The notes under the pieces: generated by a model
What the model saw: only the letters and a program-made list of their open reading frames with translations
Told to the model about the DNA's origin: nothing
The model's database searches: none
Shown: one piece after another, positions 1 to 64,000 of the stretch
Layout of the letters: each line of letters starts with the position of its first letter
How positions within the stretch are numbered: the stretch's first letter is position 1
Assembly: GCA_027306505.1 (NCBI GenBank)
Contig: DAHUZP010000017.1
Span: forward strand, 47,244 to 111,243
Reading direction: 5' to 3'
Source of the DNA: Thermoplasmata archaeon
GTDB taxonomy: Archaea; Thermoplasmatota; Thermoplasmata; Lutacidiplasmatales; UBA184
DNA: 64,000 nucleotides
Made by a program: the position numbers and the translations under genes

Positions 1-1
1 C

Positions 2-328
2 CCCCTGCCTCGGGAGGTCCAGGACATGGTCAACGCGGCGATCTCCGGCGACTTCCACGGGGCCCGGGAGCGGCTCTTCACGCTCTTCACCGAGCGCGGG
101 GCGAGCGGGGAGGACGTGGTGAAGGCGATCCACGGCTACCTCGCGACCCTCGCCGTGCCCGATCAGGAGCGGGTGCGGCTGGTGGACGCGCTGGCCGAGG
201 TCGAGTTCCGCATCGTCGAGGGGGCCTCTGAACGGATCCAGCTCGAGTCGTTCCTGACCCGACTGGTCCTCCTCCGCTCCACACTCCACCCGGGGAGCTC
301 CTCCGCGAGCGCTCCCTCCGCTCGATGA
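2..328 (+). CDS. Replication factor C small subunit, C-terminal part (gene truncated at the window edge)
   Basis: The frame is open from the window start. The ...AISGDFHGARERLFTL... and ...FRIVEGASERIQLESFLTRLVLL... segments resemble the Rep_fac_C domain of archaeal RFC small subunits. Confidence 0.5.
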   Translation, partial: PLPREVQDMVNAAISGDFHGARERLFTLFTERGASGEDVVKAIHGYLATLAVPDQERVRLVDALAEVEFRIVEGASERIQLESFLTRLVLLRSTLHPGSSSASAPSAR

Positions 329-846
329 GCCGCCCAACCTCCCCCCCGCTTCCTCGTCGGGCCCGCTCCCACGGGCGCGGTCCTCGCGGTGGAGGGGCCC
401 GGCAGCGCGACATCTCGGGGAAGCCCGTGACCCACCGCCGCGCCCTGGTCGAAGGGGAGCTCCGCCTCTCGGAGGCCGCCCGCCGGGCGATCGAAGAGGG
501 GCGCGTCGAGAAGGGCGACCCGCTCTCCGCGGGCAGCCTCGCAGGGCTCTCCGCGATGAAGCGCACCTCCGAGCTCATCCCCCACTGCCATCTCGTCCCG
601 CTCACGACGAGCCGGGTCGAGCTGGAGCTCGGAGGGCAGGGGGTCCGGGTCCGGGCGGAGGCTCAAGCGCTCTGGTCGACCGGGGTCGAGATGGAGGCCC
701 TGGTCGGCGCGACGCTCGCCCTGCTCACGGTCTGGGACATGGTGAAATACCTCGAGAAGGATGCGCGCGGCCAATATCCCGCGACGGTCCTGGGGCCGGT
801 CCGGGTCGTCCGGAAGGTCAAGGAACGCGTCGCGCGGTCGAGGTGA
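325..846 (+). CDS. moaC: Cyclic pyranopterin monophosphate synthase MoaC
   Basis: ...GKPVTHRRALVEGEL...MKRTSELIPHCHLVPL...EMEALVGATLALLTVWDMVK... is typical of MoaC. The ATG overlaps the upstream stop (ATGA). The N-terminal ~25 aa are R/P-rich, so the true start may lie further downstream. Confidence 0.75.
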   Translation: MSRPTSPPLPRRARSHGRGPRGGGARQRDISGKPVTHRRALVEGELRLSEAARRAIEEGRVEKGDPLSAGSLAGLSAMKRTSELIPHCHLVPLTTSRVELELGGQGVRVRAEAQALWSTGVEMEALVGATLALLTVWDMVKYLEKDARGQYPATVLGPVRVVRKVKERVARSR

Positions 847-849
847 ACG

Positions 850-1434
850 ATGACCCCCCCCGGTTCCAACTACGCTCCGACGTCCCATGCCGCTGCGCTC
901 TCCGCCGGTGGATCGAACCAGGCCTCGGCCCCGTCCGCTTCCCGGCATCATCTGGGGTTCTCCCGTCCGCTCGCCTTCGGGGTCCTCACCACCTCGGACA
1001 CGCACACCGAGGAGGACGACGAGTCGGGCTTGCTCGTGAAGCAGATGCTGAGCGAGGGGGGCCACCGCATCGCCCACTACGCCCTCGTCGCGAACTCCGT
1101 CGCGGACATCCGCGAGACCGTCGGCAAGTGGCTCGAGGACACGCACTTGGAGGCGATCGTCACCATCGGTGGGACGGGCGTGAGCTCCCGTGACGTCACG
1201 GTCGAGGCCCTCGCCGGGATGGGGGGCAAGGTCCTGGAAGGGTTCGGCGACCTCTACCGGGTGCTGAGCTACGAGGAAGTGGGCCCGCTCGCGGTGCTGA
1301 GCCGCGCGAGCCTCTTCGCGATCCAGAACCGACCGGTCTTCGCCGTTCCAGGTTCCGAGCGAGGATGCCGTCTCGCCCTCGGGAAGCTCATCCTGCCGGC
1401 CGCGGAACACCTCGTCGAGGAGCTCGCGCGCTGA
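850..1434 (+). CDS. moaB: Molybdopterin adenylyltransferase MoaB/MogA family
   Basis: ...GVLTTSDT...IVTIGGTGVSSRDVTVEAL...GFGDLYRVLSYEEVGPLAVLSRA... matches the MogA/MoaB fold signature. The N-terminal ~40 aa are low-complexity, so the start is uncertain. Confidence 0.75.
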   Translation: MTPPGSNYAPTSHAAALSAGGSNQASAPSASRHHLGFSRPLAFGVLTTSDTHTEEDDESGLLVKQMLSEGGHRIAHYALVANSVADIRETVGKWLEDTHLEAIVTIGGTGVSSRDVTVEALAGMGGKVLEGFGDLYRVLSYEEVGPLAVLSRASLFAIQNRPVFAVPGSERGCRLALGKLILPAAEHLVEELAR

Positions 1435-1527
1435 AGGGCGCCCGGGGCATGGGTCCGCGGGAGCTCTCCCCACCGGTTGGGAAAAGGGGTTTAACTCCCC
1501 ACGGCGTGCCGAGGGTAAGGTGGCTGT

Positions 1528-1845
1528 ATGGGTGTTAAGGACCTGGATTCGGCGAGTTTCTCGAAGTTCCCCCAGGAGAACTCCGTCGCGATGGTGGACG
1601 TCTGGGCGCCCTGGTGCGGCCCCTGCCGGATGGTCTCCCCGATCGTCGAGCGCCTATCGAAGAAGTACGACGGCAAGGTCGGGTTCGGCAAGCTCAACTC
1701 GGACGACAACTCCGAGACGGCCCAGCAGCTGGGCGTCATGAGCATCCCCACGCTCCTCTTCTACAAGAGCGGCAAGCTCGTCGACCGCATCGTCGGGGCC
1801 TACCCCGAGGATGTGATCGAGGAGCACCTCAAGAAGCTCCTCTGA
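1528..1845 (+). CDS. trxA: Thioredoxin
   Basis: WAPWCGPCR active site. 105 aa. An SD-like GGTAAGGTGG lies upstream and a TTTAAC TATA-like box about 35 nt upstream. Confidence 0.85.
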   Translation: MGVKDLDSASFSKFPQENSVAMVDVWAPWCGPCRMVSPIVERLSKKYDGKVGFGKLNSDDNSETAQQLGVMSIPTLLFYKSGKLVDRIVGAYPEDVIEEHLKKLL

Positions 1846-2024
1846 ACGGGTCGCGCGCTCATTCGGCGCCGCCTCCCGGCGTGGGGGGGAGACGAGGTGG
1901 GGGGCGGGACCTACGCTTGGGGGGCCCTGCTGACGTACACGGCATCTTCTCCGTCCCAGCGGACGCGACGCTTGTTTCTTATCCGCCCCTCCGTAGGACG
2001 TTGCCCGCACCTCGGGCCGCGCGT

Positions 2025-2046
2025 GCGCCGGTGGCTCAGCCTGGAT
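2025..2046 (+). repeat. attL: 22-bp exact copy of the 5' end of tRNA-Arg (gcgccggtggctcagcctggat)
   Basis: Identical 22-mer at 2025-2046 and 6898-6919. The flanking bases differ between the two copies. Confidence 0.7.
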
Positions 2047-2111
2047 GGTGCGTCCCCCGTCAGAGACGTCGCCCGATTTGGCCCCTTCGCGGTCACGTAC
2101 CCTCCGCTCGC

Positions 2112-3161
2112 CTATCTCGCCCGCAATACGGGCTTGTCGGGGGCTTCCAGGAGGCGGGACACCCTGACCAGGTTCTCCTGGTCCTCCCCAGCGTAGTGCA
2201 TCGCCAGGGTGTCGGGGGTCTTCGCCGAATGTCCCAGAAAGTCGTGCAGGTCGTGGGGGGTCGCCCCCCGCTCCCGCAGGGTGCGGGCCGCACCGCGTCG
2301 CAGGTCGTGGTTGGCGAGTCGGATCCCGACCCTCTCCCCCGCACGGGAGACCATCATGTCGATGGCATGGTCCGACCACGGAACCAGCCGGTCCCCGTCC
2401 ACGTGGACCAGCAGGTAGTCCGACGGGGCTCGCCCTTGCGCCCACTGCTCGCGGAGCTTCTCGTACCACCGTAGCTCGCGCTTCAGCGGCTCGAGCAACT
2501 CCGCCCAGTGGGTCACACGGTCGTACCCCTCCTTCTGCCTGATGCCGATTTTCGCGGCGTCCCAGCGCACATCCCCGCAGCGCGCCCGCATCACGGACAC
2601 CCGACGGAACCCAGCGAAGTACTCCAGCGCAAGGACCACACGCTCTAGTCCCTGCGCGTGGTCCATCAACAGGTCGAACTCCTTGCGCGTGGTCCGTCTC
2701 AGGGGTCCCGTCACGTCGGGGAACCGTCGCTTCAGCACCAGGATGGGCTTGCGAATCGTCGTGTTCCCCTGGTCCGTGAGGAACGACGACAGCCACCCCA
2801 GGTTGGTTCGCACGGTCTTCGGGGCCTCGCCCAGATAGGGCAAGAGCGCCGCGAGATGCGACGGCCCGAACTGTTCCGGCGTGACCGGCATCCCAAGGTC
2901 GGTGGCGAGGAGGCGGCCCAGGCGGGCAAGCTGTGTCCGCACCGTCCTTCCCGGGCGCCCCAGGTACTTGCTTTCCTCTCGGCGTTTCGTTTCCACCCAT
3001 GCTCTGCCTGTCTCTGCCCACCGTCGTGCCGATGTCGGCACGGCGGGTTCCTCCGAATGAACGGAGGAGGCGTCCCCTACTTGGTCGTTGGGGAAGAGAT
3101 GTGCAAGGGAGGTGGCGGGAAGAGCGGTGTACGCGCCCTCCCCGCCGGGGACTCCCGTCAC
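2112..3161 (-). CDS. Tyrosine recombinase / phage-type integrase
   Basis: C-terminal ...HDLRRGAARTLRERGATPHDLHDFLGHSAKTPDTLAMHYAGE... gives the R..H..R..Y catalytic signature. It lies beside a tRNA-derived repeat. Confidence 0.85.
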   Translation of the reverse strand: MTGVPGGEGAYTALPATSLAHLFPNDQVGDASSVHSEEPAVPTSARRWAETGRAWVETKRREESKYLGRPGRTVRTQLARLGRLLATDLGMPVTPEQFGPSHLAALLPYLGEAPKTVRTNLGWLSSFLTDQGNTTIRKPILVLKRRFPDVTGPLRRTTRKEFDLLMDHAQGLERVVLALEYFAGFRRVSVMRARCGDVRWDAAKIGIRQKEGYDRVTHWAELLEPLKRELRWYEKLREQWAQGRAPSDYLLVHVDGDRLVPWSDHAIDMMVSRAGERVGIRLANHDLRRGAARTLRERGATPHDLHDFLGHSAKTPDTLAMHYAGEDQENLVRVSRLLEAPDKPVLRAR

Positions 3162-3283
3162 TACCGAGGCGAGCCGCCTTCAAGAAGGCATCGGCACCCC
3201 TCACCGACCGTACACGGCAGCGCGGGGGAAGAGGTTGCGGAAGAGGGTGGGCCCGGCACGTCGGTTCTCCTGGGCCGGCGGTC

Positions 3284-3604
3284 CTACACCTGGGGGGCCG
3301 CGCGAGGACGACCCCACGCCGCCTCGTACAACGATCCCAGGCCAGCCAACCGCGCAGCCTCGCTCAGCCGCGGCGCCACCTCACGCATCACCCGCGAGTA
3401 GGCAGGCGCGACCACCTCTCCGGCGTGCGCCAACTGGCGGCGCACGTCCTGGAGCTCGGGCTTCTGCCACGCGTCACGAACCGCGACGGACAGCGCCTCC
3501 CGCCCGACCTCCCCGGTCAGCACCGGCCGCGGAACCGTCCGCGCGGCGGTCTCGGTCTCGTTCGTCACAAGGCGTTCCTTCGTCACCACTTCGACTTCTG
3601 GCAT
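3284..3604 (-). CDS. Hypothetical protein (element-borne)
   Basis: 106-aa ORF with strong SD (GGAGGAGGG) upstream. Its start abuts the stop of the ORF above it. Confidence 0.4.
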   Translation of the reverse strand: MPEVEVVTKERLVTNETETAARTVPRPVLTGEVGREALSVAVRDAWQKPELQDVRRQLAHAGEVVAPAYSRVMREVAPRLSEAARLAGLGSLYEAAWGRPRAAPQV

Positions 3605-3988
3605 CTACGTTCCCTCCTCCGGCTTGTCCGAAGGAGCAGGAACGGCCCGAGGTGGGGGCAACGAGCTCCGGGCCTCACCCGGCGGAAGCGATGGACGCAC
3701 ACCTTCCGCCGAAGGCACGAGCTTCAGGTTCACCGTGATCCCGCGACGGGCGCCCTCGAGCGTCCCACGCACCAGCTCCTCTTCCTCTCCGACCGCCACG
3801 TAGAGAGGCGACCCATCGGCCTGCTCATCCGTGGGGACCACGATCACCGCCCGTCGCGCCGTCTCCATCGGCGACAGCCCAACCTCGAGCCCGGCCTCGA
3901 GAGCGGCATGACCTCGCGCCAACAGCACCAGAGTCGCCCGCACAGTCTCTCCCGCCGCCGCTCGCGCCGCCTCTGTTTCCTCGCTCAT
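3605..3988 (-). CDS. Hypothetical protein (element-borne)
   Basis: Internal ATG at 3988 is preceded by a GAGGT SD. 127 aa. Tightly packed with its neighbours. Confidence 0.4.
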   Translation of the reverse strand: MSEETEAARAAAGETVRATLVLLARGHAALEAGLEVGLSPMETARRAVIVVPTDEQADGSPLYVAVGEEEELVRGTLEGARRGITVNLKLVPSAEGVRPSLPPGEARSSLPPPRAVPAPSDKPEEGT

Positions 3989-4404
3989 TGCAACCTCTGA
4001 AGGTGGAAGGTACTCGTGCCGACCACCGCACCGCCCCACCGCACGCGACGCAGAGCAGGGCGCGGTTCCGCCGCAGGAACGGGCGCGAGATGGACCGTCA
4101 AGGCCATCCCAGACAGCCGAGCCAGGACCAGTCGAAGACGACCAATCCAAGCATCGCGGAACGACCGCGCCACGGGCGAGTCGTAGCTCACCTCATCGAC
4201 GGTGTGGATCCGGCCCGGACCGTTGAACTGCTGAGCCAGCAGGTCTCGCGGCGTGACCGACGACGCTGGAGCTCGCCAGCCCTGGCGGAGCCGGGACCCG
4301 CACGCGGGACACTTCTGCATCCAACGCACAGTCCGTAGACGGCCCGCGCTACCGACACGACCTGTCGCTACTGTCCCGCAGTCGCTAGCACTCTCGGTAG
4401 GCAC
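3985..4404 (-). CDS. Hypothetical protein with a single CxxC motif (element-borne)
   Basis: 139-aa ORF carrying CPACGS. It overlaps the next start by 4 nt. Weak support. Confidence 0.3.
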   Translation of the reverse strand: MPTESASDCGTVATGRVGSAGRLRTVRWMQKCPACGSRLRQGWRAPASSVTPRDLLAQQFNGPGRIHTVDEVSYDSPVARSFRDAWIGRLRLVLARLSGMALTVHLAPVPAAEPRPALRRVRWGGAVVGTSTFHLQRLQ

Positions 4405-4457
4405 GGGGGGGTAGTCCCCCTGACGGGGTTAACCATGCGGGATAGGATAGGCCAAGC

Positions 4458-5009
4458 TTGGCCAACCACCCGGACAGACCGTCCAGAAGACGGCCCGCCG
4501 AGGAGGGAGCCCCAACATATATTCCCGACGCAGTGCCTAGGGAGATGGTCAAAGACCGCACCAAGGCCCAGGCAGAGACGACGGAGGACTATCCCCCGGA
4601 GTCCTTCCTCCGAGAGATGGAGCGACGGTCGCATGAACGGGAAATCCCCCTCGCAGAGGTCCTGAAGGAAGCGAGGCTGCGAGCGGGGCCCACGACATAT
4701 ACCACCGACACCTTCCTCACCTCGATGGCCGAACCATGGCTCCAGTTCCACGACCGCCGACGACCGCGTCTCACCGCCGCCCAGAAAGAGGCGCGGCACG
4801 CGGCCGTCCCCCAGAAGGTCCAGGCGTTGCGCCAGATCGCGGACTACCTCAAGATCGCGGACCGCCTCAAGAAGTGTCCGCTGTGCAGACCGCAGTTGCG
4901 CATCGAACCGACCATCGAGAACATCAACTCGCTCACGATCGCGATCAACCGCCTCCAGGCGAAGCACGACCGGCACGTCGCCCAGGACGCCGAGTCGTCA
5001 CGCGCGTAG
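4458..5009 (+). CDS. Hypothetical protein (element-borne)
   Basis: 183-aa ORF with balanced composition (K/E/Y present). TTG or internal ATG start. It diverges from the small-ORF operon and has CPLCRPQ near the C-terminus. Confidence 0.4.
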   Translation: MANHPDRPSRRRPAEEGAPTYIPDAVPREMVKDRTKAQAETTEDYPPESFLREMERRSHEREIPLAEVLKEARLRAGPTTYTTDTFLTSMAEPWLQFHDRRRPRLTAAQKEARHAAVPQKVQALRQIADYLKIADRLKKCPLCRPQLRIEPTIENINSLTIAINRLQAKHDRHVAQDAESSRA

Positions 5010-5010
5010 G

Positions 5011-6459
5011 TCACCACAGTCGCTCCTCCCGAGGAGCCATCAGTCCATGCGGCCCGTACCGATCTCCGTACCTCGCCCCCAGCTCGGACGGTGTCACCGG
5101 ATTCAACGCCGCGCTGTCCTCCTCACCGTCCTCCTTCGGCTCGTCAACCAGTTCGTACACCTGCACATCACGGATCCACGACGGCGGCGGCGGACCGTCC
5201 AGCGTCTTCGCCCAGGGATTCCGATCCAACGCCCATCCGTCCCCCTGCGCCACCAACACGTACCCACCGATCCCCTCACACGCGGCCCCGCAGATCGGGC
5301 ACTCGAGCACGCGCTCCTTCGGCTCCTCCTCCCCGAGCCGCCTCCGCATCTCCGCCTTCAGCCAGTCCATATCCACCAATCGCAACGCGCCGAACTCGAC
5401 GATTGTGTGTCCCCTCGGTAGTACAGCGGCGTGACCGAGCTCGTAGGTCAGGTGTCCCTCAAGCTTCCGCCCCGTATACCACACGAACGGGCTCGCCGGA
5501 TCTCCATGCGCAGTCACGACCTTCACAACCCATCCAGTCCGCGCCTCGTAGCTCTCCGACGGGCTCTCACACAGGCACTCCTTTCCCACGGCGTGGCACC
5601 GCTCGCCCTCCCCTGAGAACGGACGGCACGCACGGCACGACGGCCGATGCCGACGCCGAATGTCCAGGCCCAGAACCAGCATGTGAGCGTGCGGGCCCCA
5701 CGTCGTGTAGCCCTCCCCCTCACAACCCCGCCAGAGATGGACAACAGCCGTCCCGGCGGTCAGGACACCACCCATCTCCCAGAGACCCGCCACGTTCTCT
5801 GCATGTCGACGGACTGCCGCCACCACCTTCCCATCGTCCTCCCCCTCCGCGTAGACCCCTGGAGGAGCACTCACAACCACCTGGAGCCAGCCATCCGACA
5901 TCCGAGACTCCAACCGGATCACACCCGCCCCTCCGCACCTCGTGCAACGCTCCCGGCATCCCTTCACCCCGCAATCGATCCGAGGCACCTTGCGGCATCC
6001 AGAGCACACGGTGTAGCCCTTCCCACGACACCGGGGGCAGTTCACCGCCAGTCCTCCGCCCCCAGGATTCTCCCTCGATACAGGTTGCACCAGACGCCTG
6101 AACAGCTCAAGCTTCTTCGCCTCCTCTCCAGCGAGCTCATGCGCCCACGCACCACCCCCGTGCGCCTTCCTCAACACACACCGTTCCAACGTCCCATCGC
6201 ACCTCCCCGCGCAGGTCGGGCAACCCGGGGTCAAGCAACCCAGATGGACCCCCACGACCGCCGCGTGGTCGGGCGCCACGTGCTTCAGGCGGGTGTGAAA
6301 CGTCCCGCAGCCTGGCGGTCGCGCCCCCTGCCCCGGAAGGCTCGCGTGGCGCTCGGACCCCCAGGACCCCCCCCCCGGGAGGCTCGCAGGAGCCCACGAC
6401 CCCCTCCCAATATCCTCTATGGGGGCTGGATAAGGAGGCGGGACGGAGGAGACGGCCAC
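5011..6459 (-). CDS. Cys-rich putative replication initiator (HUH-like motif)
   Basis: 482 aa. Several CxxC clusters (CPTCAGRC, CPRCRGKGYTVCSGCRK...CTRCGG, CPICGAAC). GPHAHMLVLG resembles an HUH motif 2, and VWYTGRK...HLTYELGH are possible catalytic Tyr segments. The opposite-strand ORF is P/R junk. Confidence 0.5.
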   Translation of the reverse strand: MAVSSVPPPYPAPIEDIGRGSWAPASLPGGGSWGSERHASLPGQGARPPGCGTFHTRLKHVAPDHAAVVGVHLGCLTPGCPTCAGRCDGTLERCVLRKAHGGGAWAHELAGEEAKKLELFRRLVQPVSRENPGGGGLAVNCPRCRGKGYTVCSGCRKVPRIDCGVKGCRERCTRCGGAGVIRLESRMSDGWLQVVVSAPPGVYAEGEDDGKVVAAVRRHAENVAGLWEMGGVLTAGTAVVHLWRGCEGEGYTTWGPHAHMLVLGLDIRRRHRPSCRACRPFSGEGERCHAVGKECLCESPSESYEARTGWVVKVVTAHGDPASPFVWYTGRKLEGHLTYELGHAAVLPRGHTIVEFGALRLVDMDWLKAEMRRRLGEEEPKERVLECPICGAACEGIGGYVLVAQGDGWALDRNPWAKTLDGPPPPSWIRDVQVYELVDEPKEDGEEDSAALNPVTPSELGARYGDRYGPHGLMAPREERLW

Positions 6460-6897
6460 GGTCTACCACCTCGGGTCGGCGGTCGAGAGGCAACGCTGAG
6501 CGTGGGTGGGGCACCACGCGCCGAGCTGGTCCGCGAGGTCGCCACCGCGGACGTGGGCCCCGGCAGAGCAACCGCAATCGGCGCAGGGACCGCCGGGAGC
6601 CCTCGCGTGCTCCTGGGACGTAAGCGGTGTCAGGGGGGGGCGCGTCGAGGGCTCAGAGACGCCCCGGAGCACGTTCCCGACACGGAAGGAGAGGGAGCCC
6701 CCGGTTTCCCGGGGGGAAGGGGTTGACGGTTGGCGCGTTGTGTCACGACGGCGGGCTCGGAGGAGGCAGAGCAGCGAGTCGAACGCGGCGCCGGAGTCGC
6801 AAGGGCCTGGGGCGGGGAGCGACGCTCTTATCTCCCGAAGGCTCGGGCCGGGCGAGGGGCGTTGCCCGGAAAGGGCCGTTTTCGGGCAGCGTCCTAG

Positions 6898-6972
6898 GCG
6901 CCGGTGGCTCAGCCTGGATAGAGCGTTCGGTTCCTAACCGAAACGTCGTGGGTCCGAATCCCACCCGGCGCG
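6898..6972 (+). tRNA. tRNA-Arg (anticodon CCT), no encoded CCA
   Basis: Hand-folded cloverleaf: acceptor GCGCCGG/CCGGCGC, D-arm GCTC-AGCCTGGATA-GAGC, anticodon stem TTCGG/CCGAA with loop TTCCTAA, T-arm GTGGG-TCCGAAT-CCCAC, discriminator G. Confidence 0.85.
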
Positions 6973-7013
6973 TAGAGCGGCCCGGGCCGAAGCGGGGAGG
7001 AGAGGCCCCACCG

Positions 7014-8063
7014 ATGCAACGCGCGCGGGAGAGGAGGGACCGCGGTGAGGACCGCTCCCCGCCTCGCCCCCGCTCCCGCTCCCGCGGGGAAGCTCCGAAG
7101 GGTGGGGTACCTTCCCGGGCGCAGTATCGAGGTTCGGGGAGGTTCCAGCGGGCCGGGCCCTACGAGGTCGAGCGGGAATGGCGCCGGTTCGAGGGCACGC
7201 CTCAACGAGAGCTCCTGCGCACGCTCCGCGAGCGGTTCCTGGAGAGGGCCCTGGAGACCTCGGGCCCCGTGGCGCGAGCCCTGGAGGTGGGCCCGGGGCC
7301 GGGCCGGTTCTCTCCCTGGGTCGCCCAGGGTGCGCGTCGCGTCGTTCTCTTAGAGCTCTCTCCCGCGATGTTGGAGGCGGCCCTGCGGTCCGCCCCGAGG
7401 GGCCCGCCGGTCCCGCGGGGCTCCTCGAGGACCCCCGAGACCGTGTGGGAGCCGCTGCTGGGGGACGCGAGGAGGCTCCCCTTGCGTCGGGAGAGCTTCC
7501 CGAGGGTCGTCGCGCTCGGCAACGTGGTCGGCTTCGCCGCCCCGAAGGGGGCCGCGCTGCTCCGGGACCTCGCCGAGACCGTCGCCCCTGGCGGAACGCT
7601 CATCGTGGAGAGCGTCGGGGCCGTGAAAGAGCGGCCACGCTTCCTCGCCTCCCTCAACGGGGAAGGAATCCTGGCGCTGCTCGCCCGGACCCCCCTGGAG
7701 GAGCTCCCCCGTCGCCTCGCCGAGGGGTGGGCACCGCCCTCTTCCGACCGGTCGCCCCGCTCTCCAGAGCGGAGCCGGGAGGGCGAGCTTCCCTCCAGCT
7801 TCCAGTTCCTCTCCGCCTCCGAGGTCCGAGGGACCCTCGAACGCTGCGGCCTCCTGGTCCGGCGACAGAGGGTCATGGCTCCCCTCCTGGGGGACGATCC
7901 CCGCCGCCTCCTCTGGGTCAGCGAGCGGGGAGGGCCCCGCTCCTGGCGGGCCTTGCTCCAGTGGGAGGAGACGGCAGGGGGCCACCCTCGCATCGTGGAG
8001 GCAGGGGGTCACCTGCTCACCTTCGCGACACGGCCAGGGGTCCCGAGGAGCGTCGGGGTCTAA
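7014..8063 (+). CDS. Class I SAM-dependent methyltransferase
   Basis: Motif I LEVGPGPGRF and post-I ...PRVVALGNVVGF... plus GGTLIVE. The N-terminal ~60 aa are R-rich, so the start may be later. The upstream part of the computed ORF overlaps the tRNA and is rejected. Confidence 0.55.
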   Translation: MQRARERRDRGEDRSPPRPRSRSRGEAPKGGVPSRAQYRGSGRFQRAGPYEVEREWRRFEGTPQRELLRTLRERFLERALETSGPVARALEVGPGPGRFSPWVAQGARRVVLLELSPAMLEAALRSAPRGPPVPRGSSRTPETVWEPLLGDARRLPLRRESFPRVVALGNVVGFAAPKGAALLRDLAETVAPGGTLIVESVGAVKERPRFLASLNGEGILALLARTPLEELPRRLAEGWAPPSSDRSPRSPERSREGELPSSFQFLSASEVRGTLERCGLLVRRQRVMAPLLGDDPRRLLWVSERGGPRSWRALLQWEETAGGHPRIVEAGGHLLTFATRPGVPRSVGV

Positions 8064-8247
8064 CACGTCTCCCAGCTAGCCCTCTTATGGGGGACCCCTC
8101 ATCCCCACCCGTGCGACCTGCGGACGCTTCCGCTGCACGCTCGATCGCCCGGACGCTCCCCCTCCTGCTGTTCTCGTGCGCCCCCCTTGGGGGACCTGCG
8201 CTTGGGGCGCCCCAAGCTCGAAGCTCGGGCGGGCCCCAGGGGGTCCC

Positions 8248-9906
8248 ATGACCGCGACCCCGCTCACCGTCGCCCGCCGCTCCGAGAAGGAGGAAGACCT
8301 CAGGGAGCCGCTCAACCTGGAGCTGAAGGGGGAGACGCTCGAGCTCCACGGGCCCGTGCCCGCCCACCTCGCGCCAGTGGTGACCGCGGACGCGCTCCGC
8401 TTCGTCGCCTCCCTCGCCGAGCGCTTCGAGTCCCGTCGCAACGACCTGCTCTCCCGCCGCGAGGTCTACCAGGCCGCGATGGACGAGGGCGGCCTCCCCG
8501 GCTTCGATCCAACTTCCGAGGAGGTCCGCCGCTCCTCCTGGCAGGTCGCCCCTCCCCCCGCGGAGCTGCGGGACCGGCGGATCGAGATCACCGGGCCCAC
8601 CGACCGGAAGATGGTGATCAACGCTCTCAACAGCGGGGCGCACGTCTACATGGCCGACCTGGAGGATGCCCACACCCCCCTCTGGAGGCAGACCCTGGAA
8701 GGTCAGCGGACCCTCTACGACGCCGTGCGCGGCCAGCTGGAGCACTGGACGGCCGAGGGGAAGCACTACGCGCTGCGCTCCCCGCACGCGGTCCTCATGG
8801 TCCGCCCCCGCGGGTGGCACCTGGACGAGAAGGGGCTCACCTTCGGGGGCGAAGCGGTCCCGGCCTCCCTGTTCGACCTCGGCCTCTACGTGCACGCGAA
8901 CGCCCAGGCTCTTCAGGCGGCGGGCTCAGGGACCTACCTCTACCTGCCCAAGCTCCAGAGTGGGAGGGAGGCCGCCCTCTGGGAGGAGGTCCTCTCCTTC
9001 ACCGAAGAGGCGAAGGGTCTCGCCCCCGGGAGCATCCGGTGCACGGTCCTCATCGAGACCCTGCCCGCGCTCTTCCAGATGCACGAGATCCTGCACGCGC
9101 TGCGGCGCCGGGTGCTCGGGCTCAACTTCGGCCGCTGGGACTACCTCTTCAGTTTCATCAAGACCCTGAGGGCCCACGCCGACCGGGTCCTCCCTGACCG
9201 TTCCCTGCTCACCATGGACACCCCCTTCATGCAGCAGGCCTCCCGCTACCTCGTGCGGACCTGCCACGAGCGGGGGGCCCAGGCGATCGGGGGCATGGCG
9301 GCGGACATCCCGGTGCGCGACGATGCGGACCTCCACAGCGAGGCCGTGGGACGGGTCAGCGCGGACAAGCGCCGCGAGCTCGAGCACGGCTACGACGGGA
9401 CCTGGATCGCCCACCCCGGGCTCGTGTCGGTGGTCTCGAAGGTCTTCGACGCTCCCCGTCCTCCCATATCCCCCTCCCTCCCCGGACCCGACCCCGACCC
9501 CGCCCCGTTCTTGTCGCCCCCGCCTGGGAACGCGAGCCCCCAGGGGGTCGCGGCGGACGTGAACGCGGCGGTGCAGTACCTGGAGTCCTGGCTCCGGGGG
9601 GTCGGGGCGGCGGCGATCCACAACCGGATGGAGGACACCGCAACGGCCGAGATCTGCCGCACCCAGCTCTGGCAGTGGGTCCACCTCGCGGTGACCCTGT
9701 CCGATGGGCGGACCCTCACCCCCTCCCTCTTCCAAGCGATGCTGACCGGCGAGCTTGGGGTCATCCGAGAGGAGGTCGGTCAGGAGCGCTACGCACGCGG
9801 GCGGTACGCTCACGCTGGTCAGCTGCTGCAGGAACTGGTCCTCTCCCCGGAGCTTGAAGAGTTCCTGACGCTCCACGCCGGACCCTGGCTGGAGCGAGCC
9901 CCCTAG
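8248..9906 (+). CDS. aceB: Malate synthase A
   Basis: ...[32 protein letters not shown]... and overall colinearity with AceB. Contains a Pro-rich insertion ([17 protein letters not shown]). Confidence 0.85.
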
Positions 9907-9916
9907 GACCGAACCC

Positions 9917-11254
9917 ATGATGCGAGAAGGAATGAAGGACGCGAACCAACTGGCGGCGAGCTGGCGAAAGGAAGAGAAGTGGCGGGGGATCTTCCGTCCG
10001 TACAAGGCGGAGGACGTGGTCCGGCTACGGGGGACGCTGCCGATCCGCTACACGCTCGCCGAGCTCGGGGCGGAGAAGCTCTGGCACCAGATCGCGACGC
10101 AGCCCTTCGTCCCGGCCCTGGGGGCCCAGACGGGGAACCAGGCGGTCCAGATGGTCCAGGCGGGCCTCCCGGCGATCTACGTGAGCGGCTGGCAGGTCGC
10201 GGCCGACAACAACGAGGCGGACGAGACCTACCCCGACCAGAGCCTCTACCCCTCCGACAGCGTCCCACATCTGGTCCGTCGGATCAACAACGCCTTCAAG
10301 CGCCAGGACGAGCGCAAGCACGCCCTCACCACGGAGCCGATCGATTGGTTCGCCCCGATCGTCGCGGACGCCGAGGCGGGCTTCGGGGGGCCCCTCAACG
10401 CCTTCGAGGTCATGAAGGACATGATCGAGGCGGGCGCCGCCGGGGTGCACCTGGAGGACCAGCTCTCCAACGCGAAGAAGTGCGGCCACCTGGGCGGGAA
10501 GGTCCTGGTGCCGGCCCGGGAGTTCATCTGGAAGCTCACCGCCGCCCGCCTCGCGGCGGACGTGATGGACGTCCCCACCCTCCTCATCGCCCGGACCGAC
10601 GCGCTCAACGCGCGCATCGTGACCAACGACGTGGACCCGGTGGACCAACCCTTCCTCAACGGGAAGCGGACCTACGAGGGCTACTACGAGTACAAGGGCG
10701 GCATCGAGTGCGCGATTGCCCGCGGCATCGCCTACGCCCCGTTCGCGGACATGGTCTGGTTCGAGACCTCCTCGCCCGACCCGGAGGAGGCCCGCACCTT
10801 CGCCCAGGCGCTCCACGCGAAGTTCCCGGGGAAGCCTCTCGCCTACAACTGCTCCCCTTCCTTCCACTGGAAGAAGAAGCTCTCCGACGAGCAGATCTCG
10901 AGGTTCATGAGCGACCTCGGTGAGCTGGGCTACAAGTTCCAGTTCATCACCCTCGCCGGGTTCCACTCGCTCAACTACCACATCTTCGAGCTCGCCCGCG
11001 CCTACCGCTCCCAGGGCATGAGCGCCTACGCCAGGTTCCAGGAGCTCGAGTTCGCGACGGTCCCGCACGGCTACAAGGCGGTGGCCCACCAGGCGTTCGT
11101 CGGCACGGACTACTTCGACGAGGTGGCCCAGGTCATCTCCGGCGGGGAGGCCTCCACCCTCGCCATGGAGGGGTCCACCGAGCGCGAGCAGTTCACCACC
11201 CCGCGCACCAAGGCGGCCCCCGGGGGCAAGCCCAAGGTCGCCGCGGCGCGATAG
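9917..11254 (+). CDS. aceA: Isocitrate lyase
   Basis: [13 protein letters not shown] signature and full-length ICL similarity. 11 nt after the aceB stop. Confidence 0.9.
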
Positions 11255-11320
11255 GTGACCTCCGTCCCTACCGCCCATTGTTGCCCCAAGGCCCCGCTGT
11301 GTCGACGGAAAGGGAGCCCC

Positions 11321-12469
11321 ATGCCTCGGCCCCTCGCGCACCGTCCGGCAAGGGGGGGGTCCAGGTCTAGGAGGACGGCGAGCGCGACAGGGGCCCGGTC
11401 CTCCCGGTCCTCCCAAGGCGGGACCGGGAAGCTCGCACCCTCCGAGCTTGCCCGGTCCGTCCTCGACCACCTGGGGCCCTTTCCCCCCAACGTCGTCGTC
11501 CCCCCGCGCACGGGCGTGGACGTCGGCGCGGTGCGCCTGCCGGGGACGGGACAGGTCCTGCTCCTGACGACGGACCCGGTGTATGTCGACCCGGACCTGG
11601 GCTGGGAGGACGCGAGCTGGTTCGCCTTTCACATCTTGGCGAGCGACCTATCGACCTCGGGCGTCCGACCCACCCTCATCACCCTCGACCTCAACCTGCC
11701 CCCGGGGACGCCTCGTTCGACGATCGAGAGGATCGTGCGGACCTTCTCCGAGGAGGCTCGGAAGCTCCGTGCGACGATCGTGACCGGGCACACTGGCCGG
11801 TACGAGGGGTGCGCCTTCCCTCTCGTAGGGGGGTCGACCTTCGCCGCCCTCGCCCCGGCCCGGGGCTACGTCACCTCCGCGATGGCCCGGGCGGGGGACG
11901 TGCTGCTCATGAGCGGGAGCGTCGCGCTCGAGACCGGGGTGCTCCTCGCCCGGAAACTTCCCGGCCCAGCCGCTCGTCTCCTCGGTCGGACGGCCCATCG
12001 GTCGCTCTCCTCCTCGCTCCGGGCTCTCACCACGGTCCCAGCCGCGCTCTCCGCCGCCCGCGCGGTCGGGCTTCGTGGTCGCGGGGTCCACGCGATGCAC
12101 GACTGCACCGAGGGGGGCGTCCTCACGGCGGCGATGGAGATGACGCTCGCCTCCGGTCTACGGCTCGAGCTTCGAGGGAAGGACCTCCCGGTCCTCCCAG
12201 CCGTGGGGGCCCTTTGCGGGCACTTCGGTATCGAGCCCCTTTCCGCGAGCAGCGAAGGGACCCTGCTCGTCTCGGTCGACGCGAGGAGCGCCGATCGGGT
12301 CCTCTCGGTGTGGGCGAGGCGCGGGATCATGGGATGTCGGATCGGTCACTTCGGCCGCTCCCGGGCAGGTGGGGAGCTCCTCCTCGACGCGCGACGGGTC
12401 CGCTCCCCACCGCCGGACGGGTTCTGGCCCGCCTTTCAGCGGGCGCGCTCGAGGGGGGAGGGTCGCTAA
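11321..12469 (+). CDS. AIR-synthase-related (PurM/HypE/ThiL superfamily) protein
   Basis: ...GVDVGAVRL...LLLTTDPV... N-domain and ...TGHTGRYEG...GDVLLMSGSVALETG... C-domain are typical of the PurM-like fold. Start chosen at an internal Met and is uncertain. Confidence 0.55.
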   Translation: MPRPLAHRPARGGSRSRRTASATGARSSRSSQGGTGKLAPSELARSVLDHLGPFPPNVVVPPRTGVDVGAVRLPGTGQVLLLTTDPVYVDPDLGWEDASWFAFHILASDLSTSGVRPTLITLDLNLPPGTPRSTIERIVRTFSEEARKLRATIVTGHTGRYEGCAFPLVGGSTFAALAPARGYVTSAMARAGDVLLMSGSVALETGVLLARKLPGPAARLLGRTAHRSLSSSLRALTTVPAALSAARAVGLRGRGVHAMHDCTEGGVLTAAMEMTLASGLRLELRGKDLPVLPAVGALCGHFGIEPLSASSEGTLLVSVDARSADRVLSVWARRGIMGCRIGHFGRSRAGGELLLDARRVRSPPPDGFWPAFQRARSRGEGR

Positions 12470-12557
12470 GGCCTGCCCGTGGCGTTCCTCCGGGAACCCA
12501 TCCGGCCTTTCGCCCCAGGGTCAAATTCTTCCTATTAGAAATCGCGAGGCGACTTCA

Positions 12558-12574
12558 GGTTCCGTAACGGAACC
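12558..12574. promoter_or_regulatory. Inverted repeat GGTTCCG-TAA-CGGAACC upstream of the 12612 gene
   Basis: Perfect 7-bp arms with a 3-nt spacer in the AT-richer intergenic region, about 40 nt before the GGAGGGGG SD. Confidence 0.4.
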
Positions 12575-12611
12575 TTCTGTCTACGTACCTCCTTGGTTCC
12601 TTGGAGGGGGC

Positions 12612-13859
12612 ATGGAGCGAATCGGGGTCTTTTCCCAAACTCGGCCAGGCATCCGTACCCGGGAGTATGGAGCGAACGCGGAGCGCCAGGGTGACCGGCC
12701 CTGGACGTCCGTGGAGGCAGGGCTCTCGGCGAGCTTCCTCACCGACATGAGCGCGCCCCCGGCTCTCCTCCCTCCGCTGCGGACCCTCGTGCACCCCTGC
12801 ACCAGAGTTCCTTCCCCCGGTCCGGGCGGGCCCTCTCCCCGACCGACGTCCCTCCGAGCGCACTTCCTGGTACGGGAGACCCCTGGGGCCCGTCCGGTAC
12901 CAGCGTCCATCGAGCTGCCGATGGCCCTCCTCGACCCGGCCACCCGGCGTCTCCTCGGCCATTCCGTCCTGGAGACCCCCGGGGGAGTCCACCTTTTCCT
13001 GACCCTCCCGGATCGGTCGAACGGCATGCTCACGCCCACCGACCGCTCGCTTCGCTCCTTCACGACCCTGCCCCTGGAGCTCGCCTCCGATCGCCTGGTC
13101 CGCTTCCGGGCGCGCGAGGTCCTGCGGGAGGTGGCGCAGGCGCACCGGGTCGCCCACTTCGAGCTGGAGGAGCTCCGCTCGAGCGTCGTACGGGGCAACG
13201 AGGACTGGATCCAGGAGGCGCTCTTCACCCCCGTGCAGGTGCCCGAGGCTGCCCTCTTCTCCAGTCCGGTCGATGGGGAGATCTGGCGCACCCTCCAGGG
13301 GAGCTTCCCCCCCGCGACCCGGCTCGCGTTCACCGACGAGGTTCCCGGCCTCGTTCGCCGCTGGTGGCAGGTCGGGGACAGTCAGCTCGTCCGGACCACC
13401 CCGCATGGCTTCCGCGCGGACCTCGTGGAGGGCATGGTCCGGGGCCTCGCGGCCCGTTTCCAACGGACCGAGGGAGCCCTGGTCGCCTTCGAGGGGACGG
13501 AGGACCTGCTGAAGCTCCTTCCCCTGTCGGACCTCGAGCGGCTCATCCAGGGGGTCCGCGAGGCCGCGGAGGCCCACCACGGGCACGCCTGGATCTCCTG
13601 GGACCCTTCCTGGATGCCCCCGGAGGCCGGACGGGTCCTGGGGCGCGGGTTCTCCCCGATCGCCCCGGCGAACCGCGTAGCATGGACCCTGGACGGCGTC
13701 GGCGAGGATTCCCGCCTCGTCCCGGCCGTCATGGCCCTCCCGCGTCCGTCCTCCCGCTCCACCGCCACACCTTCGGGCCGCTCCTCGCAGGTGCCTACGC
13801 TCGGGGACTGGCTCCGCTCCTCCTCCCTTCCGTCGGTCGCGGAGCCCCTGCTCGCCTAG
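12612..13859 (+). CDS. Hypothetical protein
   Basis: 415-aa ORF from an ATG preceded by a strong SD (GGAGGGGG). No recognisable motifs. Confidence 0.5.
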   Translation: MERIGVFSQTRPGIRTREYGANAERQGDRPWTSVEAGLSASFLTDMSAPPALLPPLRTLVHPCTRVPSPGPGGPSPRPTSLRAHFLVRETPGARPVPASIELPMALLDPATRRLLGHSVLETPGGVHLFLTLPDRSNGMLTPTDRSLRSFTTLPLELASDRLVRFRAREVLREVAQAHRVAHFELEELRSSVVRGNEDWIQEALFTPVQVPEAALFSSPVDGEIWRTLQGSFPPATRLAFTDEVPGLVRRWWQVGDSQLVRTTPHGFRADLVEGMVRGLAARFQRTEGALVAFEGTEDLLKLLPLSDLERLIQGVREAAEAHHGHAWISWDPSWMPPEAGRVLGRGFSPIAPANRVAWTLDGVGEDSRLVPAVMALPRPSSRSTATPSGRSSQVPTLGDWLRSSSLPSVAEPLLA

Positions 13860-13924
13860 GGTGGTGAGGCTCCAGATACGGGAGGTCCCCGCCGGCGAAT
13901 GTGGCGCCCTCGGCCTTCACCGGC

Positions 13925-15235
13925 TCAGAGGAGAGCGTCCCAGAGCCGGGCGCCTCGCCGCAACGTCCGTTCGAGCCATCGGGGATCGACGTAGGCCGCG
14001 ACGGCCCAGGGGGTGATCGGCCGGGCGAGCAAGGTCGACCACATCCCCCCCTCGTGGACCAGATCGACGACCCTTCCCGCGTCCCAGATCCACAAGGGGT
14101 CGGAAGCCGAGGCGCCCCGGTCCCCCGAGGTCGCCCCTCGGTGGGTGGAGGCCAGGTCGAGCAGCACCGAGCCGAGAGGGGCCCCCAGCCGCTCGGCCAT
14201 GCGGTCCTCCGCGCGGCGCCGCTCGATGGGATCCCTTGCGAGACGTTCGAGGGCGCGCGTTCGCGGCTCCGCTTGGGCCCAGGAGAGGGTGAACGCGCGC
14301 TTGTAGAGCTCCCGGAGCTGGAAGCGTCGGGCGAACTCCGAGGCTCTACCGCCCTCTCGAAGCAGGTGGGAAAGGAGCTCCGCGTCGGTCAGCGCGAGGA
14401 GCGGCTCGATGTCGGGAAAGCTCTCGAGCCTCTCGAGGGCGGACTGGAGCATCACTTCGGCGATGCGGACGGTCTTGTTGTAGTAGACCGAGGAGTACAT
14501 GAGCGACCTCGCGAAGAGGAAGCCCTCCACCGCGGCCCGTCCCTTCTCGGCGAAGACGAGGTGTCCCCGGTCCAATCGTACCGTCTCAAGGAGGCGGTTC
14601 GCGTCGATGAACCCGTGGGCGACCCCGGTGTAGTGGGCGTCGCGTTGCAGGTAGTCCAGACGGTCCGCGTCGACCGAACCGTGGAGCATCTCGCTGCGGA
14701 AGGGCCTCGTACGGGGGCGGCGGGCGCGCAGCAGCTCCTGGACCTCCCGGGGCGAGAGGCCGTGTCGCTCCAGGACCTCCGGGATGGTCCGGTGGCGTGA
14801 GCCTGGCACTCCCTGGGCCATCGCGCTGAAGGAGGCCGGCGGGTCGCCTCGGAGGAGGGCCCCCGTCACGTCCTCGTGGCTCTGATGGGTCACTTCGTGG
14901 AGGACCGGCTCCAAGGTGTGGGAGAAGGGCGTGTGCCCGAGATCGTGGAGCAGCCCCGCGACCTCGAGCGGAAGCGCCTCCTCCGCCTCGAGCTCGATGC
15001 CCGCGGTCATCGCCCGGGTGACCCAGAGCACCCCCAGGGAGTGCTCGAGCCTGGTGTGGTTCGCCCCTGGGAAGACCAGGTGGGCGAGGCCGGTCTGGCG
15101 GATGCCCCACAGACGTTGGAGGAAGGGATGGGAGAGGAGCTCCAGGATCGGCCCGGTGAGCGGGACGGAGCCGTGAACCGGATCGTAGACGTACTTGCGT
15201 GGCCCTCGACCGACCGCCACGGACCCGCCGCCCAT
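13925..15235 (-). CDS. HD-domain phosphohydrolase (dGTPase/SAMHD1-like)
   Basis: ...NHTRLEHSLGVLWVTRAM... (His-Asp of the HD motif) and LLHDLGHTPFSHTLE. Start set at the Met before ...KYVYDPVHGSVPL... Confidence 0.75.
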   Translation of the reverse strand: MGGGSVAVGRGPRKYVYDPVHGSVPLTGPILELLSHPFLQRLWGIRQTGLAHLVFPGANHTRLEHSLGVLWVTRAMTAGIELEAEEALPLEVAGLLHDLGHTPFSHTLEPVLHEVTHQSHEDVTGALLRGDPPASFSAMAQGVPGSRHRTIPEVLERHGLSPREVQELLRARRPRTRPFRSEMLHGSVDADRLDYLQRDAHYTGVAHGFIDANRLLETVRLDRGHLVFAEKGRAAVEGFLFARSLMYSSVYYNKTVRIAEVMLQSALERLESFPDIEPLLALTDAELLSHLLREGGRASEFARRFQLRELYKRAFTLSWAQAEPRTRALERLARDPIERRRAEDRMAERLGAPLGSVLLDLASTHRGATSGDRGASASDPLWIWDAGRVVDLVHEGGMWSTLLARPITPWAVAAYVDPRWLERTLRRGARLWDALL

Positions 15236-15487
15236 CGCCGACCCCCGCCCGTCCTCACGGGACGAGTGCCCACCGAGAGGTCCGAGAAGAAGGTTCCGGC
15301 GACGAGGATGGGCGACGGGATGACCAGGGAAAGTGCCTCGCATAGCGGCGTCGAGGGCCGAAGGTGGGGTCGGGCGGAACGGTCGGAGGAGGCGGCCAGA
15401 GGGCGCCCCAGACCCGTACCGGGGAGGGCTTCTAGGGGTGCCTCAGCGCCCTCCGGAGCTACCCCCGCCCCTCAGAAGAGGTCGAAG

Positions 15488-15496
15488 CCTTAATCT
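15488..15496 (+). promoter_or_regulatory. TATA-like box (CTTAATCT) about 28 nt upstream of the TPR gene ATG
   Basis: AT-rich hexamer in a GC-rich context at archaeal leaderless spacing. Confidence 0.4.
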
Positions 15497-15521
15497 CGTA
15501 CCGTGGAAGTCCTGGGACAAG

Positions 15522-18500
15522 ATGGTTCAGCCTGCGGGCACGCCGGCCACGCCAGCCCTGGCCAAGGCGAGACAATGGTTCGAATCGGCGGAGTCCGCGC
15601 AGCAGGTCCAGGACTTTAACCGCCAGGGCGAGGCCCTCAAGGAGGTCCTCAACATCGCCAGGGACCGGTTCAACGAGCTCGCCTACCAACGTCAGGAGGC
15701 GGGAGAGCTCCTCGACAAGACCGCGCTCGCGTTCTATCGGCTCTCCATCGGCGACCAGGCGCTCCAGTCGGTGGAGTTCGCCCTCTCCTTCTCGCCGAAC
15801 TCGGCCTCTGCGCTGCAGCACAAGGCGATGATCCTCCTCTCGCTCAACCAGAACCTGGACCAGGTGCTGAACCTCCTGGACCGGGCCCTCTCGGTGAACC
15901 CGCACGACAAGGCGGTCTGGGCGACGAAGGGGGATGCGCTCAAGATCCTGGGCCGCCCGCAGGAGGCGGTCGAGTGCTACCTGCAAGCCCAGCAGCTCGA
16001 CGCGACCTCGACCCAGTACGTGGACCGGGCCCTCAAGCTGGTCCCGGGGCACCCGAAGGCGCTGCGGGTGAAGCTCGCGCTCGCGATGACCCTGGGAGGG
16101 GTCAAGCAGGCGACGGAGACGTGCGACCAGCTCCTCCAGTCCAACCCCTCCGACCCTGAGCTGCACTTCACCAAGGCGAACCTGCTCGCCTCCTCCGGTG
16201 ACCTCAACCCGGCGCTGGAGTCCCTCGAGAAGGCGATCCAGCTCAAGCCGGACGACCCACGCTACCTCTTCCTCAAGGCCCGCGTCCTGCTCGCGCTCCA
16301 GCGCAACGACGAGGCCTTCGCGCTCTACCGCTCGCTCCTCGACAAGAAGGCGGACGTGGACCCCGCGCTCCTCCTGGAGCTCGCCTCGACGCTGGAGACG
16401 ATGAACCTCCAGCCGCAGCTCCTGGTCGAGGTCCGACGCCGCGTGAAGGAGCTCGACCCCCGCAACCTCGCGAACCTCCAGGTCCTGCGCACCACCGCGC
16501 TCAAGTACGACCGGAAGGACGTCGCGATGGAGGCCTGCGAAGCGCTCCTCGTCCTCTCTCCGCACAACCTGGAGGCCGAGCGGACGCTCGGGGAGCTGCT
16601 CTCCACCACGGGCCAGCTCGAGGGGGCGCTACGCGTCTACCAGGAGATCGTCCAGGCCCACCCCACCGAGGTGGAGGAGTTCCGGAAGGGGCTCAAGCTC
16701 GCGAAGCAGAACCGCAAGGCCCCCTACGTGGTGTTCTTCTCGCGCGCCATCCTCGCCCAGAACGCCTCCGACGCGCCGGCCGCCGAGGAGCTCGCGCAGG
16801 CGTTGACCTCGCTCGGGCAGCGCGAGGAAGCGCTGCAGGTCTACGACCACATCCTGCGGATCAGCCCGGACAACATCACGATCCTCCTCCAGAAGAAGGC
16901 GCTCCTGCAGGCGATGGGCCGGGTCGACGAGATCCCGGCGCTGCTCGACCGGATCTTCGAGAAGGACCCCTCCCGCTACGACGTCGCGCTGGAGCGGGGG
17001 AACCTCTACCTCTCCCGAGCCTACAAGACCGCGGAGGCGGCCCCCGAGCGCAAGGGACTCGCGACGGAGGCCCTTCGGAGCTACGAGCGCTCCTCCCTTT
17101 CCTCCGAGTTCCACAACGTGAGCCTGCTCGGCGCGGCGCGGGCGGCGAAGCTGCTCGCGAACGTCGACCGGGCGATCGACGGGTACCGGGAGTTCCTGGG
17201 GGACCCTTCGAACGCGACCCGCGGGGACATCTTCAAGGAGCTCGGGCACACGCTGCGGGAGGTCTCGCGGAACGCGGAAGCCGAGCAGGCCTACGCGAAG
17301 GCGATCGAGCTCGGTCGCGAGGACACCGACCTCATCTGGGGGATGGAGGAGGTCCTCTCCGCCCTCAACCAGGACGCGAAGGCGCTCCACTACGTCGAGA
17401 TCCTGCTCCAGCGGGAGCCTCAGAACCCGCTCTTCCTCCGCCGGCGCGGCCGCCTCCTGCTGCGCCTCGGCCGCCGCGGCGAGGGGGTCCAGATCCTCAA
17501 GAACGCCCTCTCCCCGCAGGAGCGCGACCCCATCGCCTACTTCGAGGTCGCGGACGCGCTCAAGGAGCAGGGGGCCTACGCGGACGCCCTCCCCTACTAC
17601 CAGAAGGGGATCCAGCTGGACCCCGGGAACAAACTGGGGACCCTCTCGCTCGCCGAGACGCTCATGCTCGCCGGGCGCTTCACGGAGGCCGCGAGCGCGG
17701 TGGACACGATCCTGCGCACCGACGCCTACGACCTCAGGCCGTGGAAGCTGCGGGCGGACATCTACCGGTCGCTGCAACGCGACACCGAGGTCCTCTACTC
17801 GCTCAAGGCCATCCTGCTGCTCGAACCGGACAACGCGACGGTCTGGGAGGAGAAGTACCGCATCCACATCGCCCGCAACGAGAAGGTGGACGCCTACGAT
17901 TGCCTCACGAACCTCCTCGCCCATCCCCCCGAGAAGGGGAACTTCTCGCAGTTCTGGCTCGCCCACGGGGACCTCGCGCTGGAGCTCGGGAAGACCGACG
18001 ACGCGATCGCGAGCTACGACAAGGCGGTCGCCGCGTCCCCCGCGGTGAAGCTCGAGGTGGCCTATCGCAAGGCCGGGGTGGAGGAGAAGCAGACCCGCTA
18101 CTCCGACGCGCTCACCACCCTCGAGGTGTTCGGGAACCAACCCTTCCCTCCCGAGGTCGGGGAGGAGCTAGGCTCGCGCGTGCTCCTCATGCGCGGCCGG
18201 ATCGCCTTCCACCTGGAGCGCTTCCAGGAGGCGCTCGACATCTTCCAGGACCTGGCGCAGCGCAAGGGCTCCGACAAGGAGATCGCCCTCTGGTACGTCC
18301 GGGCCCTGCTCGAGATGGGGGAGCACGCGAAGGCGCGCGACTTCCTCGAGCAGAACCTGGAGTCGCTCGCGACCCAGCCGGAGACCTACCTCCACCTCTC
18401 GGAGGCCGAGGCAGGGCTGGGCTCCCTGCCCCGGGCGGTCGACGCCTGTCTCAAGGGGCTCGAGAAGCATCCCACCAACGTCGCGGTCCTGGTCCGCCTG

Positions 18501-20075
18501 GGCGAACTGCAGAGCAAGCAGGAGAAGTGGAGCGAGGCCGCGGACGCCTACGGCCGCGCGCTCTCCGTCGAGGGTCAGAACGCGGACCTGTTCATGAAGG
18601 CGGGCAGCGTCCACGAGAAGCTCCAGCACCCCCACGAGGCGCTTACGGCCTACGAGCAGGCGCTTCGGATCGCTCCGGAGAACAAGTACGCGCTCGCGAG
18701 CCGGGGCCGCGTGCTCCTCGAGCTGGGACGCCCGGAGGAGGGCCTCACCAGCTTCGAGGGGGCGCTCAAGGTCGATGACGGCTTCGAAGCGGCGAAGGAG
18801 GGGCGCAAGCTCGCCCAGCAGAAGATCCGCGACCGGCAGATCGAGGGGTACGGGCGGGAGGCCCTGCTGCTGGAAGCGAAGCTCAACCGCCCGATCACCC
18901 GCAACGACCTCTTCCTGACGCTCCACATCCCCTTCGACCTCCTCGAATCGGTGAGCCGCGCCATCTCCCGGAACGTGGACGTCGACGTTCGGGACCTCCC
19001 CGAGCAGGAGCTCAAGGACCTGGAGAGCGCGAGCTACCACCTCATCAACGCCGCGCTCGAGCAGCGCAGCGAAGTGGTGGAGAAGCGCGGGCTCACCCTC
19101 GCGGACGTCGCGATCCTCTCCCCCCCGAACTACACGCTTGCCCAGCTCCAGCGCCTCTTCGGCTACATGCGGGCGGTCCTCGAGATGGACATCCGTCCGG
19201 AGAACCTCTCGCTCACCCCCGACGTGGAGGAGCTCGCCCGACGGGCGCTCTCCCTGCCTCCGGAGGAGCGAACCGCCTTCCGGCTCGTGCGCAACCTGCG
19301 CGTCGGGCTCTACAAGGCGCGGCTCATCAAGGCGGTCGAGAGCATCGGTTCCGCGGTCCACGCCCCGCTCCCTAGTCTGCGCATCACGGAGTACGGCTCG
19401 CGCACGGTCATGCCTCCGAGCGCCCCGCCCCCGTCCTCGCAGGGCTCCTCGTCCCCCTCCAGCTCGCCCCCCTCCGGCTCCTCCCAGCCGTCCCCCTACT
19501 CCTCCACGTCCTACGGGGGCTCCTCCTCCAGCGGCTACCTCTCCGGCGGGTCGAGCCAGCAGTCCTCCCCCTATCCGCTCCCCTCCAACCCCCCAGCCTA
19601 CCCCTCTTCCACCCCGACCTCCAGCCCGTCCGGAGGACCTGCCCTGCCCAACACCGCGGCGCCGATGGCCTCCGGTCCCTTCTCTCCGCCGCCCGCTTCC
19701 CGAGGCATGCCCTCCCAAGCGCCCCCAGCGGACCTCGTGCCGGCCCCCGGCGGGGCTCGCTGCTCCGGGTGCGGGGGTCTCGCCCAATACCGCCACACCT
19801 GCGGGGCTTCCGTCTGCCAACACTGCATCGTCCAGTTCGGTAGCTGCCCGCGCTGCTCCCTCACCCTGTCGCTTCCGCCCGCGACCACCGCAACCCCGGC
19901 CGCTGAGACCTCCATCCCGGGGGGTCAGGACCGGATCGAGATGCCCCTCGCCCTCCTGGCGGTCTCCCGGGACGATGATTCCGGTACCGTCTCCACGCGG
20001 GGCCAGCGGGGCTCGCGCGGTGGGTCCTCCCGCGACTCCCGACGAGAGTCCCGCGACGAGGACGCGAGGCTTTGA
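15522..20075 (+). CDS. Giant TPR-repeat protein with C-terminal S/Y/G/P-rich disordered tract and zinc ribbon
   Basis: About 30 TPR-like repeats (repeated A..Y..AL pattern). Residues ~1390-1470 are prion-like low complexity. CSGCGG...CQHC...CPRCS zinc ribbon near the C-terminus. Confidence 0.8.
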   Translation: MVQPAGTPATPALAKARQWFESAESAQQVQDFNRQGEALKEVLNIARDRFNELAYQRQEAGELLDKTALAFYRLSIGDQALQSVEFALSFSPNSASALQHKAMILLSLNQNLDQVLNLLDRALSVNPHDKAVWATKGDALKILGRPQEAVECYLQAQQLDATSTQYVDRALKLVPGHPKALRVKLALAMTLGGVKQATETCDQLLQSNPSDPELHFTKANLLASSGDLNPALESLEKAIQLKPDDPRYLFLKARVLLALQRNDEAFALYRSLLDKKADVDPALLLELASTLETMNLQPQLLVEVRRRVKELDPRNLANLQVLRTTALKYDRKDVAMEACEALLVLSPHNLEAERTLGELLSTTGQLEGALRVYQEIVQAHPTEVEEFRKGLKLAKQNRKAPYVVFFSRAILAQNASDAPAAEELAQALTSLGQREEALQVYDHILRISPDNITILLQKKALLQAMGRVDEIPALLDRIFEKDPSRYDVALERGNLYLSRAYKTAEAAPERKGLATEALRSYERSSLSSEFHNVSLLGAARAAKLLANVDRAIDGYREFLGDPSNATRGDIFKELGHTLREVSRNAEAEQAYAKAIELGREDTDLIWGMEEVLSALNQDAKALHYVEILLQREPQNPLFLRRRGRLLLRLGRRGEGVQILKNALSPQERDPIAYFEVADALKEQGAYADALPYYQKGIQLDPGNKLGTLSLAETLMLAGRFTEAASAVDTILRTDAYDLRPWKLRADIYRSLQRDTEVLYSLKAILLLEPDNATVWEEKYRIHIARNEKVDAYDCLTNLLAHPPEKGNFSQFWLAHGDLALELGKTDDAIASYDKAVAASPAVKLEVAYRKAGVEEKQTRYSDALTTLEVFGNQPFPPEVGEELGSRVLLMRGRIAFHLERFQEALDIFQDLAQRKGSDKEIALWYVRALLEMGEHAKARDFLEQNLESLATQPETYLHLSEAEAGLGSLPRAVDACLKGLEKHPTNVAVLVRLGELQSKQEKWSEAADAYGRALSVEGQNADLFMKAGSVHEKLQHPHEALTAYEQALRIAPENKYALASRGRVLLELGRPEEGLTSFEGALKVDDGFEAAKEGRKLAQQKIRDRQIEGYGREALLLEAKLNRPITRNDLFLTLHIPFDLLESVSRAISRNVDVDVRDLPEQELKDLESASYHLINAALEQRSEVVEKRGLTLADVAILSPPNYTLAQLQRLFGYMRAVLEMDIRPENLSLTPDVEELARRALSLPPEERTAFRLVRNLRVGLYKARLIKAVESIGSAVHAPLPSLRITEYGSRTVMPPSAPPPSSQGSSSPSSSPPSGSSQPSPYSSTSYGGSSSSGYLSGGSSQQSSPYPLPSNPPAYPSSTPTSSPSGGPALPNTAAPMASGPFSPPPASRGMPSQAPPADLVPAPGGARCSGCGGLAQYRHTCGASVCQHCIVQFGSCPRCSLTLSLPPATTATPAAETSIPGGQDRIEMPLALLAVSRDDDSGTVSTRGQRGSRGGSSRDSRRESRDEDARL

Positions 20076-20223
20076 TCTCTCCCGCAGAGGCACACGGCAC
20101 GGTGGGTCGTCCCCCTGGGGCGGACGGTCCGATCGACCCCCCGGAAGCGGGCCAGGCTCGGGAGCCCACTTTCCGGGGAGGACCGGTCCGTTCAAGTACC
20201 ATTAAGAGGGGGAGACCGCCTAA

Positions 20224-20814
20224 GTGTCGAACCGAAGTGGAGCGAGCATGAGCGAAGCCAAGGCGGAGGCCCAGGCAGCGGAGACCGGGGCGAAGCTCAG
20301 TGGCATAGCGATCGCCGGGGTCCTCATCCTGATCGTGGTCCTGGTCGGGATCGCGATCTACGTCTCCTTCCCCGTCACGAACAACCACTTCACGGCCCTG
20401 GTCGCGATCGGCGTCCTCGGGCTCGTGGTCTCGGTCCTCGCGGTCCTGGTCGCTCCAGGGGCGAGGGACCCCGCGATCCCCCGTGCCGCCTCTGCCGGGT
20501 CCTTCTGGTTCGGCGTCGCGGTCCTCCTTGGCGCGGGCCTGGTCGCCCCGGATGGGGCGTTCGGCGGCGCCGCCTGCTCGGGCAGTGGCGTCGGGGCCTG
20601 CGGAATCACCTTCGGCTCGGTCCGGATCGTCTATCTCATCATCGTGCTCTTCCTCGTCGTCGCGGGTCTCCTCTACATGCGCTGGCAGCTTGGAGGTCGT
20701 GCTCGCGACGTCCGGCGGGAAGCTTCCCGCGACACGTGGCGCAAGAAGACCGGGGTGGGCGCGGGCTCCCCCGGGACCCCTTCCCCGAACGACCCGCGCA
20801 TGAACCCTCCATAG
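20224..20814 (+). CDS. Small integral membrane protein (4 predicted TM helices)
   Basis: Hydrophobic stretches IAIAGVLILIVVLVGIAIYV, ALVAIGVLGLVVSVLAVLV, FWFGVAVLLGAGLV, IVYLIIVLFLVVAGLLY. GTG start 18-25 nt after CCATTAAG. Confidence 0.55.
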   Translation: MSNRSGASMSEAKAEAQAAETGAKLSGIAIAGVLILIVVLVGIAIYVSFPVTNNHFTALVAIGVLGLVVSVLAVLVAPGARDPAIPRAASAGSFWFGVAVLLGAGLVAPDGAFGGAACSGSGVGACGITFGSVRIVYLIIVLFLVVAGLLYMRWQLGGRARDVRREASRDTWRKKTGVGAGSPGTPSPNDPRMNPP

Positions 20815-20840
20815 AGATCCCAGTCCGAAGGTGTGCATCG

Positions 20841-21656
20841 ATGGCGATGAGCAATCCCTCAACCGCATCCGCCGCGACCGGTCCCAAGTTCTGCGCCCAG
20901 TGCGGCGGTCCCCTGGCCCCAGGTAGCAGGTTCTGCCCCGGCTGCGGTGCTCCCACGGCCGCCGCCCCCTCCGCCGCGACCGCGCCGGCCGCTGCCGCTT
21001 CCGCTCCCGCTAGCGCTCCTCCGCCCCCTCCGCCCCCCACACCCCCCTCGGGGCCCTCGCCCACCGCTGCCCCCTCGGGGCCCAATCCCTACGGCGCCCC
21101 CCCGGTGCCTCCGTCCTCCCCTCCGGGGAACGACATTCGCAACCGCGTCGACCAGGACCGAGGGTTCCTCAAGAAGCTCCAGCTCATGATCCCCGGGTTC
21201 CGGGGCTACCGTCAGGCGGAGGACATCCGCGCCGCGGATTCTCTGCTCCGGATCCAGGTCGCGGACCGGTTGGTGACCGCGATGACGCAGGTCGACACCC
21301 TGCGCAGCCAGATGACCCGGGACGGGGTCATGGCGGGGCTGGTCGCCTTGGGCGGGCTCCGCAGCGAGATGCAGCGGCTGGACGGGCAGATCCGTCACGC
21401 CGAAGGCGGCTACAGCGGGATCTCCTCCACGCTCCGGGTCACCCCGGAGAGCCTCGACAAGCTCTACGAGCGGGACTGGACCTTCGTCGCGAGCGCGGAC
21501 CAGCTCCTCTCGACCATGGGCAGCCTGTCCCAGGCGGTCGAGTCGAAGAACGACGCTCAGATCAACAGCACGTGCGACACCCTCCGAGCGAACCTGAAGG
21601 CGGTGGAGACCTCCTTCAGCCAGCGGATGATGTCCGTGGAGGGGGTCCTCCAGTAG
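20841..21656 (+). CDS. Zinc-ribbon protein with Pro-rich linker and C-terminal helical domain
   Basis: N-terminal CAQCGG...CPGCGAP zinc ribbon, a ~60-aa A/P linker, then a ~170-aa predicted alpha-helical domain. No TM segment. Confidence 0.6.
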   Translation: MAMSNPSTASAATGPKFCAQCGGPLAPGSRFCPGCGAPTAAAPSAATAPAAAASAPASAPPPPPPPTPPSGPSPTAAPSGPNPYGAPPVPPSSPPGNDIRNRVDQDRGFLKKLQLMIPGFRGYRQAEDIRAADSLLRIQVADRLVTAMTQVDTLRSQMTRDGVMAGLVALGGLRSEMQRLDGQIRHAEGGYSGISSTLRVTPESLDKLYERDWTFVASADQLLSTMGSLSQAVESKNDAQINSTCDTLRANLKAVETSFSQRMMSVEGVLQ

Positions 21657-21755
21657 GACCTCCGAGGCGGGAGAAGGTCGTCGCAGGTCTAGCCATCGAA
21701 AAGACAGGTAGTTCGGAAGGTCCACTTCGCATCGAAAGGAGGAGAAAGAGCGACC

Positions 21756-22955
21756 ATGTTCAACCGCAGCGCCCCCCCGCCCGCGACGGGCGGCAGCCTC
21801 TTCGGGTCGACCACGATCATCTGGGAGGACTCGTTCAAAGGCCCCAACGTGATGTGGCGGGTCCCCCGCAACATCCGTCTCAACGACAACGTGGTGGTCC
21901 GCGAGGACGAGTACGCGGTGTTCTTCCGCGACGGTAAGGTCCTCGCCTACATCGACCGTCCCGACCGTTACGCGCTCACCTCGCTCAACGCCCCGGTCGT
22001 CGGGAGGCTCGTGCAGGCCCTCTCGGGCGTGCAGCAGCAGGCGGAGGTCTACTATCTCCAGCGCCGCTTCTTCGACGGCAAGTTCGGTTCCAAGGAGCCC
22101 TACACCTTCCGCGACAAGGACTTCGGTCTGGTCAACCTGCGGGTCTTCGGCGACTTCCGCTGGCGCGTCTCCCACCCGGACAACTTCATCACCCAGTTCG
22201 TCGGGACGTTCGGGAGCGAGAGCTCCGGGGACATCGACGACCGCACCCGGGACCAGATGGTGCTCCTGATCTACGCCGCCCTCGGGCAGGCGAAGGAGAA
22301 GGGGATTGGCGTCGCCGACCTCGCGGCGAACCTGCAGACCATCGAGCAGATGGTGCTGGGGAAGGCCCCGGACTACTTCGACGCCTACGGGCTCGAGATC
22401 AACCGCATCCAGGGGCTCTCGATCAGCGTCCCCGACGAGGTCCAGAAGGCGATCGACACCCGCAGCACCATGGGCGTGCTGGGCGTGAACTACATGCAGT
22501 ACCAGGCCGGCCAGGCCATGACCACCGCCGCCGCCAATCCCGGATCCGCAGGTACCCTCATGGGGGCCGGGGTGGGCATGGGGGCCGGCATGGGCATGGG
22601 CTACGGGATGGCCGGTGCGATGGGTCCGGCCTACGCGGGCATGGGCTCGGGCGGAGGCCCCGGAGGTCCCGCGACGCCGTGCCCGAAGTGCGGCTCGCTC
22701 ATCCCCGGAGGCACCCGGTTCTGCCCGTCGTGCGGGCTCAACCTCGCGGCCCCACCGCCCCAGGCGCCCCCCCAGGTCGCCGCGGGGCCGATCTGCCCGA
22801 AGTGCGGACAGCCCGCGGGCTCGGGGAAGTTCTGCATGAACTGCGGGGCCCCCAACGTCCCGCCGGCACCGGCCGCCCCCGCGGTCTGTCCCAAGTGCGG
22901 TCAGCCCGCCGGGAACGGAAAGTTCTGCATGAACTGCGGGGCCCCTCGGGGCTGA
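21756..22955 (+). CDS. SPFH/band-7-like protein with three C-terminal zinc ribbons (COG4260/YdjI-like)
   Basis: N-terminal ~250 aa resemble the SPFH variant of the 'virion core protein' family. G/M-rich linker. Then CPKCGSLIPGGTRFCPSCG plus 2x CPKCGQPAG.GKFCMNCGAP. Confidence 0.7.
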   Translation: MFNRSAPPPATGGSLFGSTTIIWEDSFKGPNVMWRVPRNIRLNDNVVVREDEYAVFFRDGKVLAYIDRPDRYALTSLNAPVVGRLVQALSGVQQQAEVYYLQRRFFDGKFGSKEPYTFRDKDFGLVNLRVFGDFRWRVSHPDNFITQFVGTFGSESSGDIDDRTRDQMVLLIYAALGQAKEKGIGVADLAANLQTIEQMVLGKAPDYFDAYGLEINRIQGLSISVPDEVQKAIDTRSTMGVLGVNYMQYQAGQAMTTAAANPGSAGTLMGAGVGMGAGMGMGYGMAGAMGPAYAGMGSGGGPGGPATPCPKCGSLIPGGTRFCPSCGLNLAAPPPQAPPQVAAGPICPKCGQPAGSGKFCMNCGAPNVPPAPAAPAVCPKCGQPAGNGKFCMNCGAPRG

Positions 22956-23002
22956 GCATACGCTCCAGCGGGTCCGTGGTCGGAACGGGGTGAACGCGCG
23001 AG

Positions 23003-24025
23003 ATGTTCTGCAACGCTTGCGGGGCGCCGAACCCGGACGGTTCGGCCTTCTGTGACCGGTGCGGTCGTCCCCTCGCGGCCTCCGGGGGGGTCGCCCCCGG
23101 GGGCGGCGCTCCCATGGCGGCGCCTCCTCCCCCGCCGCCGGCGGCCTCCGGCGCGAACGCCTTCGACATGAAGGACCTCAAGTGCAAGTCCTGCGGCGCT
23201 CCGCTGCACCCCTCCTCGGGTGACGCGGTCGTGGTGTGCGAGTACTGCGGCTCGACCATCGCGCTCTCCGGGGCCGGCTGGAAGGCGATCCAGAACCACT
23301 CGATGCTCGTCCCCCAGGTCATCGACCAGGACGGAGCCCTCGCGGCCTGCAAGCGCTGGATGGACACCGGCTTCCTCCACCACAAGGACTTCGAGACGGC
23401 GAAGCTGCTCGAGGCGAAGGTCCAGGTGGTCCCCTACTGGATCGTCCCCGCGAGCGCGGTGACCCACTACGTCTACGAGGACGCGGGGGTGGAGGCCGCC
23501 GAGATCGGCGGCAGCATCGCCGCGGCGGCGCTCATCGGCGGGGCCATGGGCGGACGCGGTGGCGGCGGGATGATGGTCCCCGGGATGATGTTGGGCATGG
23601 GGATGTCCGGAGGGGGGAACATGGCGAAGCGAGCGGGCGAGCTCGCCGGGGACTTCCAGTTCCCGATCATCGCGGTCAAGGGGCTCGGGAACTACCAGCC
23701 CAAGGAGTACCAGTTCGACCTCACCGCCCGGCTCCCCTACGACAAGCGCAAGCTGCCGGGGGGGCTCCCGGTCCTCAACGGCGACGTGAGCGAGGACGAC
23801 GCCAAGTTCCAGGCGAAGAACATGGTCGTCGCGCTCCAGGCCCAGAAGGCCCACGCCCAGCACCGGCTCATCGAGAACCTGAGCACCGAGGTCAACGTCT
23901 CGGACGGGGAGCTCCTGCACGCCCCGGTCTGGTACATGAGCTTCCAGCTCAAGAACGGCAAGCAGGAGATGCTCACCGTCGACGCGCACCGCAACGCGGT
24001 GATGAACGCCCAAAAGCCGGCCTAG
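23003..24025 (+). CDS. Double zinc-ribbon protein with C-terminal globular domain
   Basis: CNACGAP...CDRCGRP and CKSCGAP...CEYCGST ribbons, a G/M-rich tract, and a ~200-aa C-terminal domain. Confidence 0.65.
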   Translation: MFCNACGAPNPDGSAFCDRCGRPLAASGGVAPGGGAPMAAPPPPPPAASGANAFDMKDLKCKSCGAPLHPSSGDAVVVCEYCGSTIALSGAGWKAIQNHSMLVPQVIDQDGALAACKRWMDTGFLHHKDFETAKLLEAKVQVVPYWIVPASAVTHYVYEDAGVEAAEIGGSIAAAALIGGAMGGRGGGGMMVPGMMLGMGMSGGGNMAKRAGELAGDFQFPIIAVKGLGNYQPKEYQFDLTARLPYDKRKLPGGLPVLNGDVSEDDAKFQAKNMVVALQAQKAHAQHRLIENLSTEVNVSDGELLHAPVWYMSFQLKNGKQEMLTVDAHRNAVMNAQKPA

Positions 24026-24063
24026 GCGTAGGTGGCCCCCGCACGGGGGGGGAGTTCCCCGCT

Positions 24064-24336
24064 CTACCCGGAGGGTCCGTCAGGGGAGGGCGAGGACGGA
24101 CGGAAGGCTGCGCGGAAGGTGTACTGGGCGGGGACCCGCCGGCGGATCGGGGTCCAGAAGGCGCACGAGGTGCACCGGTACCCCACGATGACCGAATCCC
24201 CCCAGAGGGTCTCGTTCTGGCGGGGACGCACGGGGGCGAAGCAGACCGGGCAGCAATTGAGCGGCCCCCTGCGATCGCGCAGGGCGTAGCGGACCTCCAG
24301 GGTCACCTTCGAGGAGGAAGCGAGCAGCGCCCGCAT
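24064..24336 (-). CDS. Small zinc-ribbon protein (start uncertain)
   Basis: CCPVCFAP...YRCTSCAFW in a 91-aa ORF from the first ATG after the ATPase stop. Upstream codons up to ...YKLADPRTVERVALAVLRRH may also be translated. Confidence 0.3.
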   Translation of the reverse strand: MRALLASSSKVTLEVRYALRDRRGPLNCCPVCFAPVRPRQNETLWGDSVIVGYRCTSCAFWTPIRRRVPAQYTFRAAFRPSSPSPDGPSG

Positions 24337-24535
24337 CCGCTCCGGGCCGGTCCGCTGGGGGGGCCGGTAGCGGCGGAGCCGCGGAGCGACCTCCCGCCAG
24401 AGCGCCCCCTGGGTGGGGACCGAGCCTCGGTGGCGGCGCAGGACCGCGAGGGCGACCCGCTCGACCGTCCTCGGGTCGGCTAGCTTGTACCCTGCCGGAG
24501 GGCCCGTGGGAACGGTGGGGGGGCCGCCCGACCGC

Positions 24536-25990
24536 TCACCCGGCCGCGAGGGTCCGCCCTTCGCGGGCGGCGATCTCCTGCTGGTAAAAGAGTCGAGCGA
24601 GGGCCTCTTCGTCCTTGCCGACGGGGAGGCTCGCTCCGTCCTTCTTCTCATGTTTGAAGTATCCCACCAGGGCGCCGGCGGCGGCGAGCTTGACCGCCCT
24701 GCTCTTGAGCCGGGGGGAGAACTTGGGGCTCGCGGTCTTCGCGAGGGCCTTCTCGGAGACCTCGCGGAGCGTCGAGTAGAGGCTCGGCTGCAGCGCGACC
24801 CCCTTCATGTGCCACCGCCGGGCAAGGGGGTGCTGGGTCTGGATCGCATAGACGAGGGCGAGATGGTCCTGCACCTTCCGGGCGAGGTGGAAGTCGATCT
24901 CGCCGAGCTCGAGGCGCTCCGCGCTCTGCTCCACCGCCCGGAACCGCTCGCGCGTCATGAGGTGGAAGCGCAGCAGCATCCGGTCCTCGAGCGCAGCGAA
25001 GTTGGGGTCCCCGATCGTCGACTCCCAGGCGTTCCCCAGGACCCGGACGTTGTAGTTGACGGTGAAGTAGGAACGGAAGGTGTAGGGCCCCACCGTGCCG
25101 TAGGTCGTTTCCCACTTGACCTCCCGCTGCTCCATGACGAGCTTGAGCGGCTCGACCATCCCTTTGTACTTGAACCAGTCGTTGAACTCGGGGACGATGA
25201 AGTTGAACGTCCGTCCCCGATAGAAGGAGCCCACGCGAAGGAACTGTGCCGGGGTGATGCCCCCGCAGTATCGGTTGCGGCCGGGGAGCCCGTGGGACGG
25301 GACGCCGCTCTTGGGATTGCCACGGACCAGGTCGTCGATGGCGAAGGTCTTCCCGGTCCCGGGCGGGCCGAAGAGCGCGAGATGGAAGCCGGTGGTCCCC
25401 GTGGTCCTTCCCCCAGGGGCGACCAGGGGCACGTCCGCGAGCGCGTACTGCTGGAGCAGGGCGAGCGCGGGATCGAGCCCGAGCTCCTCCCCGAAGAGCT
25501 CCCGGCTGTAGCGAAGGAGCGCGGCGAGGTCGAAGGTCCGAGCGAACTCGAGGGTCTCCTCGAGCCGCTCCTGGAGGACCTCCCGCAGGTGCCGGAAGAA
25601 GACCGCGTCCATCTCCCGGATCTCGAGCGACTCGTCCGGAGGAGGTTGGAGACCCGTCGTGGAGGGAGTGCTGAGGCGCAGCACGCTCTCGCGCAGGAGG
25701 GCGAGGAGGTCGGGGAGGTGCGGGGCGACGAACACCTTGTCGCCCCGGGGGGCGAAGCTCTCGTCGAGGAGCCCCCGGCGGCGTAGCCGGGAGAGGAGCC
25801 GGGTCGGGTCCTGGAAGATGCGGGACTTGAGGAGCTCCGCCCGGAGCTCGGAGAGACGGAAGCTCGCCGGGACGCCCGAGGTCGCTCGCGCCTCCTGGCG
25901 CCGCCGGGCCTCCTCGAGCACCTGGAGGGCCGAGCGGGCGACCGGCAGGTCCTCCGGGTCGATGTCCAAGGTCCCGGAAGGCGCGGCCAT
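24536..25990 (-). CDS. P-loop NTPase of unknown family (possible Hjc-associated ATPase)
   Basis: Walker A LALFGPPGTGKT near residue 195; hydrophobic-D/E Walker B candidates downstream. 484 aa. Divergent from the Hjc-like gene. Confidence 0.7.
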   Translation of the reverse strand: MAAPSGTLDIDPEDLPVARSALQVLEEARRRQEARATSGVPASFRLSELRAELLKSRIFQDPTRLLSRLRRRGLLDESFAPRGDKVFVAPHLPDLLALLRESVLRLSTPSTTGLQPPPDESLEIREMDAVFFRHLREVLQERLEETLEFARTFDLAALLRYSRELFGEELGLDPALALLQQYALADVPLVAPGGRTTGTTGFHLALFGPPGTGKTFAIDDLVRGNPKSGVPSHGLPGRNRYCGGITPAQFLRVGSFYRGRTFNFIVPEFNDWFKYKGMVEPLKLVMEQREVKWETTYGTVGPYTFRSYFTVNYNVRVLGNAWESTIGDPNFAALEDRMLLRFHLMTRERFRAVEQSAERLELGEIDFHLARKVQDHLALVYAIQTQHPLARRWHMKGVALQPSLYSTLREVSEKALAKTASPKFSPRLKSRAVKLAAAGALVGYFKHEKKDGASLPVGKDEEALARLFYQQEIAAREGRTLAAG

Positions 25991-26020
25991 TAGGGCATCC
26001 TACCCAGGACACACTCGAGC

Positions 26021-26036
26021 ATATGCGTATATCTAG
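26021..26036. promoter_or_regulatory. AT-rich ATATGCGTATATCTA element between the divergent ATPase and Hjc genes
   Basis: The only AT-rich stretch between the divergent starts. TATAT sits 26-30 nt upstream of an in-frame GTG (26059) and 31-45 nt upstream of the ATPase ATG on the other strand. Confidence 0.35.
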
Positions 26037-26610
26037 GCCGGGGGACGTCGCACCGGTCGTGCCGGGTTCGTCCTTCTCGGGCTACGAGCGGGAGCTCAAG
26101 GGCGTGCTTCAAGGGGAGCCCGATGCGCTCCACCGGTACCGGAAGTACGCGCGCACCCCCGAGATGCTCCACCTGCTGGACTCGATCGAGGCCCGGCCCT
26201 TCCTGGTGGTCCGGGCGGCGGGATCGCAGGGGTTCGACCTGGTCGCGTTGCGGGACCGGGTCGTCCTGCCGATCGAGGTCAAGTCCTCGAGCCAGCCGCG
26301 CATCCCCTTCGCCGCGGCGAGCGGCCGGAGCCAGGAGCAGTACCTCTCGCTCCGGGCCCAGACCCGGCGGAGCGGCCTCCTCCTGCTCTACGCCTACCGC
26401 CTGCTCGGCGCAGGGGAGCGCGACCCATGGAGGCTCTTCCTCGCGGAGGCCCCTGTCGAGGACCACAACCGCTACGCGAAGATGATCGCGGGCCAGCTCC
26501 CGACGGTCGGCGCGACGAGCCAGGGCAACCAGGTCCTTCGGTGGGAGGAGGGGAAGCCGTTGCTCGACTTCTTGAACTGGGTGCACTCGGTCCTGCTGGG
26601 CAACGCATGA
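26023..26610 (+). CDS. hjc: Holliday junction resolvase Hjc-like PD-(D/E)xK nuclease
   Basis: ...SGYERELKGVL... (catalytic Glu), ...GFDLVAL... (Asp), ...LPIEVKSS... (E-x-K) match the Hjc fold order. An alternative leaderless GTG start lies at 26059. Confidence 0.6.
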   Translation: MRISRPGDVAPVVPGSSFSGYERELKGVLQGEPDALHRYRKYARTPEMLHLLDSIEARPFLVVRAAGSQGFDLVALRDRVVLPIEVKSSSQPRIPFAAASGRSQEQYLSLRAQTRRSGLLLLYAYRLLGAGERDPWRLFLAEAPVEDHNRYAKMIAGQLPTVGATSQGNQVLRWEEGKPLLDFLNWVHSVLLGNA

Positions 26611-27746
26611 CCGTCGCCATCGCTTCCACCGGTCTCCTCAGGTTCGGCAAGCGTCCCGAGTGCCTCGAAGAGCTCCTCGCCGGGGCGGGACGAGAGGCGC
26701 TCCAGGGTGCCCCCGGGGGTGCGCGACCCGACGCGCTCATCGTCGCCAACATGGCCGCGGGCTCGCTCGCCCACACGGAGAGCCTCGCCCCGCGGATCGC
26801 GGACCTCTTGGGCCTCTCGGGAGTCCCGGCCTGGAGGGTCGAGTCCGCCTCGGCGACGGGAGCGGGGGGGTTCCAGCTGGGCGCCCATCTGGTCGCCTCG
26901 GGGGCCTTCGACCGGGTCCTCGTGGTCGCCGGGGAGAAGATGACCGCCCTTCCCACCGCCGCCACCACGACCGCGCTTTCCCGCTCCCTCTCTCCCCTCG
27001 AGGTGCGGCACGGGGGAACCATGCCGTCCATGGCCGCCCTGGTGAGCGGTCTCTACCTCTCGCGCTATCGACTCCCCATCGAGGAGATGGCCGAGGTCAC
27101 GGTCCGCAACCGCGCCAGTTCCTCCCGCAACCCCCGCGCCCAACTCACCGCTCTCGTGACCCGAGAGGAGGTGAACCATAGCCGAATGGTCTCCTCTCCG
27201 CTGCGGCTCCTCCACGTGAGCGCGATCAGCGACGGAGCGGGGGCGGTCCTGCTGACCCGACCGCGGTCGAAGGACGAGGTCGTGGTCCTGGGCATGGGGC
27301 AGTCGACGGAGGTGCTGGACGTCGCAGCCCGGCCGATGGAGCCTCCGGGGTTCCGTTCCACCCGTCGGGCGGCGAGGGCCGCCTACGACCAGGCCGGGGT
27401 CGGCCGCAAGGAGGTCCGCGTCGCCGAGGTGCACGACGCCTTCGCGCCGTTCCAGTTGATCGACCTGGAGGACCTCGGCTTCTGCGGACCGGGCGAAGGT
27501 CTCGAGTGGACGAAGGAGGGCCGGGGGGACCCGAACGGCGTGCTCCCGATCAACCCCTCCGGAGGGCTCCTCGGACGAGGACATCCCGTGGGGGCCTCAG
27601 GGCTCGCCCAGATCATCGAGATCGACCGGCAGCTCCGTGGCAGTGCGGGTCCGATGCAGGCGGGAGCGCCCACGGTGGGCCTCGCCCAGTCGGTGGGCGG
27701 CCTCGGCTCGCACAACTTCGTGAGCATCCTGGGGAGGAGGACTTGA
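26607..27746 (+). CDS. Thiolase-like protein (archaeal acetyl-CoA acetyltransferase, SCP-x type)
   Basis: Thiolase-fold similarity throughout (...VANMAAG..., ...HVSAISDGAGAVLL..., ...NPSGGLLGRGHPVGASG...). The ATG overlaps the Hjc stop (ATGA). Confidence 0.85.
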   Translation: MTVAIASTGLLRFGKRPECLEELLAGAGREALQGAPGGARPDALIVANMAAGSLAHTESLAPRIADLLGLSGVPAWRVESASATGAGGFQLGAHLVASGAFDRVLVVAGEKMTALPTAATTTALSRSLSPLEVRHGGTMPSMAALVSGLYLSRYRLPIEEMAEVTVRNRASSSRNPRAQLTALVTREEVNHSRMVSSPLRLLHVSAISDGAGAVLLTRPRSKDEVVVLGMGQSTEVLDVAARPMEPPGFRSTRRAARAAYDQAGVGRKEVRVAEVHDAFAPFQLIDLEDLGFCGPGEGLEWTKEGRGDPNGVLPINPSGGLLGRGHPVGASGLAQIIEIDRQLRGSAGPMQAGAPTVGLAQSVGGLGSHNFVSILGRRT

Positions 27747-28060
27747 TCGCGGTCTGGTCCTGCGGCCCCTGTTCGCTCCTCCTTCTGGAGCGGCACGACC
27801 GTTGCCCCTCCTGCGGAGGGGACCTCCTCGAGGGCTCGAGGGAGGGAGCGGCCACGGTGCTGGCCGCGACCGAGCTCCTGGTGGCCCCGGAGGGCTGGAG
27901 CGCGCCGCACCGGCTCGTCCTCTTCGAACTGGACGGGGGCGGGCGCTCCCTCGCGGTGGCGGAGGACCCCTTGCCGGCACCGGGAGGCCGCGGTCGTGTG
28001 GAACTGGGCCAGGAGGGGCGGTTCCTCTGGAAGAGGGTCCCCTCCGCTCCGTCCCTTTGA
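27743..28060 (+). CDS. DUF35 OB-fold/zinc-ribbon protein (thiolase partner)
   Basis: CGPCS...CPSCGG rubredoxin-like ribbon followed by an OB-like segment. The TTG start overlaps the thiolase stop (TTGA), the canonical archaeal arrangement. Confidence 0.6.
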   Translation: MIAVWSCGPCSLLLLERHDRCPSCGGDLLEGSREGAATVLAATELLVAPEGWSAPHRLVLFELDGGGRSLAVAEDPLPAPGGRGRVELGQEGRFLWKRVPSAPSL

Positions 28061-28442
28061 TCGGGCGGACCCACCGGTACGACGCTCGGCATCTCGCGGT
28101 CGACACCTGTAGCCCGTGCTGATCCCCTCGTAGTCGATCGAAGCCCAGGACTCCCCGGTCAGGCCGGGGTTCCTTCGGAGGGAGTGGGGATCGACCCAGG
28201 GCGCGAAGACCTGATCGGAGAGAGGCTCATTGGCCAAGGTGTGGAACCCCAGGTCGTACTGGAGCTGATCCGCCCCCTGGTGGTCCAGGAGCCTCCGGGT
28301 GCTGGTGCAACCGTGAGGCGCGCAGGCATCCCCCGAACGAACCCAGGCGACCCAATGGTCGTACGCCCAACCCTCGCACCCGTGGGTGACCTGATGGTTC
28401 CAGGGATCCGCGCCCGGGCAGGCCCGCGAGTAGCTCCCTTCG

Positions 28443-28750
28443 GTGAGGACACCGGTCAAGCCCTCCGATCGGAGAGTCTACGTGATCCAAGACCACCTCC
28501 CGGCCCACACCACGCCCTACGTACGAGCGCGGGCGAGGACGGACAAGAGGACTCTGGTGCCCAGTGCCACCCATGCCTCTTGGATGAGTCCCTTGGAGCG
28601 CCACACGGGGGACGCCCAGAAGCTGTCGTTGGAGGGGATGGACTATCGAACCTGGCCCGCGGTCGAGAGCGCGTTCCGGCGAGCCATCACCTATCGGAAC
28701 CGGGAGAGTAAGGGACGTGGGAAGGTGTTCCGGGATATCCAACGCCGCTG
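28443..28750 (+). pseudogene. IS630/Tc1-family transposase C-terminal remnant
   Basis: ...RRVYVIQDHLPAHTT... (DDE region) and ...SWMSPLERHTGDAQKLSLEG... resemble the conserved Y-SP-LNPIE-W segment of IS630 transposases. No intact N-terminal half; the surrounding 1 kb has only overlapping poor ORFs. Confidence 0.45.
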
Positions 28751-29047
28751 GAGATCACACCGACGACCTGCCTGGAAACAGCACCAGGTGCCCCGGCAGG
28801 AGCGGGGGTTGGGGCGCGGAGAGGAGGAAGTTCAACGGGCCGGGCCATCTGCGCGGGAGCGCGGCGGGCAAGTTAGGATCCGGAAGCCACCCCGATCGGC
28901 CGACCGATAGGCGGAGGAGGTCGGGCTGGCCTGGGCCAGTCCGCGGGAGACCTCCCGCGCGCCCCTAGAGCTCGGCCCGGCGGGGCAGGTCGGGGGCCGA
29001 ATGTATCCATCGGCAACGCTATACCTACCTTCCAGGATTGTTCAAGC

Positions 29048-29707
29048 GTGCTCACTACGGACGGAAAGCGGTTTTGTCCATATTGCGGAAGCTCCAATCC
29101 AAGTTACTTTCTATCGTGTGGAACTTGCCGGGCCACCCTTCCTCCACCCCCGCCCCCGTCCTCCCTCCCAGCCCCCCCGCCGCCACCTCCAGGTCCCTCG
29201 CCAAGCTCGGGCTCCGCACCGAGCACTGCCTTCGCCCTCGTCCCTCCGCTCCCCCCACCCCCGCTCGCGAGCTCCGAGGGCGCGGTCGCTTGGTACCTCG
29301 GTCGGCCCTTGCGCCAGGCACGGATCGTGGCGGCCGTCTGGGGGCTCATCGGACTGGCACCGCTCTTCCTCGCGCTCTCCTTCTTGATCTCTCCCCTGCT
29401 CTCCTGTCCGACGCTCGGAGGGGCATGCACCGCCATGTTGGCCTTCCCGGGGTACTATGCCGGCTGGATCGCGCTGTTGGTCTACGCGACCCTCTGGGTC
29501 CTTCTCAGCGCGGCGACCTTCCTGGAGCTGCGGTACTGGATCGTTTGGGTGGAGCACCGGCACTTCTCCTTCGTGCGGCAGCGCCTGCTCGCCTGGGCCG
29601 TCTTCTCCGTCCTCTTTTCGACCGTCCTCGGGGTCTTCCTGGCCGCGGCCTACTTGCGACTTCAGAACGCGACCCGCTACGCCAATTTGGATAGGATCGG
29701 ATCATAA
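29048..29707 (+). CDS. Zinc-ribbon membrane protein
   Basis: N-terminal CPYCGSS...CGTC ribbon, poly-Pro linker, and 4 TM segments. Confidence 0.55.
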   Translation: MLTTDGKRFCPYCGSSNPSYFLSCGTCRATLPPPPPPSSLPAPPPPPPGPSPSSGSAPSTAFALVPPLPPPPLASSEGAVAWYLGRPLRQARIVAAVWGLIGLAPLFLALSFLISPLLSCPTLGGACTAMLAFPGYYAGWIALLVYATLWVLLSAATFLELRYWIVWVEHRHFSFVRQRLLAWAVFSVLFSTVLGVFLAAAYLRLQNATRYANLDRIGS

Positions 29708-29721
29708 GGGGAGGGGACGAC

Positions 29722-30456
29722 TTGCCCACGACCTACTGCACGAATTGTGGAGCGGTCAACCCGCTCGACGCGGAGGAGTGTGTCCAGTGTCACGAGCCCA
29801 TCGAGACCTCCCTGAGGTCGTCCAGGGAACCCTCCGCCCCCGAGGACACTAGCACAACGCCTGGAAGCTCCTCGGCAGGCCTTCCTGCCGGTGCCCTCCC
29901 CATGTTGGCTCCGCCCCCCGCGCTCCCTCCGCCTCCCCCTCCGGTTCCGCCTCCCCCTCCTCCATCGACGACGGTCCCGCTGAACATCCTCGGAACTCCC
30001 CCCGATTACCATGGGCTCGGGAACCCCGCCCCTCCCCCCATCTATCTGCAGCGACCCCCGGGCGCCTTGCGTCGAGCCGCCGCCTTGGCGGCCATCTTCT
30101 TCATCGTCGGGACCACGCTCGTCCTAGTGGCCATAGGCCCTCTCGACCACGTGCAGAGCACATTCTTCGTCCAGTGCGGCGCGGGGGCCCCGGCGGCCAC
30201 CACGAACACGTACCCCGCCGGGATACCCGTGGACCTCAGCTGGGCCGCCGCATCGCCTGCCGGAGCGCTCGGGGTCCTCCACGTCTATCCATCCTCGACG
30301 GGCACGTGGAACGACGCGTACACCGGGAACGGAGCAGACGGGAGCGGGCAGTTCTCCTCCAACGGTGGTGCCTTCGTGTACGCCTGTTCGATGTCCGTCT
30401 ACCCGTACAACGGCTCGATAGCGGTCACGACCAGCTACTGGGGCCCGTGGCTATGA
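29722..30456 (+). CDS. Zinc-ribbon membrane protein with extracytoplasmic C-terminal domain
   Basis: CTNCGAV...CVQCHEP ribbon, poly-Pro linker, one TM, then a ~110-aa domain homologous to the C-terminus of the 30597 protein (shared ...LHVY..., ...G.SG..QF.SNGG....CS... pattern). Confidence 0.6.
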   Translation: MPTTYCTNCGAVNPLDAEECVQCHEPIETSLRSSREPSAPEDTSTTPGSSSAGLPAGALPMLAPPPALPPPPPPVPPPPPPSTTVPLNILGTPPDYHGLGNPAPPPIYLQRPPGALRRAAALAAIFFIVGTTLVLVAIGPLDHVQSTFFVQCGAGAPAATTNTYPAGIPVDLSWAAASPAGALGVLHVYPSSTGTWNDAYTGNGADGSGQFSSNGGAFVYACSMSVYPYNGSIAVTTSYWGPWL

Positions 30457-30596
30457 TCCTCGGAGAAGGAGGGCTCCTCCCAGGCGCCTTTCTGGCGACC
30501 ACGAACCACCGGACCCACGAGACGTCTCCCCCCGTCTTTCTCGACCTTCCATCGAGACCGCAGGGTAGGATGATCTGACCTCGAGGGTCCATCGAG

Positions 30597-33404
30597 ATGG
30601 GAGACACGGAAGTCGCGGGGCAGGGGGGCGATCCCTCCGGGGAGCGGCAGAAGGCGCGACGGCCCTCGGCAGAAGCGTCGCGCAACGCAGGGATGGCGGA
30701 GAGTGCCAACGGGAGGGAGCGCCCCTCGAGGTCTTCCGAGTCCTCCGAGTCCTCCGGCGCCTTCCTGGTCGTGCTGCTCCTCGCCCTGGCGGTCCTCGCC
30801 GGGCTGCTCGACCTCCTGACGTTCCCCTCGAGCCTGCTCGGGCCCACCGAGGTCCTCCTCATCGCGGCCGTAGCCCTCGTGGTCCTTGTCCTCGTACTGT
30901 TCCGCAGCTCCTACCTGGTCCAGCCCTTCGAGGTGGCCTACGCCTTGAGGGGGACCGGTCCCGGCGCGCGGCGGCTGGACCCGGGATGGAGCCTGGTGAG
31001 CCCCTTCTCCAAGGTCTACCGGGTGGACCGGCGCACCCAGGTCTTGGAGGTCGAGACCAAGTTGGGGATCACCAAGGACAAGGTGCCGGTCCGCGTCAGG
31101 GCCTCCCTGCGCTTCAAGGTGGACCGGGGGGCTTTCGCGGCCCTCGGCGTCCCGGACTACAGGGAGGCCACCGTGCGCGCCACCGAGGGCGCATTGCTGC
31201 TTCTCCTAGGGACCAAGGACCTGGCGGAGATCGAGGCGGAACGCCCGGCCCTCAACAGCGCCCTCGCGGAACGAGTATCGAAGGACGCGGCCGGATGGGG
31301 CGTACGGGTCTCGGCGGTCGAGCTGCTCGAGGTCGACCCCGGTCCCTCCGTGCTCCAGGCGATGAGCGTGGAGGCGGCGGCCCTGCGCCAGCACCGTGCC
31401 GAGCTGCTGCGGGTGGAGGACGAGCGCCAGAACCGGCTCCTCCAGGCCCTCGAGGTGGAGGAGACCGCGGCCCGGCAGCGAAGGGCGGAGATCCTCCGGG
31501 CGGATGGTCAGAGGCGCTCCCATCTCCTCCTGTCGGAGGGCGAGATGCGATCGAGGCTCCTCCAGGCCGAGGGGGAGCGGCTCGCCGGCCTCTTGGAAGC
31601 GATTGGGCACGCCCAGAGGCTCCAGCTGCGCGCTGCGTCGGCGGACAGCCCCTCGTCGGAGATCTACCGTCTCCTGGGACCGGACCCGGAGAACACCATG
31701 GCCCTGCGTCAGGCGAACCTCACTCTGCTTCCGAGGAGGGTCTCGATGCTGCACGAGGAGTTCTCCAGGCCTCTCGTGCCGTTGGAGGAGCCGTTCCTGT
31801 TCGACACCACCTCGGGGGAGTACCCTGACCTGTCCGAGCCCACCGGGGAGGAGGCGGCCCCGGTCCCAGGAGAGGGCACGGCGCTGGGCGACCTTCTCCC
31901 GAGCCCCTCCCCCACCATGGAGGGGGCCGCGACCCCTGCCTCCGGGCTCGCCGCCGCCCCCGCCGCCAACGCCGCCCCCGCGGTCGCGGGCCTTGCCCCG
32001 GGCGCCTCGATTTCGAGCAAAGTGCTGACCACTGATGGGGTGACCGTCAACTACTACCTCGGCGGGGCCGGAGGCCCTGGAGAAGGCGAGCCACCCGTCC
32101 CGTCGAAGAGCCCTCCGCCGAACCTTCCCCCGATCATCATCCCCGGTGGGTTCTCCGGACAGTCGAACACGAAGATCATCTCGACGGACAAGGTCACCCT
32201 CAACTACGGCATGGGTGGCAAGGGCCCGGGCGGGGAGCCCGAGGAAGCGCACCCGGGTCCCCAGCGGGCGTGCGTGCGTTGCGGCGTCCTCAACCCTGCG
32301 AACTACCGCTTCTGCGTGCACTGCGGGGCCCCGCCGCCCCCTGACGTGGTCCACGAGCCGGTGGGGGTGCCCATGCCCCTACCTCCGCCCCCGGTCTGGA
32401 TCCTCGCCCGTCCCCCGACGGCGAGCCCCCTGGACTGGGAGAAGCTCTCCCCTTCGCGCCAGCGACGTTTGCGTGACGTGGTGGGCCATCTCCACCAAGC
32501 CTCTGCGATGGCGCTCGTCTGGACGGCCCTCGGGTTCATTCCCCTCACCTTCTCGGTCATCGGTCTCCTTTCCCCGATGGGTGGCTGCGGGAGCATCCTC
32601 GGCCTTCTGGGCTGCGCCACCGCCGGTACCGCAGGGTACCTGGAACAGTGGGTCCTCCTCCTCGCCTACTCCCTAGGTTGGATCACGGTCAACGCCGCCA
32701 TCTTCGTGCGGACCCCGAGCTGGATCTCGAACACGGAGGCCCTCTACCTTCCGTTCGTGAAGGAACAGGTGACGGTCTGGGGCGTCCTCTCCTTCCTCTT
32801 CGGGCTCGTCGCGTCGGCCTTCCTCCTCAGGGTCCGAATGGACCTCACCCCGCTCATCTCGAGCTGCCCGCACTGCTACACGACCAATCCCCCCACGCAG
32901 CAATACTGCAGGAAGTGCGGGCGGCAGGTCTTCCACGTGGCCCCCGCGCGCTCCGCCCGTCCGGACCTTCCCCCCTACCCGGCCTCGGGGCGGGCCGGGG
33001 GAGAGCGGCGCCCATGGGGGCGAACGTCGAGAGTGGCCGCGGGCCTCCTCATCGGGCTGGTGGTCCTCCTCGGGGTCTTGGCCGTGGTCCCGTTGAACAA
33101 CCAGGGCCAGACGGTGAGCCTCCTCTGCGGAGGGGCCACGGCGGCCACGGGAGCGGTCTATCTGCCCTCCCAGGCGCAGGTCCAGCTCCACTGGACCGTG
33201 GGCGGACAGAATGGGACGGTCCACCTCCATGTCTACGATGGCCCGGTCCAGAGCGCAGACCTGGTCTACTCGGGCACGGGCTCGAGCGGCACCGTGCAGT
33301 TCGGGTCGAACGGGGGGACCTACCTCTTGACCTGTTCCACGATCTCCGGGGCTTGGACCGACCCCGTGAACGTCTCGACCGAATATCCCACGCCCATCCT
33401 CTGA
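30597..33404 (+). CDS. Large SPFH/band-7 (stomatin/HflK-like) membrane protein with two zinc ribbons and a C-terminal ectodomain
   Basis: N-terminal TM, canonical SPFH core (...RVRASLRFKVDR...WGVRVSAVELLEVDP...), coiled-coil, two ~25-aa repeats (K.L.TD.VT.NY), CVRCG...CVHCG and CPHCY...CRKCG ribbons, 4 TM segments, and a terminal domain paralogous to 29722. Confidence 0.75.
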   Translation: MGDTEVAGQGGDPSGERQKARRPSAEASRNAGMAESANGRERPSRSSESSESSGAFLVVLLLALAVLAGLLDLLTFPSSLLGPTEVLLIAAVALVVLVLVLFRSSYLVQPFEVAYALRGTGPGARRLDPGWSLVSPFSKVYRVDRRTQVLEVETKLGITKDKVPVRVRASLRFKVDRGAFAALGVPDYREATVRATEGALLLLLGTKDLAEIEAERPALNSALAERVSKDAAGWGVRVSAVELLEVDPGPSVLQAMSVEAAALRQHRAELLRVEDERQNRLLQALEVEETAARQRRAEILRADGQRRSHLLLSEGEMRSRLLQAEGERLAGLLEAIGHAQRLQLRAASADSPSSEIYRLLGPDPENTMALRQANLTLLPRRVSMLHEEFSRPLVPLEEPFLFDTTSGEYPDLSEPTGEEAAPVPGEGTALGDLLPSPSPTMEGAATPASGLAAAPAANAAPAVAGLAPGASISSKVLTTDGVTVNYYLGGAGGPGEGEPPVPSKSPPPNLPPIIIPGGFSGQSNTKIISTDKVTLNYGMGGKGPGGEPEEAHPGPQRACVRCGVLNPANYRFCVHCGAPPPPDVVHEPVGVPMPLPPPPVWILARPPTASPLDWEKLSPSRQRRLRDVVGHLHQASAMALVWTALGFIPLTFSVIGLLSPMGGCGSILGLLGCATAGTAGYLEQWVLLLAYSLGWITVNAAIFVRTPSWISNTEALYLPFVKEQVTVWGVLSFLFGLVASAFLLRVRMDLTPLISSCPHCYTTNPPTQQYCRKCGRQVFHVAPARSARPDLPPYPASGRAGGERRPWGRTSRVAAGLLIGLVVLLGVLAVVPLNNQGQTVSLLCGGATAATGAVYLPSQAQVQLHWTVGGQNGTVHLHVYDGPVQSADLVYSGTGSSGTVQFGSNGGTYLLTCSTISGAWTDPVNVSTEYPTPIL

Positions 33405-33457
33405 GCGCCCGGCGGACCTCGGCAGGGGACCCGGCGGCCCAGGAGGGCCTGGTCGCC

Positions 33458-35323
33458 TTACGAGGAGCCCTCGGAGCGGGTCGCGGGCGGGGCCTCGTCC
33501 TCCGGAGCGGTGCGGGCGATGAGCGCGAGCGACACCAGCAACAGGGCCACCACTCCCCCGACGACCAGCAGGCCCTCGAGGCCGGGAAGTCCTAGGAACT
33601 GGCTCGAGGAGGACGTCCCGGTGGGGTAGGACGGCGTGGGGCTCCCGCCCACCACCTGCAGGGCGGCGGTGGCGCTGGCGCTCGCCCCCGTGGAGTCGTT
33701 GACGTAGGCCCGGACCGTGAAGTCCCCCCGGGAGGAGGGCGCGCACGTCAGCGAAGGCCGGTTCGAACTGGTGCATCCCGGGGGTAGACCCACGTAAGCG
33801 TAGCTGAAGGGCGGGCTCCCACCGGAGGCCGTGACGCTCAGCGTAACCGTCCCACCGGCGGGGACCGAACCTGGAGCGATCGAAAAGGCCGTGATCACAG
33901 GGGCCCCCGCCGCGCCGCCGGACGTCGTGGTGACCGTGAAGCTCCCCCCCGACGCGTTGCTCCCTGAGGAGTCCAGGACCCAGAGAGAGACCTGGAACGT
34001 GCCGACCCCCCCGTAGGTGTGGTTCGCCCCGGAGCCTGCGCAGCCGGTGCAACTGGTCCCGTCGCCGAAGCGCCAGTCGTAGGTGTACGGTGGGCTCCCG
34101 CCCTGGGCCGTCGCTTGGAACCGGACCGCGAGCGGGGCGGTGCCGGAGGCCGGGGCCCCCGTGAACACCGCCGAGAGGACGCCCGCACCCGGGGCCCCTA
34201 GCGTGGCGATCGGCATCACACCGTTGGGGGGTTCCGCGCGCACCCTCACCCACGAGTAGGCCACCGTGGACCCGCAGTAGTTGGGGGAGGAAGTGAACAT
34301 CGCGAGGTAGCCCGAGGAAAGGACAGGGGCGACCGACGTGGTCACCGACGAGTAGTTCACGTAGACCGTGGGGCCGTCGACGCTCAGGATCGACCAGGTG
34401 TAGGCCCCGGCGGAAGCGCTCGCCACGGGGGCGAGCGAGGGGGAAAGCACTTGGAGGGGGCTTCCCACGCCAAAGGTGTTGCAGGGCGAGCTGCCGTCCA
34501 GGTATCCCACGCTGTCCCCCTGGCCCACGTAGCTGCTCGACGAGCTGCTGCTCGCGATGGCCAGCTGATAGCCTCCCGCGACCTCCTGGACATAGGCGAT
34601 CCGCCCGTCCACGACCGAGGTCGGTCCAATGGTGATGGGTGACACCGCGTAGGCCGTTCCCACGTTGACCGAGCTCACGCTGAGCTCATCGTTCGAGATC
34701 CCTACGTAGGTGGTGCAACAGCCGTTCCCGCTCGAGGCCCAGCCGATGGTGGAGAGGCTCGAGGAGTTCCCGAGGAAGTTCTGGTACTCGTTGAAGACGT
34801 CCCTACCGTTGTCGTAGATCCCCACCGGCAACGAGAGCGTGGGGGCCTCTCCCACCCGATACCCATTGAACGTGAGGGTCCCGAGGGGCTGAAAGACCAT
34901 CTCGAGCGTGACCGTGGAGCCTGCCGGCACCCCGTTGATGAGGTTCAACCAGTACACGGAGGAGGTCGCATTGTTGAGGGCGCCGGATTCCAACCAGCTG
35001 GGCACGACGGTCCCGTTCGTGTAGGTGAACTCGACATTGGACAGATTGGTCGCCTCGTAGGAGGCGTAGGTGAGGCTGTCGACCACGAGCTTCAGCTGGA
35101 AGGGGGCGGGCGAAGGGACGGACTGGGCGTTGGTGACCTGGATGGGTACCGTCACGGCCGAGGAGGCGTGGGCCCTTGTGGTGGAGGCAAAGGCGAGGGC
35201 GGGCCCTCGCTCCCCCGCGAACGGCATCGAACTGTCGTGGGCAGGAGCGCTCGCCCCGATGGGGAGGACCAGTGTTAGGACGATGAGAAACAGCGCCATC
35301 CACGACCTGGATCTCATCTTCAT
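33458..35323 (-). CDS. Secreted/surface PKD-domain protein with C-terminal TM anchor
   Basis: Signal peptide MKMRSRSWMALFLIVLTLVLPIGASA. PKD-like ...PPYTYDWRFGDGTS... repeats. C-terminal hydrophobic anchor LLVVGGVVALLLVSLALI. Confidence 0.75.
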   Translation of the reverse strand: MKMRSRSWMALFLIVLTLVLPIGASAPAHDSSMPFAGERGPALAFASTTRAHASSAVTVPIQVTNAQSVPSPAPFQLKLVVDSLTYASYEATNLSNVEFTYTNGTVVPSWLESGALNNATSSVYWLNLINGVPAGSTVTLEMVFQPLGTLTFNGYRVGEAPTLSLPVGIYDNGRDVFNEYQNFLGNSSSLSTIGWASSGNGCCTTYVGISNDELSVSSVNVGTAYAVSPITIGPTSVVDGRIAYVQEVAGGYQLAIASSSSSSSYVGQGDSVGYLDGSSPCNTFGVGSPLQVLSPSLAPVASASAGAYTWSILSVDGPTVYVNYSSVTTSVAPVLSSGYLAMFTSSPNYCGSTVAYSWVRVRAEPPNGVMPIATLGAPGAGVLSAVFTGAPASGTAPLAVRFQATAQGGSPPYTYDWRFGDGTSCTGCAGSGANHTYGGVGTFQVSLWVLDSSGSNASGGSFTVTTTSGGAAGAPVITAFSIAPGSVPAGGTVTLSVTASGGSPPFSYAYVGLPPGCTSSNRPSLTCAPSSRGDFTVRAYVNDSTGASASATAALQVVGGSPTPSYPTGTSSSSQFLGLPGLEGLLVVGGVVALLLVSLALIARTAPEDEAPPATRSEGSS

Positions 35324-35653
35324 GGTCCGTTCGGAGTGGTATGGGAGGTCCGCCCTGATTAATGATTCCCGTACTTGACCGGGGACCTCCGCTTCACCTC
35401 GCATCCCACCGCGCCCGCTGAAGGCCCTGTCCGTTCCCCCTCCGCGCTTCCCTCCCGCCCTCCCGGCCCTCTCCCCAGCGCGGACGGCCCGCCCTCGGCC
35501 CTGAGGGCGGGGACCGTCGTCGGACAGGGCCCGGCTCTGCGGACCCCGAAATGGGCGACCCGGTGGGGATGGGGGTCGGGACGCGGGGAGGGGGATGTTC
35601 CGCGGGCCGGGTTCGTCCCGGACCGCCTTTGAACCCCCGAGGTGCAAGCACCA

Positions 35654-35718
35654 CAGGATTAGCAATCCTGCGCCGTACCGGGCTGGGCCATCCCCGCGCA
35701 GGCGGCGCGACCTGCGCG
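35654..35718. promoter_or_regulatory. Two hairpin-forming inverted repeats in the 530-bp divergent intergenic region
   Basis: CAGGATT-AGC-AATCCTG (perfect 7-bp arms) and CGCGCAGG-N8-CCTGCGCG, followed by ATTTAAG. Confidence 0.35.
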
Positions 35719-35855
35719 CGCCATTTAAGCGTGGTGGCGCCAGCGATCCCTCACCTTCCGCCGGCCGTCCACCCCGGCAGGAAACGAGCGAGGCCGCCGC
35801 CCGGCCCGGGTGCACTTATCTACCCACGGCCATCGGGCCGGCCGAGGGCGTGAAC

Positions 35856-36821
35856 ATGATCTACGTTCGGAAGGCCGGGGTCGTTGGTGCGGGGACCATG
35901 GGGGCTGCCATCGCCGAGGTGCTGGCCTTCAACGAGGTCAACGTCGTGCTCAAGGAGGTCAACGAGGAGCTCCTGGCGAAGGGCATGGCCCGGGTCAAGG
36001 GGATCGTGGACGAGCTCGTCGCCTTCCACGAGGGCCGGGCGGACAAGGAGATCGCCCGCATCGAGGAGATGGGGCTCAAGCTCAACGAGGAGCAGAAGGG
36101 CGCCATACGCCAGAAGCTCAAGCCCAAGGTCGACCGCAAGCGAGGGGACGCGATCATCGCCCGGGTGAAGGGCACCACCAGTTGGGACGACTTCAAGGAC
36201 GTCGACCTCGTGGTCGAGGCGGCCTTCGAGAAGGAGTCCGTCAAGAAGGAGGTCTTCGCGGCGCTCGACCGCAGCCTTCCCGACCACGCGATCATCGCCT
36301 CCAACACCTCTTCGCTCTCGATCACCCAGCTCGCGAAGGGACTGAAGCACTGCGGGAACACGCTCATCGCCCACTTCTTCAACCCTCCCTACACGCTGCC
36401 CTTGGTCGAGATCGTCGCGGGCGTGGACACCCGCGAGGACGTGGTCAGCGACGTGATGGAGTTCTTCCAGGGGCTGCGCAACCACCGGTTCCCGATGGTG
36501 CCCATCCGCGTGAAGGAGGTCCCCGGCTTCCTCGTGAACCGCCTGCTCATCCCGATGCTCAACGAGGCCTGCTTCGCCCTCGAGGAGGGCGTCGCGAGCG
36601 CCCGGGACATGGACATCGCGCTCAAGGCCGGGGCCGGGAACCCCATGGGTCCCCTGGAGCTCGCCGACATGATCGGGCTCGACGTCTGCCTCGACGTCGC
36701 GGAGATCCTGCACCGGGAGTACGGCGACCCCAAGTACCGGCCCGCGATCGCGCTCAAGAGGCTGGTCGCGGCGGGTCACCTCGGCCGCAAGACCGGCCGC
36801 GGCTTCTACGAGTACACCTGA
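35856..36821 (+). CDS. 3-hydroxyacyl-CoA (3-hydroxybutyryl-CoA) dehydrogenase
   Basis: Rossmann GVVGAGTMGAAIA. ...NTSSLSI..., ...HFFNPP... and C-terminal ...GRKTGRGFYEY typical of HBD/FadB. SD GAGGGCG upstream. Confidence 0.85.
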   Translation: MIYVRKAGVVGAGTMGAAIAEVLAFNEVNVVLKEVNEELLAKGMARVKGIVDELVAFHEGRADKEIARIEEMGLKLNEEQKGAIRQKLKPKVDRKRGDAIIARVKGTTSWDDFKDVDLVVEAAFEKESVKKEVFAALDRSLPDHAIIASNTSSLSITQLAKGLKHCGNTLIAHFFNPPYTLPLVEIVAGVDTREDVVSDVMEFFQGLRNHRFPMVPIRVKEVPGFLVNRLLIPMLNEACFALEEGVASARDMDIALKAGAGNPMGPLELADMIGLDVCLDVAEILHREYGDPKYRPAIALKRLVAAGHLGRKTGRGFYEYT

Positions 36822-36925
36822 GCCCCGTGAGCGGCACGGACCCCCATCCGTGCGCGGCGGTCCGGCCCGCCCCAAACGCTCCCCCGGACCCGGGCCGGCA
36901 CGAGAGGAGGCATTGCGAACCACCC

Positions 36926-39900
36926 CTACGGCGGGGACGGAGGTCCCGAGCGGCCGTCGTCATCGGCCCCCACCGGACCCGAAGGGGCCCAGAGGGAGCT
37001 CGCCTGGGAGGAAGGGCCAGGGCGGGCGGAGCTGGAGGTCGTGCTCGAGGCGCCGGCGCCCGGGGACGATGGCTCCTCGGGCGCCCGCGCGACGGGGCCT
37101 TTGGTGTCCGCGTGGCGGCGGGCCCGCCGGTAGCGCAGGCGGTGGTGGACCCAGAGGAGCGCGCCCAGGAGCAAGAGGACGCTCGACAGCGCGTAGATCG
37201 GGGAGACGAGGCCTGCCGAGCTCATGTGGGACGGGTCGAGGAGGTAGGAGCCGAGGCCATAGCCTCCCAGCGCCCCGACGAGCGCACCTGCCCCAAGGAA
37301 GCTCGCGGAGAGCGTCGGTTCCCAGCGGAGCGGTCGCACCGCCTCGCGCTGGGCGGGGGTGAACGGGGTGCGGTGCTTCCATCCGATCCTGAGGAGCTCG
37401 ATGCCCGCGATCGCGAGCAGCAGCAGGAGCCCTGCGATGAACGCGAAGAACTCGACGCCTAGCGTGAGCGCGAGCGAGCCGCCGAGGACCTCCGCGATGA
37501 CCGGTCCTTGGAGCGACGGGCTCGAGGAGCTCACGACCGTGCCGTTCACGATGCTGCGTCCGTAGAACCGGACCGCCCCGGACTCGCTGGTGAGCAGCCC
37601 CCGCTGCCAGATCGTCCCCGTGATGTTCGCCCCGCCCGGGAAGGTCGCGGTGTCGTTGGGGAGCACGATGGTCCCCGAGAGGCCAAGGCCCCCCACGGAC
37701 ATGCCGCCGTTCACTTCCATGAAGCCGGCGAGCGTCGCACCTTTCCCGAGGGTCACATACCCCACTGTGGAGCTCGCTCCCCAGACGCTTGCGCTCCCCG
37801 AGGCGACGGTATGCCCGACGATCCGGCTCGAGCCGTCGACGTAGTAGCCGGTCGAGTTCGCGACGATCGTGCCGTGCGAGACCGTGAAGCCGGTGAGCGC
37901 GATGCTCCCCCGGAGCAGGAACTGCCCCCAGTCGAGCGTGTAGTTCCCCGCGACGTCGAGCCCCGGAAGGTCCGTGCGCCCTTGCGTGTAGACCGGTCCG
38001 TTGAAGTCCGCTGTCCCCGAGAGTTGGACCGTGCCCCGGGAGTAGACCATCCCGCTCGCGGCGAGCGCGCCTGAGATCGTGACCTGGGAGGAGGTGAGCG
38101 TCGCCGAGCCCTGGATGGTGACGTTCCCGGAGGTGTTCACGTTCCCCAGCACGTGGGCCGCGTTCGCGAGGTTGATGTCGCCCACGAGCGAGAGGGTCGA
38201 GCCCGGCGAGGTCGACAGGGTCGAGTCCCCCGTCACCACGACGGTGCCGGTCATGTAGAGGTCACCCACGATGGAGGAGGTACCGACCTCGGAAAAGATC
38301 CCCTGGTCCACCGTGAGGATGCCCGTGAGCGTGACGTTGCCCGCGACACCGCTCGTGCCGCTCGCGTTCACCGAGCCCCCCGACGAGGAGAGGCCGAAGG
38401 TCCCCAGGAGGCTCATGCCGGGGAACTGGGCGAGCCCGCTCGAGGTGACCGCTCCGGTGAAGATGGTGACGCCGAGGACGGAGACGTTACCGCGCGCTTC
38501 GACGACCCCGACGACCTTGAGCCCCGTGGGGAAGGAGACGGTGGTGCCGTTGAAGCTGGAGGTCCCGTTCGTGAAGGAGGCGCCCTGGACGAACACGCTG
38601 CCCTGCACCCGGGAGGTCCAGCTCGGTCCGGTGGGCCCGTTGACGACCCCCATGAGGACCGTCGCATTGAGGTTGAGCGAGCCTCCGGGGGCGGTCAGGA
38701 GCTCGGCCGCCCCCTGGACGGTGATGCTCCGGTTCACGTCGACCGTCCCGTTCAGCCACGACGAGCCGGTGACCGAGTAGGTGGAAGCGTTGACCCAGGT
38801 CCACCCGCGAGCGGTGGAGGTGCCTTGGAGCAGGGTGCTGCCGACGCCCACGAAGGAGCCGTCGTGGAGCAGGAACGTGCCGTCCATGAACGCGTGCGGC
38901 AACGAGATGTCTCCGGAGCTCGAGACGTTCCCGAGGAACGCGGTGGTCCCATCGGTCCCCACGCCGCCGGAGGCGGTCATGGAGCCGTTCAGCGAGAGGT
39001 TCCCCTCGATGTGGATGAGCGTAGCGTTCTGGGTCAGCGTACCTTCGATCGCGATGTCCCCCGAGGCGTTGGTGCTACCGTCGATCGTGACGTCGGAGTC
39101 GATCGTGGTGTACCCGCTCGTGACCACGCCGTGGCCAGGGGCGCTCACGATGTGGATGTCCGGTCCCAGCTGGAGCTTGTGGTTGAACACCTGCTCCCCC
39201 GCGCTGTCCATCTCCCCGACGATGGTGAGCCCGCCATCGTTGTAGAACGTGCCGCCGTTCGAGGCCGACGCCTCGGCGCTGAAGGTCCCTTCGACCGTGA
39301 CCGCGGCCTCCAGGTCCTCGCCGTGGGAGACGGTCACCCGTCCGAGGGTCGCCACCAGGGCGGGGTAGCTCGCGCCGGGGGAGACGATGAGCTGGGGCGA
39401 GCCCAGGTCCGGATCCATGGAGAGGTTGACGCCGGCGCTGGGCGGGATCGCGATCGTGAGCCGGGTGTCCGGCATGGTCGCGGTCATCCCCTGCCCGCTC
39501 GTGGTGGTCGAGCCGAGGATGCTGAAATGGGCCCCCGCCGGCCATGTGATCGAGGTCACCGGCACAGCGATACACCCCAAGCCCACGATGCAGAACGCGG
39601 AGACGTACACCTGTCCCACGGCCACATTGATGGTGGTCGGGACCCCCAGGATGGACGCCTGGATCGAGATCGGTCCCGAGGAGTTCGCGTAGTTCAGGAT
39701 CTGGGAGGCGTTGCCGACGTTGATGTTGGCCCCACCGCCGTAGCTGTAGAACCCGCCTGCCTGGCGGGCCTGGATGGTGATGTTGACCCCGGTCGTGGTC
39801 ATGAGGAAGGTCTGGCCGTTCGCGGGGTCGCCCAACTGGATGTTCCCCTGCAGGATGTTGAGCGCGGTCGTGTTGAGCGGCGAGGGGGAGACCCAAAGGT

Positions 39901-40591
39901 TCGAGCCCGGGTGGGAGGTGAAGACGGCGGCGGGACTCCCGGGGAGGGAGGCGATGTGCATCGAGCCCACCACGACGGTGGGGCCATAGTCCGCCCATCC
40001 GGCGGTCTCGGTCAGGTTCGACGTGACCGCGGACCCGATGATGTGGACGGTACCGTCGAGATAGGTGGTGCCGGCCGATAGCGTGCCGTTGAGGTGGACG
40101 CTCCCGTTGATCGCCGTGGACGGGGGAGAGGTCGAACCATGGATCCATGGGACCTTGGACGTGGGAGCGCTCACGGTCCCGGCGAGGGTGGTCCTGACCG
40201 GGGCCGGAGCGCTGCCTACGGTGGGCAGAGCCCCGGGAGGCGGCCCTCCCGTCCTCATCGAGGGTGGGAGGGTGGTCGAGGAGGCTACGGTGCCGGACGA
40301 GGTCGCGAGAGCGCCCGTCGCGCCGTGCGAGGTCAGCAGCAGAGCGCTCGCGCTGCTCAAGAGCAGAAGGGCGACCACGACCGACCGGATCTGTGCTCCT
40401 GACAAGTCCAAGGCCCGTCGCCGCTCTCGCGGTCTTCGACTCGATTCTCCGCTCCGTAATGAGGGTTGGCTCGGGCGACAACGCCCCCTCCACCTCGAAG
40501 CCGGACGGTCCGAGGGGGGGGCGTGACGAGAATCGTAATGTCTGCTTTTCGACCGACAGGTATATACTGTTTGTCTGACAAGTGTCAGCAC
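36926..40591 (-). CDS. Giant (about 1220 aa) beta-helix/adhesin-like surface protein with C-terminal TM segments
   Basis: Signal-like VVVALLLLSSASALLL. Long G/T/S/N-rich repetitive body (GT..VT.G, TISG... repeats). Two C-terminal hydrophobic helices. No in-frame ATG near the N-terminus, so a GTG/TTG start is likely. Confidence 0.65.
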   Translation of the reverse strand: MLTLVRQTVYTCRSKSRHYDSRHAPPSDRPASRWRGRCRPSQPSLRSGESSRRPRERRRALDLSGAQIRSVVVALLLLSSASALLLTSHGATGALATSSGTVASSTTLPPSMRTGGPPPGALPTVGSAPAPVRTTLAGTVSAPTSKVPWIHGSTSPPSTAINGSVHLNGTLSAGTTYLDGTVHIIGSAVTSNLTETAGWADYGPTVVVGSMHIASLPGSPAAVFTSHPGSNLWVSPSPLNTTALNILQGNIQLGDPANGQTFLMTTTGVNITIQARQAGGFYSYGGGANINVGNASQILNYANSSGPISIQASILGVPTTINVAVGQVYVSAFCIVGLGCIAVPVTSITWPAGAHFSILGSTTTSGQGMTATMPDTRLTIAIPPSAGVNLSMDPDLGSPQLIVSPGASYPALVATLGRVTVSHGEDLEAAVTVEGTFSAEASASNGGTFYNDGGLTIVGEMDSAGEQVFNHKLQLGPDIHIVSAPGHGVVTSGYTTIDSDVTIDGSTNASGDIAIEGTLTQNATLIHIEGNLSLNGSMTASGGVGTDGTTAFLGNVSSSGDISLPHAFMDGTFLLHDGSFVGVGSTLLQGTSTARGWTWVNASTYSVTGSSWLNGTVDVNRSITVQGAAELLTAPGGSLNLNATVLMGVVNGPTGPSWTSRVQGSVFVQGASFTNGTSSFNGTTVSFPTGLKVVGVVEARGNVSVLGVTIFTGAVTSSGLAQFPGMSLLGTFGLSSSGGSVNASGTSGVAGNVTLTGILTVDQGIFSEVGTSSIVGDLYMTGTVVVTGDSTLSTSPGSTLSLVGDINLANAAHVLGNVNTSGNVTIQGSATLTSSQVTISGALAASGMVYSRGTVQLSGTADFNGPVYTQGRTDLPGLDVAGNYTLDWGQFLLRGSIALTGFTVSHGTIVANSTGYYVDGSSRIVGHTVASGSASVWGASSTVGYVTLGKGATLAGFMEVNGGMSVGGLGLSGTIVLPNDTATFPGGANITGTIWQRGLLTSESGAVRFYGRSIVNGTVVSSSSPSLQGPVIAEVLGGSLALTLGVEFFAFIAGLLLLLAIAGIELLRIGWKHRTPFTPAQREAVRPLRWEPTLSASFLGAGALVGALGGYGLGSYLLDPSHMSSAGLVSPIYALSSVLLLLGALLWVHHRLRYRRARRHADTKGPVARAPEEPSSPGAGASSTTSSSARPGPSSQASSLWAPSGPVGADDDGRSGPPSPP

Positions 40592-40751
40592 GGATGACGC
40601 CTGTGAACATCGAGCTGGCGCCGTTGTGCCAAGAGCCGAGCATCCGTGAGCGGTTCCGTCCCGTGGACCGGGCCTACGCCGAGGCCGGGCGGACCCTCTT
40701 CGCCATCGCGGGTGTGTCCGTCATACTGTTCCCAGCCGCCGAACGCGAGGA

Positions 40752-41183
40752 GTGAGCGGTGCCTTCCCCAGCACGCTCCCGCTTCCTTCGCGGGGTCCTC
40801 CTGGGACCCCACCACTGCCGGTCCTTCGTGGACCAGGGGCCCGGGGAGCCCCGGTTCCGATGCCGGCAGCGGGCGGACGCCCTTGCGGGCCCTCAGGGTC
40901 CCATGCGGTGCCGTGTCCGAGGGTCGCGGTCGAGCCCGCTGGGGAGGGCGCCGCTGTTGAGGAGCTGCAAGTGCCCGCGTTGAGCTCCGTCCCGGGCACC
41001 TGGTGGTCGACGCTGTGGCGTTGGCCCACCTCCGGAGGTTCCACGCATAATCGTCGGTGTCGATGGTGCATCGACGGACAGATCACCTGCCCGAGCTGCG
41101 CCGTGGGCAAGCCCGACTGCCACCGATGCAGCGGCAAGGGCAAGATCGTCTGTCTGGTCTGTGGTGGCGAGTCCGCGGTCTAG
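40752..41183 (+). CDS. Possible small protein ending in a DnaJ-CR-like zinc finger
   Basis: C-terminal CRWC...CPSCAVGKPDCHRCSGKGKIVCLVCGG (CxxCxGxG-type repeats). The N-terminal part is P/G-rich with a GTG start. Weak support. Confidence 0.25.
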   Translation: MSGAFPSTLPLPSRGPPGTPPLPVLRGPGARGAPVPMPAAGGRPCGPSGSHAVPCPRVAVEPAGEGAAVEELQVPALSSVPGTWWSTLWRWPTSGGSTHNRRCRWCIDGQITCPSCAVGKPDCHRCSGKGKIVCLVCGGESAV

Positions 41184-41363
41184 CGAGCTCGACCCTCTCC
41201 CGTCCCACCGTCCCCGCTCCTGCTCCGCGCCGTCGCTCGTCCCCGCGGGTCATCCTCGGTCCCGTCTCTGCATCGTCGCCTCGGCGGTCCCGGGGGAGAG
41301 GCCTGAAGAACCCTGTACCACTCCCCGGCGCCAACGGGCAAGGGTGGTGGGTCCGGGCCGTCC

Positions 41364-42671
41364 ATGAGCGTTCCAGCGGACCCCGGGACGATCCCCTGCC
41401 CCCACTGCGGGCGACCGATCCGCCTGACCGACGCCCTTCTCCACCCGATGGAGGAACGCGTACGGGCACGTGTCACGGAGGAATTGGCCGAGCGGGAGAA
41501 GGAACGTCTCGCAGAGCTCCTCCGCGAGCGCAAGAAACTGGAGGTGCGCGAGGCCGAGGTCCGGCACCAGGAGGAGGAGCTCCTCTCCAAGGTCGAGTCG
41601 CAGGTCCGGGAGCGGCTGCCCGGGCTACGGGCGGCCGCGCGTCAACAGCTCGAGGAGGATCGGAAGGTCGAGATGGAGGCCCTCCTCGCCCAGTTGCAGC
41701 TCGCGAAGGACCATCTCGCGACCTCCCAGAAGGAGGAGCTGAACCTGCGCCAGCGCACCGCGGCGCTGGAGCAAGAGAAACGGGAGCTCGACGTCCTCAT
41801 CGCCCGGCAGGTCGCGGAGGAGAGAGGTAAGCTCCAGAGCGAGCACACCCTCGAGCTTCGGCAGAAGGAAGAGGTCCTGGAGTCGCTCCGGCGCGAGATC
41901 TCCGACCTCAAGCAGCGCTCCGAGCAGGGATCCCAGCAGCTCCAGGGGGAGGTCCAGGAGCTCGAGCTCGAGGACATGCTCCGGGAGACCTTCCCGAACG
42001 ACGGGTTCGACCCGGTCCCCAAGGGGAAGGAGGGCGCGGACGTCCTCCAGATCGTCCGCCACGCCCCTGGCCACCACTTCGGGAAGATCCTGTGGGAGTC
42101 GAAGCGGACCAAGGAGTGGTCGAAGGACTGGGTCTCGAAGGTGAAGAAGGACCAGAGCGACGTCGTAGCGGACATCGCGGTCATCGTGACCCGGGCCATG
42201 CCCGAGGACGTCCCCACCTTCGGCGACCACGCGGGCGTGGTCGTGACGAGCTTCCGTTACGTCGTCCCCCTCGCGGCCCTCCTCCGTTCGAAGGTCGTCG
42301 ACCTCTCCAAGGCGAGGCAGGCGAACGTCGGCCGGTCCGACAAGAAGGAGATGCTCTACTCGTACGTGACAGGGAACGAGTTCCTGAACGCCTTCCGCAA
42401 CGCGGTGGAGGCCAGCGCGGAGGTGATCACAGAGCTCCAATCCGAACGGATGGCGATGGCCAAGCGCTGGAAGCGCCGGCAGAAGCTCATCGAGCGAAAC
42501 CTCCAGGCGATCGCGGAGGTCTACGGCAGCGTGCAGGGGCTGGTGGGCGCCTCCCTACCTGAGATCCCCGCCCTGAACCTGGAGCCCATGGACGGGTCGG
42601 TGCAGCTCTCCCTCCCCGACGGGGAGGAAGAGGACGAGCCTGCCGAGAAGGGGTCCGACGCACGCGACTAG
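41364..42671 (+). CDS. DUF2130-like coiled-coil protein with C-terminal PD-(D/E)xK-like nuclease motif
   Basis: About 230 aa of heptad-rich E/R/L/Q sequence, then ...GADVLQIV...GKILWESKRTKEW..KDWVSKVKKDQ..., which matches the conserved DUF2130 core (D..E-S-K). Confidence 0.65.
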   Translation: MSVPADPGTIPCPHCGRPIRLTDALLHPMEERVRARVTEELAEREKERLAELLRERKKLEVREAEVRHQEEELLSKVESQVRERLPGLRAAARQQLEEDRKVEMEALLAQLQLAKDHLATSQKEELNLRQRTAALEQEKRELDVLIARQVAEERGKLQSEHTLELRQKEEVLESLRREISDLKQRSEQGSQQLQGEVQELELEDMLRETFPNDGFDPVPKGKEGADVLQIVRHAPGHHFGKILWESKRTKEWSKDWVSKVKKDQSDVVADIAVIVTRAMPEDVPTFGDHAGVVVTSFRYVVPLAALLRSKVVDLSKARQANVGRSDKKEMLYSYVTGNEFLNAFRNAVEASAEVITELQSERMAMAKRWKRRQKLIERNLQAIAEVYGSVQGLVGASLPEIPALNLEPMDGSVQLSLPDGEEEDEPAEKGSDARD

Positions 42672-42702
42672 CCGGTGAGGCCCGCGCCCCATCCCCGTCA
42701 TT

Positions 42703-42726
42703 TTGTCGCCGGCGACAACATATAAG
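42703..42726 (+). promoter_or_regulatory. Perfect 16-bp palindrome TTGTCGCCGGCGACAA abutting a CATATAAG TATA box
   Basis: Located 36-60 nt upstream of the SCP2 gene ATG, in an operator-like position over BRE/TATA. GGGGAGG SD follows. Confidence 0.5.
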
Positions 42727-42761
42727 CAGGGCTCATCCTGGGGAGGCCCGCGAGGACGACC

Positions 42762-43166
42762 ATGGTGAAGTTCCCCAGCCAAGAGTGGATCGAACAGTTC
42801 AAGGAGAAGCTCAACCAGAACGCCGCCTACGAGGACGCGGCGAAGACCTGGGAAGGGGACTTCATCTTCCTGGTCGAGGCGGAAGGCGCCCTCCCCTCCT
42901 CCGTCGCCCTCTACATGGACCTCTTCCACGGCAAGTGCCGGGACGCGAAGATGCTCTCCTCCCCCGAGGAGAAGAGCGCCGCCTACACCTACCAGGGCCC
43001 CTACGGGAACTGGCGCAAGCTCATCAACAAGGAGATCGACCCGATCCAGGGGATGATGACGGGGAAGTTCAAGCTCAAGGGGAACATGATGAAGATCATG
43101 CGCTACACCCGCGCGGCGAAGGAGCTCATCAACACCGCGTCCACGATCCCGACGGAGTTCCCGTAG
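42762..43166 (+). CDS. SCP2 (sterol carrier protein 2) domain protein
   Basis: ...GKFKLKGNMMKIM... is the SCP2 signature. 134 aa. Confidence 0.7.
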   Translation: MVKFPSQEWIEQFKEKLNQNAAYEDAAKTWEGDFIFLVEAEGALPSSVALYMDLFHGKCRDAKMLSSPEEKSAAYTYQGPYGNWRKLINKEIDPIQGMMTGKFKLKGNMMKIMRYTRAAKELINTASTIPTEFP

Positions 43167-43248
43167 GGAGCTCGGGCCCCTCCCGTCCCCCGCCGCTCGA
43201 TCGACCCCCCCAGCGCAAGGAAGGAACGACGGAGGGCGCCGAGCTTAG

Positions 43249-44409
43249 ATGTGGTTCTTCACCTCACCGAAGATCGTCTTCGGCTCAGGCGCAATCGAGT
43301 TCCTGGCCTCGTTGCCCACCAAGAAGGCCCTCATCGTCTGCGACAAGTTCCTCTCCGAGAAGCGGGCCTACCAGCCCGTCGCGGAGCAGCTCACCAAGTC
43401 CGGGGCCCAGGTGAAGGTCTTCGGCGAGGTCGAGCCCGAGCCTCACATCGCGACGGTGGAGGCCGGGGTGAAACTCGCGAGGGAGTTCGAGCCCGACATG
43501 GTGGTCGGTTTCGGCGGAGGCAGCGCGATGGACATGGCGAAGGCCATCTACGCGCTCTACGAGCGACCCGACCTCACCATCTACGACCTCACCCCCATCG
43601 TGGAGCTCCACCTGGGACAGAAGGCCCGCCTGGTCCAGGTGCCTACGACCAGCGGGACCGGCAGCGAGACGACCTGGGCCACCATCATCACCGAGGGGGA
43701 GGGTGGGCGCAAGCTCGAGCTCGCCCATCGCGACCTGGTCGCGGACTGGGCGGTGCTGGACCCGCTCTTCCCGGGCTCCATGCCTCCCCGCCTCACCGCG
43801 GACACCGGGGCGGACGCCCTCGCCCACTCCATCGAGTCGATCTCCTCGGAGTGGTCGAACCCCTTCTCTGACGCCCTCGGGGTGAAGGCCGTGGACACCA
43901 TCTTCCGGTTCCTGCCGAAGGCGGTGAAGGGCGACCCGGTCCCCTCGGAGGTACGGGAGGAGCTCCACCTCGCGGCGGCCATGGCGGGGCTCTCCTTCGG
44001 GAACGCCCAGGTGGGCATCGGCCACGCGCTGGGCCACGCTCTGGGGTCGGTCTTCCACGTCCCGCACGGACGGACCGTGGGGCTCTTCCTGCCCTACCAC
44101 ATCGAGTACAACTTCAACGCCGCGCGCCCGAAGCTCGCCCGGCTCGGACCCGTCCTGGGCGAGTCCACCGTGCAGTCCGGCCGTGACCTCGCCGGGAAGG
44201 TCCGCTCGCTCTGGGACCAGATCGGTATGGCCCGGACCATTCCCGAGGCGGCGAAGATCACCGAGAAGGAGTTTGAGGAGAAGCTGCCCGAGCTCGTCGC
44301 CCGAGCGGACTCCTCCACCTGCGTCATCTCCAACGCCCGCGTCCCCAGCTCGAAGGAGCTGGAGCGGATCTTCCGGGCGGCCTGGAGCGGGAGCCCGATC
44401 GACTTCTGA
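43249..44409 (+). CDS. Iron-containing (group III) alcohol dehydrogenase
   Basis: ...GFGGGSAMD.AKA..., ...GTGSE.T..A.I..., ...H..E... metal-binding pattern. 386 aa. Confidence 0.85.
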   Translation: MWFFTSPKIVFGSGAIEFLASLPTKKALIVCDKFLSEKRAYQPVAEQLTKSGAQVKVFGEVEPEPHIATVEAGVKLAREFEPDMVVGFGGGSAMDMAKAIYALYERPDLTIYDLTPIVELHLGQKARLVQVPTTSGTGSETTWATIITEGEGGRKLELAHRDLVADWAVLDPLFPGSMPPRLTADTGADALAHSIESISSEWSNPFSDALGVKAVDTIFRFLPKAVKGDPVPSEVREELHLAAAMAGLSFGNAQVGIGHALGHALGSVFHVPHGRTVGLFLPYHIEYNFNAARPKLARLGPVLGESTVQSGRDLAGKVRSLWDQIGMARTIPEAAKITEKEFEEKLPELVARADSSTCVISNARVPSSKELERIFRAAWSGSPIDF

Positions 44410-44485
44410 ACCGGGCGACCGGTCCGGCCCGAGCGAGCGAACCAGCGCGACGAACGAACAAGCAGAACCGAGGGGAGAAGAGAGG

Positions 44486-46111
44486 ATGGCCGCACCGGAG
44501 AGCGCCTTGAGCGAGAGCATGGGAACGAACGCGCCCCGGACGTGGAAGGCCTTCATCGGCGGTGAGTGGCGCGACGCATCCAACGGCGCGACGACCACCC
44601 TTCGCGACCCGGCGACCGGCGAGCTCCTCGGAACGGTCCCCCAGTGCACGAAGGAGGACGCGAAGGCCGCGGTGGACGCGGCGAGGGAGGCCTTCGACAA
44701 GGGCCCCTGGCCCGAGACCAGGCCGAAGGACCGGGCTGAGGTCCTTCTCAAGGTCGCGGAGCTCATCACCACGCGGGCGGAGATGTTCGCCCTCCTGGAG
44801 ACCCGCAACGCCGGGAAGCCCATCCGGCAGAGCACGTTCTTCGACCTGGGGCTCGCGGCCGAGCACATGCGCTACTTCTCCGAGCTCACGACCTCGATCC
44901 GCTGGCGCCAGAAGGTGGAACAGCCCGACTACGAAGGGAGCTACGGGGTCATCCGCAAGGAGCCGATGGGGGTCTGCGCGGGGATCACGCCGTGGAACCT
45001 ACCGCTCCTCATGGCGGTCTGGAAGGCGGGCCCGGCCCTCGCCGCGGGGAACACCTGCGTTCTGAAGCCCGCCTCGCTCACGCCCTGCACGACGATCGAG
45101 CTCGCCCGCCTGTTCGAGGAAGCGGGCCTCCCCAAGGGGGCCCTCTCGGTGGTCACCGGCTCCGGAGAGGAGGTGGGGAACGTCCTGCTCACCCATCCGG
45201 GGGTGGACAAGGTGAGCTTCACCGGCTCCACCGAGGTGGGCCGGACGGTCCTCGCGAAGAGCTCCTCCACGGTGAAGCGCACGACGATGGAGCTCGGCGG
45301 GAAGAGCGCGAACGTGATCCTTCCCGAGGCGGACCTGGACAAGGCGATCGACGGGTCGCTCTTCGGCATCTTCCTGCATGCGGGACAGCTCTGTGAGTCG
45401 GGGAGCCGCCTGCTCGTCCCGGCGAAGGAGCAGGAACGCATCGTCCAGAAGCTGGTCGAGAAGGCGCGGAGGATCCGCATCGGCCTGACCCAGGACTACA
45501 ACACCGACATGGGACCGGTCATCAGCGACGGCCAGCGGACCCGGATCGAGGGGTACATCCAGTACGGGATCGATCAGGGCGCGAAGCTCTCCTTCGGCGG
45601 TAACCGGCCGGACCGGCCGGAGCTCCGCAAGGGCTTCTTCCTTCGACCCACGATCTTCTCCGGCGTCACCCCTGACATGCGGATCGCTCAGGAGGAGATC
45701 TTCGGACCGGTGCTCACCGTCCTTCCCTACGACAATCTGGACCAGGCCGTGGAGATCGCGAACAGCACCATCTTCGGCCTCGCGGCGGCCGTGTGGTGCC
45801 GGAACGAGAAGAAGGCGGAGCGGGTCGCGGAGCGGCTCCGGGCCGGGACCGTGTGGATCAACGACTACCACCTGCTCACCTGCCACGCCCCTCGCGGAGG
45901 GTACAAGCAGTCCGGGATCGGTCGCGAGCTGGGAGAGCACGCGCTCGAGGACTACCTCGAGACGAAGCATCTCTTCTTCGGCCAGGACTCCCCGCTCATC
46001 CCCATCGCCCGTGGCCTCGTCGTGGCCCCCGCCCCCGAGGGGGGGCCCGGGAGCCCGACCAGCCCCTCCTCCCCCCCTTCCACGTCGGGGGAGGGCGGCG
46101 CGTCCAGTTAG
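44486..46111 (+). CDS. Aldehyde dehydrogenase (NAD(P)+)
   Basis: ...ELGGKSANVI... (catalytic Glu), ...GQLCESGSRLLV... (Cys), ...FTGSTEVGR.... Unusual S/P-rich C-terminal tail of about 25 aa. Confidence 0.9.
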   Translation: MAAPESALSESMGTNAPRTWKAFIGGEWRDASNGATTTLRDPATGELLGTVPQCTKEDAKAAVDAAREAFDKGPWPETRPKDRAEVLLKVAELITTRAEMFALLETRNAGKPIRQSTFFDLGLAAEHMRYFSELTTSIRWRQKVEQPDYEGSYGVIRKEPMGVCAGITPWNLPLLMAVWKAGPALAAGNTCVLKPASLTPCTTIELARLFEEAGLPKGALSVVTGSGEEVGNVLLTHPGVDKVSFTGSTEVGRTVLAKSSSTVKRTTMELGGKSANVILPEADLDKAIDGSLFGIFLHAGQLCESGSRLLVPAKEQERIVQKLVEKARRIRIGLTQDYNTDMGPVISDGQRTRIEGYIQYGIDQGAKLSFGGNRPDRPELRKGFFLRPTIFSGVTPDMRIAQEEIFGPVLTVLPYDNLDQAVEIANSTIFGLAAAVWCRNEKKAERVAERLRAGTVWINDYHLLTCHAPRGGYKQSGIGRELGEHALEDYLETKHLFFGQDSPLIPIARGLVVAPAPEGGPGSPTSPSSPPSTSGEGGASS

Positions 46112-46117
46112 GACCGC

Positions 46118-46615
46118 ATGGCGCGCATCGAGACCGAGGTCGTCATCCGGGCCCCGCTGGACCGGGTCTTCTGGTTCCTCGCGAACGGTGACCACGCTCC
46201 GGAGTGGTCGGTCTCGGTGAAGGCAGCGCACCACGAGACCCCGCCCCCGATCCGCGTCGGGAGCCGCCTCGCCGTGAAGGCGCAGGCCGGTCGGAGGGAG
46301 TACTCCTGGACCCAGGAGGTCACGCGCTGGGAGCTCCTCCGGGAGTTCGAGGACCGTCTCGTACCGGGCGAGGGGCCCTTCCGCTCCTTCCTGGACTGGG
46401 GAAAGTTCGAGCCGACCCCCGAGGGGGTACGGTTCACCTTCGGCCTCGACTACCATCTCCCCGGGGGCCCCCTGGGCTGGCTCATCGACCGCCTCCTCGT
46501 CGCACCGCGGGTGGAGCACGACCAGCACCTCTCGCTGCAGAAGGCGCGCTCCATGCTCGAAGGCGGCCAGGTCACGGACGAGATCGTCCCCAGGTGGGCA
46601 CGGGGGAAGGCGTGA
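46118..46615 (+). CDS. SRPBCC (START/polyketide-cyclase-like) ligand-binding protein
   Basis: MARIETEVVIRAPLDRVFWFLAN..W... is the typical N-terminus of this superfamily. 165 aa. Confidence 0.65.
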   Translation: MARIETEVVIRAPLDRVFWFLANGDHAPEWSVSVKAAHHETPPPIRVGSRLAVKAQAGRREYSWTQEVTRWELLREFEDRLVPGEGPFRSFLDWGKFEPTPEGVRFTFGLDYHLPGGPLGWLIDRLLVAPRVEHDQHLSLQKARSMLEGGQVTDEIVPRWARGKA

Positions 46616-48588
46616 GCGCCGCCGCTCCCTCGCCCGTCCCCGACGTGAACCCCCGCGACCGGGCGATCCTCGCCGCCGTCGCTCGCGGGCTCGTGCCCTC
46701 CGGAGGGCCCTTCGCCCCCGGCGCCGATGAGGTGGGCGTCGCCGACCTCATCCTCGCTATGGGCAAGGAGATGGACATGGTGAGCAGCGCGGTCGTGCGC
46801 GCGCTCGTCGCGAGCCTCGAGTTCGCCGCCGTCTTTCGCGGTCCGGGCCGGCGCCTTTCCTCGCTCCCTCCCTTGGAGGCGGAGCGGTTCCTCGCGGACG
46901 CGGTCCACCAAGGGAAGGTACGACCCATGGCGAGCTGGCTGCTCCGCCTCTTGGTGGAGGCCAACTACGTCTCCGCCCCCCCGGTCCGGGCCTACCTCTC
47001 GATCGACGACGAGCCGATGTACACGGAGCCTCCCGTGCCCCCCGCCCGGCCACCGGTGCCCACCCTCACCTACCCCTCCCTCAGCCCGGGCACGGAGCTC
47101 GACTGCGACGCATGCGTCATCGGGAGCGGGGCCGGCGGGGCGCCCGCGGCGGCCCTCCTCGCGGAGGCGGGATGGAAGGTCCTCGTGGTGGAGGAGGGGC
47201 CCGCGGTCTCGCGGCAGGACTTCCACGGCTCTGCGATCGGAAGGATCGGGCGCTACTACCGTTCCAACGGGATCTTCTTCACCATCGGCAAGCCCCTGGT
47301 CCAGATCTCCTACGCGAGCTCCGTCGGCGGGACGACGGTGTTCAACTCCGGCACCTGCTTCGAACCTCCCGCGTCGACGCTCGAGAAGTGGGCGAAGGAC
47401 TCCGGGGTCGCGGACCTGGGGCCGGAGGGTCTCGCGCCCTACCTCGCCCGCGTGAAGAAGTTCCTCCAGGTGGGGCCTTCCCGAGCCGACATCATCGGGG
47501 GCAACGGCGAGGCCCTACGGCTGGGCGCGGAGCGGCTGGGCGGGGGCCTCCGACACGGGGTGATCCCCCGCCCCGCCCCGGGCTGCCGCGGCATGGACCT
47601 CTGCGTGGTGGGTTGCCCCACCGATGCGAAGCGGTCGATGCAGATCTCCTACCTCCCTCGAGCCCTCGCCTCGGGGGCGCGGATCCTCTCCCGTGTCCGC
47701 GTGGACCGCGTGCGGGCCGGTCCCGGTGGTCCCGCGCGCTGGATCGTGCAGGGCGCCCTATTGGACCCGGTCACCCGCCGACCGGTGGGTCGGGTCCAGG
47801 TGCGCTGCCGCCACGTGGTCGTCGCGGCCGGCGCCCTCGCGACGCCCTACCTCTTGCCGGCGGTGGGTCCCCGCGCCTCCCGAGCCCACCAGGGCCGACA
47901 TCTCCGCGTGCACCCCTCCCTGGACGTGGCGGGGGACTTCCCGAGGGAGATCCGGGGCTGGCGCGGTGTGCTCCAGTCCTACTACGTGGACGACCATGAC
48001 CACGGCGTGCTGCTCGAAGCGACCTTCCACCCGCGGGGGCTGCTCTCGACCTCGGGGCTTACCCCCTACACGGGGGCCCGCTACAAGGAGTTCCTCGAGC
48101 GGCTCCCCCACCTCGCCCTCATCGGCGCGCTCATCATGGACCAGAGCGAGGGCCGCCTGGGGCCCTTCTTCGCCGGTCGGCCCTGGGTGTTCTACGACAT
48201 GCTCCCGGAGGACCTCCGCAAGGCCGGTCGGGCGATCGCGCTATCGGGCCGTCTGCTGTTCGCAGCAGGCGCTGAGCGCGTCTTCGTCCCTGTGCACGGG
48301 GGACGGGAGGTGAGACGCGTGGAGGACCTCGACGTGTTCGAGAACGAACCGATCGCCCCGGAGGCGTTGCACCTCCTCGCTTTCCACCCGCTGGGCACGG
48401 CGAGGATGGCCCGCGAGCCGGAGATCGGGGCGGTGGACCCGGACGGGACCGTCTGGGGCGCCCCCGGGCTTCATGTCTCGGACGCGAGCCTGCTCCCCGG
48501 GTCCCCGAGCGTCAATCCCCAGATCTCGATCATGGCGATCGCGGAACGGTGCGCGGAGCGCTGGGCGAAGCAGGGGGTCCGTGCATGA
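46612..48588 (+). CDS. GMC-family FAD oxidoreductase (long-chain alcohol oxidase/dehydrogenase-like)
   Basis: The GTG start overlaps the upstream stop (GTGA). About 150-aa N-terminal extension, then DACVIGSGAGGAPAAALLAEAGWKVLVVEEG. C-terminal ...FHPLGTARM... segment. Confidence 0.75.
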   Translation: MSAAAPSPVPDVNPRDRAILAAVARGLVPSGGPFAPGADEVGVADLILAMGKEMDMVSSAVVRALVASLEFAAVFRGPGRRLSSLPPLEAERFLADAVHQGKVRPMASWLLRLLVEANYVSAPPVRAYLSIDDEPMYTEPPVPPARPPVPTLTYPSLSPGTELDCDACVIGSGAGGAPAAALLAEAGWKVLVVEEGPAVSRQDFHGSAIGRIGRYYRSNGIFFTIGKPLVQISYASSVGGTTVFNSGTCFEPPASTLEKWAKDSGVADLGPEGLAPYLARVKKFLQVGPSRADIIGGNGEALRLGAERLGGGLRHGVIPRPAPGCRGMDLCVVGCPTDAKRSMQISYLPRALASGARILSRVRVDRVRAGPGGPARWIVQGALLDPVTRRPVGRVQVRCRHVVVAAGALATPYLLPAVGPRASRAHQGRHLRVHPSLDVAGDFPREIRGWRGVLQSYYVDDHDHGVLLEATFHPRGLLSTSGLTPYTGARYKEFLERLPHLALIGALIMDQSEGRLGPFFAGRPWVFYDMLPEDLRKAGRAIALSGRLLFAAGAERVFVPVHGGREVRRVEDLDVFENEPIAPEALHLLAFHPLGTARMAREPEIGAVDPDGTVWGAPGLHVSDASLLPGSPSVNPQISIMAIAERCAERWAKQGVRA

Positions 48589-49118
48589 ACGCAAGGACGG
48601 AGGGTCCCGCCCCCACGCCCCAGGCACCCGCCCCTTCCGGTCGCGGCCACCCGAGCGGACCTCGCTGCGCTTGGGCCTCGATCGCCCTCCTCATCCTCGC
48701 TCTAGTGCTCCTGGTCTTCGGGTTCTTCTATCTCTTGGAGCCCGGACCCTCGGTGTCCTCCATCAACTCCATCGCGACGACGCTCGGCCTGCACCTGCCG
48801 GCGACGCCCTCGAACCCCCCCGAGTTCCGGGGGTGGGTCGGGTTCACCTTCGCCTACATGATGGGAGCGACGGCCTGCGCGCTCATGGCCGCCCTCTCCC
48901 GGCCACCGGCACGCGACGCCTACCTCAACATCCTGATGCTGCTCAAGGGCACCTCGAGCCTCACCGGGCTCGGGCTCTTCCTCGCGCAGGCGGCCTACCC
49001 GTTCTACCTCGCGACCTTCCTGACCGACGGGCTCATCTTCCTCGGGGTGCTCCTAGTGCGCCTGCACCTCACCCGCTCCCACCCCCTTCCTTCTCTCCCA
49101 GAGGCGCATTCCGCGTGA
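48585..49118 (+). CDS. Small membrane protein (last gene of the operon)
   Basis: ATG overlaps the GMC stop (ATGA). 4 predicted TM helices. Confidence 0.5.
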   Translation: MNARTEGPAPTPQAPAPSGRGHPSGPRCAWASIALLILALVLLVFGFFYLLEPGPSVSSINSIATTLGLHLPATPSNPPEFRGWVGFTFAYMMGATACALMAALSRPPARDAYLNILMLLKGTSSLTGLGLFLAQAAYPFYLATFLTDGLIFLGVLLVRLHLTRSHPLPSLPEAHSA

Positions 49119-49191
49119 GCGCGGGACCGGCGGGGAAGGTCCCGAGAGGGAAGGTACGGCGACGCGACGAGCGCCCCTCGGACGGACCCGT

Positions 49192-49518
49192 TCAGGGCCA
49201 CTTCTCGATCTTGTGGACCGTCGCTTCGCCCAGACCCCGGTTCGGGAGGCCGCTGTGGCGCCAGGCGATCGCCCCATCCTCGAAAGCGATCACCGTGGGG
49301 ATCACCTCGATGTCGAAGGTGAGCGGGACGGGCTCGTAGAAGTCGTCCATCACGTACTCCGCGAGCCGGACCCCCTGGGGAGGGTTCACGCGGGTGTAGG
49401 CGGCCCGGAAGGCCTGGCAGAACGTGCACCAGGGGCCTTGGAAGAGCACGATCCAGCGCCCGGGGAGCTTCAGCCGCGGCCCCTCGAACTCCTGGTCGCT
49501 GACCCGTGTGACCTGCAC
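49192..49518 (-). CDS. Thioredoxin-fold protein
   Basis: GPWCTFCQAF motif in a 108-aa ORF. Confidence 0.55.
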   Translation of the reverse strand: MQVTRVSDQEFEGPRLKLPGRWIVLFQGPWCTFCQAFRAAYTRVNPPQGVRLAEYVMDDFYEPVPLTFDIEVIPTVIAFEDGAIAWRHSGLPNRGLGEATVHKIEKWP

Positions 49519-49672
49519 TCTTACTCCCGGCCTTCCTCGTCCGGGAAGGACCTGGGCCGACCATCGCTGTAGGGTATTTGAGAGAACAGGCGGATCGACC
49601 CGGGCCGGTCGTCTCGCAAATGCAGGACCTTGAGTTCATCCATTCGCCTCGGTCCCCCGCGGTCGATCGGCC

Positions 49673-50620
49673 ATGAGGGTGCGAGGAGCCCACCTCGACG
49701 ACGTGAGCGCGATCTGCCGGGCGCACCTCTCCGAGGTCCCCCGGTGGACCCGTTCCCGGGAGAACGGGGAGGTGGAGGAAGTGCGCTACGAGGAGCTCAC
49801 GCTGTTCCAACGGTGGCTGCACGGCGGACCGCACATGAGCCCGGAGCTCTGTGCCGTGCATCTCAACCACCTCCTTCTCGCCGGACAGACCGCCTTGGTC
49901 GCCGAGGACGAGGAGGGCCGGGTCGTGGGGGAGATCGAGGTCATCGAGGGGGAGGTCCGTGACCTCGGCCGGACCGCGCACGTGAGCGTCCTCAACGTCG
50001 AGGCCCCCGCCCGGAGGAAGGGAGCGGGCCGGGCGCTGGTCGAAGAGGTCGAGGCCAGGGCCCGGGAGAACGGCTGTGCGTGGCTCACGACGCGTCCGGC
50101 GGACGACGCCGTCCCGTTCTACGAGAGGCTGGGGATCTCGAGGAGGCTCCGCCGCCAGGTCGAGGTCGTGATCGACCTTGAGCGGCCTCTGCCCGAGCCA
50201 CCGGAGGCGAGCGAGATCGTCTCACCGCTCGACGAGTACCGTCCCCTTTCGACCCGTCACATGCTCCTGGGTTGCACGCAGAGCCCGTTCCAGAACTGGC
50301 AGCTGCGTCGCTGGACCCTGGCGGGGATCGACGAGGATCTCAGCGCCGAGGAGGGCTACCTCCCCGACCTCGACATGTACTACCGGCTGGAGCGGGCGAT
50401 CTCGAGCCCTCCGGCGCGGCGAGAGGCGGGCGCCTGCGCGTGGGTCGGTGACCGGAGCCTGGGCCCCCTTGCGCTCCGGTGGCTCGCGGGGAAGGCCTCG
50501 GGGACCGGCTACGCCGCTCTCCGCACCGCGATCGCCGAGGAGGAAGAAGCCTGGTTGGAGGGGTTCCAGGTCACCGAACGCTCCCCGTTCCTTCTCCTCG
50601 GCAAGGCCTTGACCACGTGA
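49673..50620 (+). CDS. GNAT-family N-acetyltransferase with C-terminal extension
   Basis: ...RRKGAGRALVEEVEARARENGCAWL... acetyl-CoA binding motif A. 315 aa, with a ~140-aa C-terminal domain of unknown function. Confidence 0.6.
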   Translation: MRVRGAHLDDVSAICRAHLSEVPRWTRSRENGEVEEVRYEELTLFQRWLHGGPHMSPELCAVHLNHLLLAGQTALVAEDEEGRVVGEIEVIEGEVRDLGRTAHVSVLNVEAPARRKGAGRALVEEVEARARENGCAWLTTRPADDAVPFYERLGISRRLRRQVEVVIDLERPLPEPPEASEIVSPLDEYRPLSTRHMLLGCTQSPFQNWQLRRWTLAGIDEDLSAEEGYLPDLDMYYRLERAISSPPARREAGACAWVGDRSLGPLALRWLAGKASGTGYAALRTAIAEEEEAWLEGFQVTERSPFLLLGKALTT

Positions 50621-50706
50621 GGGGGGAGGGCTCCCGCCCTCGACCGGGCGGCGTCCCCGAGGGGTCCTTTTAACTGGCGATAGGTTGGGTACGTAGGTCA
50701 CCATCC

Positions 50707-51150
50707 ATGCAGGAGACCCCCCAGGAGCTCTCGGCCAGGGCCATCCTGCCCGCGCTGCGAGGGCTCATCGCGCGGGAGCTCGTGAAGGGTCACGAGTTCA
50801 CCCACCTGAGGGCGGCGAAGCTCCTGGGGCTGAGCCGGCCCGCGGTCACCCTCTACGCCCGGGGCCACAGGGGCCGTGCGATCGACCTTCGACATCGCGA
50901 CGACGTTCTGCTCATCGTCCGAGACCTGGCGGATGGGCTCGCGAACGGGGAGCTGGACCCGAGGGCCCTCATGGTCCGTCTCGACTCCGCCGCCTCCTAC
51001 GTGCTCCGCAAGGGCTACGCCTGCGCGCTCCACCAGGAGATCGACCCCGGGCTCAAGGGTTCGGGGTGCGACCTCTGCATGACTTCCCCCCGACCTTGCG
51101 CCTACTTCCACCCATGGCGTCCGACCGGAGCGCCGCGGGGGATGGCCTGA
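50707..51150 (+). CDS. Putative HTH transcriptional regulator with C-terminal Cys cluster
   Basis: HTH-like ...LRAAKLLGLSRPAVTLYARG.... C-terminal CALHQ...GSGCDLC. TTTTAACTGG box about 30 nt upstream. Confidence 0.45.
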   Translation: MQETPQELSARAILPALRGLIARELVKGHEFTHLRAAKLLGLSRPAVTLYARGHRGRAIDLRHRDDVLLIVRDLADGLANGELDPRALMVRLDSAASYVLRKGYACALHQEIDPGLKGSGCDLCMTSPRPCAYFHPWRPTGAPRGMA

Positions 51151-51157
51151 GGTCCGC

Positions 51158-51418
51158 ATGCGCCGCGCAGCGACCGTCCGGCTCGACTGTCGGGAGGACG
51201 ACTGCCCCATCCCGGTGCTCAAGACCCGGGACGCGCTCCAGAAGCTCCCCGAGGGCGGGACCCTCGAGGTCCTGACCCGGGACCCCATGGCGACGGTGGA
51301 CATCCCGGCGCTCGTTCACCGGACCGGAGCGGTGTTGGTCTCGATGAGCGAGGACCCGGACACGGAGATCGCGACGTTCTTGATCCGCCGCAACGCCGCG
51401 CCTACCCCCGTCAAGTGA
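51158..51418 (+). CDS. TusA-like sulfur carrier protein
   Basis: ...LDCREDDCPIPVLKTRDALQKL... carries the CPxP motif of the TusA/SirA family. 86 aa. Confidence 0.7.
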   Translation: MRRAATVRLDCREDDCPIPVLKTRDALQKLPEGGTLEVLTRDPMATVDIPALVHRTGAVLVSMSEDPDTEIATFLIRRNAAPTPVK

Positions 51419-52628
51419 TCCCGGCGAGCCCCGCCACCCTGGACGAAGGGACCGCGCGCACCCCCGCGTACTTTCTCCAGAGGTAGTGCAGGAAGACCAG
51501 CGCCGTCGCATCCCCTAGGGCCACCGGCACGAGCCCCACTCCGGTAGGGAGCTGGAGGAGGAAGCCGAGGAGCATGAGCGGCGCGATGAGCCCTCCGGCG
51601 AGAGCGATCAACTGGGGCACGTGTCGGGTCTCTCCCACGTTCCGAACCACCCAGAGGAGCTCGAGAGCGGCGAAACCCAGCACCCCGAGCGTGGCGAGGA
51701 CCGGGGTGAGGTGGCGGGACATCGGCACGTCCTCGACCAGGACCATCCCTGGGAGCATCGCAGAGCCGGCGATGAAGAACATCCAGGGGGCCCTACGCGG
51801 ATACCGGGTGTTGGGGCGAAGGAGGTCGCGAGGGCACCGGTAGGCCGCGTAGACGAGCGCCGCGATCCCTAGGAAGGCTCCCCCGAGGAGGAAGGGTCCG
51901 GCGTAGAAGTGATAGATCGCGCCCGTCATGAGGAGCAGAGCCGTGACGTCCAGCGCGAGCGCTCCGAAGGCGACGCCCAGTCCCCGTCGCGAGAGCAGGC
52001 TGCGGCCCTGGGTCTCGGGGAGCGCCAAGCCCAGGAGCAGGATGGGCAACGCGATGCTCCACAGGGCATGGACGATGAGGAGCTGAGCGGTCCAGACCCA
52101 GTTCACGCCGAGCCAGTGCCCGTAGAACCCGAGGGCGCCGACGGGGTTCGCCTTGGAGTAGAAGAGCGTGTTGAGGGCGACCCCCTCCTCGAGGATGCCG
52201 TAGGCGGCGCCAAGGAGCAGCACCGAGCCCCAACCCTTCTTCCAGCGGACCATCGCCTCTCGGATGAGGAGCGCCCCCGGCCCGTACAGAGCGAGGTTCG
52301 CGGCCAGGAACACGAAGAAGAGGGGCGGGAAGGTCACGAGGAGGCTGAGCTGGCTCGACCCGGAGAGATACTCGACGATCCCCGGTGTGAGGAGCAGGAG
52401 ACAGAGCACCGGTCGCGCCTGGAGGTAGCGTCTGAGGCGGGTCCTCAACGGGACTGGGGGTGCCGCCGGGGGTGCGGTGACCACGGGGGCGACCGGTACG
52501 CTCCAGCCGCTCGGGAGCGTCGGTGGCGGAGGCGATGGCGCAGGCGATGGTGGAGGCGATGGTGGAGGCGGAGGGGGTGGCGCTAGCCCCCCGTGCGGCG
52601 TTCCGGCCGATGGGACCGAGGTCGACAT
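51411..52628 (-). CDS. Polytopic membrane protein with Pro-rich N-terminus
   Basis: About 10 hydrophobic helices. N-terminal PPPPPPPSPPPSPAPSPPPP tract; start uncertain. Confidence 0.5.
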   Translation of the reverse strand: MSTSVPSAGTPHGGLAPPPPPPPSPPPSPAPSPPPPTLPSGWSVPVAPVVTAPPAAPPVPLRTRLRRYLQARPVLCLLLLTPGIVEYLSGSSQLSLLVTFPPLFFVFLAANLALYGPGALLIREAMVRWKKGWGSVLLLGAAYGILEEGVALNTLFYSKANPVGALGFYGHWLGVNWVWTAQLLIVHALWSIALPILLLGLALPETQGRSLLSRRGLGVAFGALALDVTALLLMTGAIYHFYAGPFLLGGAFLGIAALVYAAYRCPRDLLRPNTRYPRRAPWMFFIAGSAMLPGMVLVEDVPMSRHLTPVLATLGVLGFAALELLWVVRNVGETRHVPQLIALAGGLIAPLMLLGFLLQLPTGVGLVPVALGDATALVFLHYLWRKYAGVRAVPSSRVAGLAGIT

Positions 52629-52789
52629 GGGCCATCCCCTGCCCCCTCGATTCCGTCGCTTCCCCTACTTGAACGGGTCGGAACGAATCGACCGGTCCGC
52701 TATCGGTGCGCGGGAACGTGCGCCAGCCGCGGGGCTGCCGCCCGGCATGGCCCCCTCCGGGGGGTGCCGCCCTCCCGACGTCCCAGGGC

Positions 52790-53608
52790 CTACGAGGTGG
52801 GGGCCGAGTCAGGCTTGGGACCTGGGGTCGGGTCGGGAGGCGGGGGTTTCCCCATGAGGTGGATCCCGCACTCCCGCTTCTCGAAGCCGGCCCATCGGCC
52901 GGCCCTTTCGTGCTCGCCGGGACGGATCTTGCGCGTGCAAGGGGCACAGCCGATGCTCCCGTAGCCCTGTTCCCAGAGCGGGTGACGAGGGAGATGGTGC
53001 ACCGTGAGGTACTGTTCCACCTCCGCGCGGTTCCAGAGGACGAGCGGGTTGATCTTGAACACCCCGCGGCCCCCGGGGTCCAGCTCCTGCCACTCGACGA
53101 GCGGGGTCTCGCGCCGACCCTCGTGCTGGTCCCGGCGCAGCCCGGTGAGCCAGGCGTCGTAGGAGAGGAGCGCCCGCCGCAGAGGGGCGACCTTCCTCCG
53201 CTGACAGCAGGTGTCGGGATCGCGTGCGAAGAGGTCCTTCCCGAGTTCCTGGTCCTGCCCCGCGACGCTCTGCTCGGCGTGGAGGTTGACCACGTTGAGC
53301 CCCCACTCGGCGACGAGGCGGTCCCTGAAGCCGAGGGTCTCGGGGAAGTGGTAACCGGTCTCGAGGAAGAGCACCGGGACGTCGCGGCGTATCTTGCGCA
53401 GATGATCGAGGACCACCAGCCCCTCCTTGCCGAAGCTACTGCCGGCCGCGAGCCGGTCACCGAAGAGGGCGTCGACGCGGCGGAGCAGCTCGGTGAGGTT
53501 GAGCGGAAGGAGCTCCTGCGAGAGCGCCGCCGCCCGGGCCCTGCCCCGGTCCCCCTCAAAGGGGGACGGGCGGACCTCCTGCGATATGGACGAGCCTGAC
53601 GACCCCAT
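52790..53608 (-). CDS. cysH: Phosphoadenosine phosphosulfate (PAPS/APS) reductase CysH family
   Basis: ...LVVLDHL...PVLFLETGYHFPET..., ...CC.RRKV.PL... and C-terminal ...YGSIGCAPCT... match CysH. Start set at the Met after the shared TATA. Confidence 0.8.
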   Translation of the reverse strand: MGSSGSSISQEVRPSPFEGDRGRARAAALSQELLPLNLTELLRRVDALFGDRLAAGSSFGKEGLVVLDHLRKIRRDVPVLFLETGYHFPETLGFRDRLVAEWGLNVVNLHAEQSVAGQDQELGKDLFARDPDTCCQRRKVAPLRRALLSYDAWLTGLRRDQHEGRRETPLVEWQELDPGGRGVFKINPLVLWNRAEVEQYLTVHHLPRHPLWEQGYGSIGCAPCTRKIRPGEHERAGRWAGFEKRECGIHLMGKPPPPDPTPGPKPDSAPTS

Positions 53609-53649
53609 CTTCCAGGACCCGGACCGACATCCTGGGAACCACCGTGTTC

Positions 53650-53690
53650 TCCATATATACGCCAAGATGTGGACGTAATACGACATAATG
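53650..53690. promoter_or_regulatory. Bidirectional AT-rich promoter (ATATATA ... TAATAC) between cysH and the comA-like gene
   Basis: The only AT-rich 40 bp in this region. The palindromic TATA sits about 30 nt from the + strand ATG (53688) and about 45 nt from the cysH ATG (53608). Confidence 0.5.
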
Positions 53691-54734
53691 TGCGCAGAAC
53701 TGGCGACTGGCACCGCCCCCTCCGGGGCGTCCCTCCGCCGGAAAGGCTCGCCCCCGAGCAGCTCCCTACCGTTCTTCCCCGCGCGACCCTCGGAGCTCCC
53801 ACGACGGGCCGGACAGGGGCTCACCCACGTCCTCGACCGTCTCGCCCCGATGGACGAGGGGTCGCTCGGCCTCCTCGCTCCATATGTCGACATCGTCAAG
53901 ATCGGTTGGGGCCTCCCTCTCCTCCTACCGCGAGAGACGCTGCGTCGTCGTATCGCGAGCTTCCAGCGGTGGGGCTGGAAGGTGTCCACGGGCGGCACCC
54001 TCCTCGAGCTCGCGATGATCCGCGGCGAGCGCGACCGAGCTCTCGACGAGGCGAAGGCGCTGGGGTTCGACCTCATCGAGGTCAGCGAAGGGGTGATCGA
54101 CCTCACCCACGAGCAGGTGGAATCGGCGGTCGCCTCGGCCCGCTCCCGAGGGTTCGAGGTCCTGATCGAGGTGGGGAAGAAGGACCCGCAGCACCAGTAC
54201 TCGCTGCGCGAGACGCTCGAGCGGGTCTCCCATGCGCGCCGGCTCCGGCCGCTCAAGGTCATCCTGGAGAGCCGCGAGAGCGGTCGCGCGGTGGGCATCT
54301 ACGATCCCGACGGGGCGATCAAGTGGGAGTGGGTGCACGCGCTCGTGGCCTCCCATCCTCCCGAGGACCTCCTCTTCGAGGCCCCGCTGGAGAGCCAGCA
54401 GCTGGGGCTCCTCGTCGACCTGGGCTGCGAGGTGAACCTCGGGAACGTCGCTTTCGACTCCGTCGCCCCTCTCGCCTCGCAGCGGCTCGGCCTTCGAGGG
54501 GACACCTTCGGGCTCTCTCGCCGACACCGGGCGGTCTCGGGGTCCCCTGCGGCGAAGTTCGTCTACTATCTGCTCGAGAACCACCGGGAGCTCGACCAGG
54601 GGGACCTCGTCCGCCTCTCGCGGCTCCCCCGGCGGACCGTCCAGAGCTCGCTCGAGGAGCTCAAGCGCCAGGGCCACGTCCAAGAGACGGTGAGCTTCAC
54701 GGACGCCCGACGACGCGAGTACCGCCTCACGTAG
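53688..54734 (+). CDS. comA: Phosphosulfolactate synthase (ComA) homolog fused to a C-terminal winged-helix domain
   Basis: ...PRRAGQGLTHVLDRL...YVDIVKIGWG... matches the ComA N-terminal signature. Last ~70 aa (...KFVYYLLENHRELDQGDLVRLSRLPRRTVQSSLEELKRQGHV...) look like a MarR/wHTH. Confidence 0.65.
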   Translation: MCAELATGTAPSGASLRRKGSPPSSSLPFFPARPSELPRRAGQGLTHVLDRLAPMDEGSLGLLAPYVDIVKIGWGLPLLLPRETLRRRIASFQRWGWKVSTGGTLLELAMIRGERDRALDEAKALGFDLIEVSEGVIDLTHEQVESAVASARSRGFEVLIEVGKKDPQHQYSLRETLERVSHARRLRPLKVILESRESGRAVGIYDPDGAIKWEWVHALVASHPPEDLLFEAPLESQQLGLLVDLGCEVNLGNVAFDSVAPLASQRLGLRGDTFGLSRRHRAVSGSPAAKFVYYLLENHRELDQGDLVRLSRLPRRTVQSSLEELKRQGHVQETVSFTDARRREYRLT

Positions 54735-54775
54735 TGCGAAAGGCCCGGCGGAGAGGGCCCCGCCCGGTGTGGGGC

Positions 54776-56008
54776 CTAGCCCAGGCCGATCTCGCGCTCC
54801 ACTGCGTGGGCGGCCTCTTCGGCCCGCTTCCGGGCCTCCTCGACGTTGGAGCCCTGGGCGAGCGCGATGCCCATCCGGCGCTCCGGGTAGGCCGAGGGCT
54901 TGCCGAAGAGGTGCACGCGCACCCCCGGGATCCGGTTCGCTTCCCACAGGCCGCCGAACCGAGGGCCCCAGCCCTCGCGCGGGGCGAGGATCACATGGGC
55001 GGCCCCGGGGCTCACCAGCGAGATCGACGGCACGGGGAAGCCGAGGATCGCCCTCGCGTGGAGAGCGAACTCGCTCTGCCATTGCGTCGCGAGCGTCACG
55101 AGCCCCGTGTCGTGCGGCCGGGGAGAGATCTCCGAGAAGAGCACCTCCTCCCCGCGGATGAACTGCTCGCACCCGAAGAGGCCTATCCCTCCCAGGTGGT
55201 CGGTGACGGCCTTGGCCGTCGCCTCCGCCCGGGCGACCACTTCGGGGGAGAGCCCAGCGGGCTGCCAGCTCTCGTGATAGTGCGTTCCAGGACGCACGTG
55301 CGCGATGGGGGGACAGAAGCTCGTCGCGACCTGCCCGTGCCGGTCGTAGTGGCGCAGCGTGAGCAGCGTGATCTCCTGGTCGAAGCGGATGAACTCCTCG
55401 ACCATCACCCGGGGATTGACGACGCGTCCTTGCTCCCGAGCCCGGCGGTAGGCCTCCTCCGCTTCCTCCGCCTTGTGCACCACCGTGCTCCCGAGCCCCG
55501 AGCTCGACATCATGGCCTTGAAGACGCACGGGAGCCCGAGGTCTTCGACCGCCCGACGCGCCTCCTCCGGGGACTCCACGAAGGCGTACCGGCTGGTGCG
55601 CACCCCGGCCTTCTCCGCCGCGAGACGACGGATCCGCTCCCGGTCCATGGTCACGAGCGTCGCCTCCGCGCGAGGGACCACCGTCCATCCCTCCTGCTCC
55701 AGCGCGAGGAGCTCCTGCGTGTCAATCTGCTCGATCTCGGGGACGATCAGGTCCGGGGCCTCCCGCTCGACGAGGGCCCGAAGGGCCTTCCCGTCGGTCA
55801 TGGCGGTCACGTGGTGGCGGTGGGCGACCTGCATCGCGGGGGCGTTCGCGTAGCGGTCGACGGCGACCACCTCCGCACCCATCCGGATTGCTTCCAGAGC
55901 GATCTCCCGCCCGATCTCGCCGCTCCCTAGGAGCATCAGCCTAGTGGACCCTGGGAAGAGCGGGGTCCCCAGTTCCTTCCTCGGACGGATACCGGAGGTG
56001 CGCGGCAC
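54776..56008 (-). CDS. purT: Formate-dependent phosphoribosylglycinamide formyltransferase PurT
   Basis: High colinearity with E. coli PurT, including the N-terminal ...LGT.L.P..TR.MLLGSGE.G.E... and ...SPRPHDTG.VT.... Non-ATG start likely. Confidence 0.85.
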   Translation of the reverse strand: MPRTSGIRPRKELGTPLFPGSTRLMLLGSGEIGREIALEAIRMGAEVVAVDRYANAPAMQVAHRHHVTAMTDGKALRALVEREAPDLIVPEIEQIDTQELLALEQEGWTVVPRAEATLVTMDRERIRRLAAEKAGVRTSRYAFVESPEEARRAVEDLGLPCVFKAMMSSSGLGSTVVHKAEEAEEAYRRAREQGRVVNPRVMVEEFIRFDQEITLLTLRHYDRHGQVATSFCPPIAHVRPGTHYHESWQPAGLSPEVVARAEATAKAVTDHLGGIGLFGCEQFIRGEEVLFSEISPRPHDTGLVTLATQWQSEFALHARAILGFPVPSISLVSPGAAHVILAPREGWGPRFGGLWEANRIPGVRVHLFGKPSAYPERRMGIALAQGSNVEEARKRAEEAAHAVEREIGLG

Positions 56009-56141
56009 GAGCGAGTGGAGGACCCTGGAGCTTTCAATCTTGAGGCCCCGCGCGTCGTGGCCTCGCGGGCCGGAGGGCGGGTGCTCCCCCTCGCTTGGGC
56101 GGACGGGGCGAGGCCCTCCCTCAATCCGCCCCGGGGTGGGC

Positions 56142-59100
56142 CTACCTCGACCCGGGCGGGGGCCCTCCGGGACCGTACCGGGACCCGAACGGATCCGGGG
56201 CGACCTCGTCCGTCGCCCTCGGGGCGGGGCCGGCCGAACTCGCGGGTAGGGGCGCGCTCGGCGCTAGTGGCGAGGGTTCCCAGCCGGCAGGGGCCCCTGT
56301 GGCTCCGGGGCCGGGGTCTCCCACGGCGCCGGACCGTCTCCTCAAGAGCACGAGGGCGAGGGCGACACCGACCACCGCGACGACCCCCAGGAGGATCCAC
56401 CAGAGGTCAGGACCGATCCCTGCCGACGTGGACGCGGGAGCGCTCGTGGCGGCACCCACCGAGACCGTGAAGCTCGTCCTGCCCTGCGCCCCCTGGGAGT
56501 CGTTGACGAAGAGGACCACGGTGTAGTTGCCCACCGCCGAGTAGGCGTGGGTGGGGGCGGCGAGGGAGCTCAGGGAGCCGTCCCCGAAGTGCCAGGAGTA
56601 GATGTAGCTCCCGGAGCCTCCCTGCACGTTCGCGGTGAAGTCGATGGTGGCGCCCGCGGTGGCGGGGTTGGGGGTAGCCTGCGCGTTGACGCTCAGCACG
56701 CCGCTGGGGGCACCCACCACGATGGTGGTGGACGCCTGCGCGGTGGCGCCCGTCGAGTCCGTGACCGTGAGCGAGACGGTGAAGCTCCCGGCGCTGGAGT
56801 AGGTGTGCGAGGGGTCCTGGAGCGTGCTCGTGCTCTGGTCCCCGAAGGACCAGGCCCAGGTATAGCCGGGGGACCCTCCCTGGGCCGACCCGGTGAAGGT
56901 GACCTGGAGCGGAGCCGTCCCTGTGGCGGGGTTCACGGCGATGGCGGCGGAGAGCGTGGAGACCGTGCTCACCGTGATCGACGCGGAGGTCGTGCTAGCG
57001 GTGCCTCCGTTCGAGTCCGTCACCGCGATCGTCGCGGTGTAGGTGCCGGGGGCAGTGGGCGTGCAGCTCACGGAGAGCGCGTTCGCGCCGGTGCACCCGA
57101 GCGCCGGAGCGGAGAAGGTCCACAGGTAGGAGTCGCCGCCCGAGCCCGGTGAGGTGAGCTGGGAGGCGAGCGCGAAGGCCTTCCCGACGGTGGGGGCGGT
57201 GCTGCTGGGCGAAGGGGCTGAGACGCTGGGGAGGGCGTAGACCTGGAAGGCGCTGCTCGAGGCGGAGGCCGTCGCTCCCTGGGCATCGGTGACCTTGAGC
57301 GTGAGGGTGTAGCTGCCGGCGGCGGTCGGCACGCAGCTCACCGGGTATGCCCCCGAGGAGGGGCATCCGAGCCCTGTCGCCGGGGCGGTGGTCCAGCTGT
57401 ACGTGTAGGGGGTCGTGCCCCCGGTCACCGAGGCGGACCAGCTCACGGACTGGCCCACGTCCACGCTACCGGCAGGCGTCGGGGTGGGGGCGCTCACGGT
57501 GGGGACCCCCGCGGTCACTTGCACGGAGGCGGAGGTGTTGCTCCCGGTCCCACCGTTGGAGTCCTTCACCGTCGCGGTCGCCGTGTAACCACCTGCTGCG
57601 GTGGGCGTGCAGGTGTAGGTGGTCGATGTGCTGGCGGTGCAGCCGGCGGTGGAGGAGGGCGAAGCGGACCAGGTGTACGTGTCACCCCCGGAGCCCGGAA
57701 GCCCGGTCTGGGTGGTGAACGTGACGCTCTGGCCCAGCGATATCGAGGTAGAGGAGGGGGAGGGGATCGACGTGGTAGGGTCCGGGTAGACCGGAAGAGC
57801 GGCGGAGGTCGCCGAGGCCGTGAGCCCCCCGCTGTCGGTCACCGTGACCTGGACCGTGTAGCTCCCCGAGGCGGAAGCGGTGCACGTGGTGGACGGGGTC
57901 GTCGTGGCGGCCGTGCAGGCGAGGCCGCTCGCGGGGCTCGCGGTCCAGGCGTAGCCGGTGTAGGTACCCGAGCCGCCGGTGGCGGTCGTGCTGAAGGAGA
58001 CCGTCTGTCCCACGTCCACCGAGGTCGCGGAGGCGGTGGGAGCGCTCACCGACAGGCCCCCTCCCGAGGTGCAGGGGGCGGAGGTGCTCACATTGAGCGT
58101 CGCCGCGGCCGTGATCGTGCACATGCCCATGTCCACGCTGGTGGTCGAGTTGTCCCAGACGTGGTAGGTCCCGGGAACGAGGGTGAGCGTCGCGTCGCCG
58201 TTCGTGTAGCCCCAGTCCTGGTGTCCCACGGCGACGCGCCCGGTCGTCGTCCCAGGGGCCCACAACTGCAGCGTGCCCACCTGCCCCAACGTGTAGGTGG
58301 GGTTCTCGAAGGCCTCGCGCGTGGTGCCGTTCATCTGGACGGAGAAGGGGGTGCCGGAGCCGTCGTTGGAGAAGACAGACTGGTCGGAGGAGATCGCCTC
58401 CGCGGTGTCATCGCCCGCGTTCCACGACGCGGGCACGGCCTGGTAGTTGTGACCGTTCCAGAAGTCGAGGCTGGTCTGGATGTTGGTGGGGCCCGCGTTG
58501 GTGGTGGAGGCCCCTCCGCCGGGCCCTCCGATGGTGAGCTCCGCGTTCTCAAAGAGCCCGGTCGGGTTCATGCTGAAGCCGTCGACGAAGAAGCCGCGGA
58601 ACGTGCTGACGCGCTTCGCGAAGGTGAAGGTCACGGTGTCGTAGCAGCTGAGGACGGTCTTCGCGTCCGCGTAGCAGAAGCGGACCACCGGCTCCCCGTT
58701 CGCGTTGAGGAAGGTCCGGACCTCGACCTGGAAGTAGCTCGGGCCCGTGAGCGTGTCGCAAACCCCGCTCTTCCCTCCGGCGCAGCCTGAGTTCGCGGAG
58801 GCGGGCCAGATGTACACCCCTCCGGAAAGCGACCCGTTGCCGGAGAGGGTGCTCGACGCGACGTTGCAGGTCGAGGTGGTGCAGCTGAAGTTCCAGATGT
58901 TGTCGGCGTAGCTCATCTGCAGGACGTTCGGGGTGGAGTCCACCGGTACGGGGACGTCCTGGATCCAGTAGGAGTAGTTCTTCCCCCCGTTGATGAAATT
59001 AAGGACCACGTTCAGTTGGACCGAGAAGCTAGCCCCGGAGCCGGAACTGTCGATGTAGGCCTGGGTCCAGGAGAAGTTGCCGAGGAACCGGGTGGTCCCG

Positions 59101-59456
59101 TAGGCGTAGGGCGTGGGGTGTCCGTAGCCCGACACCCCGTAGTCCGCGATCCCCATCGGGGCCGGCTCGGAGGGGTAGCCGCATCCCGGGACCACGGGGG
59201 TGGTCGTGCAGTTCCCGATCGCGGAGACGATACGGGGCGGGAAGAGCGGGGCGTGCGAGCTGGAAGGGCTACCGGTCGTGGCGGGGGGAGCTGGAGCCGC
59301 AGAGGGTCCGACCGGGGCCGGGAGCCCGGGGCCGCCCACGAGGGTCGAAGCGTACACGACGCCCGCGGTCGCTCCGGAGAGGACCATCACCAGCACGGAG
59401 AGCCAGAGGAGCGTTCGGCGCTGGGAGCCAGCGGCGGTTCGGGCGGGGCCGACCAT
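56142..59456 (-). CDS. Large PKD-domain surface (S-layer-like) glycoprotein with C-terminal TM anchor
   Basis: Signal peptide. Many N-x-S/T sites. At least 5 PKD-like repeats (...YTYSWT..., ...WAWSFGDQST..., ...YSWHFGDGS...). C-terminal LWWILLGVVAVVGVALALVLL anchor followed by a basic tail. Confidence 0.75.
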   Translation of the reverse strand: MVGPARTAAGSQRRTLLWLSVLVMVLSGATAGVVYASTLVGGPGLPAPVGPSAAPAPPATTGSPSSSHAPLFPPRIVSAIGNCTTTPVVPGCGYPSEPAPMGIADYGVSGYGHPTPYAYGTTRFLGNFSWTQAYIDSSGSGASFSVQLNVVLNFINGGKNYSYWIQDVPVPVDSTPNVLQMSYADNIWNFSCTTSTCNVASSTLSGNGSLSGGVYIWPASANSGCAGGKSGVCDTLTGPSYFQVEVRTFLNANGEPVVRFCYADAKTVLSCYDTVTFTFAKRVSTFRGFFVDGFSMNPTGLFENAELTIGGPGGGASTTNAGPTNIQTSLDFWNGHNYQAVPASWNAGDDTAEAISSDQSVFSNDGSGTPFSVQMNGTTREAFENPTYTLGQVGTLQLWAPGTTTGRVAVGHQDWGYTNGDATLTLVPGTYHVWDNSTTSVDMGMCTITAAATLNVSTSAPCTSGGGLSVSAPTASATSVDVGQTVSFSTTATGGSGTYTGYAWTASPASGLACTAATTTPSTTCTASASGSYTVQVTVTDSGGLTASATSAALPVYPDPTTSIPSPSSTSISLGQSVTFTTQTGLPGSGGDTYTWSASPSSTAGCTASTSTTYTCTPTAAGGYTATATVKDSNGGTGSNTSASVQVTAGVPTVSAPTPTPAGSVDVGQSVSWSASVTGGTTPYTYSWTTAPATGLGCPSSGAYPVSCVPTAAGSYTLTLKVTDAQGATASASSSAFQVYALPSVSAPSPSSTAPTVGKAFALASQLTSPGSGGDSYLWTFSAPALGCTGANALSVSCTPTAPGTYTATIAVTDSNGGTASTTSASITVSTVSTLSAAIAVNPATGTAPLQVTFTGSAQGGSPGYTWAWSFGDQSTSTLQDPSHTYSSAGSFTVSLTVTDSTGATAQASTTIVVGAPSGVLSVNAQATPNPATAGATIDFTANVQGGSGSYIYSWHFGDGSLSSLAAPTHAYSAVGNYTVVLFVNDSQGAQGRTSFTVSVGAATSAPASTSAGIGPDLWWILLGVVAVVGVALALVLLRRRSGAVGDPGPGATGAPAGWEPSPLAPSAPLPASSAGPAPRATDEVAPDPFGSRYGPGGPPPGSR

Positions 59457-59650
59457 GGTACACCAAAGCACGCGTGTGCTCCTGCCTCATACGTTTGGCG
59501 GTCCGGTGAACGCGCGCCGTCCCCCGAGGAGGAACGGGCGCCCCGCTAGCTGCTCTCGAAGGGACGGGACCCCTTCCAGGTGCGGGGGCGGCCTGCCCGT
59601 TCGGGAACCGCCTCCAGACCCTCGGCAGGGCTCCCCGTCGTGTCCACGAC

Positions 59651-60283
59651 GTGGATATGGTCGGGGTGCCTCTGGGCGGCACCTTGACGGCCACCCTGAT
59701 CCTCAACGTCGGGGGACTTTCCCTTCTCACCGAGGCGCTCGTCGTGGTCTGGATCGCTTCCGAGGTGGGGGTCCGTCTTTACGCACGGGCCCTCGGTGCC
59801 CCCTCGAGGGTGCCGCACGGGCCGGACCGCGGCTCCTGGGCCGTGCTCTCCTTGAGCGTCATCGTCTCCATCGTCGTCAGCCTCTGGGACCACACGGCCC
59901 CCCTGGGGGGTCCGCTCCCGCTCTGGGCCCTCGCGGTCGGGCAGCTTGCGATGCTCCTCGGGATCTCGGTGCGGAGCTGGGCGCTTCTCGTCCTCGGCCG
60001 CTTCTTCACGACGCGCGTCAGCTTCCAGGAAGGTCATCGCCTCGTGACGGGCGGGCCGTACCGATGGGTGCGCCATCCATCCTACACAGGGGCCCTGCTC
60101 TCGCTCCTGGGGTTCCCTCTCGCCTGTGGAAGCCTGCTCGGACTCGTGGTGGCCCTGGTGGTCGTTCCGGGGGCCTTCGTCTACCGTATCCATGTCGAAG
60201 AGCAGGCGCTGCGAGAAGGCTTCGGACCGGCCTACGAACAGTACTCCTCGCGGACATATCGTCTCGTGCCGGGGCTCTACTGA
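59651..60283 (+). CDS. ICMT/PEMT-family membrane methyltransferase
   Basis: ...HRLVTGGPYRWVRHPSYTGALLSLLG... is the isoprenylcysteine carboxyl methyltransferase / phospholipid methyltransferase motif. 5-6 TM. Confidence 0.75.
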   Translation: MDMVGVPLGGTLTATLILNVGGLSLLTEALVVVWIASEVGVRLYARALGAPSRVPHGPDRGSWAVLSLSVIVSIVVSLWDHTAPLGGPLPLWALAVGQLAMLLGISVRSWALLVLGRFFTTRVSFQEGHRLVTGGPYRWVRHPSYTGALLSLLGFPLACGSLLGLVVALVVVPGAFVYRIHVEEQALREGFGPAYEQYSSRTYRLVPGLY

Positions 60284-60379
60284 GGGACCGGCGAGCCCTC
60301 GGAGCGACCGCCGCTTCCAGGCAGGACCTTGCTGCCCCGGGAGGGCCGCACGGGGAGCGGTGGACCCTGCCGGGTGGGC

Positions 60380-61447
60380 TCAGGCCCCGGTGGACCTCCA
60401 GGGGAAGCGAAGCACGGCGCCCATCCCGCCCAGCCCCAACAGGCGGCGACCGGCCTCCCCATCCCCGCGGACCACGAGCAGAGGGGTCTTCGCCTCTCGG
60501 GCGGCGTCCAGAAGCGGGACCGTCGCGGGGTCCCTCAGCCGGGCGTCGAGGACGAGCAGGGTCTCGACCGCCCCCGCCTCCACCGCGCCCTTGAGCTCCG
60601 TCACTCCGACCGCCGCCCCCCCTTCCTTCCCGAGCGCCCGCACGAGCCGCTCGACCTCGACGGCCTCGCGCGCGGCCATGCTGGAAGCGAGGGCCTCCTC
60701 CGCCTTGCCGGAGCGGAGCAGCTCGTGCACGCCGGGCATCCCGGCCTCGGCGGTGGGGACCACGGTCACCCGTGCCTTCGGAGGGGGCGAGGAGGCGGCC
60801 AGGCCCTTCGCGAGCTCTTCCTTGAAGAAGCCGGGTCCGCAGACCACGATCGCCTGGGAGCGTCCCACTTCAGGCGCGATCACCTGGAGGACCTCTTCGA
60901 GGAAACTGGCGCGGTCCTTCTCCCGCGCCGAGGAGCGGACTCGGTCGTACTTTCCCGAGCCGGTCCGGGTGCGCTCGTCGACCACGCTCAGAGAGCGCCC
61001 CCTGAGCCGCACGATGGCGGCGTCGCTCCAGTCGACACAGGCGACCAGCACCTGGGGCTCGTCCTTGGCGAGCCTGCCTTCCTCGACCAGGGCCTTGTCC
61101 GACGCGGTGATCGCGCTCTTGGTGAGGGCGACCTCAACGCCCTCCTCCAGGTCGAGGGTGTGGTAGCGTCCCTGGTCGAAGGGCCCCTCGAGGATGGGGC
61201 CGGTCACCCGGACATGGCCGGTGAACTCGTGGAACTCGATGTTCTCGGCCCGGACCGTGAGGAAGACCGTTCGCCGGTCGCGTTGACCCGCGGGGGTGTC
61301 GCTCGGGGCTTCCGGGTCCCGTCGGGTCGTGAGCGCCCCCACCTGGTCCCCGGGGAGGACCAGCCGGGAGAGCCTCCAGAGGTCGCTCGGGGTCTCGAGC
61401 CGCAGCCGGACCAGCCCTGTGTGGAGGTCCTGGAAGAGCACCCTCAT
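60380..61447 (-). CDS. pelA: Protein Pelota (Dom34 homolog; mRNA surveillance)
   Basis: 355 aa. N-terminal ...LHTGLVRLRLETPSDLWRLSRLVLPGD... and central/eRF1-like domains colinear with archaeal Pelota. Confidence 0.8.
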   Translation of the reverse strand: MRVLFQDLHTGLVRLRLETPSDLWRLSRLVLPGDQVGALTTRRDPEAPSDTPAGQRDRRTVFLTVRAENIEFHEFTGHVRVTGPILEGPFDQGRYHTLDLEEGVEVALTKSAITASDKALVEEGRLAKDEPQVLVACVDWSDAAIVRLRGRSLSVVDERTRTGSGKYDRVRSSAREKDRASFLEEVLQVIAPEVGRSQAIVVCGPGFFKEELAKGLAASSPPPKARVTVVPTAEAGMPGVHELLRSGKAEEALASSMAAREAVEVERLVRALGKEGGAAVGVTELKGAVEAGAVETLLVLDARLRDPATVPLLDAAREAKTPLLVVRGDGEAGRRLLGLGGMGAVLRFPWRSTGA

Positions 61448-62232
61448 TTCGACGGGCCCGTCCCTCCTCCCTGGGCCCGGCGAGGACGGGGTCGTCCGGC
61501 AAGCTCGGCATCCGACGCCGGAAGATAGCGCTCCACCTGGCCCGCGAGGGAGCGGTCACGGAGGGCGTGTGTGGCCTCCGGTTCCCGGTCCGGGAGGAGC
61601 CAGAACGGTGGTAGGCGGACGAGCACCCAGTTCGCGAGCTCGTCCGCCCCCCGGGCGTACTGGAGGTAGCTCTGGAACCATGACAGACAACGAGCGGTGA
61701 GCTCGCGCCAGGTCGTCAGAGCCTCCGGCTGGAAGGGGAAAGGGTCTCGAGAGCGGGGGTGAAGCAGGAGCAGCGGGACCGAGAAGAGGCGAGAGATGGG
61801 GTCGCGCACTCCTTCGGGCACTCGGGGGGTGGACGGGTCGAGGCCCCAGGCCTGCCGGATCAGCCGATAGGCGGGGTCCAGGACGGCCCCCTCGGGAGCG
61901 GGGCCGACGGTGAGGAGCGCCCAGATGGGCAGGGCCTCTCGCGCAAAGCTCGCTCCCGGGCCCTGGACCGGATGCCGTAGTCCTGGCAGGTGGAAGGGAC
62001 CTTGAGCGACGGGTGCGCTTCGAGGGGCTCCCCGGACGGCAAGAGCCGGGCGCGGGGAGCGCGAGGGCCGGGAGGGCCGGGAGGGCCGGGAGGTGGTGGG
62101 CTGGCGCCGGACCGAGGGGGCGACCGACCGCAGGAGCCGGGCCCGTTCACGCTCGGTCACCGGGGCGCCATCGAGGTGACGGAGCGCGAGCTTGAGCGCG
62201 GGCTCCAAGGGCTTGGAACGTGCGTCGGGCAC
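61444..62232 (-). CDS. Hypothetical protein
   Basis: 262-aa ORF whose stop overlaps the pelota start. The N-terminal third is R/P/S low-complexity; the C-terminal half has normal composition. Confidence 0.3.
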   Translation of the reverse strand: MPDARSKPLEPALKLALRHLDGAPVTERERARLLRSVAPSVRRQPTTSRPSRPSRPSRSPRPALAVRGAPRSAPVAQGPFHLPGLRHPVQGPGASFAREALPIWALLTVGPAPEGAVLDPAYRLIRQAWGLDPSTPRVPEGVRDPISRLFSVPLLLLHPRSRDPFPFQPEALTTWRELTARCLSWFQSYLQYARGADELANWVLVRLPPFWLLPDREPEATHALRDRSLAGQVERYLPASDAELAGRPRPRRAQGGGTGPSK

Positions 62233-62297
62233 TGGACCGCCTCCGCTCTGGGAGCGTTCCCCCTCTTAGGGGATTGGTGCGATGGAACATGGACCGT

Positions 62298-62320
62298 TTC
62301 GTACGAAATCGATATATCGA
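62298..62320 (+). promoter_or_regulatory. Tandem palindromes TTCGTACGAA and TCGATATATCGA (with embedded TATA) upstream of padR
   Basis: Perfect 10-bp and 12-bp palindromes 30-50 nt upstream of the PadR ATG. Likely an autoregulatory operator overlapping the promoter. Confidence 0.5.
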
Positions 62321-62350
62321 CATCGATAGGTCCCCGCCACCGGTCTGCCC

Positions 62351-62914
62351 ATGATGCCCCACGATCCTGCCCGCCCGGAACGCATGCGACGTGGCACCGT
62401 CGGGATGTACGCCCTCACCCTCATGGAGAAGGAGGGGGCCGTCCACGGCTACCGCGTGGCGGAGCGGATCGCGGAGCGGACCGAGGGTACCTGGCGCCCC
62501 GGCCCCGGGGCCGTCTACCCCGCGCTCCAGCGCCTCACCGAGCGCGGTCTCGCCCGGAGGAAGGCCCACTCGCTCTCGCGTCGCCGCGAGTTCGAGATCA
62601 CTCCCAGGGGGCGGGCGGTCCTCGACCGGGTCCGAGCCTTCCGGGGGCTCAACCGGGCACGGGCTCCCGACCTTGCCGCCTTGTGGGCAGAGATCGCGGG
62701 GGTGGGGGAGATCGAAGACCTCCTGTTGCTTCGCCTCCAGAGGAGCCTGGGCGGTCTCGAGCGCTTCCTCTCTCAGCCAGGCATCCCTCGCGAGCGGCGC
62801 CAGCGGGCGAAGCTCCTCTTCGGTGGGGAGCTCCACCGGTTCCTGAGCAACCTCCCCGAGCTGGGGGAGGCCCCGCGGCGCGCCCGTCGCGGCCCATCTC
62901 CTAGGGACCTATGA
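62351..62914 (+). CDS. PadR-family transcriptional regulator
   Basis: ...MYALTLMEKEGAVHGYRVAERI...GPGAVYPALQRLTERGL... is the PadR wHTH signature. Confidence 0.8.
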   Translation: MMPHDPARPERMRRGTVGMYALTLMEKEGAVHGYRVAERIAERTEGTWRPGPGAVYPALQRLTERGLARRKAHSLSRRREFEITPRGRAVLDRVRAFRGLNRARAPDLAALWAEIAGVGEIEDLLLLRLQRSLGGLERFLSQPGIPRERRQRAKLLFGGELHRFLSNLPELGEAPRRARRGPSPRDL

Positions 62915-64000
62915 CCGACGGCGGGATGGCCATCCGCACCCGCGGCCTCACCAAGGTGTACGGAGGCCGTGCTCAGCTACCGGGCCTCCGCCCGCGCCGG
63001 GCGCCAGGGGGCGCCGGGAACGGCCCAGGGGACTCCTCGGAGGGCCCCCCCCCCAACGGGCACCGGGGGGGACTCGTCGCGGTGGACCATGTGAACATGG
63101 AGGTCCCCCAGGGAGGGATCTTCGGCCTCCTGGGACCGAACGGCGCGGGAAAGACGACCATCATCAAGCTCCTGACAGGCCTCGTCGACCTGACCGACGG
63201 GGAGGCGCAGGTCGCCGGCTACGATGTGCGGACCCACCCGCTCCACGTGAAGGCGAACGTGGGTTGGGTCGCGGCCGAGGTGATCCTGGACGACGACCTC
63301 AGCGGGTGGGAGAACCTCTGGCTGCAGGCGAAGCTCCAGCGGCTCACCGACTGGAAGCCCCGGGCAGAGACCCTCCTCGAGTACTTCGAGCTCACAGACC
63401 GGCGGAAGGACCGGGTCGGCACCTACTCGACGGGCATGCGGAAGAAGATGGAGATCGCCCTCGCGCTCCTCCACCAGCCCCAAGTGATCTTCATGGACGA
63501 GCCGACGATCGGGCTCGACCCCAACGTCCGCCGGATGCTCTGGAAGCTCATCACCGGGGTGAACCACGAGTTCGGGACCACCGTGCTCCTGACCTCCCAC
63601 TACATCGAGGAGGCGGACGCCCTGTGCGACCGCGTCGCGATCATCGACCGAGGGAAGTTCGTCGCCACGGGCACCCCCAACGAGCTCAAGGCCCGCATCC
63701 GCAGCGATTTCATCGAGATCGAGACCGGCACGGAGGTGACCCAGGCCCAGCTCGCAGCGATCCCGGGCGTCTCGGAGGTGCGCTCGCAAGGGAAGGCCTG
63801 GATCCTGAAGGTGTCCTCGGCGGAGGAGTGCCTACCGCACCTCTTCGCGGCCCTCTCCCAGCACGCTATCAAGCGGATCAACGTGGAGAAGCCCAGCCTG
63901 GAGTCGGTCTTCATCGACATCACCGGGAAGCGCCTCGACCAGGCCGGGGGGGACGTCCAGGACTTCCGAAAGTTCTACATGAACGTCCGGAGGGCCAGGC
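62911..64000 (+). CDS. ABC transporter ATP-binding protein (3' end beyond window)
   Basis: Walker A GPNGAGKTT, signature YSTGMRKKM, Walker B VIFMDEPT, H-loop TSH. The ATG overlaps the padR stop. A 38-aa G/P-rich insertion follows the first strand. Confidence 0.8.
   Translation, partial: MTDGGMAIRTRGLTKVYGGRAQLPGLRPRRAPGGAGNGPGDSSEGPPPNGHRGGLVAVDHVNMEVPQGGIFGLLGPNGAGKTTIIKLLTGLVDLTDGEAQVAGYDVRTHPLHVKANVGWVAAEVILDDDLSGWENLWLQAKLQRLTDWKPRAETLLEYFELTDRRKDRVGTYSTGMRKKMEIALALLHQPQVIFMDEPTIGLDPNVRRMLWKLITGVNHEFGTTVLLTSHYIEEADALCDRVAIIDRGKFVATGTPNELKARIRSDFIEIETGTEVTQAQLAAIPGVSEVRSQGKAWILKVSSAEECLPHLFAALSQHAIKRINVEKPSLESVFIDITGKRLDQAGGDVQDFRKFYMNVRRAR

Follow-up and report, generated by a model that had tools for sequence, protein, structure and literature searches.

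A probable cryptic integrative rolling-circle plasmid at the 5' end of a tRNA-Arg(CCT) gene in an uncultured archaeon

Elements of the pTN3/TKV4 type are described in Thermococcales as integrating into the 5' part of tRNA genes; the full-length tRNA is rebuilt but loses its original promoter, and its expression then starts in element DNA (PMC8371274; PMC5495485). In the pTN3-like suicidal integrases, attP is described as part of the int ORF itself, so that integration leaves N- and C-terminal parts of the gene at the two ends. A 2021 review of archaeal tyrosine recombinases presents these enzymes as unique in archaea for their use of the tRNA 5' half (PMC8371274). Integration on this side of a tRNA is thus known; it is rare in archaea but not unprecedented, in keeping with a preliminary description of the present locus which had called it the less common mode. 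The pleolipovirus SNJ2 is described as having a tRNA-targeting integrase and a Rep-Arvir protein, with a replication operon that is assembled only upon excision; as characterised in the same source, Rep-Arvir/Rep_trans initiators have a Rep_trans-like fold and no HUH motif (PMC13107129). SNJ1 (Simuloviridae) is a 16-kb episomal haloarchaeal virus which is extrachromosomal and replicates by a RepA-dependent rolling-circle mechanism (PMC12642351). An initiator homologous to SNJ1 RepA is reported for NitAQ6f-E2, an integrase-bearing cryptic integrated element of thaumarchaea (PMC6563490).

A single tRNA, tRNA-Arg(CCT), is found at the present locus by ARAGORN and Rfam (Rfam score 61.4 bits). By standard codon-anticodon pairing it reads the Arg codon AGG. 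The 22-mer GCGCCGGTGGCTCAGCCTGGAT occurs in two exact copies in the window (the whole 64-kb stretch of DNA analysed), and still in only two when three mismatches are allowed; 0 are expected from 100 shuffles. Identity between the copies begins precisely at tRNA position +1, is 22/22 and then 27/29 out to +29, and covers the acceptor 5' strand and most of the D-arm. The preliminary description had proposed an exact repeat of tRNA positions 1-22 around 4.85 kb, with the tRNA 5' half as the att site. The repeat is borne out and the start-to-start distance is 4,873 bp; the 5' location also stands, but the repeat makes up 22 of the 75 nt of the tRNA and not a full half. An inexact repeat, envisaged earlier as an argument against integration, is not what is seen: the independent NCBI assembly GCA_027315705.1 is 99.92% identical over 11.8 kb and its repeats are identical. 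The repeat is not a single-assembly artefact, because this independent assembly carries the same sequence.

Table 1. Features of the segment and its flanks, in window coordinates
Feature	Position	Strand	Basis or remark
Orphaned native upstream (putative promoter) region of tRNA-Arg(CCT)	1976-2024	+	Alignment with L021
TATA-like box TTCTTATCC in orphaned upstream region	1976-1984	+	40 nt before repeat
attL core, left 22-nt repeat (tRNA positions 1-22)	2025-2046	+	27/29 to 2053
Tyrosine integrase, intact	2112-3161	-	Pfam PF00589, PHROG, XerA structure match
106-aa ORFan, third (last) operon gene	3284-3604	-	GC3 0.84; called on Logan and NCBI contigs
127-aa acidic ORFan, middle operon gene	3605-3988	-	
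111-aa basic protein, CxxC zinc-ribbon-like motif, first operon gene	3985-4320 (possibly to 4404)	-	
Divergent control region (putative)	4321-4544	.	Read from sequence
154-aa ORFan (183 aa from TTG 4458)	4545-5009	+	GC3 0.85; NCBI gene call
RepA-like HUH rolling-circle endonuclease, 482 aa, 23 Cys	5011-6459	-	
438-nt non-coding region, 73% GC, now upstream of tRNA	6460-6897	.	
attR core, right 22-nt repeat (first 22 nt of intact tRNA)	6898-6919	+	
Intact tRNA-Arg(CCT), target gene	6898-6972	+	ARAGORN; Rfam; 100% identical in relatives L019-L029

Related genomes had been suggested as the place to look for an empty tRNA-Arg site. Twelve syntenic loci (L019-L030) from two related archaeal species have an identical tRNA without the element, in the shared gene order RFC-MoaC-MoCF-thioredoxin ... 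tRNA-Arg(CCT)-methyltransferase-malate synthase-isocitrate lyase. A tRNA-matching repeat thus bounds DNA that is absent from relatives, as in an integrative element at a tRNA. Before and after cannot be cleanly compared in this way, because the relatives are only ~77-82% identical, and in them thioredoxin and the tRNA are separated by a different gene, for aRF1 or an acetyltransferase. At one empty locus, L021, the DNA natively upstream of the tRNA can be aligned with the 60 nt preceding the left repeat, with a score of 15, which is reached by 3 of 2000 shuffles (shuffle mean 5.6, sd 2.0). The 60 nt to the left of the intact tRNA have no homology to that DNA; their score is reached by 256/2000 shuffles. 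The attL flank and the sequence natively upstream of the tRNA in the relatives share a TATA-like CTTATCC box at matching spacing; in L021 it reads CTCTTATCC, followed by 39 nt and then the tRNA. Because the attL flank and not the attR flank aligns with native upstream sequence, the original promoter region appears to be stranded at attL, with the tRNA behind element DNA. On this comparison the insertion is on the 5' side of the tRNA and the putative native promoter is orphaned. The empty loci and the flank homology both support the mobile insertion in the 5' part of the tRNA that was suggested at the outset.

The gene beside attL encodes a tyrosine integrase, as first described. It belongs to the tyrosine recombinase superfamily by profile (Pfam Phage_integrase, PF00589, E 5.7e-12, 46.2 bits where the curated cut-off is 27.1) and by catalytic residues, and it matches PHROG integrase families 216 and 1; among solved structures, P. 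abyssi XerA (4a8e, E 3.9e-9) comes nearest. The catalytic R, HxxR, H and Y are found in AGFRRVS, NHDLRRG, FLGHS and AMHYAG, as picked by eye from the translation rather than by structural alignment. The ORF is continuous, and the left repeat lies outside it, 65 nt past its end. The 276-aa call of NCBI is evidently too short, because homology to the integrase P0004 covers residues 37-341 of a 349-aa form and so starts at residue 37; the exact start is uncertain. A suicidal integrase of the SSV or pTN3-like type was rejected, as the ORF is unsplit, the left repeat is outside it and the 438 nt on the attR side are non-coding. P0004, which is 41% identical and is found in L009, is also located immediately 5' of a tRNA-Arg(CCT). 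L013 and L015 have tRNAs near-identical to that of L009, with the native aRF1-plus-TATA upstream sequence in place of the integrase. The element and the L009 integrase show that an intact integrase of the Xer-like kind, unrelated to the suicidal ones, reaches the 5' outcome as well; integration that displaces the promoter has therefore arisen more than once.

The 482-aa Cys-rich protein noted in the preliminary description is present, and it can now be identified as a homologue of SNJ1 RepA. Comparison by hhalign gives a probability of 98.75% and an E value of 1.4e-16 over 199 aligned columns; the match spans the N-terminal Cys cluster, the hhVISPP motif, the HUH motif and the Y..H motif. No similarity between the two proteins was detected by BLAST. 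The motifs of the element's protein are VVVSAPPG, HLWRG, GPHAH (H257, H259) and YELGH (Y339, H343). The HxH...Y signature is invariant in the Rep family, its Tyr is the sole invariant one, and the protein has the HUH Rep fold; homology, motif, Tyr and fold all place it with the SNJ1 RepA-like (IS91-related) HUH initiators. Identity with Rep-Arvir/Rep_trans was rejected on the basis of this signature and fold. One Cys cluster is N-terminal and the others are inserted; the Cys-rich insertions, at residues ~145-180 and ~270-300, have low pLDDT. Clustering at 50% identity gives about 55 clusters for the family among 1.8 billion representatives, and Pfam has no model for it. A search for a conserved non-coding motif common to other Rep-family contigs found none, and no replication origin was identified in silico.

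The three-gene operon and the divergent 183-aa ORF reported earlier are all present: the operon ORFs abut or overlap, and the divergent ORF, 154 aa in its shorter form, is convergent with rep. No homologues of the four small proteins were found. Family searches give no match for the 106-aa, 127-aa and 154-aa ORFans; the 111-aa protein (pI 11.7; gene call on L001) has a weak Zn_ribbon_3 match (E 0.024). Probable roles for the four are regulation, copy control or excision directionality. The region between the divergent genes contains a perfect 14-bp palindrome, GGCCAAGCTTGGCC, at 4450-4463 and a TATA-like ACATATATT at 4516-4524, about 25 nt before the ATG at 4545; these features suggest a regulatory role. 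GC3 is 0.74-0.87 in element genes versus 0.86-0.93 in host genes. No TM segments are predicted in the element proteins (maximum KD19 <1.4), and Pfam and PHROG searches give no structural-protein match among them.

The non-coding right end is a candidate for an element-borne tRNA promoter, an attP arm and/or a replication origin. It contains a TATA-like CTCTTATCT at 6825-6833 and a 16-bp hairpin at 6857-6894, which stops 3 nt short of the tRNA; taken as a whole, the region has an unremarkable fold energy (z = -0.23). A working tRNA promoter supplied by the element is suggested by a 7-9-nt motif picked post hoc.

The segment is probably a cryptic plasmid of the integrative, rolling-circle type, and its host is an uncultured archaeon of ~70% GC. 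The original wording, a cryptic integrative plasmid or minimal provirus and not a full virus, gains support from the SNJ1 RepA homology together with a gene set in which nothing is structural-like. The element's own integrase would have joined attP, which includes a copy of the first 22 tRNA positions, to the chromosomal tRNA gene at its 5' end, with strand exchange somewhere inside the 22 bp. The attL product would consist of the native promoter region, a 22-nt tRNA stub and the element; the attR product would consist of the element and the complete tRNA. The tRNA sequence would thus be rebuilt, but 4.9 kb away from its original promoter, and its transcription would have to begin in element DNA; a possible promoter is the CTCTTATCT box, 65 nt upstream, which would give a hairpin-containing leader. 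The predicted attP junction of the excised circle is GCAGCGTCCTAG, GCGCCGGTGGCTCAGCCTGGAT and GGTGCGTCCCCC, in that order. After integrase-mediated excision, the 482-aa Rep would nick one strand at the origin and prime rolling-circle synthesis of the circle.

All data sets with the element (4/4) are compatible with the integrated form, including two Logan read-set assemblies in which portions of it are found. The sole Logan unitig crossing the right junction (L001, from SRR10333328) is continuous from the element into the tRNA, and the unitig ends are accounted for by other genomes that have the tRNA in common. Neither an excised circle nor a same-species empty site is seen in the assembled data sets carrying the element. 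This pattern, with attP and same-species attB evidence not found, would also fit a fixed remnant: integration was real, but the ability to excise has been lost and the element is now just the upstream region of the tRNA. Although excision itself would be harmless, losing an element-borne promoter would be harmful, and selection would therefore retain the right end. Such a remnant is unlikely, if still worth serious consideration, as all six ORFs are intact across independent assemblies (3 SNPs in 4.6 kb, 2 of the 3 non-coding), the repeats remain 22/22 identical, and the catalytic residues of integrase and Rep are complete. It is also quite improbable that the element represents a provirus, minimal or defective, or depends on a helper virus as its satellite, with one or more small ORFans being structural or helper-packaged. 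The characterised homologue of Rep is viral (SNJ1), and one Rep-family contig, L008, has nine small genes in a row, all in one direction, in a virus-like layout; the 106-aa ORF has a very weak PHROG match to 'virion structural protein' (E 0.039). That match is non-significant, however, and the element lacks a capsid, packaging ATPase, membrane protein or TM segment and has 0 matches in IMG/VR and a phage collection. To our knowledge, no archaeal virus is as small as 4.9 kb with six genes.

Two further readings concern the HUH protein and the repeat. It is highly improbable that the former is an IS91-like transposase or a conjugative relaxase, with the integrase and repeat incidental. Seven family members match the IS91 zinc-binding domain, two match the NCBIfam IS91 transposase model, and the top PDB sequence-profile matches are the relaxases TrwC, NES and TraI; these matches are weak (E 0.0055 and worse) compared with that to SNJ1 RepA. 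IS91 transposases are two-tyrosine enzymes, whereas one Tyr is invariant here, and the 482-aa protein itself has no IS91-model match. We know of no target duplication created by IS91; a repeat starting at tRNA +1 beside a tyrosine integrase is instead a signature of site-specific recombination. An IS91-family transposon was rejected on these grounds and on the presence of six genes. The idea of a coincidental left copy, or of one left over from a partial tRNA duplication with no link to the genes in between, has the shortness of the repeat as its sole supporting point. It is effectively refuted by the shuffle test, by the native tRNA upstream sequence preceding the left copy, and by intervening DNA which encodes an integrase and is missing in relatives.

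A lineage of non-suicidal Xer-like integrases of the ordinary kind may have specialised independently on the first ~20 nt of tRNA-Arg(CCT), with its elements taking over tRNA transcription and thereby capturing or addicting the host; the TATA look-alike and the hairpin leader would then make tRNA supply element-dependent or element-regulated. This is speculative and rather improbable; if true, it would explain why the att core is at the tRNA 5' end. The locus is a clean test case for archaeal tRNA gene expression after promoter loss. With six genes and defined att sites, the integrating replicon might also seed genetic tools for an uncultured lineage, and with its Rep family the sparsely sampled group of archaeal replication proteins reaches a high-GC, non-halophilic lineage represented solely by MAGs.

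Among known systems, the pSAM2-type AICEs of actinomycetes are small elements that pair a tRNA-targeting tyrosine integrase with a rolling-circle Rep of the HUH kind, which acts after excision; the element resembles them in this pairing. However, they are bacterial, measure about 10-25 kb and have a conjugation module, and their integration at the tRNA 3' end leaves the native promoter in place. The likeness to pTN3-like elements is the tRNA 5' part as attB, and it does not extend to family membership: int is split on integration there and intact here, and the identity block is 41 bp there and 22 bp here. The pTN3/TKV4-type elements are plasmids or viruses of 13-20 kb with other replication proteins. 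In tblastn searches (E up to 1), no Thermococcales plasmid is among the best matches listed or the top genera named, in a collection that may lack pTN3. SNJ2, as described, is likewise a temperate archaeal element pairing a tRNA-targeting integrase with a rolling-circle initiator, but its Rep-Arvir is Rep_trans-related and non-HUH, and it has structural genes. SNJ1 RepA is of nearly equal length (481 versus 482 aa) and lacks the extra Cys-rich insertions; the SNJ1 record has no annotated integrase, whereas the element has one. NitAQ6f-E2, likened here by its published description, has the same pairing of an integrase with an SNJ1-RepA-type initiator in another phylum; at 4.9 kb, the present element is a very compact form of this pairing.

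A single tRNA gene is present in the window, tRNA-Arg(CCT), which is called by ARAGORN and confirmed by Rfam (61.4 bits). The 22-mer GCGCCGGTGGCTCAGCCTGGAT occurs exactly twice; it still has two copies when three mismatches are allowed, with 0 expected from 100 dinucleotide-preserving shuffles. This bears out the exact direct repeat of tRNA positions 1-22 reported in the preliminary description, and the ORFs named there are all found. Repeat identity starts exactly at tRNA +1 and holds at 27 of 29 positions out to +29; it takes in the acceptor-stem 5' strand and the greater part of the D-arm. Copy-to-copy spacing is 4,873 bp, and the copies delimit the element. Neither a longer att identity nor a decayed tRNA copy at attL is claimed, as neither alignment is significant: the upstream likeness of attL and attR (shared CGTTGCCCG and CTTATC) has a local alignment score reached by 42 of 1000 shuffles, and the alignment of the attL continuation to the remainder of the tRNA has one reached by 864 of 1000. 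The predicted junctions would be ...TTTTCGGGCAGCGTCCTAG-GCGCCGGTGGCTCAGCCTGGAT-GGTGCGTCCCCCGTCAGAG... for attP and ...CACCTCGGGCCGCGCGT-GCGCCGGTGGCTCAGCCTGGAT-AGAGCGTTCGGTTCC... for attB.

Features of the element and its flanks (window coordinates)
Feature	Position	Strand	Size	Remarks
Upstream flank				RFC small subunit, MoaC, molybdopterin-binding protein, thioredoxin
Thioredoxin-tRNA stub interval	1846-2024		179 nt	
Left repeat (attL)	2025-2046		22 nt	tRNA positions 1-22
Tyrosine integrase	2112-3161	-		Pfam Phage_integrase, E 5.7e-12 (above threshold); PHROG integrase families
Three co-directional ORFs			106, 127, 111 aa	
GGATA GGATA and palindrome	4440-4463			Palindrome GGCCAAGCTTGGCC at 4450-4463
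AT-rich box and ATG	4516-4547			Box ACATATATT; ATG at 4545
Divergent ORF			154/183 aa	
Rep	5011-6459	-	482 aa	Cys-rich
C10 run in rep	6367-6376		10 nt	G10 on coding strand
TATA-like box	6825-6833			CTCTTATCT
Hairpin	6857-6894		38 nt	16 bp
Right repeat (attR)	6898-6919		22 nt	tRNA positions 1-22
tRNA-Arg(CCT)	6898-6972	+		
Downstream flank				SAM methyltransferase (7014-8063), malate synthase, isocitrate lyase

The host is an archaeon, because RFC is present; members of the 90%-identity clusters of the flanking proteins are labelled 'Euryarchaeota archaeon' by NCBI. The window has a GC content of ~70%. The methyltransferase gave no match when used as a query against the genome-contig collection. 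Members of the thioredoxin cluster led to 12 syntenic loci from two related species, in which the flanking genes have 77-82% nucleotide identity to those of the window. All 12 have the gene order RFC-MoaC-MoCF-thioredoxin ... tRNA-Arg(CCT)-methyltransferase-malate synthase-isocitrate lyase. The tRNA start is the same as in the window in 11 of the 11 loci that reach the tRNA, and two loci (L019 and L020) are identical over all 75 nt. The check for an empty tRNA-Arg site in related genomes thus finds the 4.87-kb segment absent from 12 of 12 loci, although the before/after comparison is not fully clean: the relatives carry another gene between thioredoxin and the tRNA, where the window has 179 nt only. 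This gene encodes aRF1 (431 aa) in L021-L030 (L021 7319-8812; incomplete in L030, where the contig stops). In L019 and L020 it lies on the opposite strand and encodes a GNAT acetyltransferase (L019 8319-9448). A distant metagenome contig, L013, has an aRF1-like 375-aa gene (2210-3460) before the tRNA, and a similar gene end is seen in L015. There is no tblastn match to aRF1 anywhere in the 64-kb window; since aRF1 is essential, it must lie elsewhere in this genome.

The side of insertion can be read from the tRNA flanks. In the relative L021, the 60 nt upstream of the tRNA can be aligned with the 60 nt that precede the left repeat, with a score of 15 (shuffles: mean 5.6, sd 2.0; 3 of 2000 reach 15). 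Each shows (T/C)TCTTATCC followed, after 39 or 40 nt, by ...GCGCGT-GCGCC. No such alignment with the upstream region of L021 is obtained for the 60 nt that precede the intact window tRNA (score reached in 256 of 2000 shuffles). The left repeat therefore follows native tRNA upstream DNA, while the intact tRNA follows foreign DNA. This comparison is decisive for integration at the 5' end of the tRNA gene, the central claim of the preliminary description, with the original promoter region stranded at attL.

At its right end the element has 438 nt of non-coding DNA, which contain a TATA-like box with the same motif as the native L021 box. Of the only four YTTATCY heptamers in the window, two lie upstream of the two repeat copies. 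The hairpin ends 3 nt before the mature tRNA 5' end; three of its 16 pairs are G.T, which makes the + strand, or RNA of that strand, the more stable form. If the box is a promoter, the pre-tRNA leader would be almost exactly this hairpin. The 438-nt region as a whole folds no better than shuffles (z = -0.23), and a search for an origin among k-mers common to the element and other contigs with Rep-family genes gave scattered chance matches only. All assignments made here for the promoter, the hairpin, the origin of replication and the crossover point are putative.

The integrase translation shows the catalytic R, HxxR, H and Y residues; among solved structures the closest is Pyrococcus abyssi XerA (E 3.9e-9). 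The ORF is intact, and 65 nt separate its stop from the left repeat, which places the att site outside the gene. The integrase is rare: among 5.8 billion proteins there is one reasonably close relative, P0004 (41% identity). On contig L009, 59 nt separate the end of the P0004 gene from an intact, co-oriented tRNA-Arg(CCT) downstream. In L013 and L015, aRF1 and a TTATATGCG box come before a near-identical tRNA; in that position L009 has the integrase and an unrelated spacer containing AAAATTT. The L009 and window elements have only int in common and are otherwise unrelated, and int is oriented oppositely relative to the tRNA in the two. A second element 5' of the same tRNA species suggests that target specificity may be a property of this integrase clade. 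A Logan unitig with a P0004-type integrase (L010, SRR13188939; 2023-2045, equal to L009 3186-3208) stops at tRNA +20, close to the end of the window repeat (+22). An attR/attP branch would fall there if integrated and circular forms coexist in the sample; equally, the stop may be a drop in coverage. Neither contig encoding the more distant homologues P0005 and P0006 (29-33% identity) has a tRNA.

Rep has no match in Pfam, PHROG or NCBIfam. A word-index search finds 2 relatives and an exhaustive profile search finds 55 among 1.84 billion representatives; the family is sparsely populated and without a Pfam model. It carries an HxH...Y signature: H257, H259, Y339, H343 and G357 are invariant in the 53-sequence alignment, and H241 and R244 nearly so. 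Seven family members match the IS91 transposase zinc-binding domain and two match the NCBIfam IS91 transposase model. Among PDB sequences, the HUH relaxases TrwC, NES and TraI rank first in a profile search, though weakly. A citation in PMC6563490 points to RepA of the haloarchaeal virus SNJ1. SNJ1 RepA matches the family profile (hhalign) with 98.75% probability and E 1.4e-16 over 199 columns, covering the N-terminal Cys cluster, VISPP motif, HUH motif and Y..H motif. Since SNJ1 replicates by a RepA-dependent rolling circle (PMC12642351), Rep is predicted to be a divergent SNJ1-RepA-like, IS91-related HUH initiator. Rep falls outside Rep-Arvir, a newly reported family that is Rep_trans-like (PMC13107129). 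The C10 run within rep, in a conserved LPGxG segment, is a potential slippage-prone site; the ORF is otherwise intact. A Logan contig (L008, ERR5523205; 1-5029) encodes a Rep-family member, P0002 (32% identity), then nine small co-directional genes, often overlapping and without family match, in a compact virus-like layout; it may be a replicon of another kind that uses this Rep family.

IMG/VR contains no relatives of the integrase or Rep, and no match to the tRNA 27-mer. Matches in BFVD are weak, most of them to entries without a name. Comparison of both proteins with plasmid and virus collections, proposed earlier as a check, gives no tblastn match in plasmid and phage collections at E <= 1e-5 (integrase) or E <= 0.01 (Rep); at E <= 1, the matches listed for the integrase are only ~25-28%-identical recombinases from Thermus plasmids and a Methanomassiliicoccales virus.

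The four small ORFs have coding-type GC3 (0.74-0.85); GC3 of the element genes is slightly below that of host genes. The products of the four small ORFs have no significant match in Pfam, PHROGs or NCBIfam, no predicted TM segment (KD19 maximum < 1.4) and no counterparts on contigs L006, L008 and L009. A perfect 14-bp palindrome, preceded by the GGATA repeat, lies in the intergenic region between the three-gene operon and the divergent 154-aa gene. An AT-rich box ~25 nt before the ATG would give a leaderless transcript. The arrangement would fit a small regulatory, operator-promoter switch.

The element is most likely a cryptic integrative rolling-circle plasmid. A cryptic integrative plasmid was one of the two readings offered in the preliminary description. 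It is supported by the integrase together with an SNJ1-RepA-like Rep, and no resemblance to a capsid, packaging or membrane protein was found in the element. The element could instead be a fixed remnant, as no excised form or same-species empty site is seen in the assemblies and Logan unitigs examined; however, the ORFs and the two repeats are all intact in the different assemblies. The independent NCBI assembly GCA_027315705.1 has the same sequence with 9 mismatches and 0 gaps in 11.8 kb, including identical repeats, which supports their exactness in the window assembly. Parts of the element are also present in two Logan read-set assemblies. In a cryptic integrative plasmid, the integrase would recombine attP (with tRNA positions 1-22) with the chromosomal tRNA gene, excision would restore a 4,873-bp circle, and the RepA-like protein would nick the origin and drive rolling-circle replication. 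The native promoter would be displaced by integration, and the tRNA would then have to be transcribed from the right end of the element. Current mobility and this promoter takeover are proposed here.

Several further observations concern the assemblies. Inside the element, GCA_027315705.1 differs from the window only at 6848 (C/A) and 6859 (G/T); both are non-coding, in the TATA-like box/hairpin stretch upstream of the tRNA, and both recur in Logan contig L001 (SRR10333328) with one more difference at 4655. Gene calls for the equivalent of window 2112-6726 in GCA_027315705.1 (contigs L002 and L004) give rep as a 192-aa C-terminal fragment, a spurious 359-aa ORF opposite it and an integrase shortened to 276 aa. 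The full-length rep and integrase ORFs are both open in the DNA, so annotation-based screens would miss Rep. Logan contig L012 (SRR13766253) is 100% identical to window 3904..2075; it stops at 2075, within the element and 29 nt from the left repeat, a position that matches no att-related branch point. The end of the L001 unitig at tRNA +30 is rejected as evidence for an empty site. Unitig L005 begins at 6944, so the tRNA is a separate unitig branching on both sides, which shows only that other genomes share the tRNA. No mention of the sample and assembly accessions was found in the literature.

The finding is real, and the element is probably a small integrative rolling-circle replicon. Its overall logic parallels that of the pSAM2-type elements of actinomycetes. 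Among archaea, an integrase combined with an SNJ1-type Rep has one precedent in print, the thaumarchaeal element NitAQ6f-E2 (PMC6563490). Section 18 of PMC8371274 calls pTN3-like integrases 'unique in archaea' for targeting the 5' half of a tRNA gene, the rebuilt tRNA being expressed from element DNA. In pTN3 itself, according to the legend to S2 Fig of PMC5495485, the identity is 41 bp long, the integrase gene is split and the tRNA is parted from its promoter. The outcome in the window is the same, but the integrase is intact and Xer-like; because its ORF is intact, the element lacks the defining feature of the suicidal SSV/pTN3 type. It probably represents a second, independent integrase lineage using the 5' end of a tRNA gene.

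Follow-up and report, generated by a model that had tools for sequence, protein, structure and literature searches.

What does a stomatin-type scaffold organise in the membrane? The question is raised by three ORFs of an uncultured archaeon, here called A, B and C. They lie on the same strand (+) of the analysed window, a stretch of 64,000 nucleotides, at the coordinates given by a preliminary description of this DNA (Table 1). C is a natural fusion, in which about 400 residues of the stomatin/QmcA type are followed by a tether of about 150 residues and, over the last 380 or so, by copies of A and then B. These fused copies on the tail of C point to what the scaffold organises.

Table 1. Features of the A/B/C locus (ZnR, zinc ribbon; positions counted in the window)
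Feature	Position	Strand	Residues and description	Evidence
Block upstream of A	28974-29047	+	TATA-like TATAC at 29020-29024	Conserved with sister locus L005
Gene A	29048-29707	+	219 aa: N-terminal ZnR, Pro-rich linker, polytopic membrane module	
A zinc ribbon	29075-29128	+	10-27, CPYCGSSNPSYFLSCGTC	Motif scan
A membrane module	29303-29665	+	86-206	Hydropathy; family alignment
A-B spacer	29708-29721	+	14 nt, GGAGG at 29710-29714	Sequence read
Gene B	29722-30456	+	244 aa: ZnR, Pro-rich linker, single TM helix, ~105-aa all-beta C-terminal domain	
B zinc ribbon	29737-29790	+	6-23, CTNCGAVNPLDAEECVQC	Motif scan; Pfam; dN/dS 0.15
B TM helix	30067-30141	+	About 116-140, preceded by RPPGALRR	Hydropathy, dG -2.7
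B ectodomain	30136-30453	+	139-244, GOLD-like beta-sandwich	
Gene C	30597-33404	+	935 aa: stomatin-type SPFH protein with fused A-like and B-like modules	
C N-terminal membrane hairpin	30753-30902	+	Two hydrophobic stretches, ~53-74 and 84-102	dG -2.9 and -2.6
C SPFH/Band 7 domain	30948-31424	+	118-276	PF01145
C coiled coil	31380-31631	+	~262-345, 11-residue periodicity	dN/dS 0.21
C flexible tether	31797-32252	+	401-552	Composition: 68% P/G/A/S/T/E
C short repeat, copy 1	32013-32102	+	473-502, SSKVLTTDGVTVNYYLGGAGGPGEGEPPVP	Local score; conserved in C'
C short repeat, copy 2	32163-32252	+	523-552, NTKIISTDKVTLNYGMGGKGPGGEPEEAHP	Local score; C' comparison
C zinc ribbon 1 (ZnR1)	32271-32324	+	559-576, counterpart of A head	Pfam, motif, BLASTP to A
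C A-like membrane module	32394-32846	+	600-750	BLASTP to A, E 1e-17; A4 HMM
C zinc ribbon 2 (ZnR2)	32865-32918	+	757-774, counterpart of B head	Pfam, motif
C last TM helix	33021-33089	+	~809-831, counterpart of B TM helix	dG -3.2; AF2 helix 808-830
C ectodomain	33090-33401	+	832-935, paralogue of B ectodomain	

Reality and conservation of the genes

Many long spurious ORFs arise in high-GC genomes, and the GC content here is 70%. C might accordingly be a mis-assembled or frameshift-merged set of separate genes, and A and B spurious long ORFs. The starts of A and B are disputed among public gene callers, where gene A measures only 126 aa; the full 244 aa of B is also called in the Logan assembly L003. 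Such an artefact is extremely improbable, however, and is already contradicted by what is observed. C is identical in four independent assemblies. A sister lineage (L005) encodes homologues of A, B and C in the same order at 70-78% amino-acid identity: A' is 77% identical to A (dN/dS 0.33), B' is 70% identical to B (dN/dS 0.37), and C' is an intact protein of 929 aa, 78% identical to C, with indels of whole codons only. The correct frame is picked out by GC3, which in C (0.88) matches that of neighbouring housekeeping genes, while alternative and antisense ORFs overlapping the locus have GC3 below GC1. The start of B is preceded by GGAGG, and unrelated contigs repeat the ribbon-headed architecture. 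Identity among the four assemblies, conservation in the sister lineage and the GC3 pattern thus establish A, B and C as genuine ORFs.

Purifying selection acts on every module of the three proteins, ribbon heads included. Against the sister lineage, dN/dS is 0.33-0.38 for the genes and below 1 in each module, and all ribbon cysteines are kept. The most conserved segment measured is C 751-780, which holds the second ribbon (93% identity with C').

Of the spacer upstream of A, only the block listed in Table 1 is kept in L005 (85% identity over 87 nt). Its TATAC lies about 26 nt before the GTG start of A, and the block is possibly an archaeal promoter or a leaderless transcript start of A. The TTG start of B follows the GGAGG of the A-B spacer by 7 nt; together with the shortness of the spacer, this motif supports the long B ORF and suggests that A and B are co-transcribed.

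C as a fusion of A and B to a stomatin

The N-terminal part of C resembles prokaryotic stomatins such as E. coli QmcA and Pyrococcus horikoshii PH1511, with which it shares an N-terminal anchor, a PF01145 SPFH domain and an AEGE-type hendecad coiled coil. As in the stomatin-QmcA type, the hydrophobic anchor lies directly ahead of the SPFH domain, and its second stretch corresponds in the alignment to the QmcA TM helix. Peculiar to C are a further N-terminal TM stretch and a C-terminal extension of 535 residues, which comprises the tether, two zinc ribbons, a polytopic module, a TM helix and a beta-sandwich. The SPFH domain scores 72.3 bits against PF01145 (Band_7; cut-off 23.6 bits), and C matches QmcA (8z5g, E 1.4e-21), the P. 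horikoshii stomatin (E 5e-19) and human stomatin (E ~1e-13). The HflK equivalog model TIGR01933 yields 19.9 bits, far under its cut-off of 159.4 bits. The stomatin and QmcA chains matched by C come from PDB entries of 16 to 26 chains, and by analogy with these homologues the SPFH part of C probably assembles as a large ring or cage.

The preliminary description had also listed tandem repeats in C. These exist at the protein level, as the periodic coiled coil, which aligns to the AEGE-type repeats of QmcA, and as two motifs of about 30 aa in the tether, whose local score of 73 compares with 29.6 +/- 5.7 for shuffled sequences (0/5000 reached 73). They do not exist at the DNA level, where Tandem Repeats Finder returned Pro-codon low complexity only. 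The rest of its domain inventory (Band_7, two zinc ribbons, TM helices and a beta ectodomain) was right.

The fusion itself is seen in two alignments. A 7-205 aligns with C 556-750 (29% identity, E 1e-17, BLASTP), and B 146-239 with C 838-930 (35% identity, E 6e-11, composition-adjusted BLASTP). The latter spans the LHVY and QF.SNGG...CS segments from which paralogy of the B and C ectodomains had been proposed, and its significance upholds that proposal. Concatenated A and B align collinearly with C 553-935, and the junction between the stop of A and the start of B corresponds in C to the boundary of RVRMDLTPLISS and CPHC. These collinear alignments identify C 553-935 as a copy of A and a copy of B, fused through a disordered tether of about 150 aa to a stomatin/QmcA-type SPFH protein.

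All four zinc ribbons of A, B and C carry the CxxC-x(n)-CxxC motif (4/4), retain it in the sister lineage and are predicted to bind zinc. The C ribbons match Zn_Ribbon_1 (PF13240; 38.2 bits, threshold 25) and DUF7577 (PF24463; 32.3 bits, threshold 28), and the B ribbon matches Zn_Ribbon_1 below threshold (E 4e-4, 20.5 bits). The A ribbon has no Pfam match at threshold; 4/4 cysteines are retained in A' and the segment has a dN/dS of 0.27. Archaeal membrane proteins headed by DUF7577 or Zn_Ribbon_1 are built like A and B, with an N-terminal CxxCG..NP....CxxC ribbon, a Pro-rich linker and one or more TM helices. DUF7577 is a domain of unknown function by its Pfam title, and its model spans the 27-aa ribbon only.

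The A-type module has three clear TM helices, of which TM1 and TM2 are separated in the hydropathy profile of A by a Gly/Cys-rich segment free of charges. Hydropathy and AF2 together add a short helix in this segment (dG +3.5 in C, +5.6 in A). Alignment A4 of the A-type family (P0004-6, P0016, P0018, P0019) has invariant W, G, P and Y positions across the three helices (W4, W20, G24, P27, P38, W62, Y68, W72, W86, W105). With 185 bits for A and 174 (173.9) for C against the A4 HMM, both belong to this family. AF2 predicts helices in the A-like region of C at 619-658, 667-675, 681-714 and 718-755; their packing in the model is unreliable, as the overall pTM of C is only 0.49. The single Pfam match of A, 7TM_GPCR_Srh, is sub-threshold (17.6 against 26.3 bits), and neither the A membrane module nor the B ectodomain is covered by any Pfam or NCBIfam model. 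If the number of TM helices in the A-type module is odd, ZnR1 and ZnR2 of C would come to lie on opposite sides of the membrane.

The ectodomain and its orientation

In both B and C, exactly one TM helix separates the beta domain from the nearest zinc ribbon, so that the two lie on opposite membrane sides, as the preliminary description had it. The beta domain is probably the one outside, as suggested by the lack of any Lys or Arg in about 105 residues, a conserved Cys pair and Arg-rich flanks N-terminal to the TM helices. The loop around ZnR2 (C 744-812) holds 12 K/R. Across the family, ectodomains are poor in K/R, and the Cys count is even in 21/26 members. The family with this ZnR-TM-ectodomain order is defined here by alignment A3. 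Its motifs are a VP after the TM helix, [FY]PxGxxVxxxW, YxxxGxSGSxxFxxxGGxYxF and a C-terminal YxxP[IL]L; all are present in B and C, whose ectodomains reach 89 and 94 bits with the HMM built from this family.

The structure model of the ectodomain is confidently all-beta. GOLD domains are the top structural matches of both the B and the C ectodomain, a tentative likeness at the level of the fold only, and many other beta-sandwiches (PPC, collagen-binding, the Tk-SP jelly roll) score nearly as high. The Pfam GOLD model matches none of A, B and C, and in B and C Pfam (E <= 0.01) finds nothing besides Band_7 and zinc ribbons. The p24/TMED cargo receptors show an identity of 9-16% and are built in the opposite order: a signal peptide, GOLD, coiled coil, TM helix and short tail, against the ribbon, linker, TM helix and beta-sandwich of B and C.

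A possible scaffolded binding platform

Tentatively, the locus may encode a stomatin ring by which outward-facing binding modules are tethered and gathered into clusters. As in the solved structures of stomatins and QmcA, many copies of the SPFH/coiled-coil part of C would build a ring or dome against the cytoplasmic side of the membrane, and each subunit would carry its tethered A-type and B-type modules into or around the footprint of the ring. Free A and B, encoded in the same operon-like string, may join by way of the same contacts, in the membrane and between ectodomains, as keep the fused copies in place. The outcome would be a scaffolded membrane patch with beta-sandwich domains clustered on its outer face for binding rather than catalysis, and with the cytoplasmic zinc ribbons of A/B-type modules placed beside the scaffold. 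Such a platform might bind surface ligands or cargo or sense the envelope, and would be neither an enzyme nor a protease regulator. No catalytic domain is found in A, B or C by Pfam, NCBIfam or PADLOC. The three also lack a kinase or other output domain for the signalling role suggested earlier. The label 'receptor-like', given earlier to the ZnR-TM-ectodomain order, describes its topology alone.

SPFH proteins with ribbon-bearing membrane partners have precedents. In B. subtilis, the PspA-YdjGHI system encodes an SPFH protein with small membrane proteins, one of which bears a zinc ribbon (PMC8581546, PMC9239133). Membrane recruitment of YdjI requires YdjG and YdjH (PMC8581546), and the ribbon belongs to YdjG (PMC9239133). 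In archaea, SPFH-coiled-coil-ZnR proteins are encoded alongside a TM-linked GOLD protein (PMC10936438). The design of the B. subtilis system matches both A/B/C and a first SPFH module at 20-24 kb in the window. YdjI is a soluble Band_7_1 protein (PF13421), the type of the first module and not of C. In contrast to PspA-YdjGHI, no PspA-like gene is on record near A/B/C, and the partners are fused to the scaffold.

The preliminary description had considered that A/B/C might be the 20-24 kb module in fused form, which is not supported. Only generic CxxC...CxxC ribbons are common to the two (E 0.02-0.04), and A and B have no similarity to first-module proteins beyond these. The SPFH protein of the first module (21756-22955) is of the YdjI-like Band_7_1 subfamily and lacks a TM helix, whereas C combines PF01145 with a membrane hairpin. 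Ribbon-only similarity and different SPFH subfamilies thus make the two loci analogous in design rather than homologous.

HflK/C works with FtsH, and stomatin with NfeD. C might likewise form a cage that encloses A/B-type modules as clients, limiting their diffusion, activity or turnover; fusion would ensure capture, and a protease encoded elsewhere would degrade them. This reading is unlikely, although it agrees with the stomatin/QmcA type of the SPFH part, with the linkage of the scaffold to specific membrane proteins by both fusion and gene string, and with the partnership of known SPFH cages, such as the HflK/C 24-mer (structure cited in PMC10936438), with membrane proteases. PH1511 has the NfeD partner PH1510, whereas in the precomputed Pfam list no gene within about +/-10 kb of C is an NfeD, FtsH or other protease. 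With no protease found, the quality-control role suggested earlier is without direct support. The HflK score of C is low, and A and B give no sign of an activity requiring restraint.

Membrane remodelling or vesicle cargo sorting is a rather improbable role, in which the locus would be a compact relative of archaeal ESCRT-associated sets, its GOLD-like domains binding cargo outside and its ribbons recruiting remodelling factors inside. The Meth_adaptin ESCRT neighbourhoods (Makarova et al., 2024, PMC10936438) use the same archaeal blocks, SPFH with coiled coil and ZnR, an order also found in C, and a TM-linked GOLD-type beta-sandwich, and 'strong contextual links' between ESCRT, GOLD and SPFH are reported there; GOLD domains are also the best structural matches of both ectodomains. 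There, however, the blocks are separate proteins beside Vps4, ESCRT-III and adaptin-appendage genes, whereas C is one polypeptide with an extra polytopic module and a GOLD assignment by fold only. For genes within about 10 kb, the recorded domains include no Vps4, Snf7/ESCRT-III, PspA or adaptin-like one. The lack of a Pfam GOLD match and the placement of the beta domain, C-terminal after an N-in TM helix and so unlike p24, also argue against this role.

Family distribution and gene neighbourhoods

In a profile search, the queries were confined to C 585-935, the A module and the B module, and 32 matches among 1.84 billion representatives resulted. Both partner families are rare, and the C-terminal extension of C was on no other match among these representatives. 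The A/B-type families had no match in GTDB species genomes or JGI metagenome contigs. The ZnR-TM-ectodomain order is nevertheless a genuine, recurrent architecture, common to about 25 clusters at 50% identity, many of them with the same N-terminal ribbon.

Such rarity and patchiness would suit fast-evolving envelope proteins for interactions with viruses or neighbours, for example in receptor masking, superinfection exclusion or attachment sensing, with the SPFH part only an anchor. The dN/dS of A, B and C is about three times that of neighbouring housekeeping genes (0.11-0.12), a fast pace that also weighs against the platform, and is level with that of a neighbouring PKD surface protein (0.39); the GC3 of A and B (0.78-0.80) is below that of neighbouring genes (0.88-0.92). 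Distant ectodomain relatives adjoin an integrase and a resolvase (L007), HEPN_AbiV (L017) and a DO-GTPase/GAP1-N2 system (L006). A conflict role is still doubtful. The locus is syntenic in two lineages among housekeeping genes such as Hjc and thiolase, its proteins have no effector domain, and PADLOC-DB 2.0 defence models gave only one chance-level match, for C (13.8 bits).

Most ectodomain relatives stand alone, with neither an SPFH nor an A-like neighbour (L006, L007, L011, L017), so the link to SPFH is not family-wide, which again weighs against the platform. On L008, a different SPFH-coiled-coil-2xZnR gene, whose product has no BLAST similarity to C, is directly followed by an A-like gene. 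The association with SPFH thus goes beyond the adjacency first described, since both upstream gene types are covalently fused in C and a separate case of SPFH adjacency exists in another lineage. On a distant archaeal contig of lower GC, an A-like gene is followed by a B-like gene 29 nt away.

Architecture of genes A, B and C

The three genes proposed in the preliminary description are present as open reading frames on the forward strand: A and B encode zinc-ribbon membrane proteins, and C encodes a stomatin/QmcA-type SPFH fusion protein. Residues 146-239 of B are 35% identical to residues 838-930 of C in an alignment (E 6e-11) that takes in the LHVY and QF.SNGG...CS segments and bears out the ectodomain paralogy claimed earlier. 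Residues 7-205 of A align with residues 556-750 of C at 29% identity (E 1e-17). When A and B are concatenated they are collinear with C over residues 553-935, pairing ribbon with ribbon, linker with linker, helix with helix and ectodomain with ectodomain, and the junction between the A stop and the B start falls in C between RVRMDLTPLISS and CPHC. Given this end-to-end alignment and the genomic order of A and B, the C-terminal 380 residues of C are a fused copy of the upstream pair with its order kept. The covalent fusion, the A-type module and two unannotated families are new here.

The domain content described for C holds, with the Band_7 domain and both zinc ribbons scoring above threshold. 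The stomatin/QmcA alignment takes in an AEGE-type coiled coil, where an 11-residue periodicity is seen. Within the linker lie two conserved motifs of about 30 residues, KVLTTDGVTVNY..GG and KIISTDKVTLNY..GG. The tandem repeats reported earlier thus stand at the protein level, where the similarity of the two motifs exceeds that in all 5000 shuffles, but no tandem repeat was found in this region at the DNA level.

Features of the A/B/C locus and of other genes in the window (nucleotide positions in the window; residue numbers for parts of C)
Feature	Position	Strand	Description
TPR protein	15333-20075		1580 aa; Cys-rich ribbon at end; upstream of first module
First module	20224-24025		399-aa YdjI-type SPFH protein (Band_7_1, 128.7 bits) with three C-terminal zinc ribbons
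First-module neighbour			306-aa ribbon protein; helical C-terminal part weakly resembles LIMLP_15305 (NCBIfam), 33.7 bits against a 210-bit cut-off
First-module neighbours			340-aa double-ribbon protein; 196-aa membrane protein
P-loop-like protein	24536-25990	-	484 aa
Hjc resolvase	26023-26610		
A	29048-29707	+	219 aa
B	29722-30456	+	244 aa
C	30597-33404	+	935 aa
C, hydrophilic start	residues 1-52		
C, hydrophobic stretches	residues 53-74, 84-102		strongly hydrophobic
C, Band_7			72.3 bits against a 23.6-bit cut-off
C, stomatin-like part	residues 91-340		E. coli QmcA, E 1.4e-21; P. horikoshii stomatin, E 5e-19; human stomatin
C, linker	residues 401-552		68% P/G/A/S/T/E
C, zinc ribbon 1	residues 559-576		above threshold
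C, A-like module	residues 600-750		
C, zinc ribbon 2	residues 757-774		above threshold; loop with 12 K/R
C, last TM helix	residues 809-831		strong
C, beta domain	residues 832-935		
Large ORF	36926-40591	-	1221 aa (1150 aa in MAG)

Gene reality and selection

The window, with a GC content of about 70%, is archaeal and carries an Hjc resolvase. It matches contig DAHVCF010000091.1 of NCBI assembly GCA_027315705.1, and the sequence of C is identical in three further, independent SRA assemblies. A and B are separated by 14 nt, with GGAGG 7 nt upstream of the TTG start of B. In a sister lineage (locus L005, Logan SRR22746116) the gene order is Hjc, thiolase, DUF35, A' (222 aa), B' (244 aa) and C' (929 aa); a PKD-domain gene on the reverse strand comes next. 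Amino acid identity to these counterparts is 77% for A, 70% for B and 78% for C, all ribbon cysteines are retained, and the indels in C are whole-codon ones. GC3 of C is 0.88, similar to the 0.88-0.92 of neighbouring genes; in antisense and overlapping ORFs, by comparison, GC3 is lower than GC1. We regard an artefact as essentially excluded as an explanation of the locus.

All three genes are under purifying selection, with Nei-Gojobori dN/dS against the sister locus of 0.33 (A), 0.37 (B) and 0.38 (C). The ribbon heads are more constrained (0.27 in A, 0.15 in B), and residues 751-780 of C, which hold its second ribbon, are 93% identical to C'. The evolutionary rate of A, B and C is about three times that of Hjc (0.12) and thiolase (0.11) and resembles that of the PKD surface protein beside the locus (0.39). 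A role of the locus in surface variation or conflict seems improbable to us.

In the public MAG annotation both A (126 aa) and B (123 aa) are called from internal start codons, so that the ribbon and the Pro-rich linker are lost (window 29048-29326 in A and 29722-30084 in B). Conservation argues for the long forms. Among the relatives found in databases, P0004-P0008 and P0013 are also called from internal codons; protein databases therefore mostly fail to show the ribbon-headed architecture of such high-GC archaea. The practical lesson is that gene callers have shortened A, B and several relatives by their ribbon heads, hiding the architecture from public view.

GC3 is lower in A (0.78) and B (0.80) than in C and the neighbouring housekeeping genes, which may reflect weaker codon bias or a different history of the free genes. 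The 28-30 kb bin (GC 0.671) is among the lowest 2-kb bins of the window, two others being at 0.663. About 0.9 kb 5' of A (28060-28970) is without conservation in the sister locus, where the spacer is about 410 nt, and is possibly an insertion remnant. An ORF there (28443-28910), suspected by eye to be the C-terminal part of an IS630-type transposase, has no Pfam match.

Membrane topology

The ribbon/helix/ectodomain topology described earlier is upheld: in B, and in the B-like part of C, a single TM helix separates ribbon and beta domain, which therefore lie on opposite sides of the membrane. The beta domains of B and C have no K/R in about 105 residues, Cys counts are even in 21 of 26 members of the ectodomain family, and N-x-S/T sequons usually number one or two per member. 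The N-flank of the helix is Arg-rich and a signal peptide is absent. Together these features argue for a beta domain outside and a ribbon inside. As C has two hydrophobic stretches in its N-terminal region, its stomatin part would lie on the same side as the N-terminus, and should be cytoplasmic, like that of QmcA.

The A-type module has three clear helices and a short helix in an uncharged Gly/Cys-rich segment (hydropathy, AF2). The dG of this segment is +3.5 in C and +5.6 in A, and the corresponding segment in relatives from contigs L008 and L009 is clearly without a TM helix. A cytoplasmic location of both ribbons of C would require an even number of crossings between the two, for which the strongly positive loop of the second ribbon and the conservation of the fusion argue.

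Partner families

A profile built from residues 585-935 of C, the membrane part of A and the ectodomain of B was scored against 1.84 billion representative proteins and retrieved 32 at E <= 1e-3; an ectodomain-only query found 2 proteins and an ectodomain profile 7. The only one of these hits with an SPFH domain is P0003, the sister-lineage orthologue of C. The ectodomain family has about 25 representatives (118-212 aa), many consisting of a ribbon, a Pro linker, a single TM helix and a domain of about 100 aa. Members share a VP that follows the helix, the motifs [FY]PxGxxVxxxW and YxxxGxSGSxxFxxxGGxYxF, and YxxP[IL]L at the C-terminus. The A-type membrane family comprises P0004-6, P0016, P0018 and P0019, with invariant Trp, Gly, Pro and Tyr positions. 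Pfam and NCBIfam contain no model of either family, and both are rare. No relatives of C or the A-type module were found in the GTDB species genomes scanned, and none of either family in the JGI metagenome contigs scanned. PADLOC and NCBIfam searches of the locus gave nothing useful. The Pfam GOLD model does not match the beta domains of B or C, and a viral fold search (BFVD) returned generic beta-sandwich matches only; 'GOLD-like beta-sandwich' is a reading of fold for these ectodomains, without membership of the GOLD family. One relative of the distant A-like family carries the label Candidatus Thermoplasmatota.

The same parts recur in other contigs. A lower-GC archaeal contig (L009/L010) carries three DUF7577-headed membrane genes in a row; an A-like gene (239 aa) comes second and, after a gap of 29 nt, a B-like gene (216 aa) third, with no SPFH detected within +/-8 kb. 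The string (6474-9730 in L009, also in L010) opens with a 374-aa protein with a ribbon at each end and a weak tetraspanin-like match, and closes with a 145-aa P/Q-rich protein with two TM helices. Its first two ribbon heads (KFCPRCGTNNDPSYSYCAAC and KFCPRCGTNNDSSYNFCMSC) have almost the same sequence, which suggests recent duplication or a common binding partner.

In L008, a 553-aa ORF combines two ribbons with a long coiled coil and a weak match to Band_7, and 160 nt later comes an A-like gene without its own ribbon, next to the contig end. A single ORF broken by one stop is ruled out by two stops and the 160-nt spacer. BLAST shows no similarity between the SPFH protein of L008 and either C or its first-module counterpart, so the association of the A-type module with a protein of SPFH, coiled coil and zinc ribbon arose, or was kept, with different SPFH proteins.

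Ectodomain relatives also occur alone next to a thermopsin gene (L011) and in unrelated contexts (L006, L007, L017). In L006 (793-5888; contig GC 74%), the distant member P0033 (124 aa) lies directly 5' of DO-GTPase and GAP1-N2 genes, a GTPase-centric conflict system; such systems typically have variable TM and extracellular beta-sandwich components (PMC7159879). The distant A-like proteins P0016 and P0018 are conserved directly 5' of genes for a Toprim protein and a MoxR/Mg-chelatase-like AAA protein (L012-L014, 8001-8426; L018-L020, 6001-6498). In L018-L020 the A-like genes also adjoin a cluster of HMG-CoA synthase-like, thiolase and DUF35 genes, echoing the window order of thiolase, DUF35 and A.

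Possible role of the locus

To our knowledge, the membrane proteins organised by prokaryotic SPFH/stomatin scaffolds are largely unknown apart from the proteases FtsH and NfeD. In archaea, membrane proteins headed by a zinc ribbon are very common, and we know of no role assigned to them. A stomatin fused to copies of two adjacent membrane-protein genes offers a concrete, testable client hypothesis, and the locus ties some ribbon-headed membrane proteins to a scaffold. The analysis also defines two unannotated families, a GOLD-like ectodomain and a polytopic module in which three TM helices are clear. The interpretation given earlier is supported in part. The client hypothesis carries caveats, as the function is a matter of inference, both families are rare and the source organism is uncultured.

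Proteins of the stomatin type assemble into rings or domes. The stomatin-type PDB entries matched by C have 16 to 26 chains each, and an HflK/C 24-mer is cited in PMC10936438. Each C subunit would place one A-type and one B-type module at the ring, its tether being long enough to reach back to the membrane, and free A and B would join via the same contacts as their fused copies. We infer both the placement and the joining from the fusion and from ring formation in the family. Since no protease, catalytic or signalling output domain is present at the locus, a scaffolded platform for surface binding or sensing is tentatively favoured; quality control or confinement of clients is a less likely role.

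The locus is of a known kind, an SPFH scaffold with ribbon-bearing membrane partners. In B. subtilis, arrival of YdjI at the membrane requires YdjG, which bears a ribbon, and the membrane protein YdjH (PMC8581546; PMC9239133), and archaeal Meth_adaptin ESCRT loci encode an SPFH-coiled-coil-zinc-ribbon protein and a TM-linked GOLD protein (PMC10936438). In contrast to both, C joins scaffold and partners covalently. Sorting in the ESCRT/GOLD style, which this resemblance brings to mind, is a rather improbable role for the locus. An equally speculative joint reading would make the fusion a Rosetta stone that names, for the first time, dedicated clients of an archaeal stomatin other than proteases: the ring would hold GOLD-like surface receptors whose cytoplasmic ribbons dock on the scaffold, A (three helices) and B (one) would form a tetraspanin-like four-helix unit, and the whole would be a minimal prokaryotic counterpart of ESCRT-linked archaeal SPFH-GOLD cargo sorting.

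The first module and other genes

The proposed link to the module at 20-24 kb did not survive comparison, as the ribbon motif is all that it has in common with A, B and C (E 0.02-0.04). The two loci have a common design without homology. The 90% cluster of the 399-aa SPFH protein contains 14 proteins, of which 12 are full-length (394-399 aa), from many NCBI and ENA contigs; that of C has one, so the 399-aa protein is far more widespread.

The 1221-aa ORF has no Pfam match at E <= 0.001. The 484-aa protein between the first module and Hjc has a Walker A-like GPPGTGKT motif and no Pfam or NCBIfam match at E <= 0.01, a PADLOC MkoA score of 13.5 bits over the P-loop being at chance level. It is kept in L001, L002 and L005.

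Follow-up and report, generated by a model that had tools for sequence, protein, structure and literature searches.

The 64,000-nucleotide stretch of Thermoplasmata DNA analyzed here (the window) contains a cluster of six co-directional plus-strand genes, with a gene model spanning positions 42762–49118 (Table 1). These encode an SCP2 protein, an iron-containing alcohol dehydrogenase (Fe-ADH), an aldehyde dehydrogenase (ALDH) whose C-terminal tail is Pro/Ser-rich, a START-like SRPBCC protein, a GMC flavoprotein, and a protein with four hydrophobic segments (4-TM protein). Independent gene calls for contig DAHVCF010000091.1 (GCA_027315705.1) give the same six proteins at the same lengths, and the five families named in the original prediction all hold by Pfam. 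Successive genes are separated by gaps of 82, 76, and 6 nt and then joined by two overlaps: GTGA, where the GTG start of the GMC gene overlaps the SRPBCC stop codon, and ATGA between the GMC and 4-TM genes. Of the final three junctions, two are thus the 4-nt overlaps that had been described, and the ALDH/SRPBCC junction is the 6-nt gap.

Table 1 Positions of the cluster genes, their sequence features, and other enzymes encoded in the window.
Feature	Position	Strand	Description
Malate synthase	8248–9906		In window, distant from cluster
Isocitrate lyase	9932–11254		In window, distant from cluster
Thiolase	26751–27746		In window, distant from cluster
3-Hydroxyacyl-CoA dehydrogenase	35850–36821		In window, distant from cluster
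Perfect 16-bp palindrome TTGTCGCCGGCGACAA	42703–42718	.	Read directly; overlaps expected BRE position
TATA-like box ATATAAGC	42720–42727	+	Probable sole promoter element for the cluster
GAGGA, Shine-Dalgarno-like	42752–42756	+	5 nt 5′ of SCP2 start codon
SCP2 (gene 1, module A)	42762–43166	+	134 aa, stand-alone lipid-binding; Pfam SCP2 4.7e-11
Fe-ADH (gene 2, module A)	43249–44409	+	386 aa, iron-containing group III; Pfam Fe-ADH 2.5e-45, ADH_Fe_C 2.3e-39
ALDH (gene 3, module A)	44486–46111	+	541 aa, NAD(P)-dependent; Pfam Aldedh 9.9e-170
SRPBCC (gene 4, module B)	46118–46615	+	165 aa, START-like hydrophobic-ligand binder; Pfam Polyketide_cyc2 8.7e-13
GMC flavoprotein (gene 5, module B)	46612–48588	+	658 aa, GTG start; GMC_oxred_N 2.7e-30, GMC_oxred_C 5.9e-18
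GMC N-terminal helical extension	46612–47091	+	~160 residues
Cys motif C325-R-G-M-D-L-C331-V-V-G-C335-P-T-D-A-K	47584–47631	+	Predicted iron–sulfur cluster site; translation
4-TM protein (gene 6, module B)	48585–49118	+	177 aa; ATG overlaps GMC stop

The cluster unites two modules, each conserved on its own elsewhere: module A (SCP2, Fe-ADH, ALDH) and module B (SRPBCC, GMC, 4-TM). Three relatives (loci L001, L005, and L150) preserve the full six-gene order at 68–77% GMC identity, with SCP2 91–93% identical in L001 and L005. Because all four examples belong to one lineage, the linkage might simply have been inherited. Of 63 metagenome loci, 33 have Fe-ADH after SCP2, with ALDH next in five of these, and module A can elsewhere be flanked by acyl-CoA synthetases or aldehyde:ferredoxin oxidoreductase (L126 and L093). 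Module B occurs without module A, and with 4-nt overlaps, at L002–L004, where the GMC protein is 51% identical. The SRPBCC protein is 60–75% identical in L001–L005 and L150, its gene always lying directly 5′ of the GMC gene; no SRPBCC gene was found next to bacterial GMC homologs.

The promoter region points to a single start for all six genes. ATATAAG lies at 42720–42726, upstream of SCP2, and the sole AT-rich 8-mer (seven or more A/T) found in 42400–49400 falls on this box (42717–42725); the same scan finds no AT-rich box before the SRPBCC gene. No TATA element occurs inside the cluster, where the internal gaps bear GGAGG-like sites instead. In the window as a whole, which is 70% GC, 10 of 11 AT-rich clusters are intergenic. 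The three relatives keep the box as CATATAA, CGTATAA, or TCTTTAAG, ~40 nt 5′ of the ATG, together with the short leader GCGAGGA..CCATGGTGAAGTTCCC. Their conserved gene order is a further point for co-transcription, and these features make it plausible that all six genes are co-transcribed from one TATA box.

A 16-bp palindrome, TTGTCGCCGGCGACAA, abuts this box; it is exact, as had been reported, and 1 base separates it from ATATAAG and 43 nt from the ATG. Its TTGTC/GACAA ends recur in a perfectly conserved dyad at 40571–40581, 2.1 kb upstream (two matches, compared to 0.11 expected), the half-sites being 6 nt apart in the palindrome vs 1 nt in the conserved dyad. The original prediction took the palindrome for a repressor operator, which neither its frequency nor its conservation bears out. 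The window contains three perfect palindromes with arms of at least 8 nt against an expectation of 2.85 under a first-order Markov model, and 95% of the windows simulated contain one or more. Identity to the palindrome is 11/16 in each of the L001 and L005 promoters, the background level there, and it is absent from the third orthologous promoter, that of L150. Neither the window nor 153 loci contain a further copy, and no regulator gene adjoins the cluster here or in any relative. Its sole unusual trait is its place beside the TATA box, and it is most likely a dyad that arose by chance in this lineage, not a conserved operator.

The GMC flavoprotein has 1835 homologs, of which the full-length bacterial ones are 35–43% identical among the matches listed. 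Its best PDB profile matches are 6A2U_B (3e-32) and 7W2J_A (7.6e-25), and its AlphaFold model (pLDDT 85.9) yields cholesterol oxidase, FAD-GDH alpha, choline oxidase, and fructose dehydrogenase as top Foldseek matches. The claimed N-terminal extension is present, with ~160 residues preceding the GSGAGG FAD motif. It matches the gluconate 2-dehydrogenase subunit 3 family weakly and weakly resembles the small “hitch-hiker” subunit of FAD glucose/fructose dehydrogenases; it is probably a fused small-subunit-like domain. No signal peptide is seen by eye on the GMC protein, and no cytochrome c is present.

Within the catalytic part, C325, C331, C335, and P336 are invariant across 30 family members. 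The three cysteines align with Cys212, Cys218, and Cys222 of 6A2U_B, which are 3Fe–4S ligands (PMC6719666). At the same site, P0207, a natural single-chain GMC/4-TM fusion that shares 40% identity with the window GMC enzyme, carries CxxCxxCxxxC, a four-cysteine ferredoxin-type motif, and four to five family members match Fer4 families weakly. Because the 3Fe–4S cysteine triad lies in the catalytic part, a membrane-coupled dehydrogenase is likelier than an O2-using oxidase; judged by this predicted cofactor, the enzyme is more likely an iron–sulfur, membrane-linked dehydrogenase.

The 4-TM protein matches no family in Pfam or NCBIfam and has 137 cluster representatives among 1.84 billion proteins. 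Its homologs are encoded beside the GMC gene in archaea and at no fewer than 16 bacterial loci, the bacterial pairs coming from Solirubrobacterales, Spirochaetota, and others. For most bacterial GMC homologs sampled, no 4-TM neighbor was detected and contexts varied. We propose that the 4-TM protein serves as a membrane anchor or electron-exit subunit; it counts against this that the protein has no conserved His or Cys and so lacks an obvious redox cofactor.

The closest solved systems are the Burkholderia cepacia FAD glucose dehydrogenase γ-α-β complex (6A2U) and Gluconobacter fructose dehydrogenase (7W2J), which have in common with the window a GMC-fold catalytic unit, three cysteines at the 3Fe–4S ligand positions, a His/Asn catalytic pair, a PF13618-like helical accessory element, and an associated membrane component. 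Overall identity is only ~18%, however, and in the window enzyme the accessory element forms an N-terminal fusion; because this element has no Tat signal, the enzyme is probably cytoplasmic. A 4-TM protein devoid of conserved His/Cys is found instead of a multi-heme cytochrome c subunit, Phe aligns with the FAD-linking His105 in a part of the alignment that has low confidence, and the neighboring genes encode lipid binders instead of functioning in sugar metabolism.

In the alkane pathway of Pseudomonas putida, AlkJ is a membrane-associated GMC alcohol dehydrogenase and AlkH an aldehyde dehydrogenase. In its proposed role, the window system would resemble them as a GMC flavoprotein that feeds the respiratory chain and is encoded with an ALDH for hydrophobic alcohols. 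To our knowledge, AlkJ has no N-terminal extension, iron–sulfur motif, or dedicated membrane subunit. Unlike the AlkJ/AlkH system, the window contains no alkane hydroxylase (nor any hydroxylase by Pfam among the window proteins scanned), rubredoxin, or acyl-CoA synthetase; acyl-CoA dehydrogenase, enoyl-CoA hydratase, and aldehyde:ferredoxin oxidoreductase are also missing from the 64 kb. Eukaryotic long-chain alcohol oxidases (FAO, EC 1.1.3.20) show the GMC fold, a similar extension length, and a presumed hydrophobic alcohol substrate, but the iron–sulfur triad and membrane partner of the window enzyme speak against O2 as its electron acceptor. In the literature, the one archaeal long-chain alcohol oxidase found belongs to the VAO family, not GMC (PMC9299179). 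Streptomyces cholesterol oxidase (1B4V, 3B3R), which gives the top Foldseek matches (E about 2e-21, TM 0.69 on target), has a His/Asn-type active site and a lipid substrate. Identity to it is ~20%, and its NCBIfam family gives the best, yet very weak, match (64.9 bits vs a cut-off of 850); the Streptomyces enzyme is a secreted oxidase with no iron–sulfur cluster, N-terminal domain, or membrane partner.

We favor, with a probability of about 0.5, an operon that oxidizes a hydrophobic, lipid-like alcohol to an acid using two joined modules, with the GMC enzyme as a membrane-docked dehydrogenase and the palindrome not a conserved operator. Module A would convert alcohol to aldehyde and then to carboxylic acid with NAD(P)+, SCP2 presenting the poorly soluble substrate. 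Module B would act as a cytoplasmic, membrane-docked dehydrogenase in which the substrate hydroxyl is oxidized at FAD by the conserved His/Asn pair, and electrons would pass from FAD through an iron–sulfur cluster at C325, C331, and C335 to the 4-TM partner and from there probably into the quinone pool. In this scheme, the fused N-terminal domain would act as the small subunit does in the FAD glucose/fructose dehydrogenase complexes, the 4-TM protein would stand in for the cytochrome c subunit, and SRPBCC may bring the hydrophobic substrate or a quinone. The whole operon would most likely take a hydrophobic alcohol to an acid by respiratory and NAD-linked routes.

Hydrophobic-alcohol oxidation is plausible, and the lipid-related contexts of homologs speak for it. 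One bacterial GMC homolog lies inside a β-oxidation cluster, an SCP2-hydrolase fusion, a thiolase-like protein, and a lipid kinase are found near others, and the commonest neighbors of bacterial homologs are FadR-type GntR regulators (13 of 84 co-directional neighbors). Counting against the lipid-alcohol reading, solved GMC relatives act on sugars, choline, or sterols, and solved Fe-ADH relatives act on short alcohols; the presence of two alcohol-oxidizing enzymes in one operon also counts against our explanation, as do the lack of a detected 4-TM neighbor for most bacterial homologs sampled and the enzymes of lipid breakdown listed above as missing from the 64 kb. The best solved relatives of the Fe-ADH, which misses every NCBIfam equivalog cut-off, are the ADH domains of AdhE (3zdr, 4.1e-72). 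The best solved match of the ALDH, 9ldl_C, is an 886-aa ALDH/Fe-ADH fusion that matches the Fe-ADH too, a point in favor of module A.

It is possible, though unlikely, that the modules are unrelated and merely adjacent or co-transcribed, A handling short alcohols or diols and B some other, possibly hydrophilic, compound with SRPBCC as a quinone chaperone. Each module does occur without the other, and the AdhE-type ethanol dehydrogenase affinity of the Fe-ADH, the glucose and fructose dehydrogenase profile of the GMC protein, and the varied bacterial contexts of its family fit such a division. Nevertheless, the modules meet at a 6-nt junction that lacks an AT-rich box, they stay joined down to 68% GMC identity, each has its own hydrophobic-ligand binder, as fits a shared lipid-like substrate, and acyl-CoA synthetases adjoin module A elsewhere.

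We consider improbable the original prediction, in which long-chain alcohols, alkanes, or isoprenoids are oxidized to acyl-CoA under a regulator acting on the palindrome. Its alcohol-to-aldehyde-to-acid core with lipid carriers gains support from comparison with other loci; the lipid-binding proteins that flank both oxidizing enzymes, the lipid-related homolog contexts, the GMC fold with its extension, the palindrome’s overlap with the BRE/TATA region and its ends shared with the upstream dyad, and the induction of a GMC enzyme on pristane in Alcanivorax (PMC6850023) also favor it. Against the alkane and acyl-CoA steps, the 64 kb contains no alkane hydroxylase or acyl-CoA synthetase, and the invariant cysteine triad and translationally coupled membrane partner indicate a dehydrogenase. 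The palindrome’s chance number, single copy, poor conservation, differing half-site spacing, and lack of an adjacent regulator gene speak against the regulatory part. The thiolase, 3-hydroxyacyl-CoA dehydrogenase, and glyoxylate-shunt enzymes that it invoked as nearby are in the window, though distant, and the DUF35 protein said to adjoin the thiolase has no Pfam match at E ≤ 0.01.

Conversion of choline to glycine betaine, by a BetA-like or GbsB-like alcohol step and a betaine-aldehyde dehydrogenase (BADH), is very unlikely: the BetA/BetB and GbsB/GbsA pathways draw on the same GMC, Fe-ADH, and ALDH superfamilies, and the ALDH has BADHs as its best NCBIfam match and as several of its top solved relatives, but all three enzymes score far below the curated equivalog cut-offs (BADH 526.9 bits vs 668.6; GbsB, a weak match of the Fe-ADH, 194.6 vs 550; BetA 34–41 vs 605–732 and confined to the C-terminal 60–90 residues, so that the GMC protein is not a choline dehydrogenase), neither the cluster nor its relatives include a choline/betaine transporter, and SCP2, SRPBCC, and the iron–sulfur motif are foreign to choline pathways, where they would have no role.

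The window has a G+C content of 70% and encodes proteins of archaeal character (thermopsin, a Pelota/eRF1-like protein, ComA and Hjc). With genes chosen by third-position G+C, six co-directional genes form a cluster, five of whose products carry the family names first given to them (SCP2, Fe-ADH, ALDH, SRPBCC and GMC), all confirmed by Pfam; the sixth, which has four hydrophobic segments and matches no Pfam or NCBIfam model, is called here the 4-TM protein. An identical 4-TM protein is encoded on contig DAHVCF010000091.1 of assembly GCA_027315705.1, where the gene calls give the same six lengths. The junctions are, in order, gaps of 82, 76 and 6 nt, a GTGA overlap and an ATGA overlap; of the 4-nt overlaps claimed for the last three junctions two are therefore real, and the ALDH and SRPBCC genes are separated by the 6-nt gap. 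A/T-rich 8-mers (at least seven A/T) are rare, forming 11 clusters in 64 kb, 10 of them intergenic, and the only one between 42400 and 49400 is AACATATAA, some 40 nt ahead of the SCP2 ATG. Downstream of this TATA-like box comes a conserved leader containing GAGGA, box and leader also precede the SCP2 orthologues of three relatives, and a convergent thioredoxin gene closes the six-gene unit. Given this lone A/T-rich box, the conserved leader and the convergent gene at the end, one transcript for all six genes is the simplest reading. An Rfam scan of 40000-50000 returned no RNA element at E ≤ 0.1.

Positions of the six-gene cluster and of neighboring features in the window
Feature	Position	Strand	Description
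Phage-integrase-family gene	2112-2942	-	near window start
Perfect 18-bp palindrome GCTTGGGGCGCCCCAAGC	8200-8217		longest palindrome in window
TATA box TATATAC	40561-40567	+	before 53-aa ORF
Overlapping dyads TTGTCtGACAA and CTGACAagTGTCAG	40571-40581 and 40575-40588	+	between TATATAC and ATG of 53-aa ORF
53-aa ORF	40594 (ATG) to 40755 (TGA)	+	no Pfam match
Perfect 16-bp palindrome TTGTCGCCGGCGACAA	42703-42718		before SCP2
A/T-rich box	42717-42725		before SCP2
SCP2	42762-43166	+	134 aa
Fe-ADH	43249-44409	+	386 aa
ALDH	44486-46111	+	541 aa
ALDH tail APAPEGGPGSPTSPSSPPSTSGEGGASS	45998-46108	+	residues about 505-541
SRPBCC	46118-46615	+	165 aa
GMC	46612-48588	+	658 aa
4-TM protein	48585-49118	+	177 aa
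Thioredoxin-fold gene	49192-49518	-	adjoins 4-TM gene, convergent
GNAT gene	49673-50620		beyond thioredoxin-fold gene

The 3′ end of the cluster is variable among relatives. At one locus (L150:7641-8144) a GNAT acetyltransferase gene overlaps the 4-TM gene by 4 nt, at another (L001:12553-12948) a cupin gene follows the cluster, and both loci carry small convergent genes at the place of the thioredoxin-fold gene. Near the start of the window, the phage-integrase-family gene may mark a mobile element.

Comparison with relatives divides the cluster into an SCP2/Fe-ADH/ALDH part (module A) and an SRPBCC/GMC/4-TM part (module B). A search with the GMC protein returned relatives of 96, 77, 77, 71 and 68% identity, after which identity drops to about 51%. 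The full six-gene order is kept in three relatives (L001, L005 and L150; GMC 68-77% identical), and three loci at the 51% level (L002-L004) have only the SRPBCC, GMC and 4-TM genes, with the 4-nt overlaps kept and a different gene upstream. A metagenome search with SCP2 yielded 63 loci, none with a GMC gene; in 33 of them Fe-ADH follows SCP2 on the same strand at a distance of up to 250 nt, and five of the 33 add ALDH. Beside the SCP2/Fe-ADH pair, one archaeal contig (L126) carries two acyl-CoA synthetases and another (L093) an acyl-CoA synthetase and an aldehyde:ferredoxin oxidoreductase. The ALDH and Fe-ADH activities also occur fused, as the solved 886-aa chain 9ldl_C (‘aldehyde dehydrogenase family protein’) matches ALDH over residues 4-483 (2.9e-136) and Fe-ADH over residues 530-870 (1.5e-44). 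On the basis of this linkage, the acyl-CoA synthetase neighbors and the fusion, module A appears to lead from an alcohol via the aldehyde to the acid, and at other loci further to acyl-CoA, with a lipid-binding protein as carrier. The SCP2/Fe-ADH pair, which recurs and in places lies near acyl-CoA synthetases, offers a testable marker for hydrophobic-alcohol oxidation in uncultured archaea; a literature search on SCP2 with alcohol dehydrogenase in archaea found nothing relevant.

Several smaller features accompany the two modules. The metagenome loci L126 and L127 hold three tandem SCP2 genes at 6963-8408 (42-44% identical to the window SCP2), placed between two acyl-CoA synthetase genes and an Fe-ADH gene. 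At its C-terminus the ALDH carries a Pro/Ser/Gly-rich tail of low complexity, outside the Pfam domain, that sits exactly where modules A and B meet. In a 51% relative, the gene directly upstream of SRPBCC (L002:9214-9540, + strand) encodes a 108-aa protein containing a WCRFC motif.

The GMC protein has the hallmarks of its superfamily. PF00732 (GMC_oxred_N, 2.7e-30) and PF05199 (GMC_oxred_C, 5.9e-18) both score over their cut-offs, the FAD motif GSGAGG at residues 171-176 (GxGxxG) is invariant, and H592 (HPLGTARM) and N635 (VNPQ), invariant in 30/30 family members, fall in a block aligned to the C-terminal active-site region of choline oxidase and of 6A2U_B, the alpha subunit of FAD glucose dehydrogenase (FAD-GDH), for which the His/Asn pair has been described (PMC6719666). 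The Rossmann motif, both domains and the predicted catalytic His and Asn together place the protein in the GMC superfamily. When solved structures were searched with the single sequence, matches covered only its last ~65 residues; with a profile of the 30-member family, 6A2U_B ranked first (3e-32) and the fructose dehydrogenase large subunit 7W2J_A also scored high (7.6e-25). C325, C331, C335 and P336 are invariant in the 30 members, and in the profile alignment the three cysteines coincide with Cys212, Cys218 and Cys222 of 6A2U_B, the ligands of a 3Fe-4S cluster to which FAD passes its electrons (PMC6719666; also PMC5979317). C325, C331 and C335 are thus predicted to form the 3Fe-4S site of FAD dehydrogenase complexes. 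At this site the homolog P0207 has CxxCxxCxxxC, and a few GMC members give weak ferredoxin-family matches. The AlphaFold model is confident overall (pLDDT 85.9) and less so at the cysteine loop. Foldseek returned cholesterol oxidase, the FAD-GDH alpha subunit, choline oxidase and fructose dehydrogenase at similar scores, so the structure alone does not name the substrate.

With its iron-sulfur motif and membrane partner, the enzyme is more probably a dehydrogenase than an O2-using oxidase; for bacterial homologs of FAO, the eukaryotic long-chain alcohol oxidase, the literature yielded nothing relevant. The 120 homologs listed are named only ‘GMC family oxidoreductase’ or ‘choline dehydrogenase-like flavoprotein’. 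Assignment as choline dehydrogenase, which together with unrelated context in relatives was named at the outset as contrary to the original prediction, is dismissed by BetA models that reach 34-41 bits, far below curated cut-offs of 605-732, over the C-terminal 60-90 residues only. The BetAB/GbsAB betaine pathway fails likewise (TIGR01810, 34.1 vs 732.1 bits; PRK02106, 41.1 vs 605; GbsB, 194.6 vs 550; BADH TIGR01804, 526.9 vs 668.6).

While the predicted cluster and active site resemble those of FAD-GDH, the enzyme differs from FAD-GDH-type complexes in several respects. The latter are periplasmic and carry a Tat signal, whereas the GMC N-terminus here, MSAAAPSPVPDVNPRDRAIL, has by eye neither a twin-arginine motif nor a hydrophobic core. 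The multi-heme cytochrome c subunit of those complexes has no counterpart, as no cytochrome c gene is found in the cluster or its relatives; the partner gene is instead the coupled 4-TM gene, whose product lacks conserved Cys or His. Covalent attachment of FAD through the His that follows GGTT (His105 in 6A2U) is also not expected, since Phe occupies this position (GGTTVF vs GGTTWH), in an alignment stretch that is unreliable apart from the exact GGTT anchor. The GMC enzyme is better described as a putative iron-sulfur dehydrogenase docked on the membrane, of the FAD-GDH kind but unusual in being cytoplasmic and free of cytochrome. Without Tat signal, cytochrome c or covalent FAD, it is regarded as a variant of the FAD-GDH complexes rather than as one of them.

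The N-terminal extension first noted in the GMC protein is present, helical and conserved. PF13618, the gluconate 2-dehydrogenase subunit 3 family, to which the small hitch-hiker subunits of FAD dehydrogenase complexes belong, matches it weakly (E 0.051); the same model matches 14/30 relatives (best 2.8e-7) and is listed for many GMC homologs in precomputed Pfam annotation. Against solved small subunits, a sequence profile of the extension gave only noise and Foldseek nothing at E ≤ 0.001, and a literature search on PF13618-GMC fusions found nothing relevant.

An HMM of the 4-TM family, built from five sequences, showed how widely the membrane partner accompanies the enzyme. Homologs lie directly beside a GMC gene at 10 Solirubrobacterales loci and two Spirochaetota loci, and occur also in L148 and at most ~2 kb from the GMC gene in L007, L022 and L045. 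An exhaustive search of 1.84 billion representatives recovered 137 members. Conserved positions comprise a Pro after helix 1, W..AYM in helix 2, K..SS in helix 3 and YL..F..DG in helix 4, with no conserved His or Cys in the family. One of them is P0207, in which a linker connects the 4-TM domain within a single chain to a GMC enzyme that shares 40% identity with that of the window. This fusion and the spread of neighboring pairs indicate that the GMC/4-TM pairing is ancient and probably physical. Six further members, of 524-880 aa (P0131, P0138, P0142, P0150, P0157 and P0165), combine the 4-TM domain with DUF362, and on this account the domain may serve soluble redox proteins more generally as a membrane module. 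A role as membrane anchor or quinone-side subunit in place of the cytochrome c subunit would fit these properties.

Each module has a lipid-binding protein of its own, SCP2 in A and SRPBCC in B. Bacterial GMC genes occur in lipid-related settings: one GMC/4-TM pair lies among ChsH2-like, thiolase, hydratase, acyl-CoA dehydrogenase, ligase and thioesterase genes, and other contexts include an SCP2-hydrolase fusion, a thiolase-like protein and a lipid kinase. Together with the acyl-CoA contexts of module A, the lipid binders and the bacterial contexts favor a hydrophobic substrate, making it plausible that the operon oxidizes a hydrophobic alcohol; solved relatives of Fe-ADH, by contrast, act on short alcohols. 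Also in favor of a hydrophobic substrate, GntR/FCD regulators, six of which have the C-terminal domain of FadR, outnumber all other co-directional neighbors at the bacterial loci L006-L084 (13/84 ORFs); HMMs from the archaeal proteins found no SCP2 or SRPBCC beside the GMC genes. Many actinobacterial loci, mostly Streptomyces, have an ORF of ~460 aa without Pfam match that ends at the GMC start; this may be real, or spurious in DNA so rich in G+C.

Of the original interpretation, the module A route from alcohol toward acyl-CoA is the part that gains support from comparative contexts, but the window itself supplies neither a hydroxylase nor an acyl-CoA synthetase. Pfam scans of ~50 window proteins found no alkane hydroxylase (AlkB, CYP153, LadA or AlmA) or acyl-CoA synthetase, and tblastn of the window found no acyl-CoA synthetase, acyl-CoA dehydrogenase, enoyl-CoA hydratase or aldehyde:ferredoxin oxidoreductase. 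The cluster is accordingly not of the alk type known from alkane degradation, in which these two enzymes are expected near the alcohol and aldehyde dehydrogenases. The thiolase, 3-hydroxyacyl-CoA dehydrogenase and glyoxylate shunt cited as nearby support do lie in the window, but 6 to 33 kb from the cluster, and the DUF35 protein reported next to the thiolase has no Pfam match at E ≤ 0.01 and only a weak zinc-ribbon hint. In sum, the gene content first described is largely right and the initial interpretation partly supported.

A more far-reaching possibility is that module B encodes an undescribed kind of respiratory dehydrogenase, a reading to which we assign a probability of roughly 35%. 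In the cytoplasm, a GMC flavoprotein fused to a small-subunit-like domain and carrying an iron-sulfur cluster would dock on a 4-TM subunit of its own in place of a cytochrome c, in some organisms within one chain, and such a dehydrogenase would occur in Thermoplasmata and several bacterial phyla. It would pass electrons from lipid-like alcohols, possibly isoprenoid alcohols freed from archaeal ether lipids, directly to the quinone pool, and its joining to SCP2/Fe-ADH/ALDH in this lineage would give a complete alcohol-to-acid route. The two alcohol-oxidizing enzymes may provide alternative routes, one NAD-linked and one respiratory, a suggestion made for pristanol in Alcanivorax (PMC6850023), or Fe-ADH and the GMC enzyme may attack different hydroxyl groups.

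Little is known of lipid-alcohol catabolism in archaea, and the literature yielded a single archaeal long-chain alcohol oxidase, a member of another enzyme family (PMC9299179). Should module B act in the proposed way, the iron-sulfur GMC dehydrogenases would not be confined to periplasmic sugar enzymes linked to cytochrome c but would include a widespread cytoplasmic form docked on the membrane; the 4-TM family, with its 137 cluster representatives, would also gain a function. Iron-sulfur enzymes of the FAD-GDH class can give electrons directly to electrodes, which makes the class of practical interest for biosensors.

The palindrome before SCP2, originally proposed as a repressor operator, is exact and unique in the window, and it stops one base before the TATA-like box, a position that suits an archaeal repressor operator. 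As a class such palindromes are not unusual: three with perfect arms of at least 8 nt were observed in the window against 2.85 expected, and 95% of simulated windows hold at least one. The L001 and L005 promoters are identical at 11/16 palindrome positions, which matches the 72% mean of that intergenic alignment, with the dyad symmetry lost, and L150 has unrelated sequence at the site. No related copy exists in the window with up to three mismatches, the core is absent from 153 fetched loci, and no regulator gene lies beside the cluster in the window or in any relative. With no conservation above background, no second copy and no adjacent regulator, a functional operator here is unlikely; the claim looks ordinary and the palindrome over-interpreted. 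The idea is kept alive by the pattern TTGTC-N(0-10)-GACAA, found twice in the window against 0.11 expected. Half-site spacing nevertheless differs between the two, at 6 nt in the palindrome vs 1 nt in the 40571-40581 dyad.

The overlapping dyads before the 53-aa ORF are, from their conservation, a much better operator candidate. A stretch of about 60 nt around them shows 100% identity across three genomes, whereas the flanks have diverged; the region of dyads and ORF corresponds to L001:4060-4269 and to L005 around 3780-3990. This region exemplifies how a conserved operator looks in the lineage, and the palindrome before SCP2 is unlike it. The 18-bp palindrome lies ~30 nt before the malate synthase start (8248) and may represent either a terminating hairpin of the preceding gene or a promoter site of the glyoxylate shunt.
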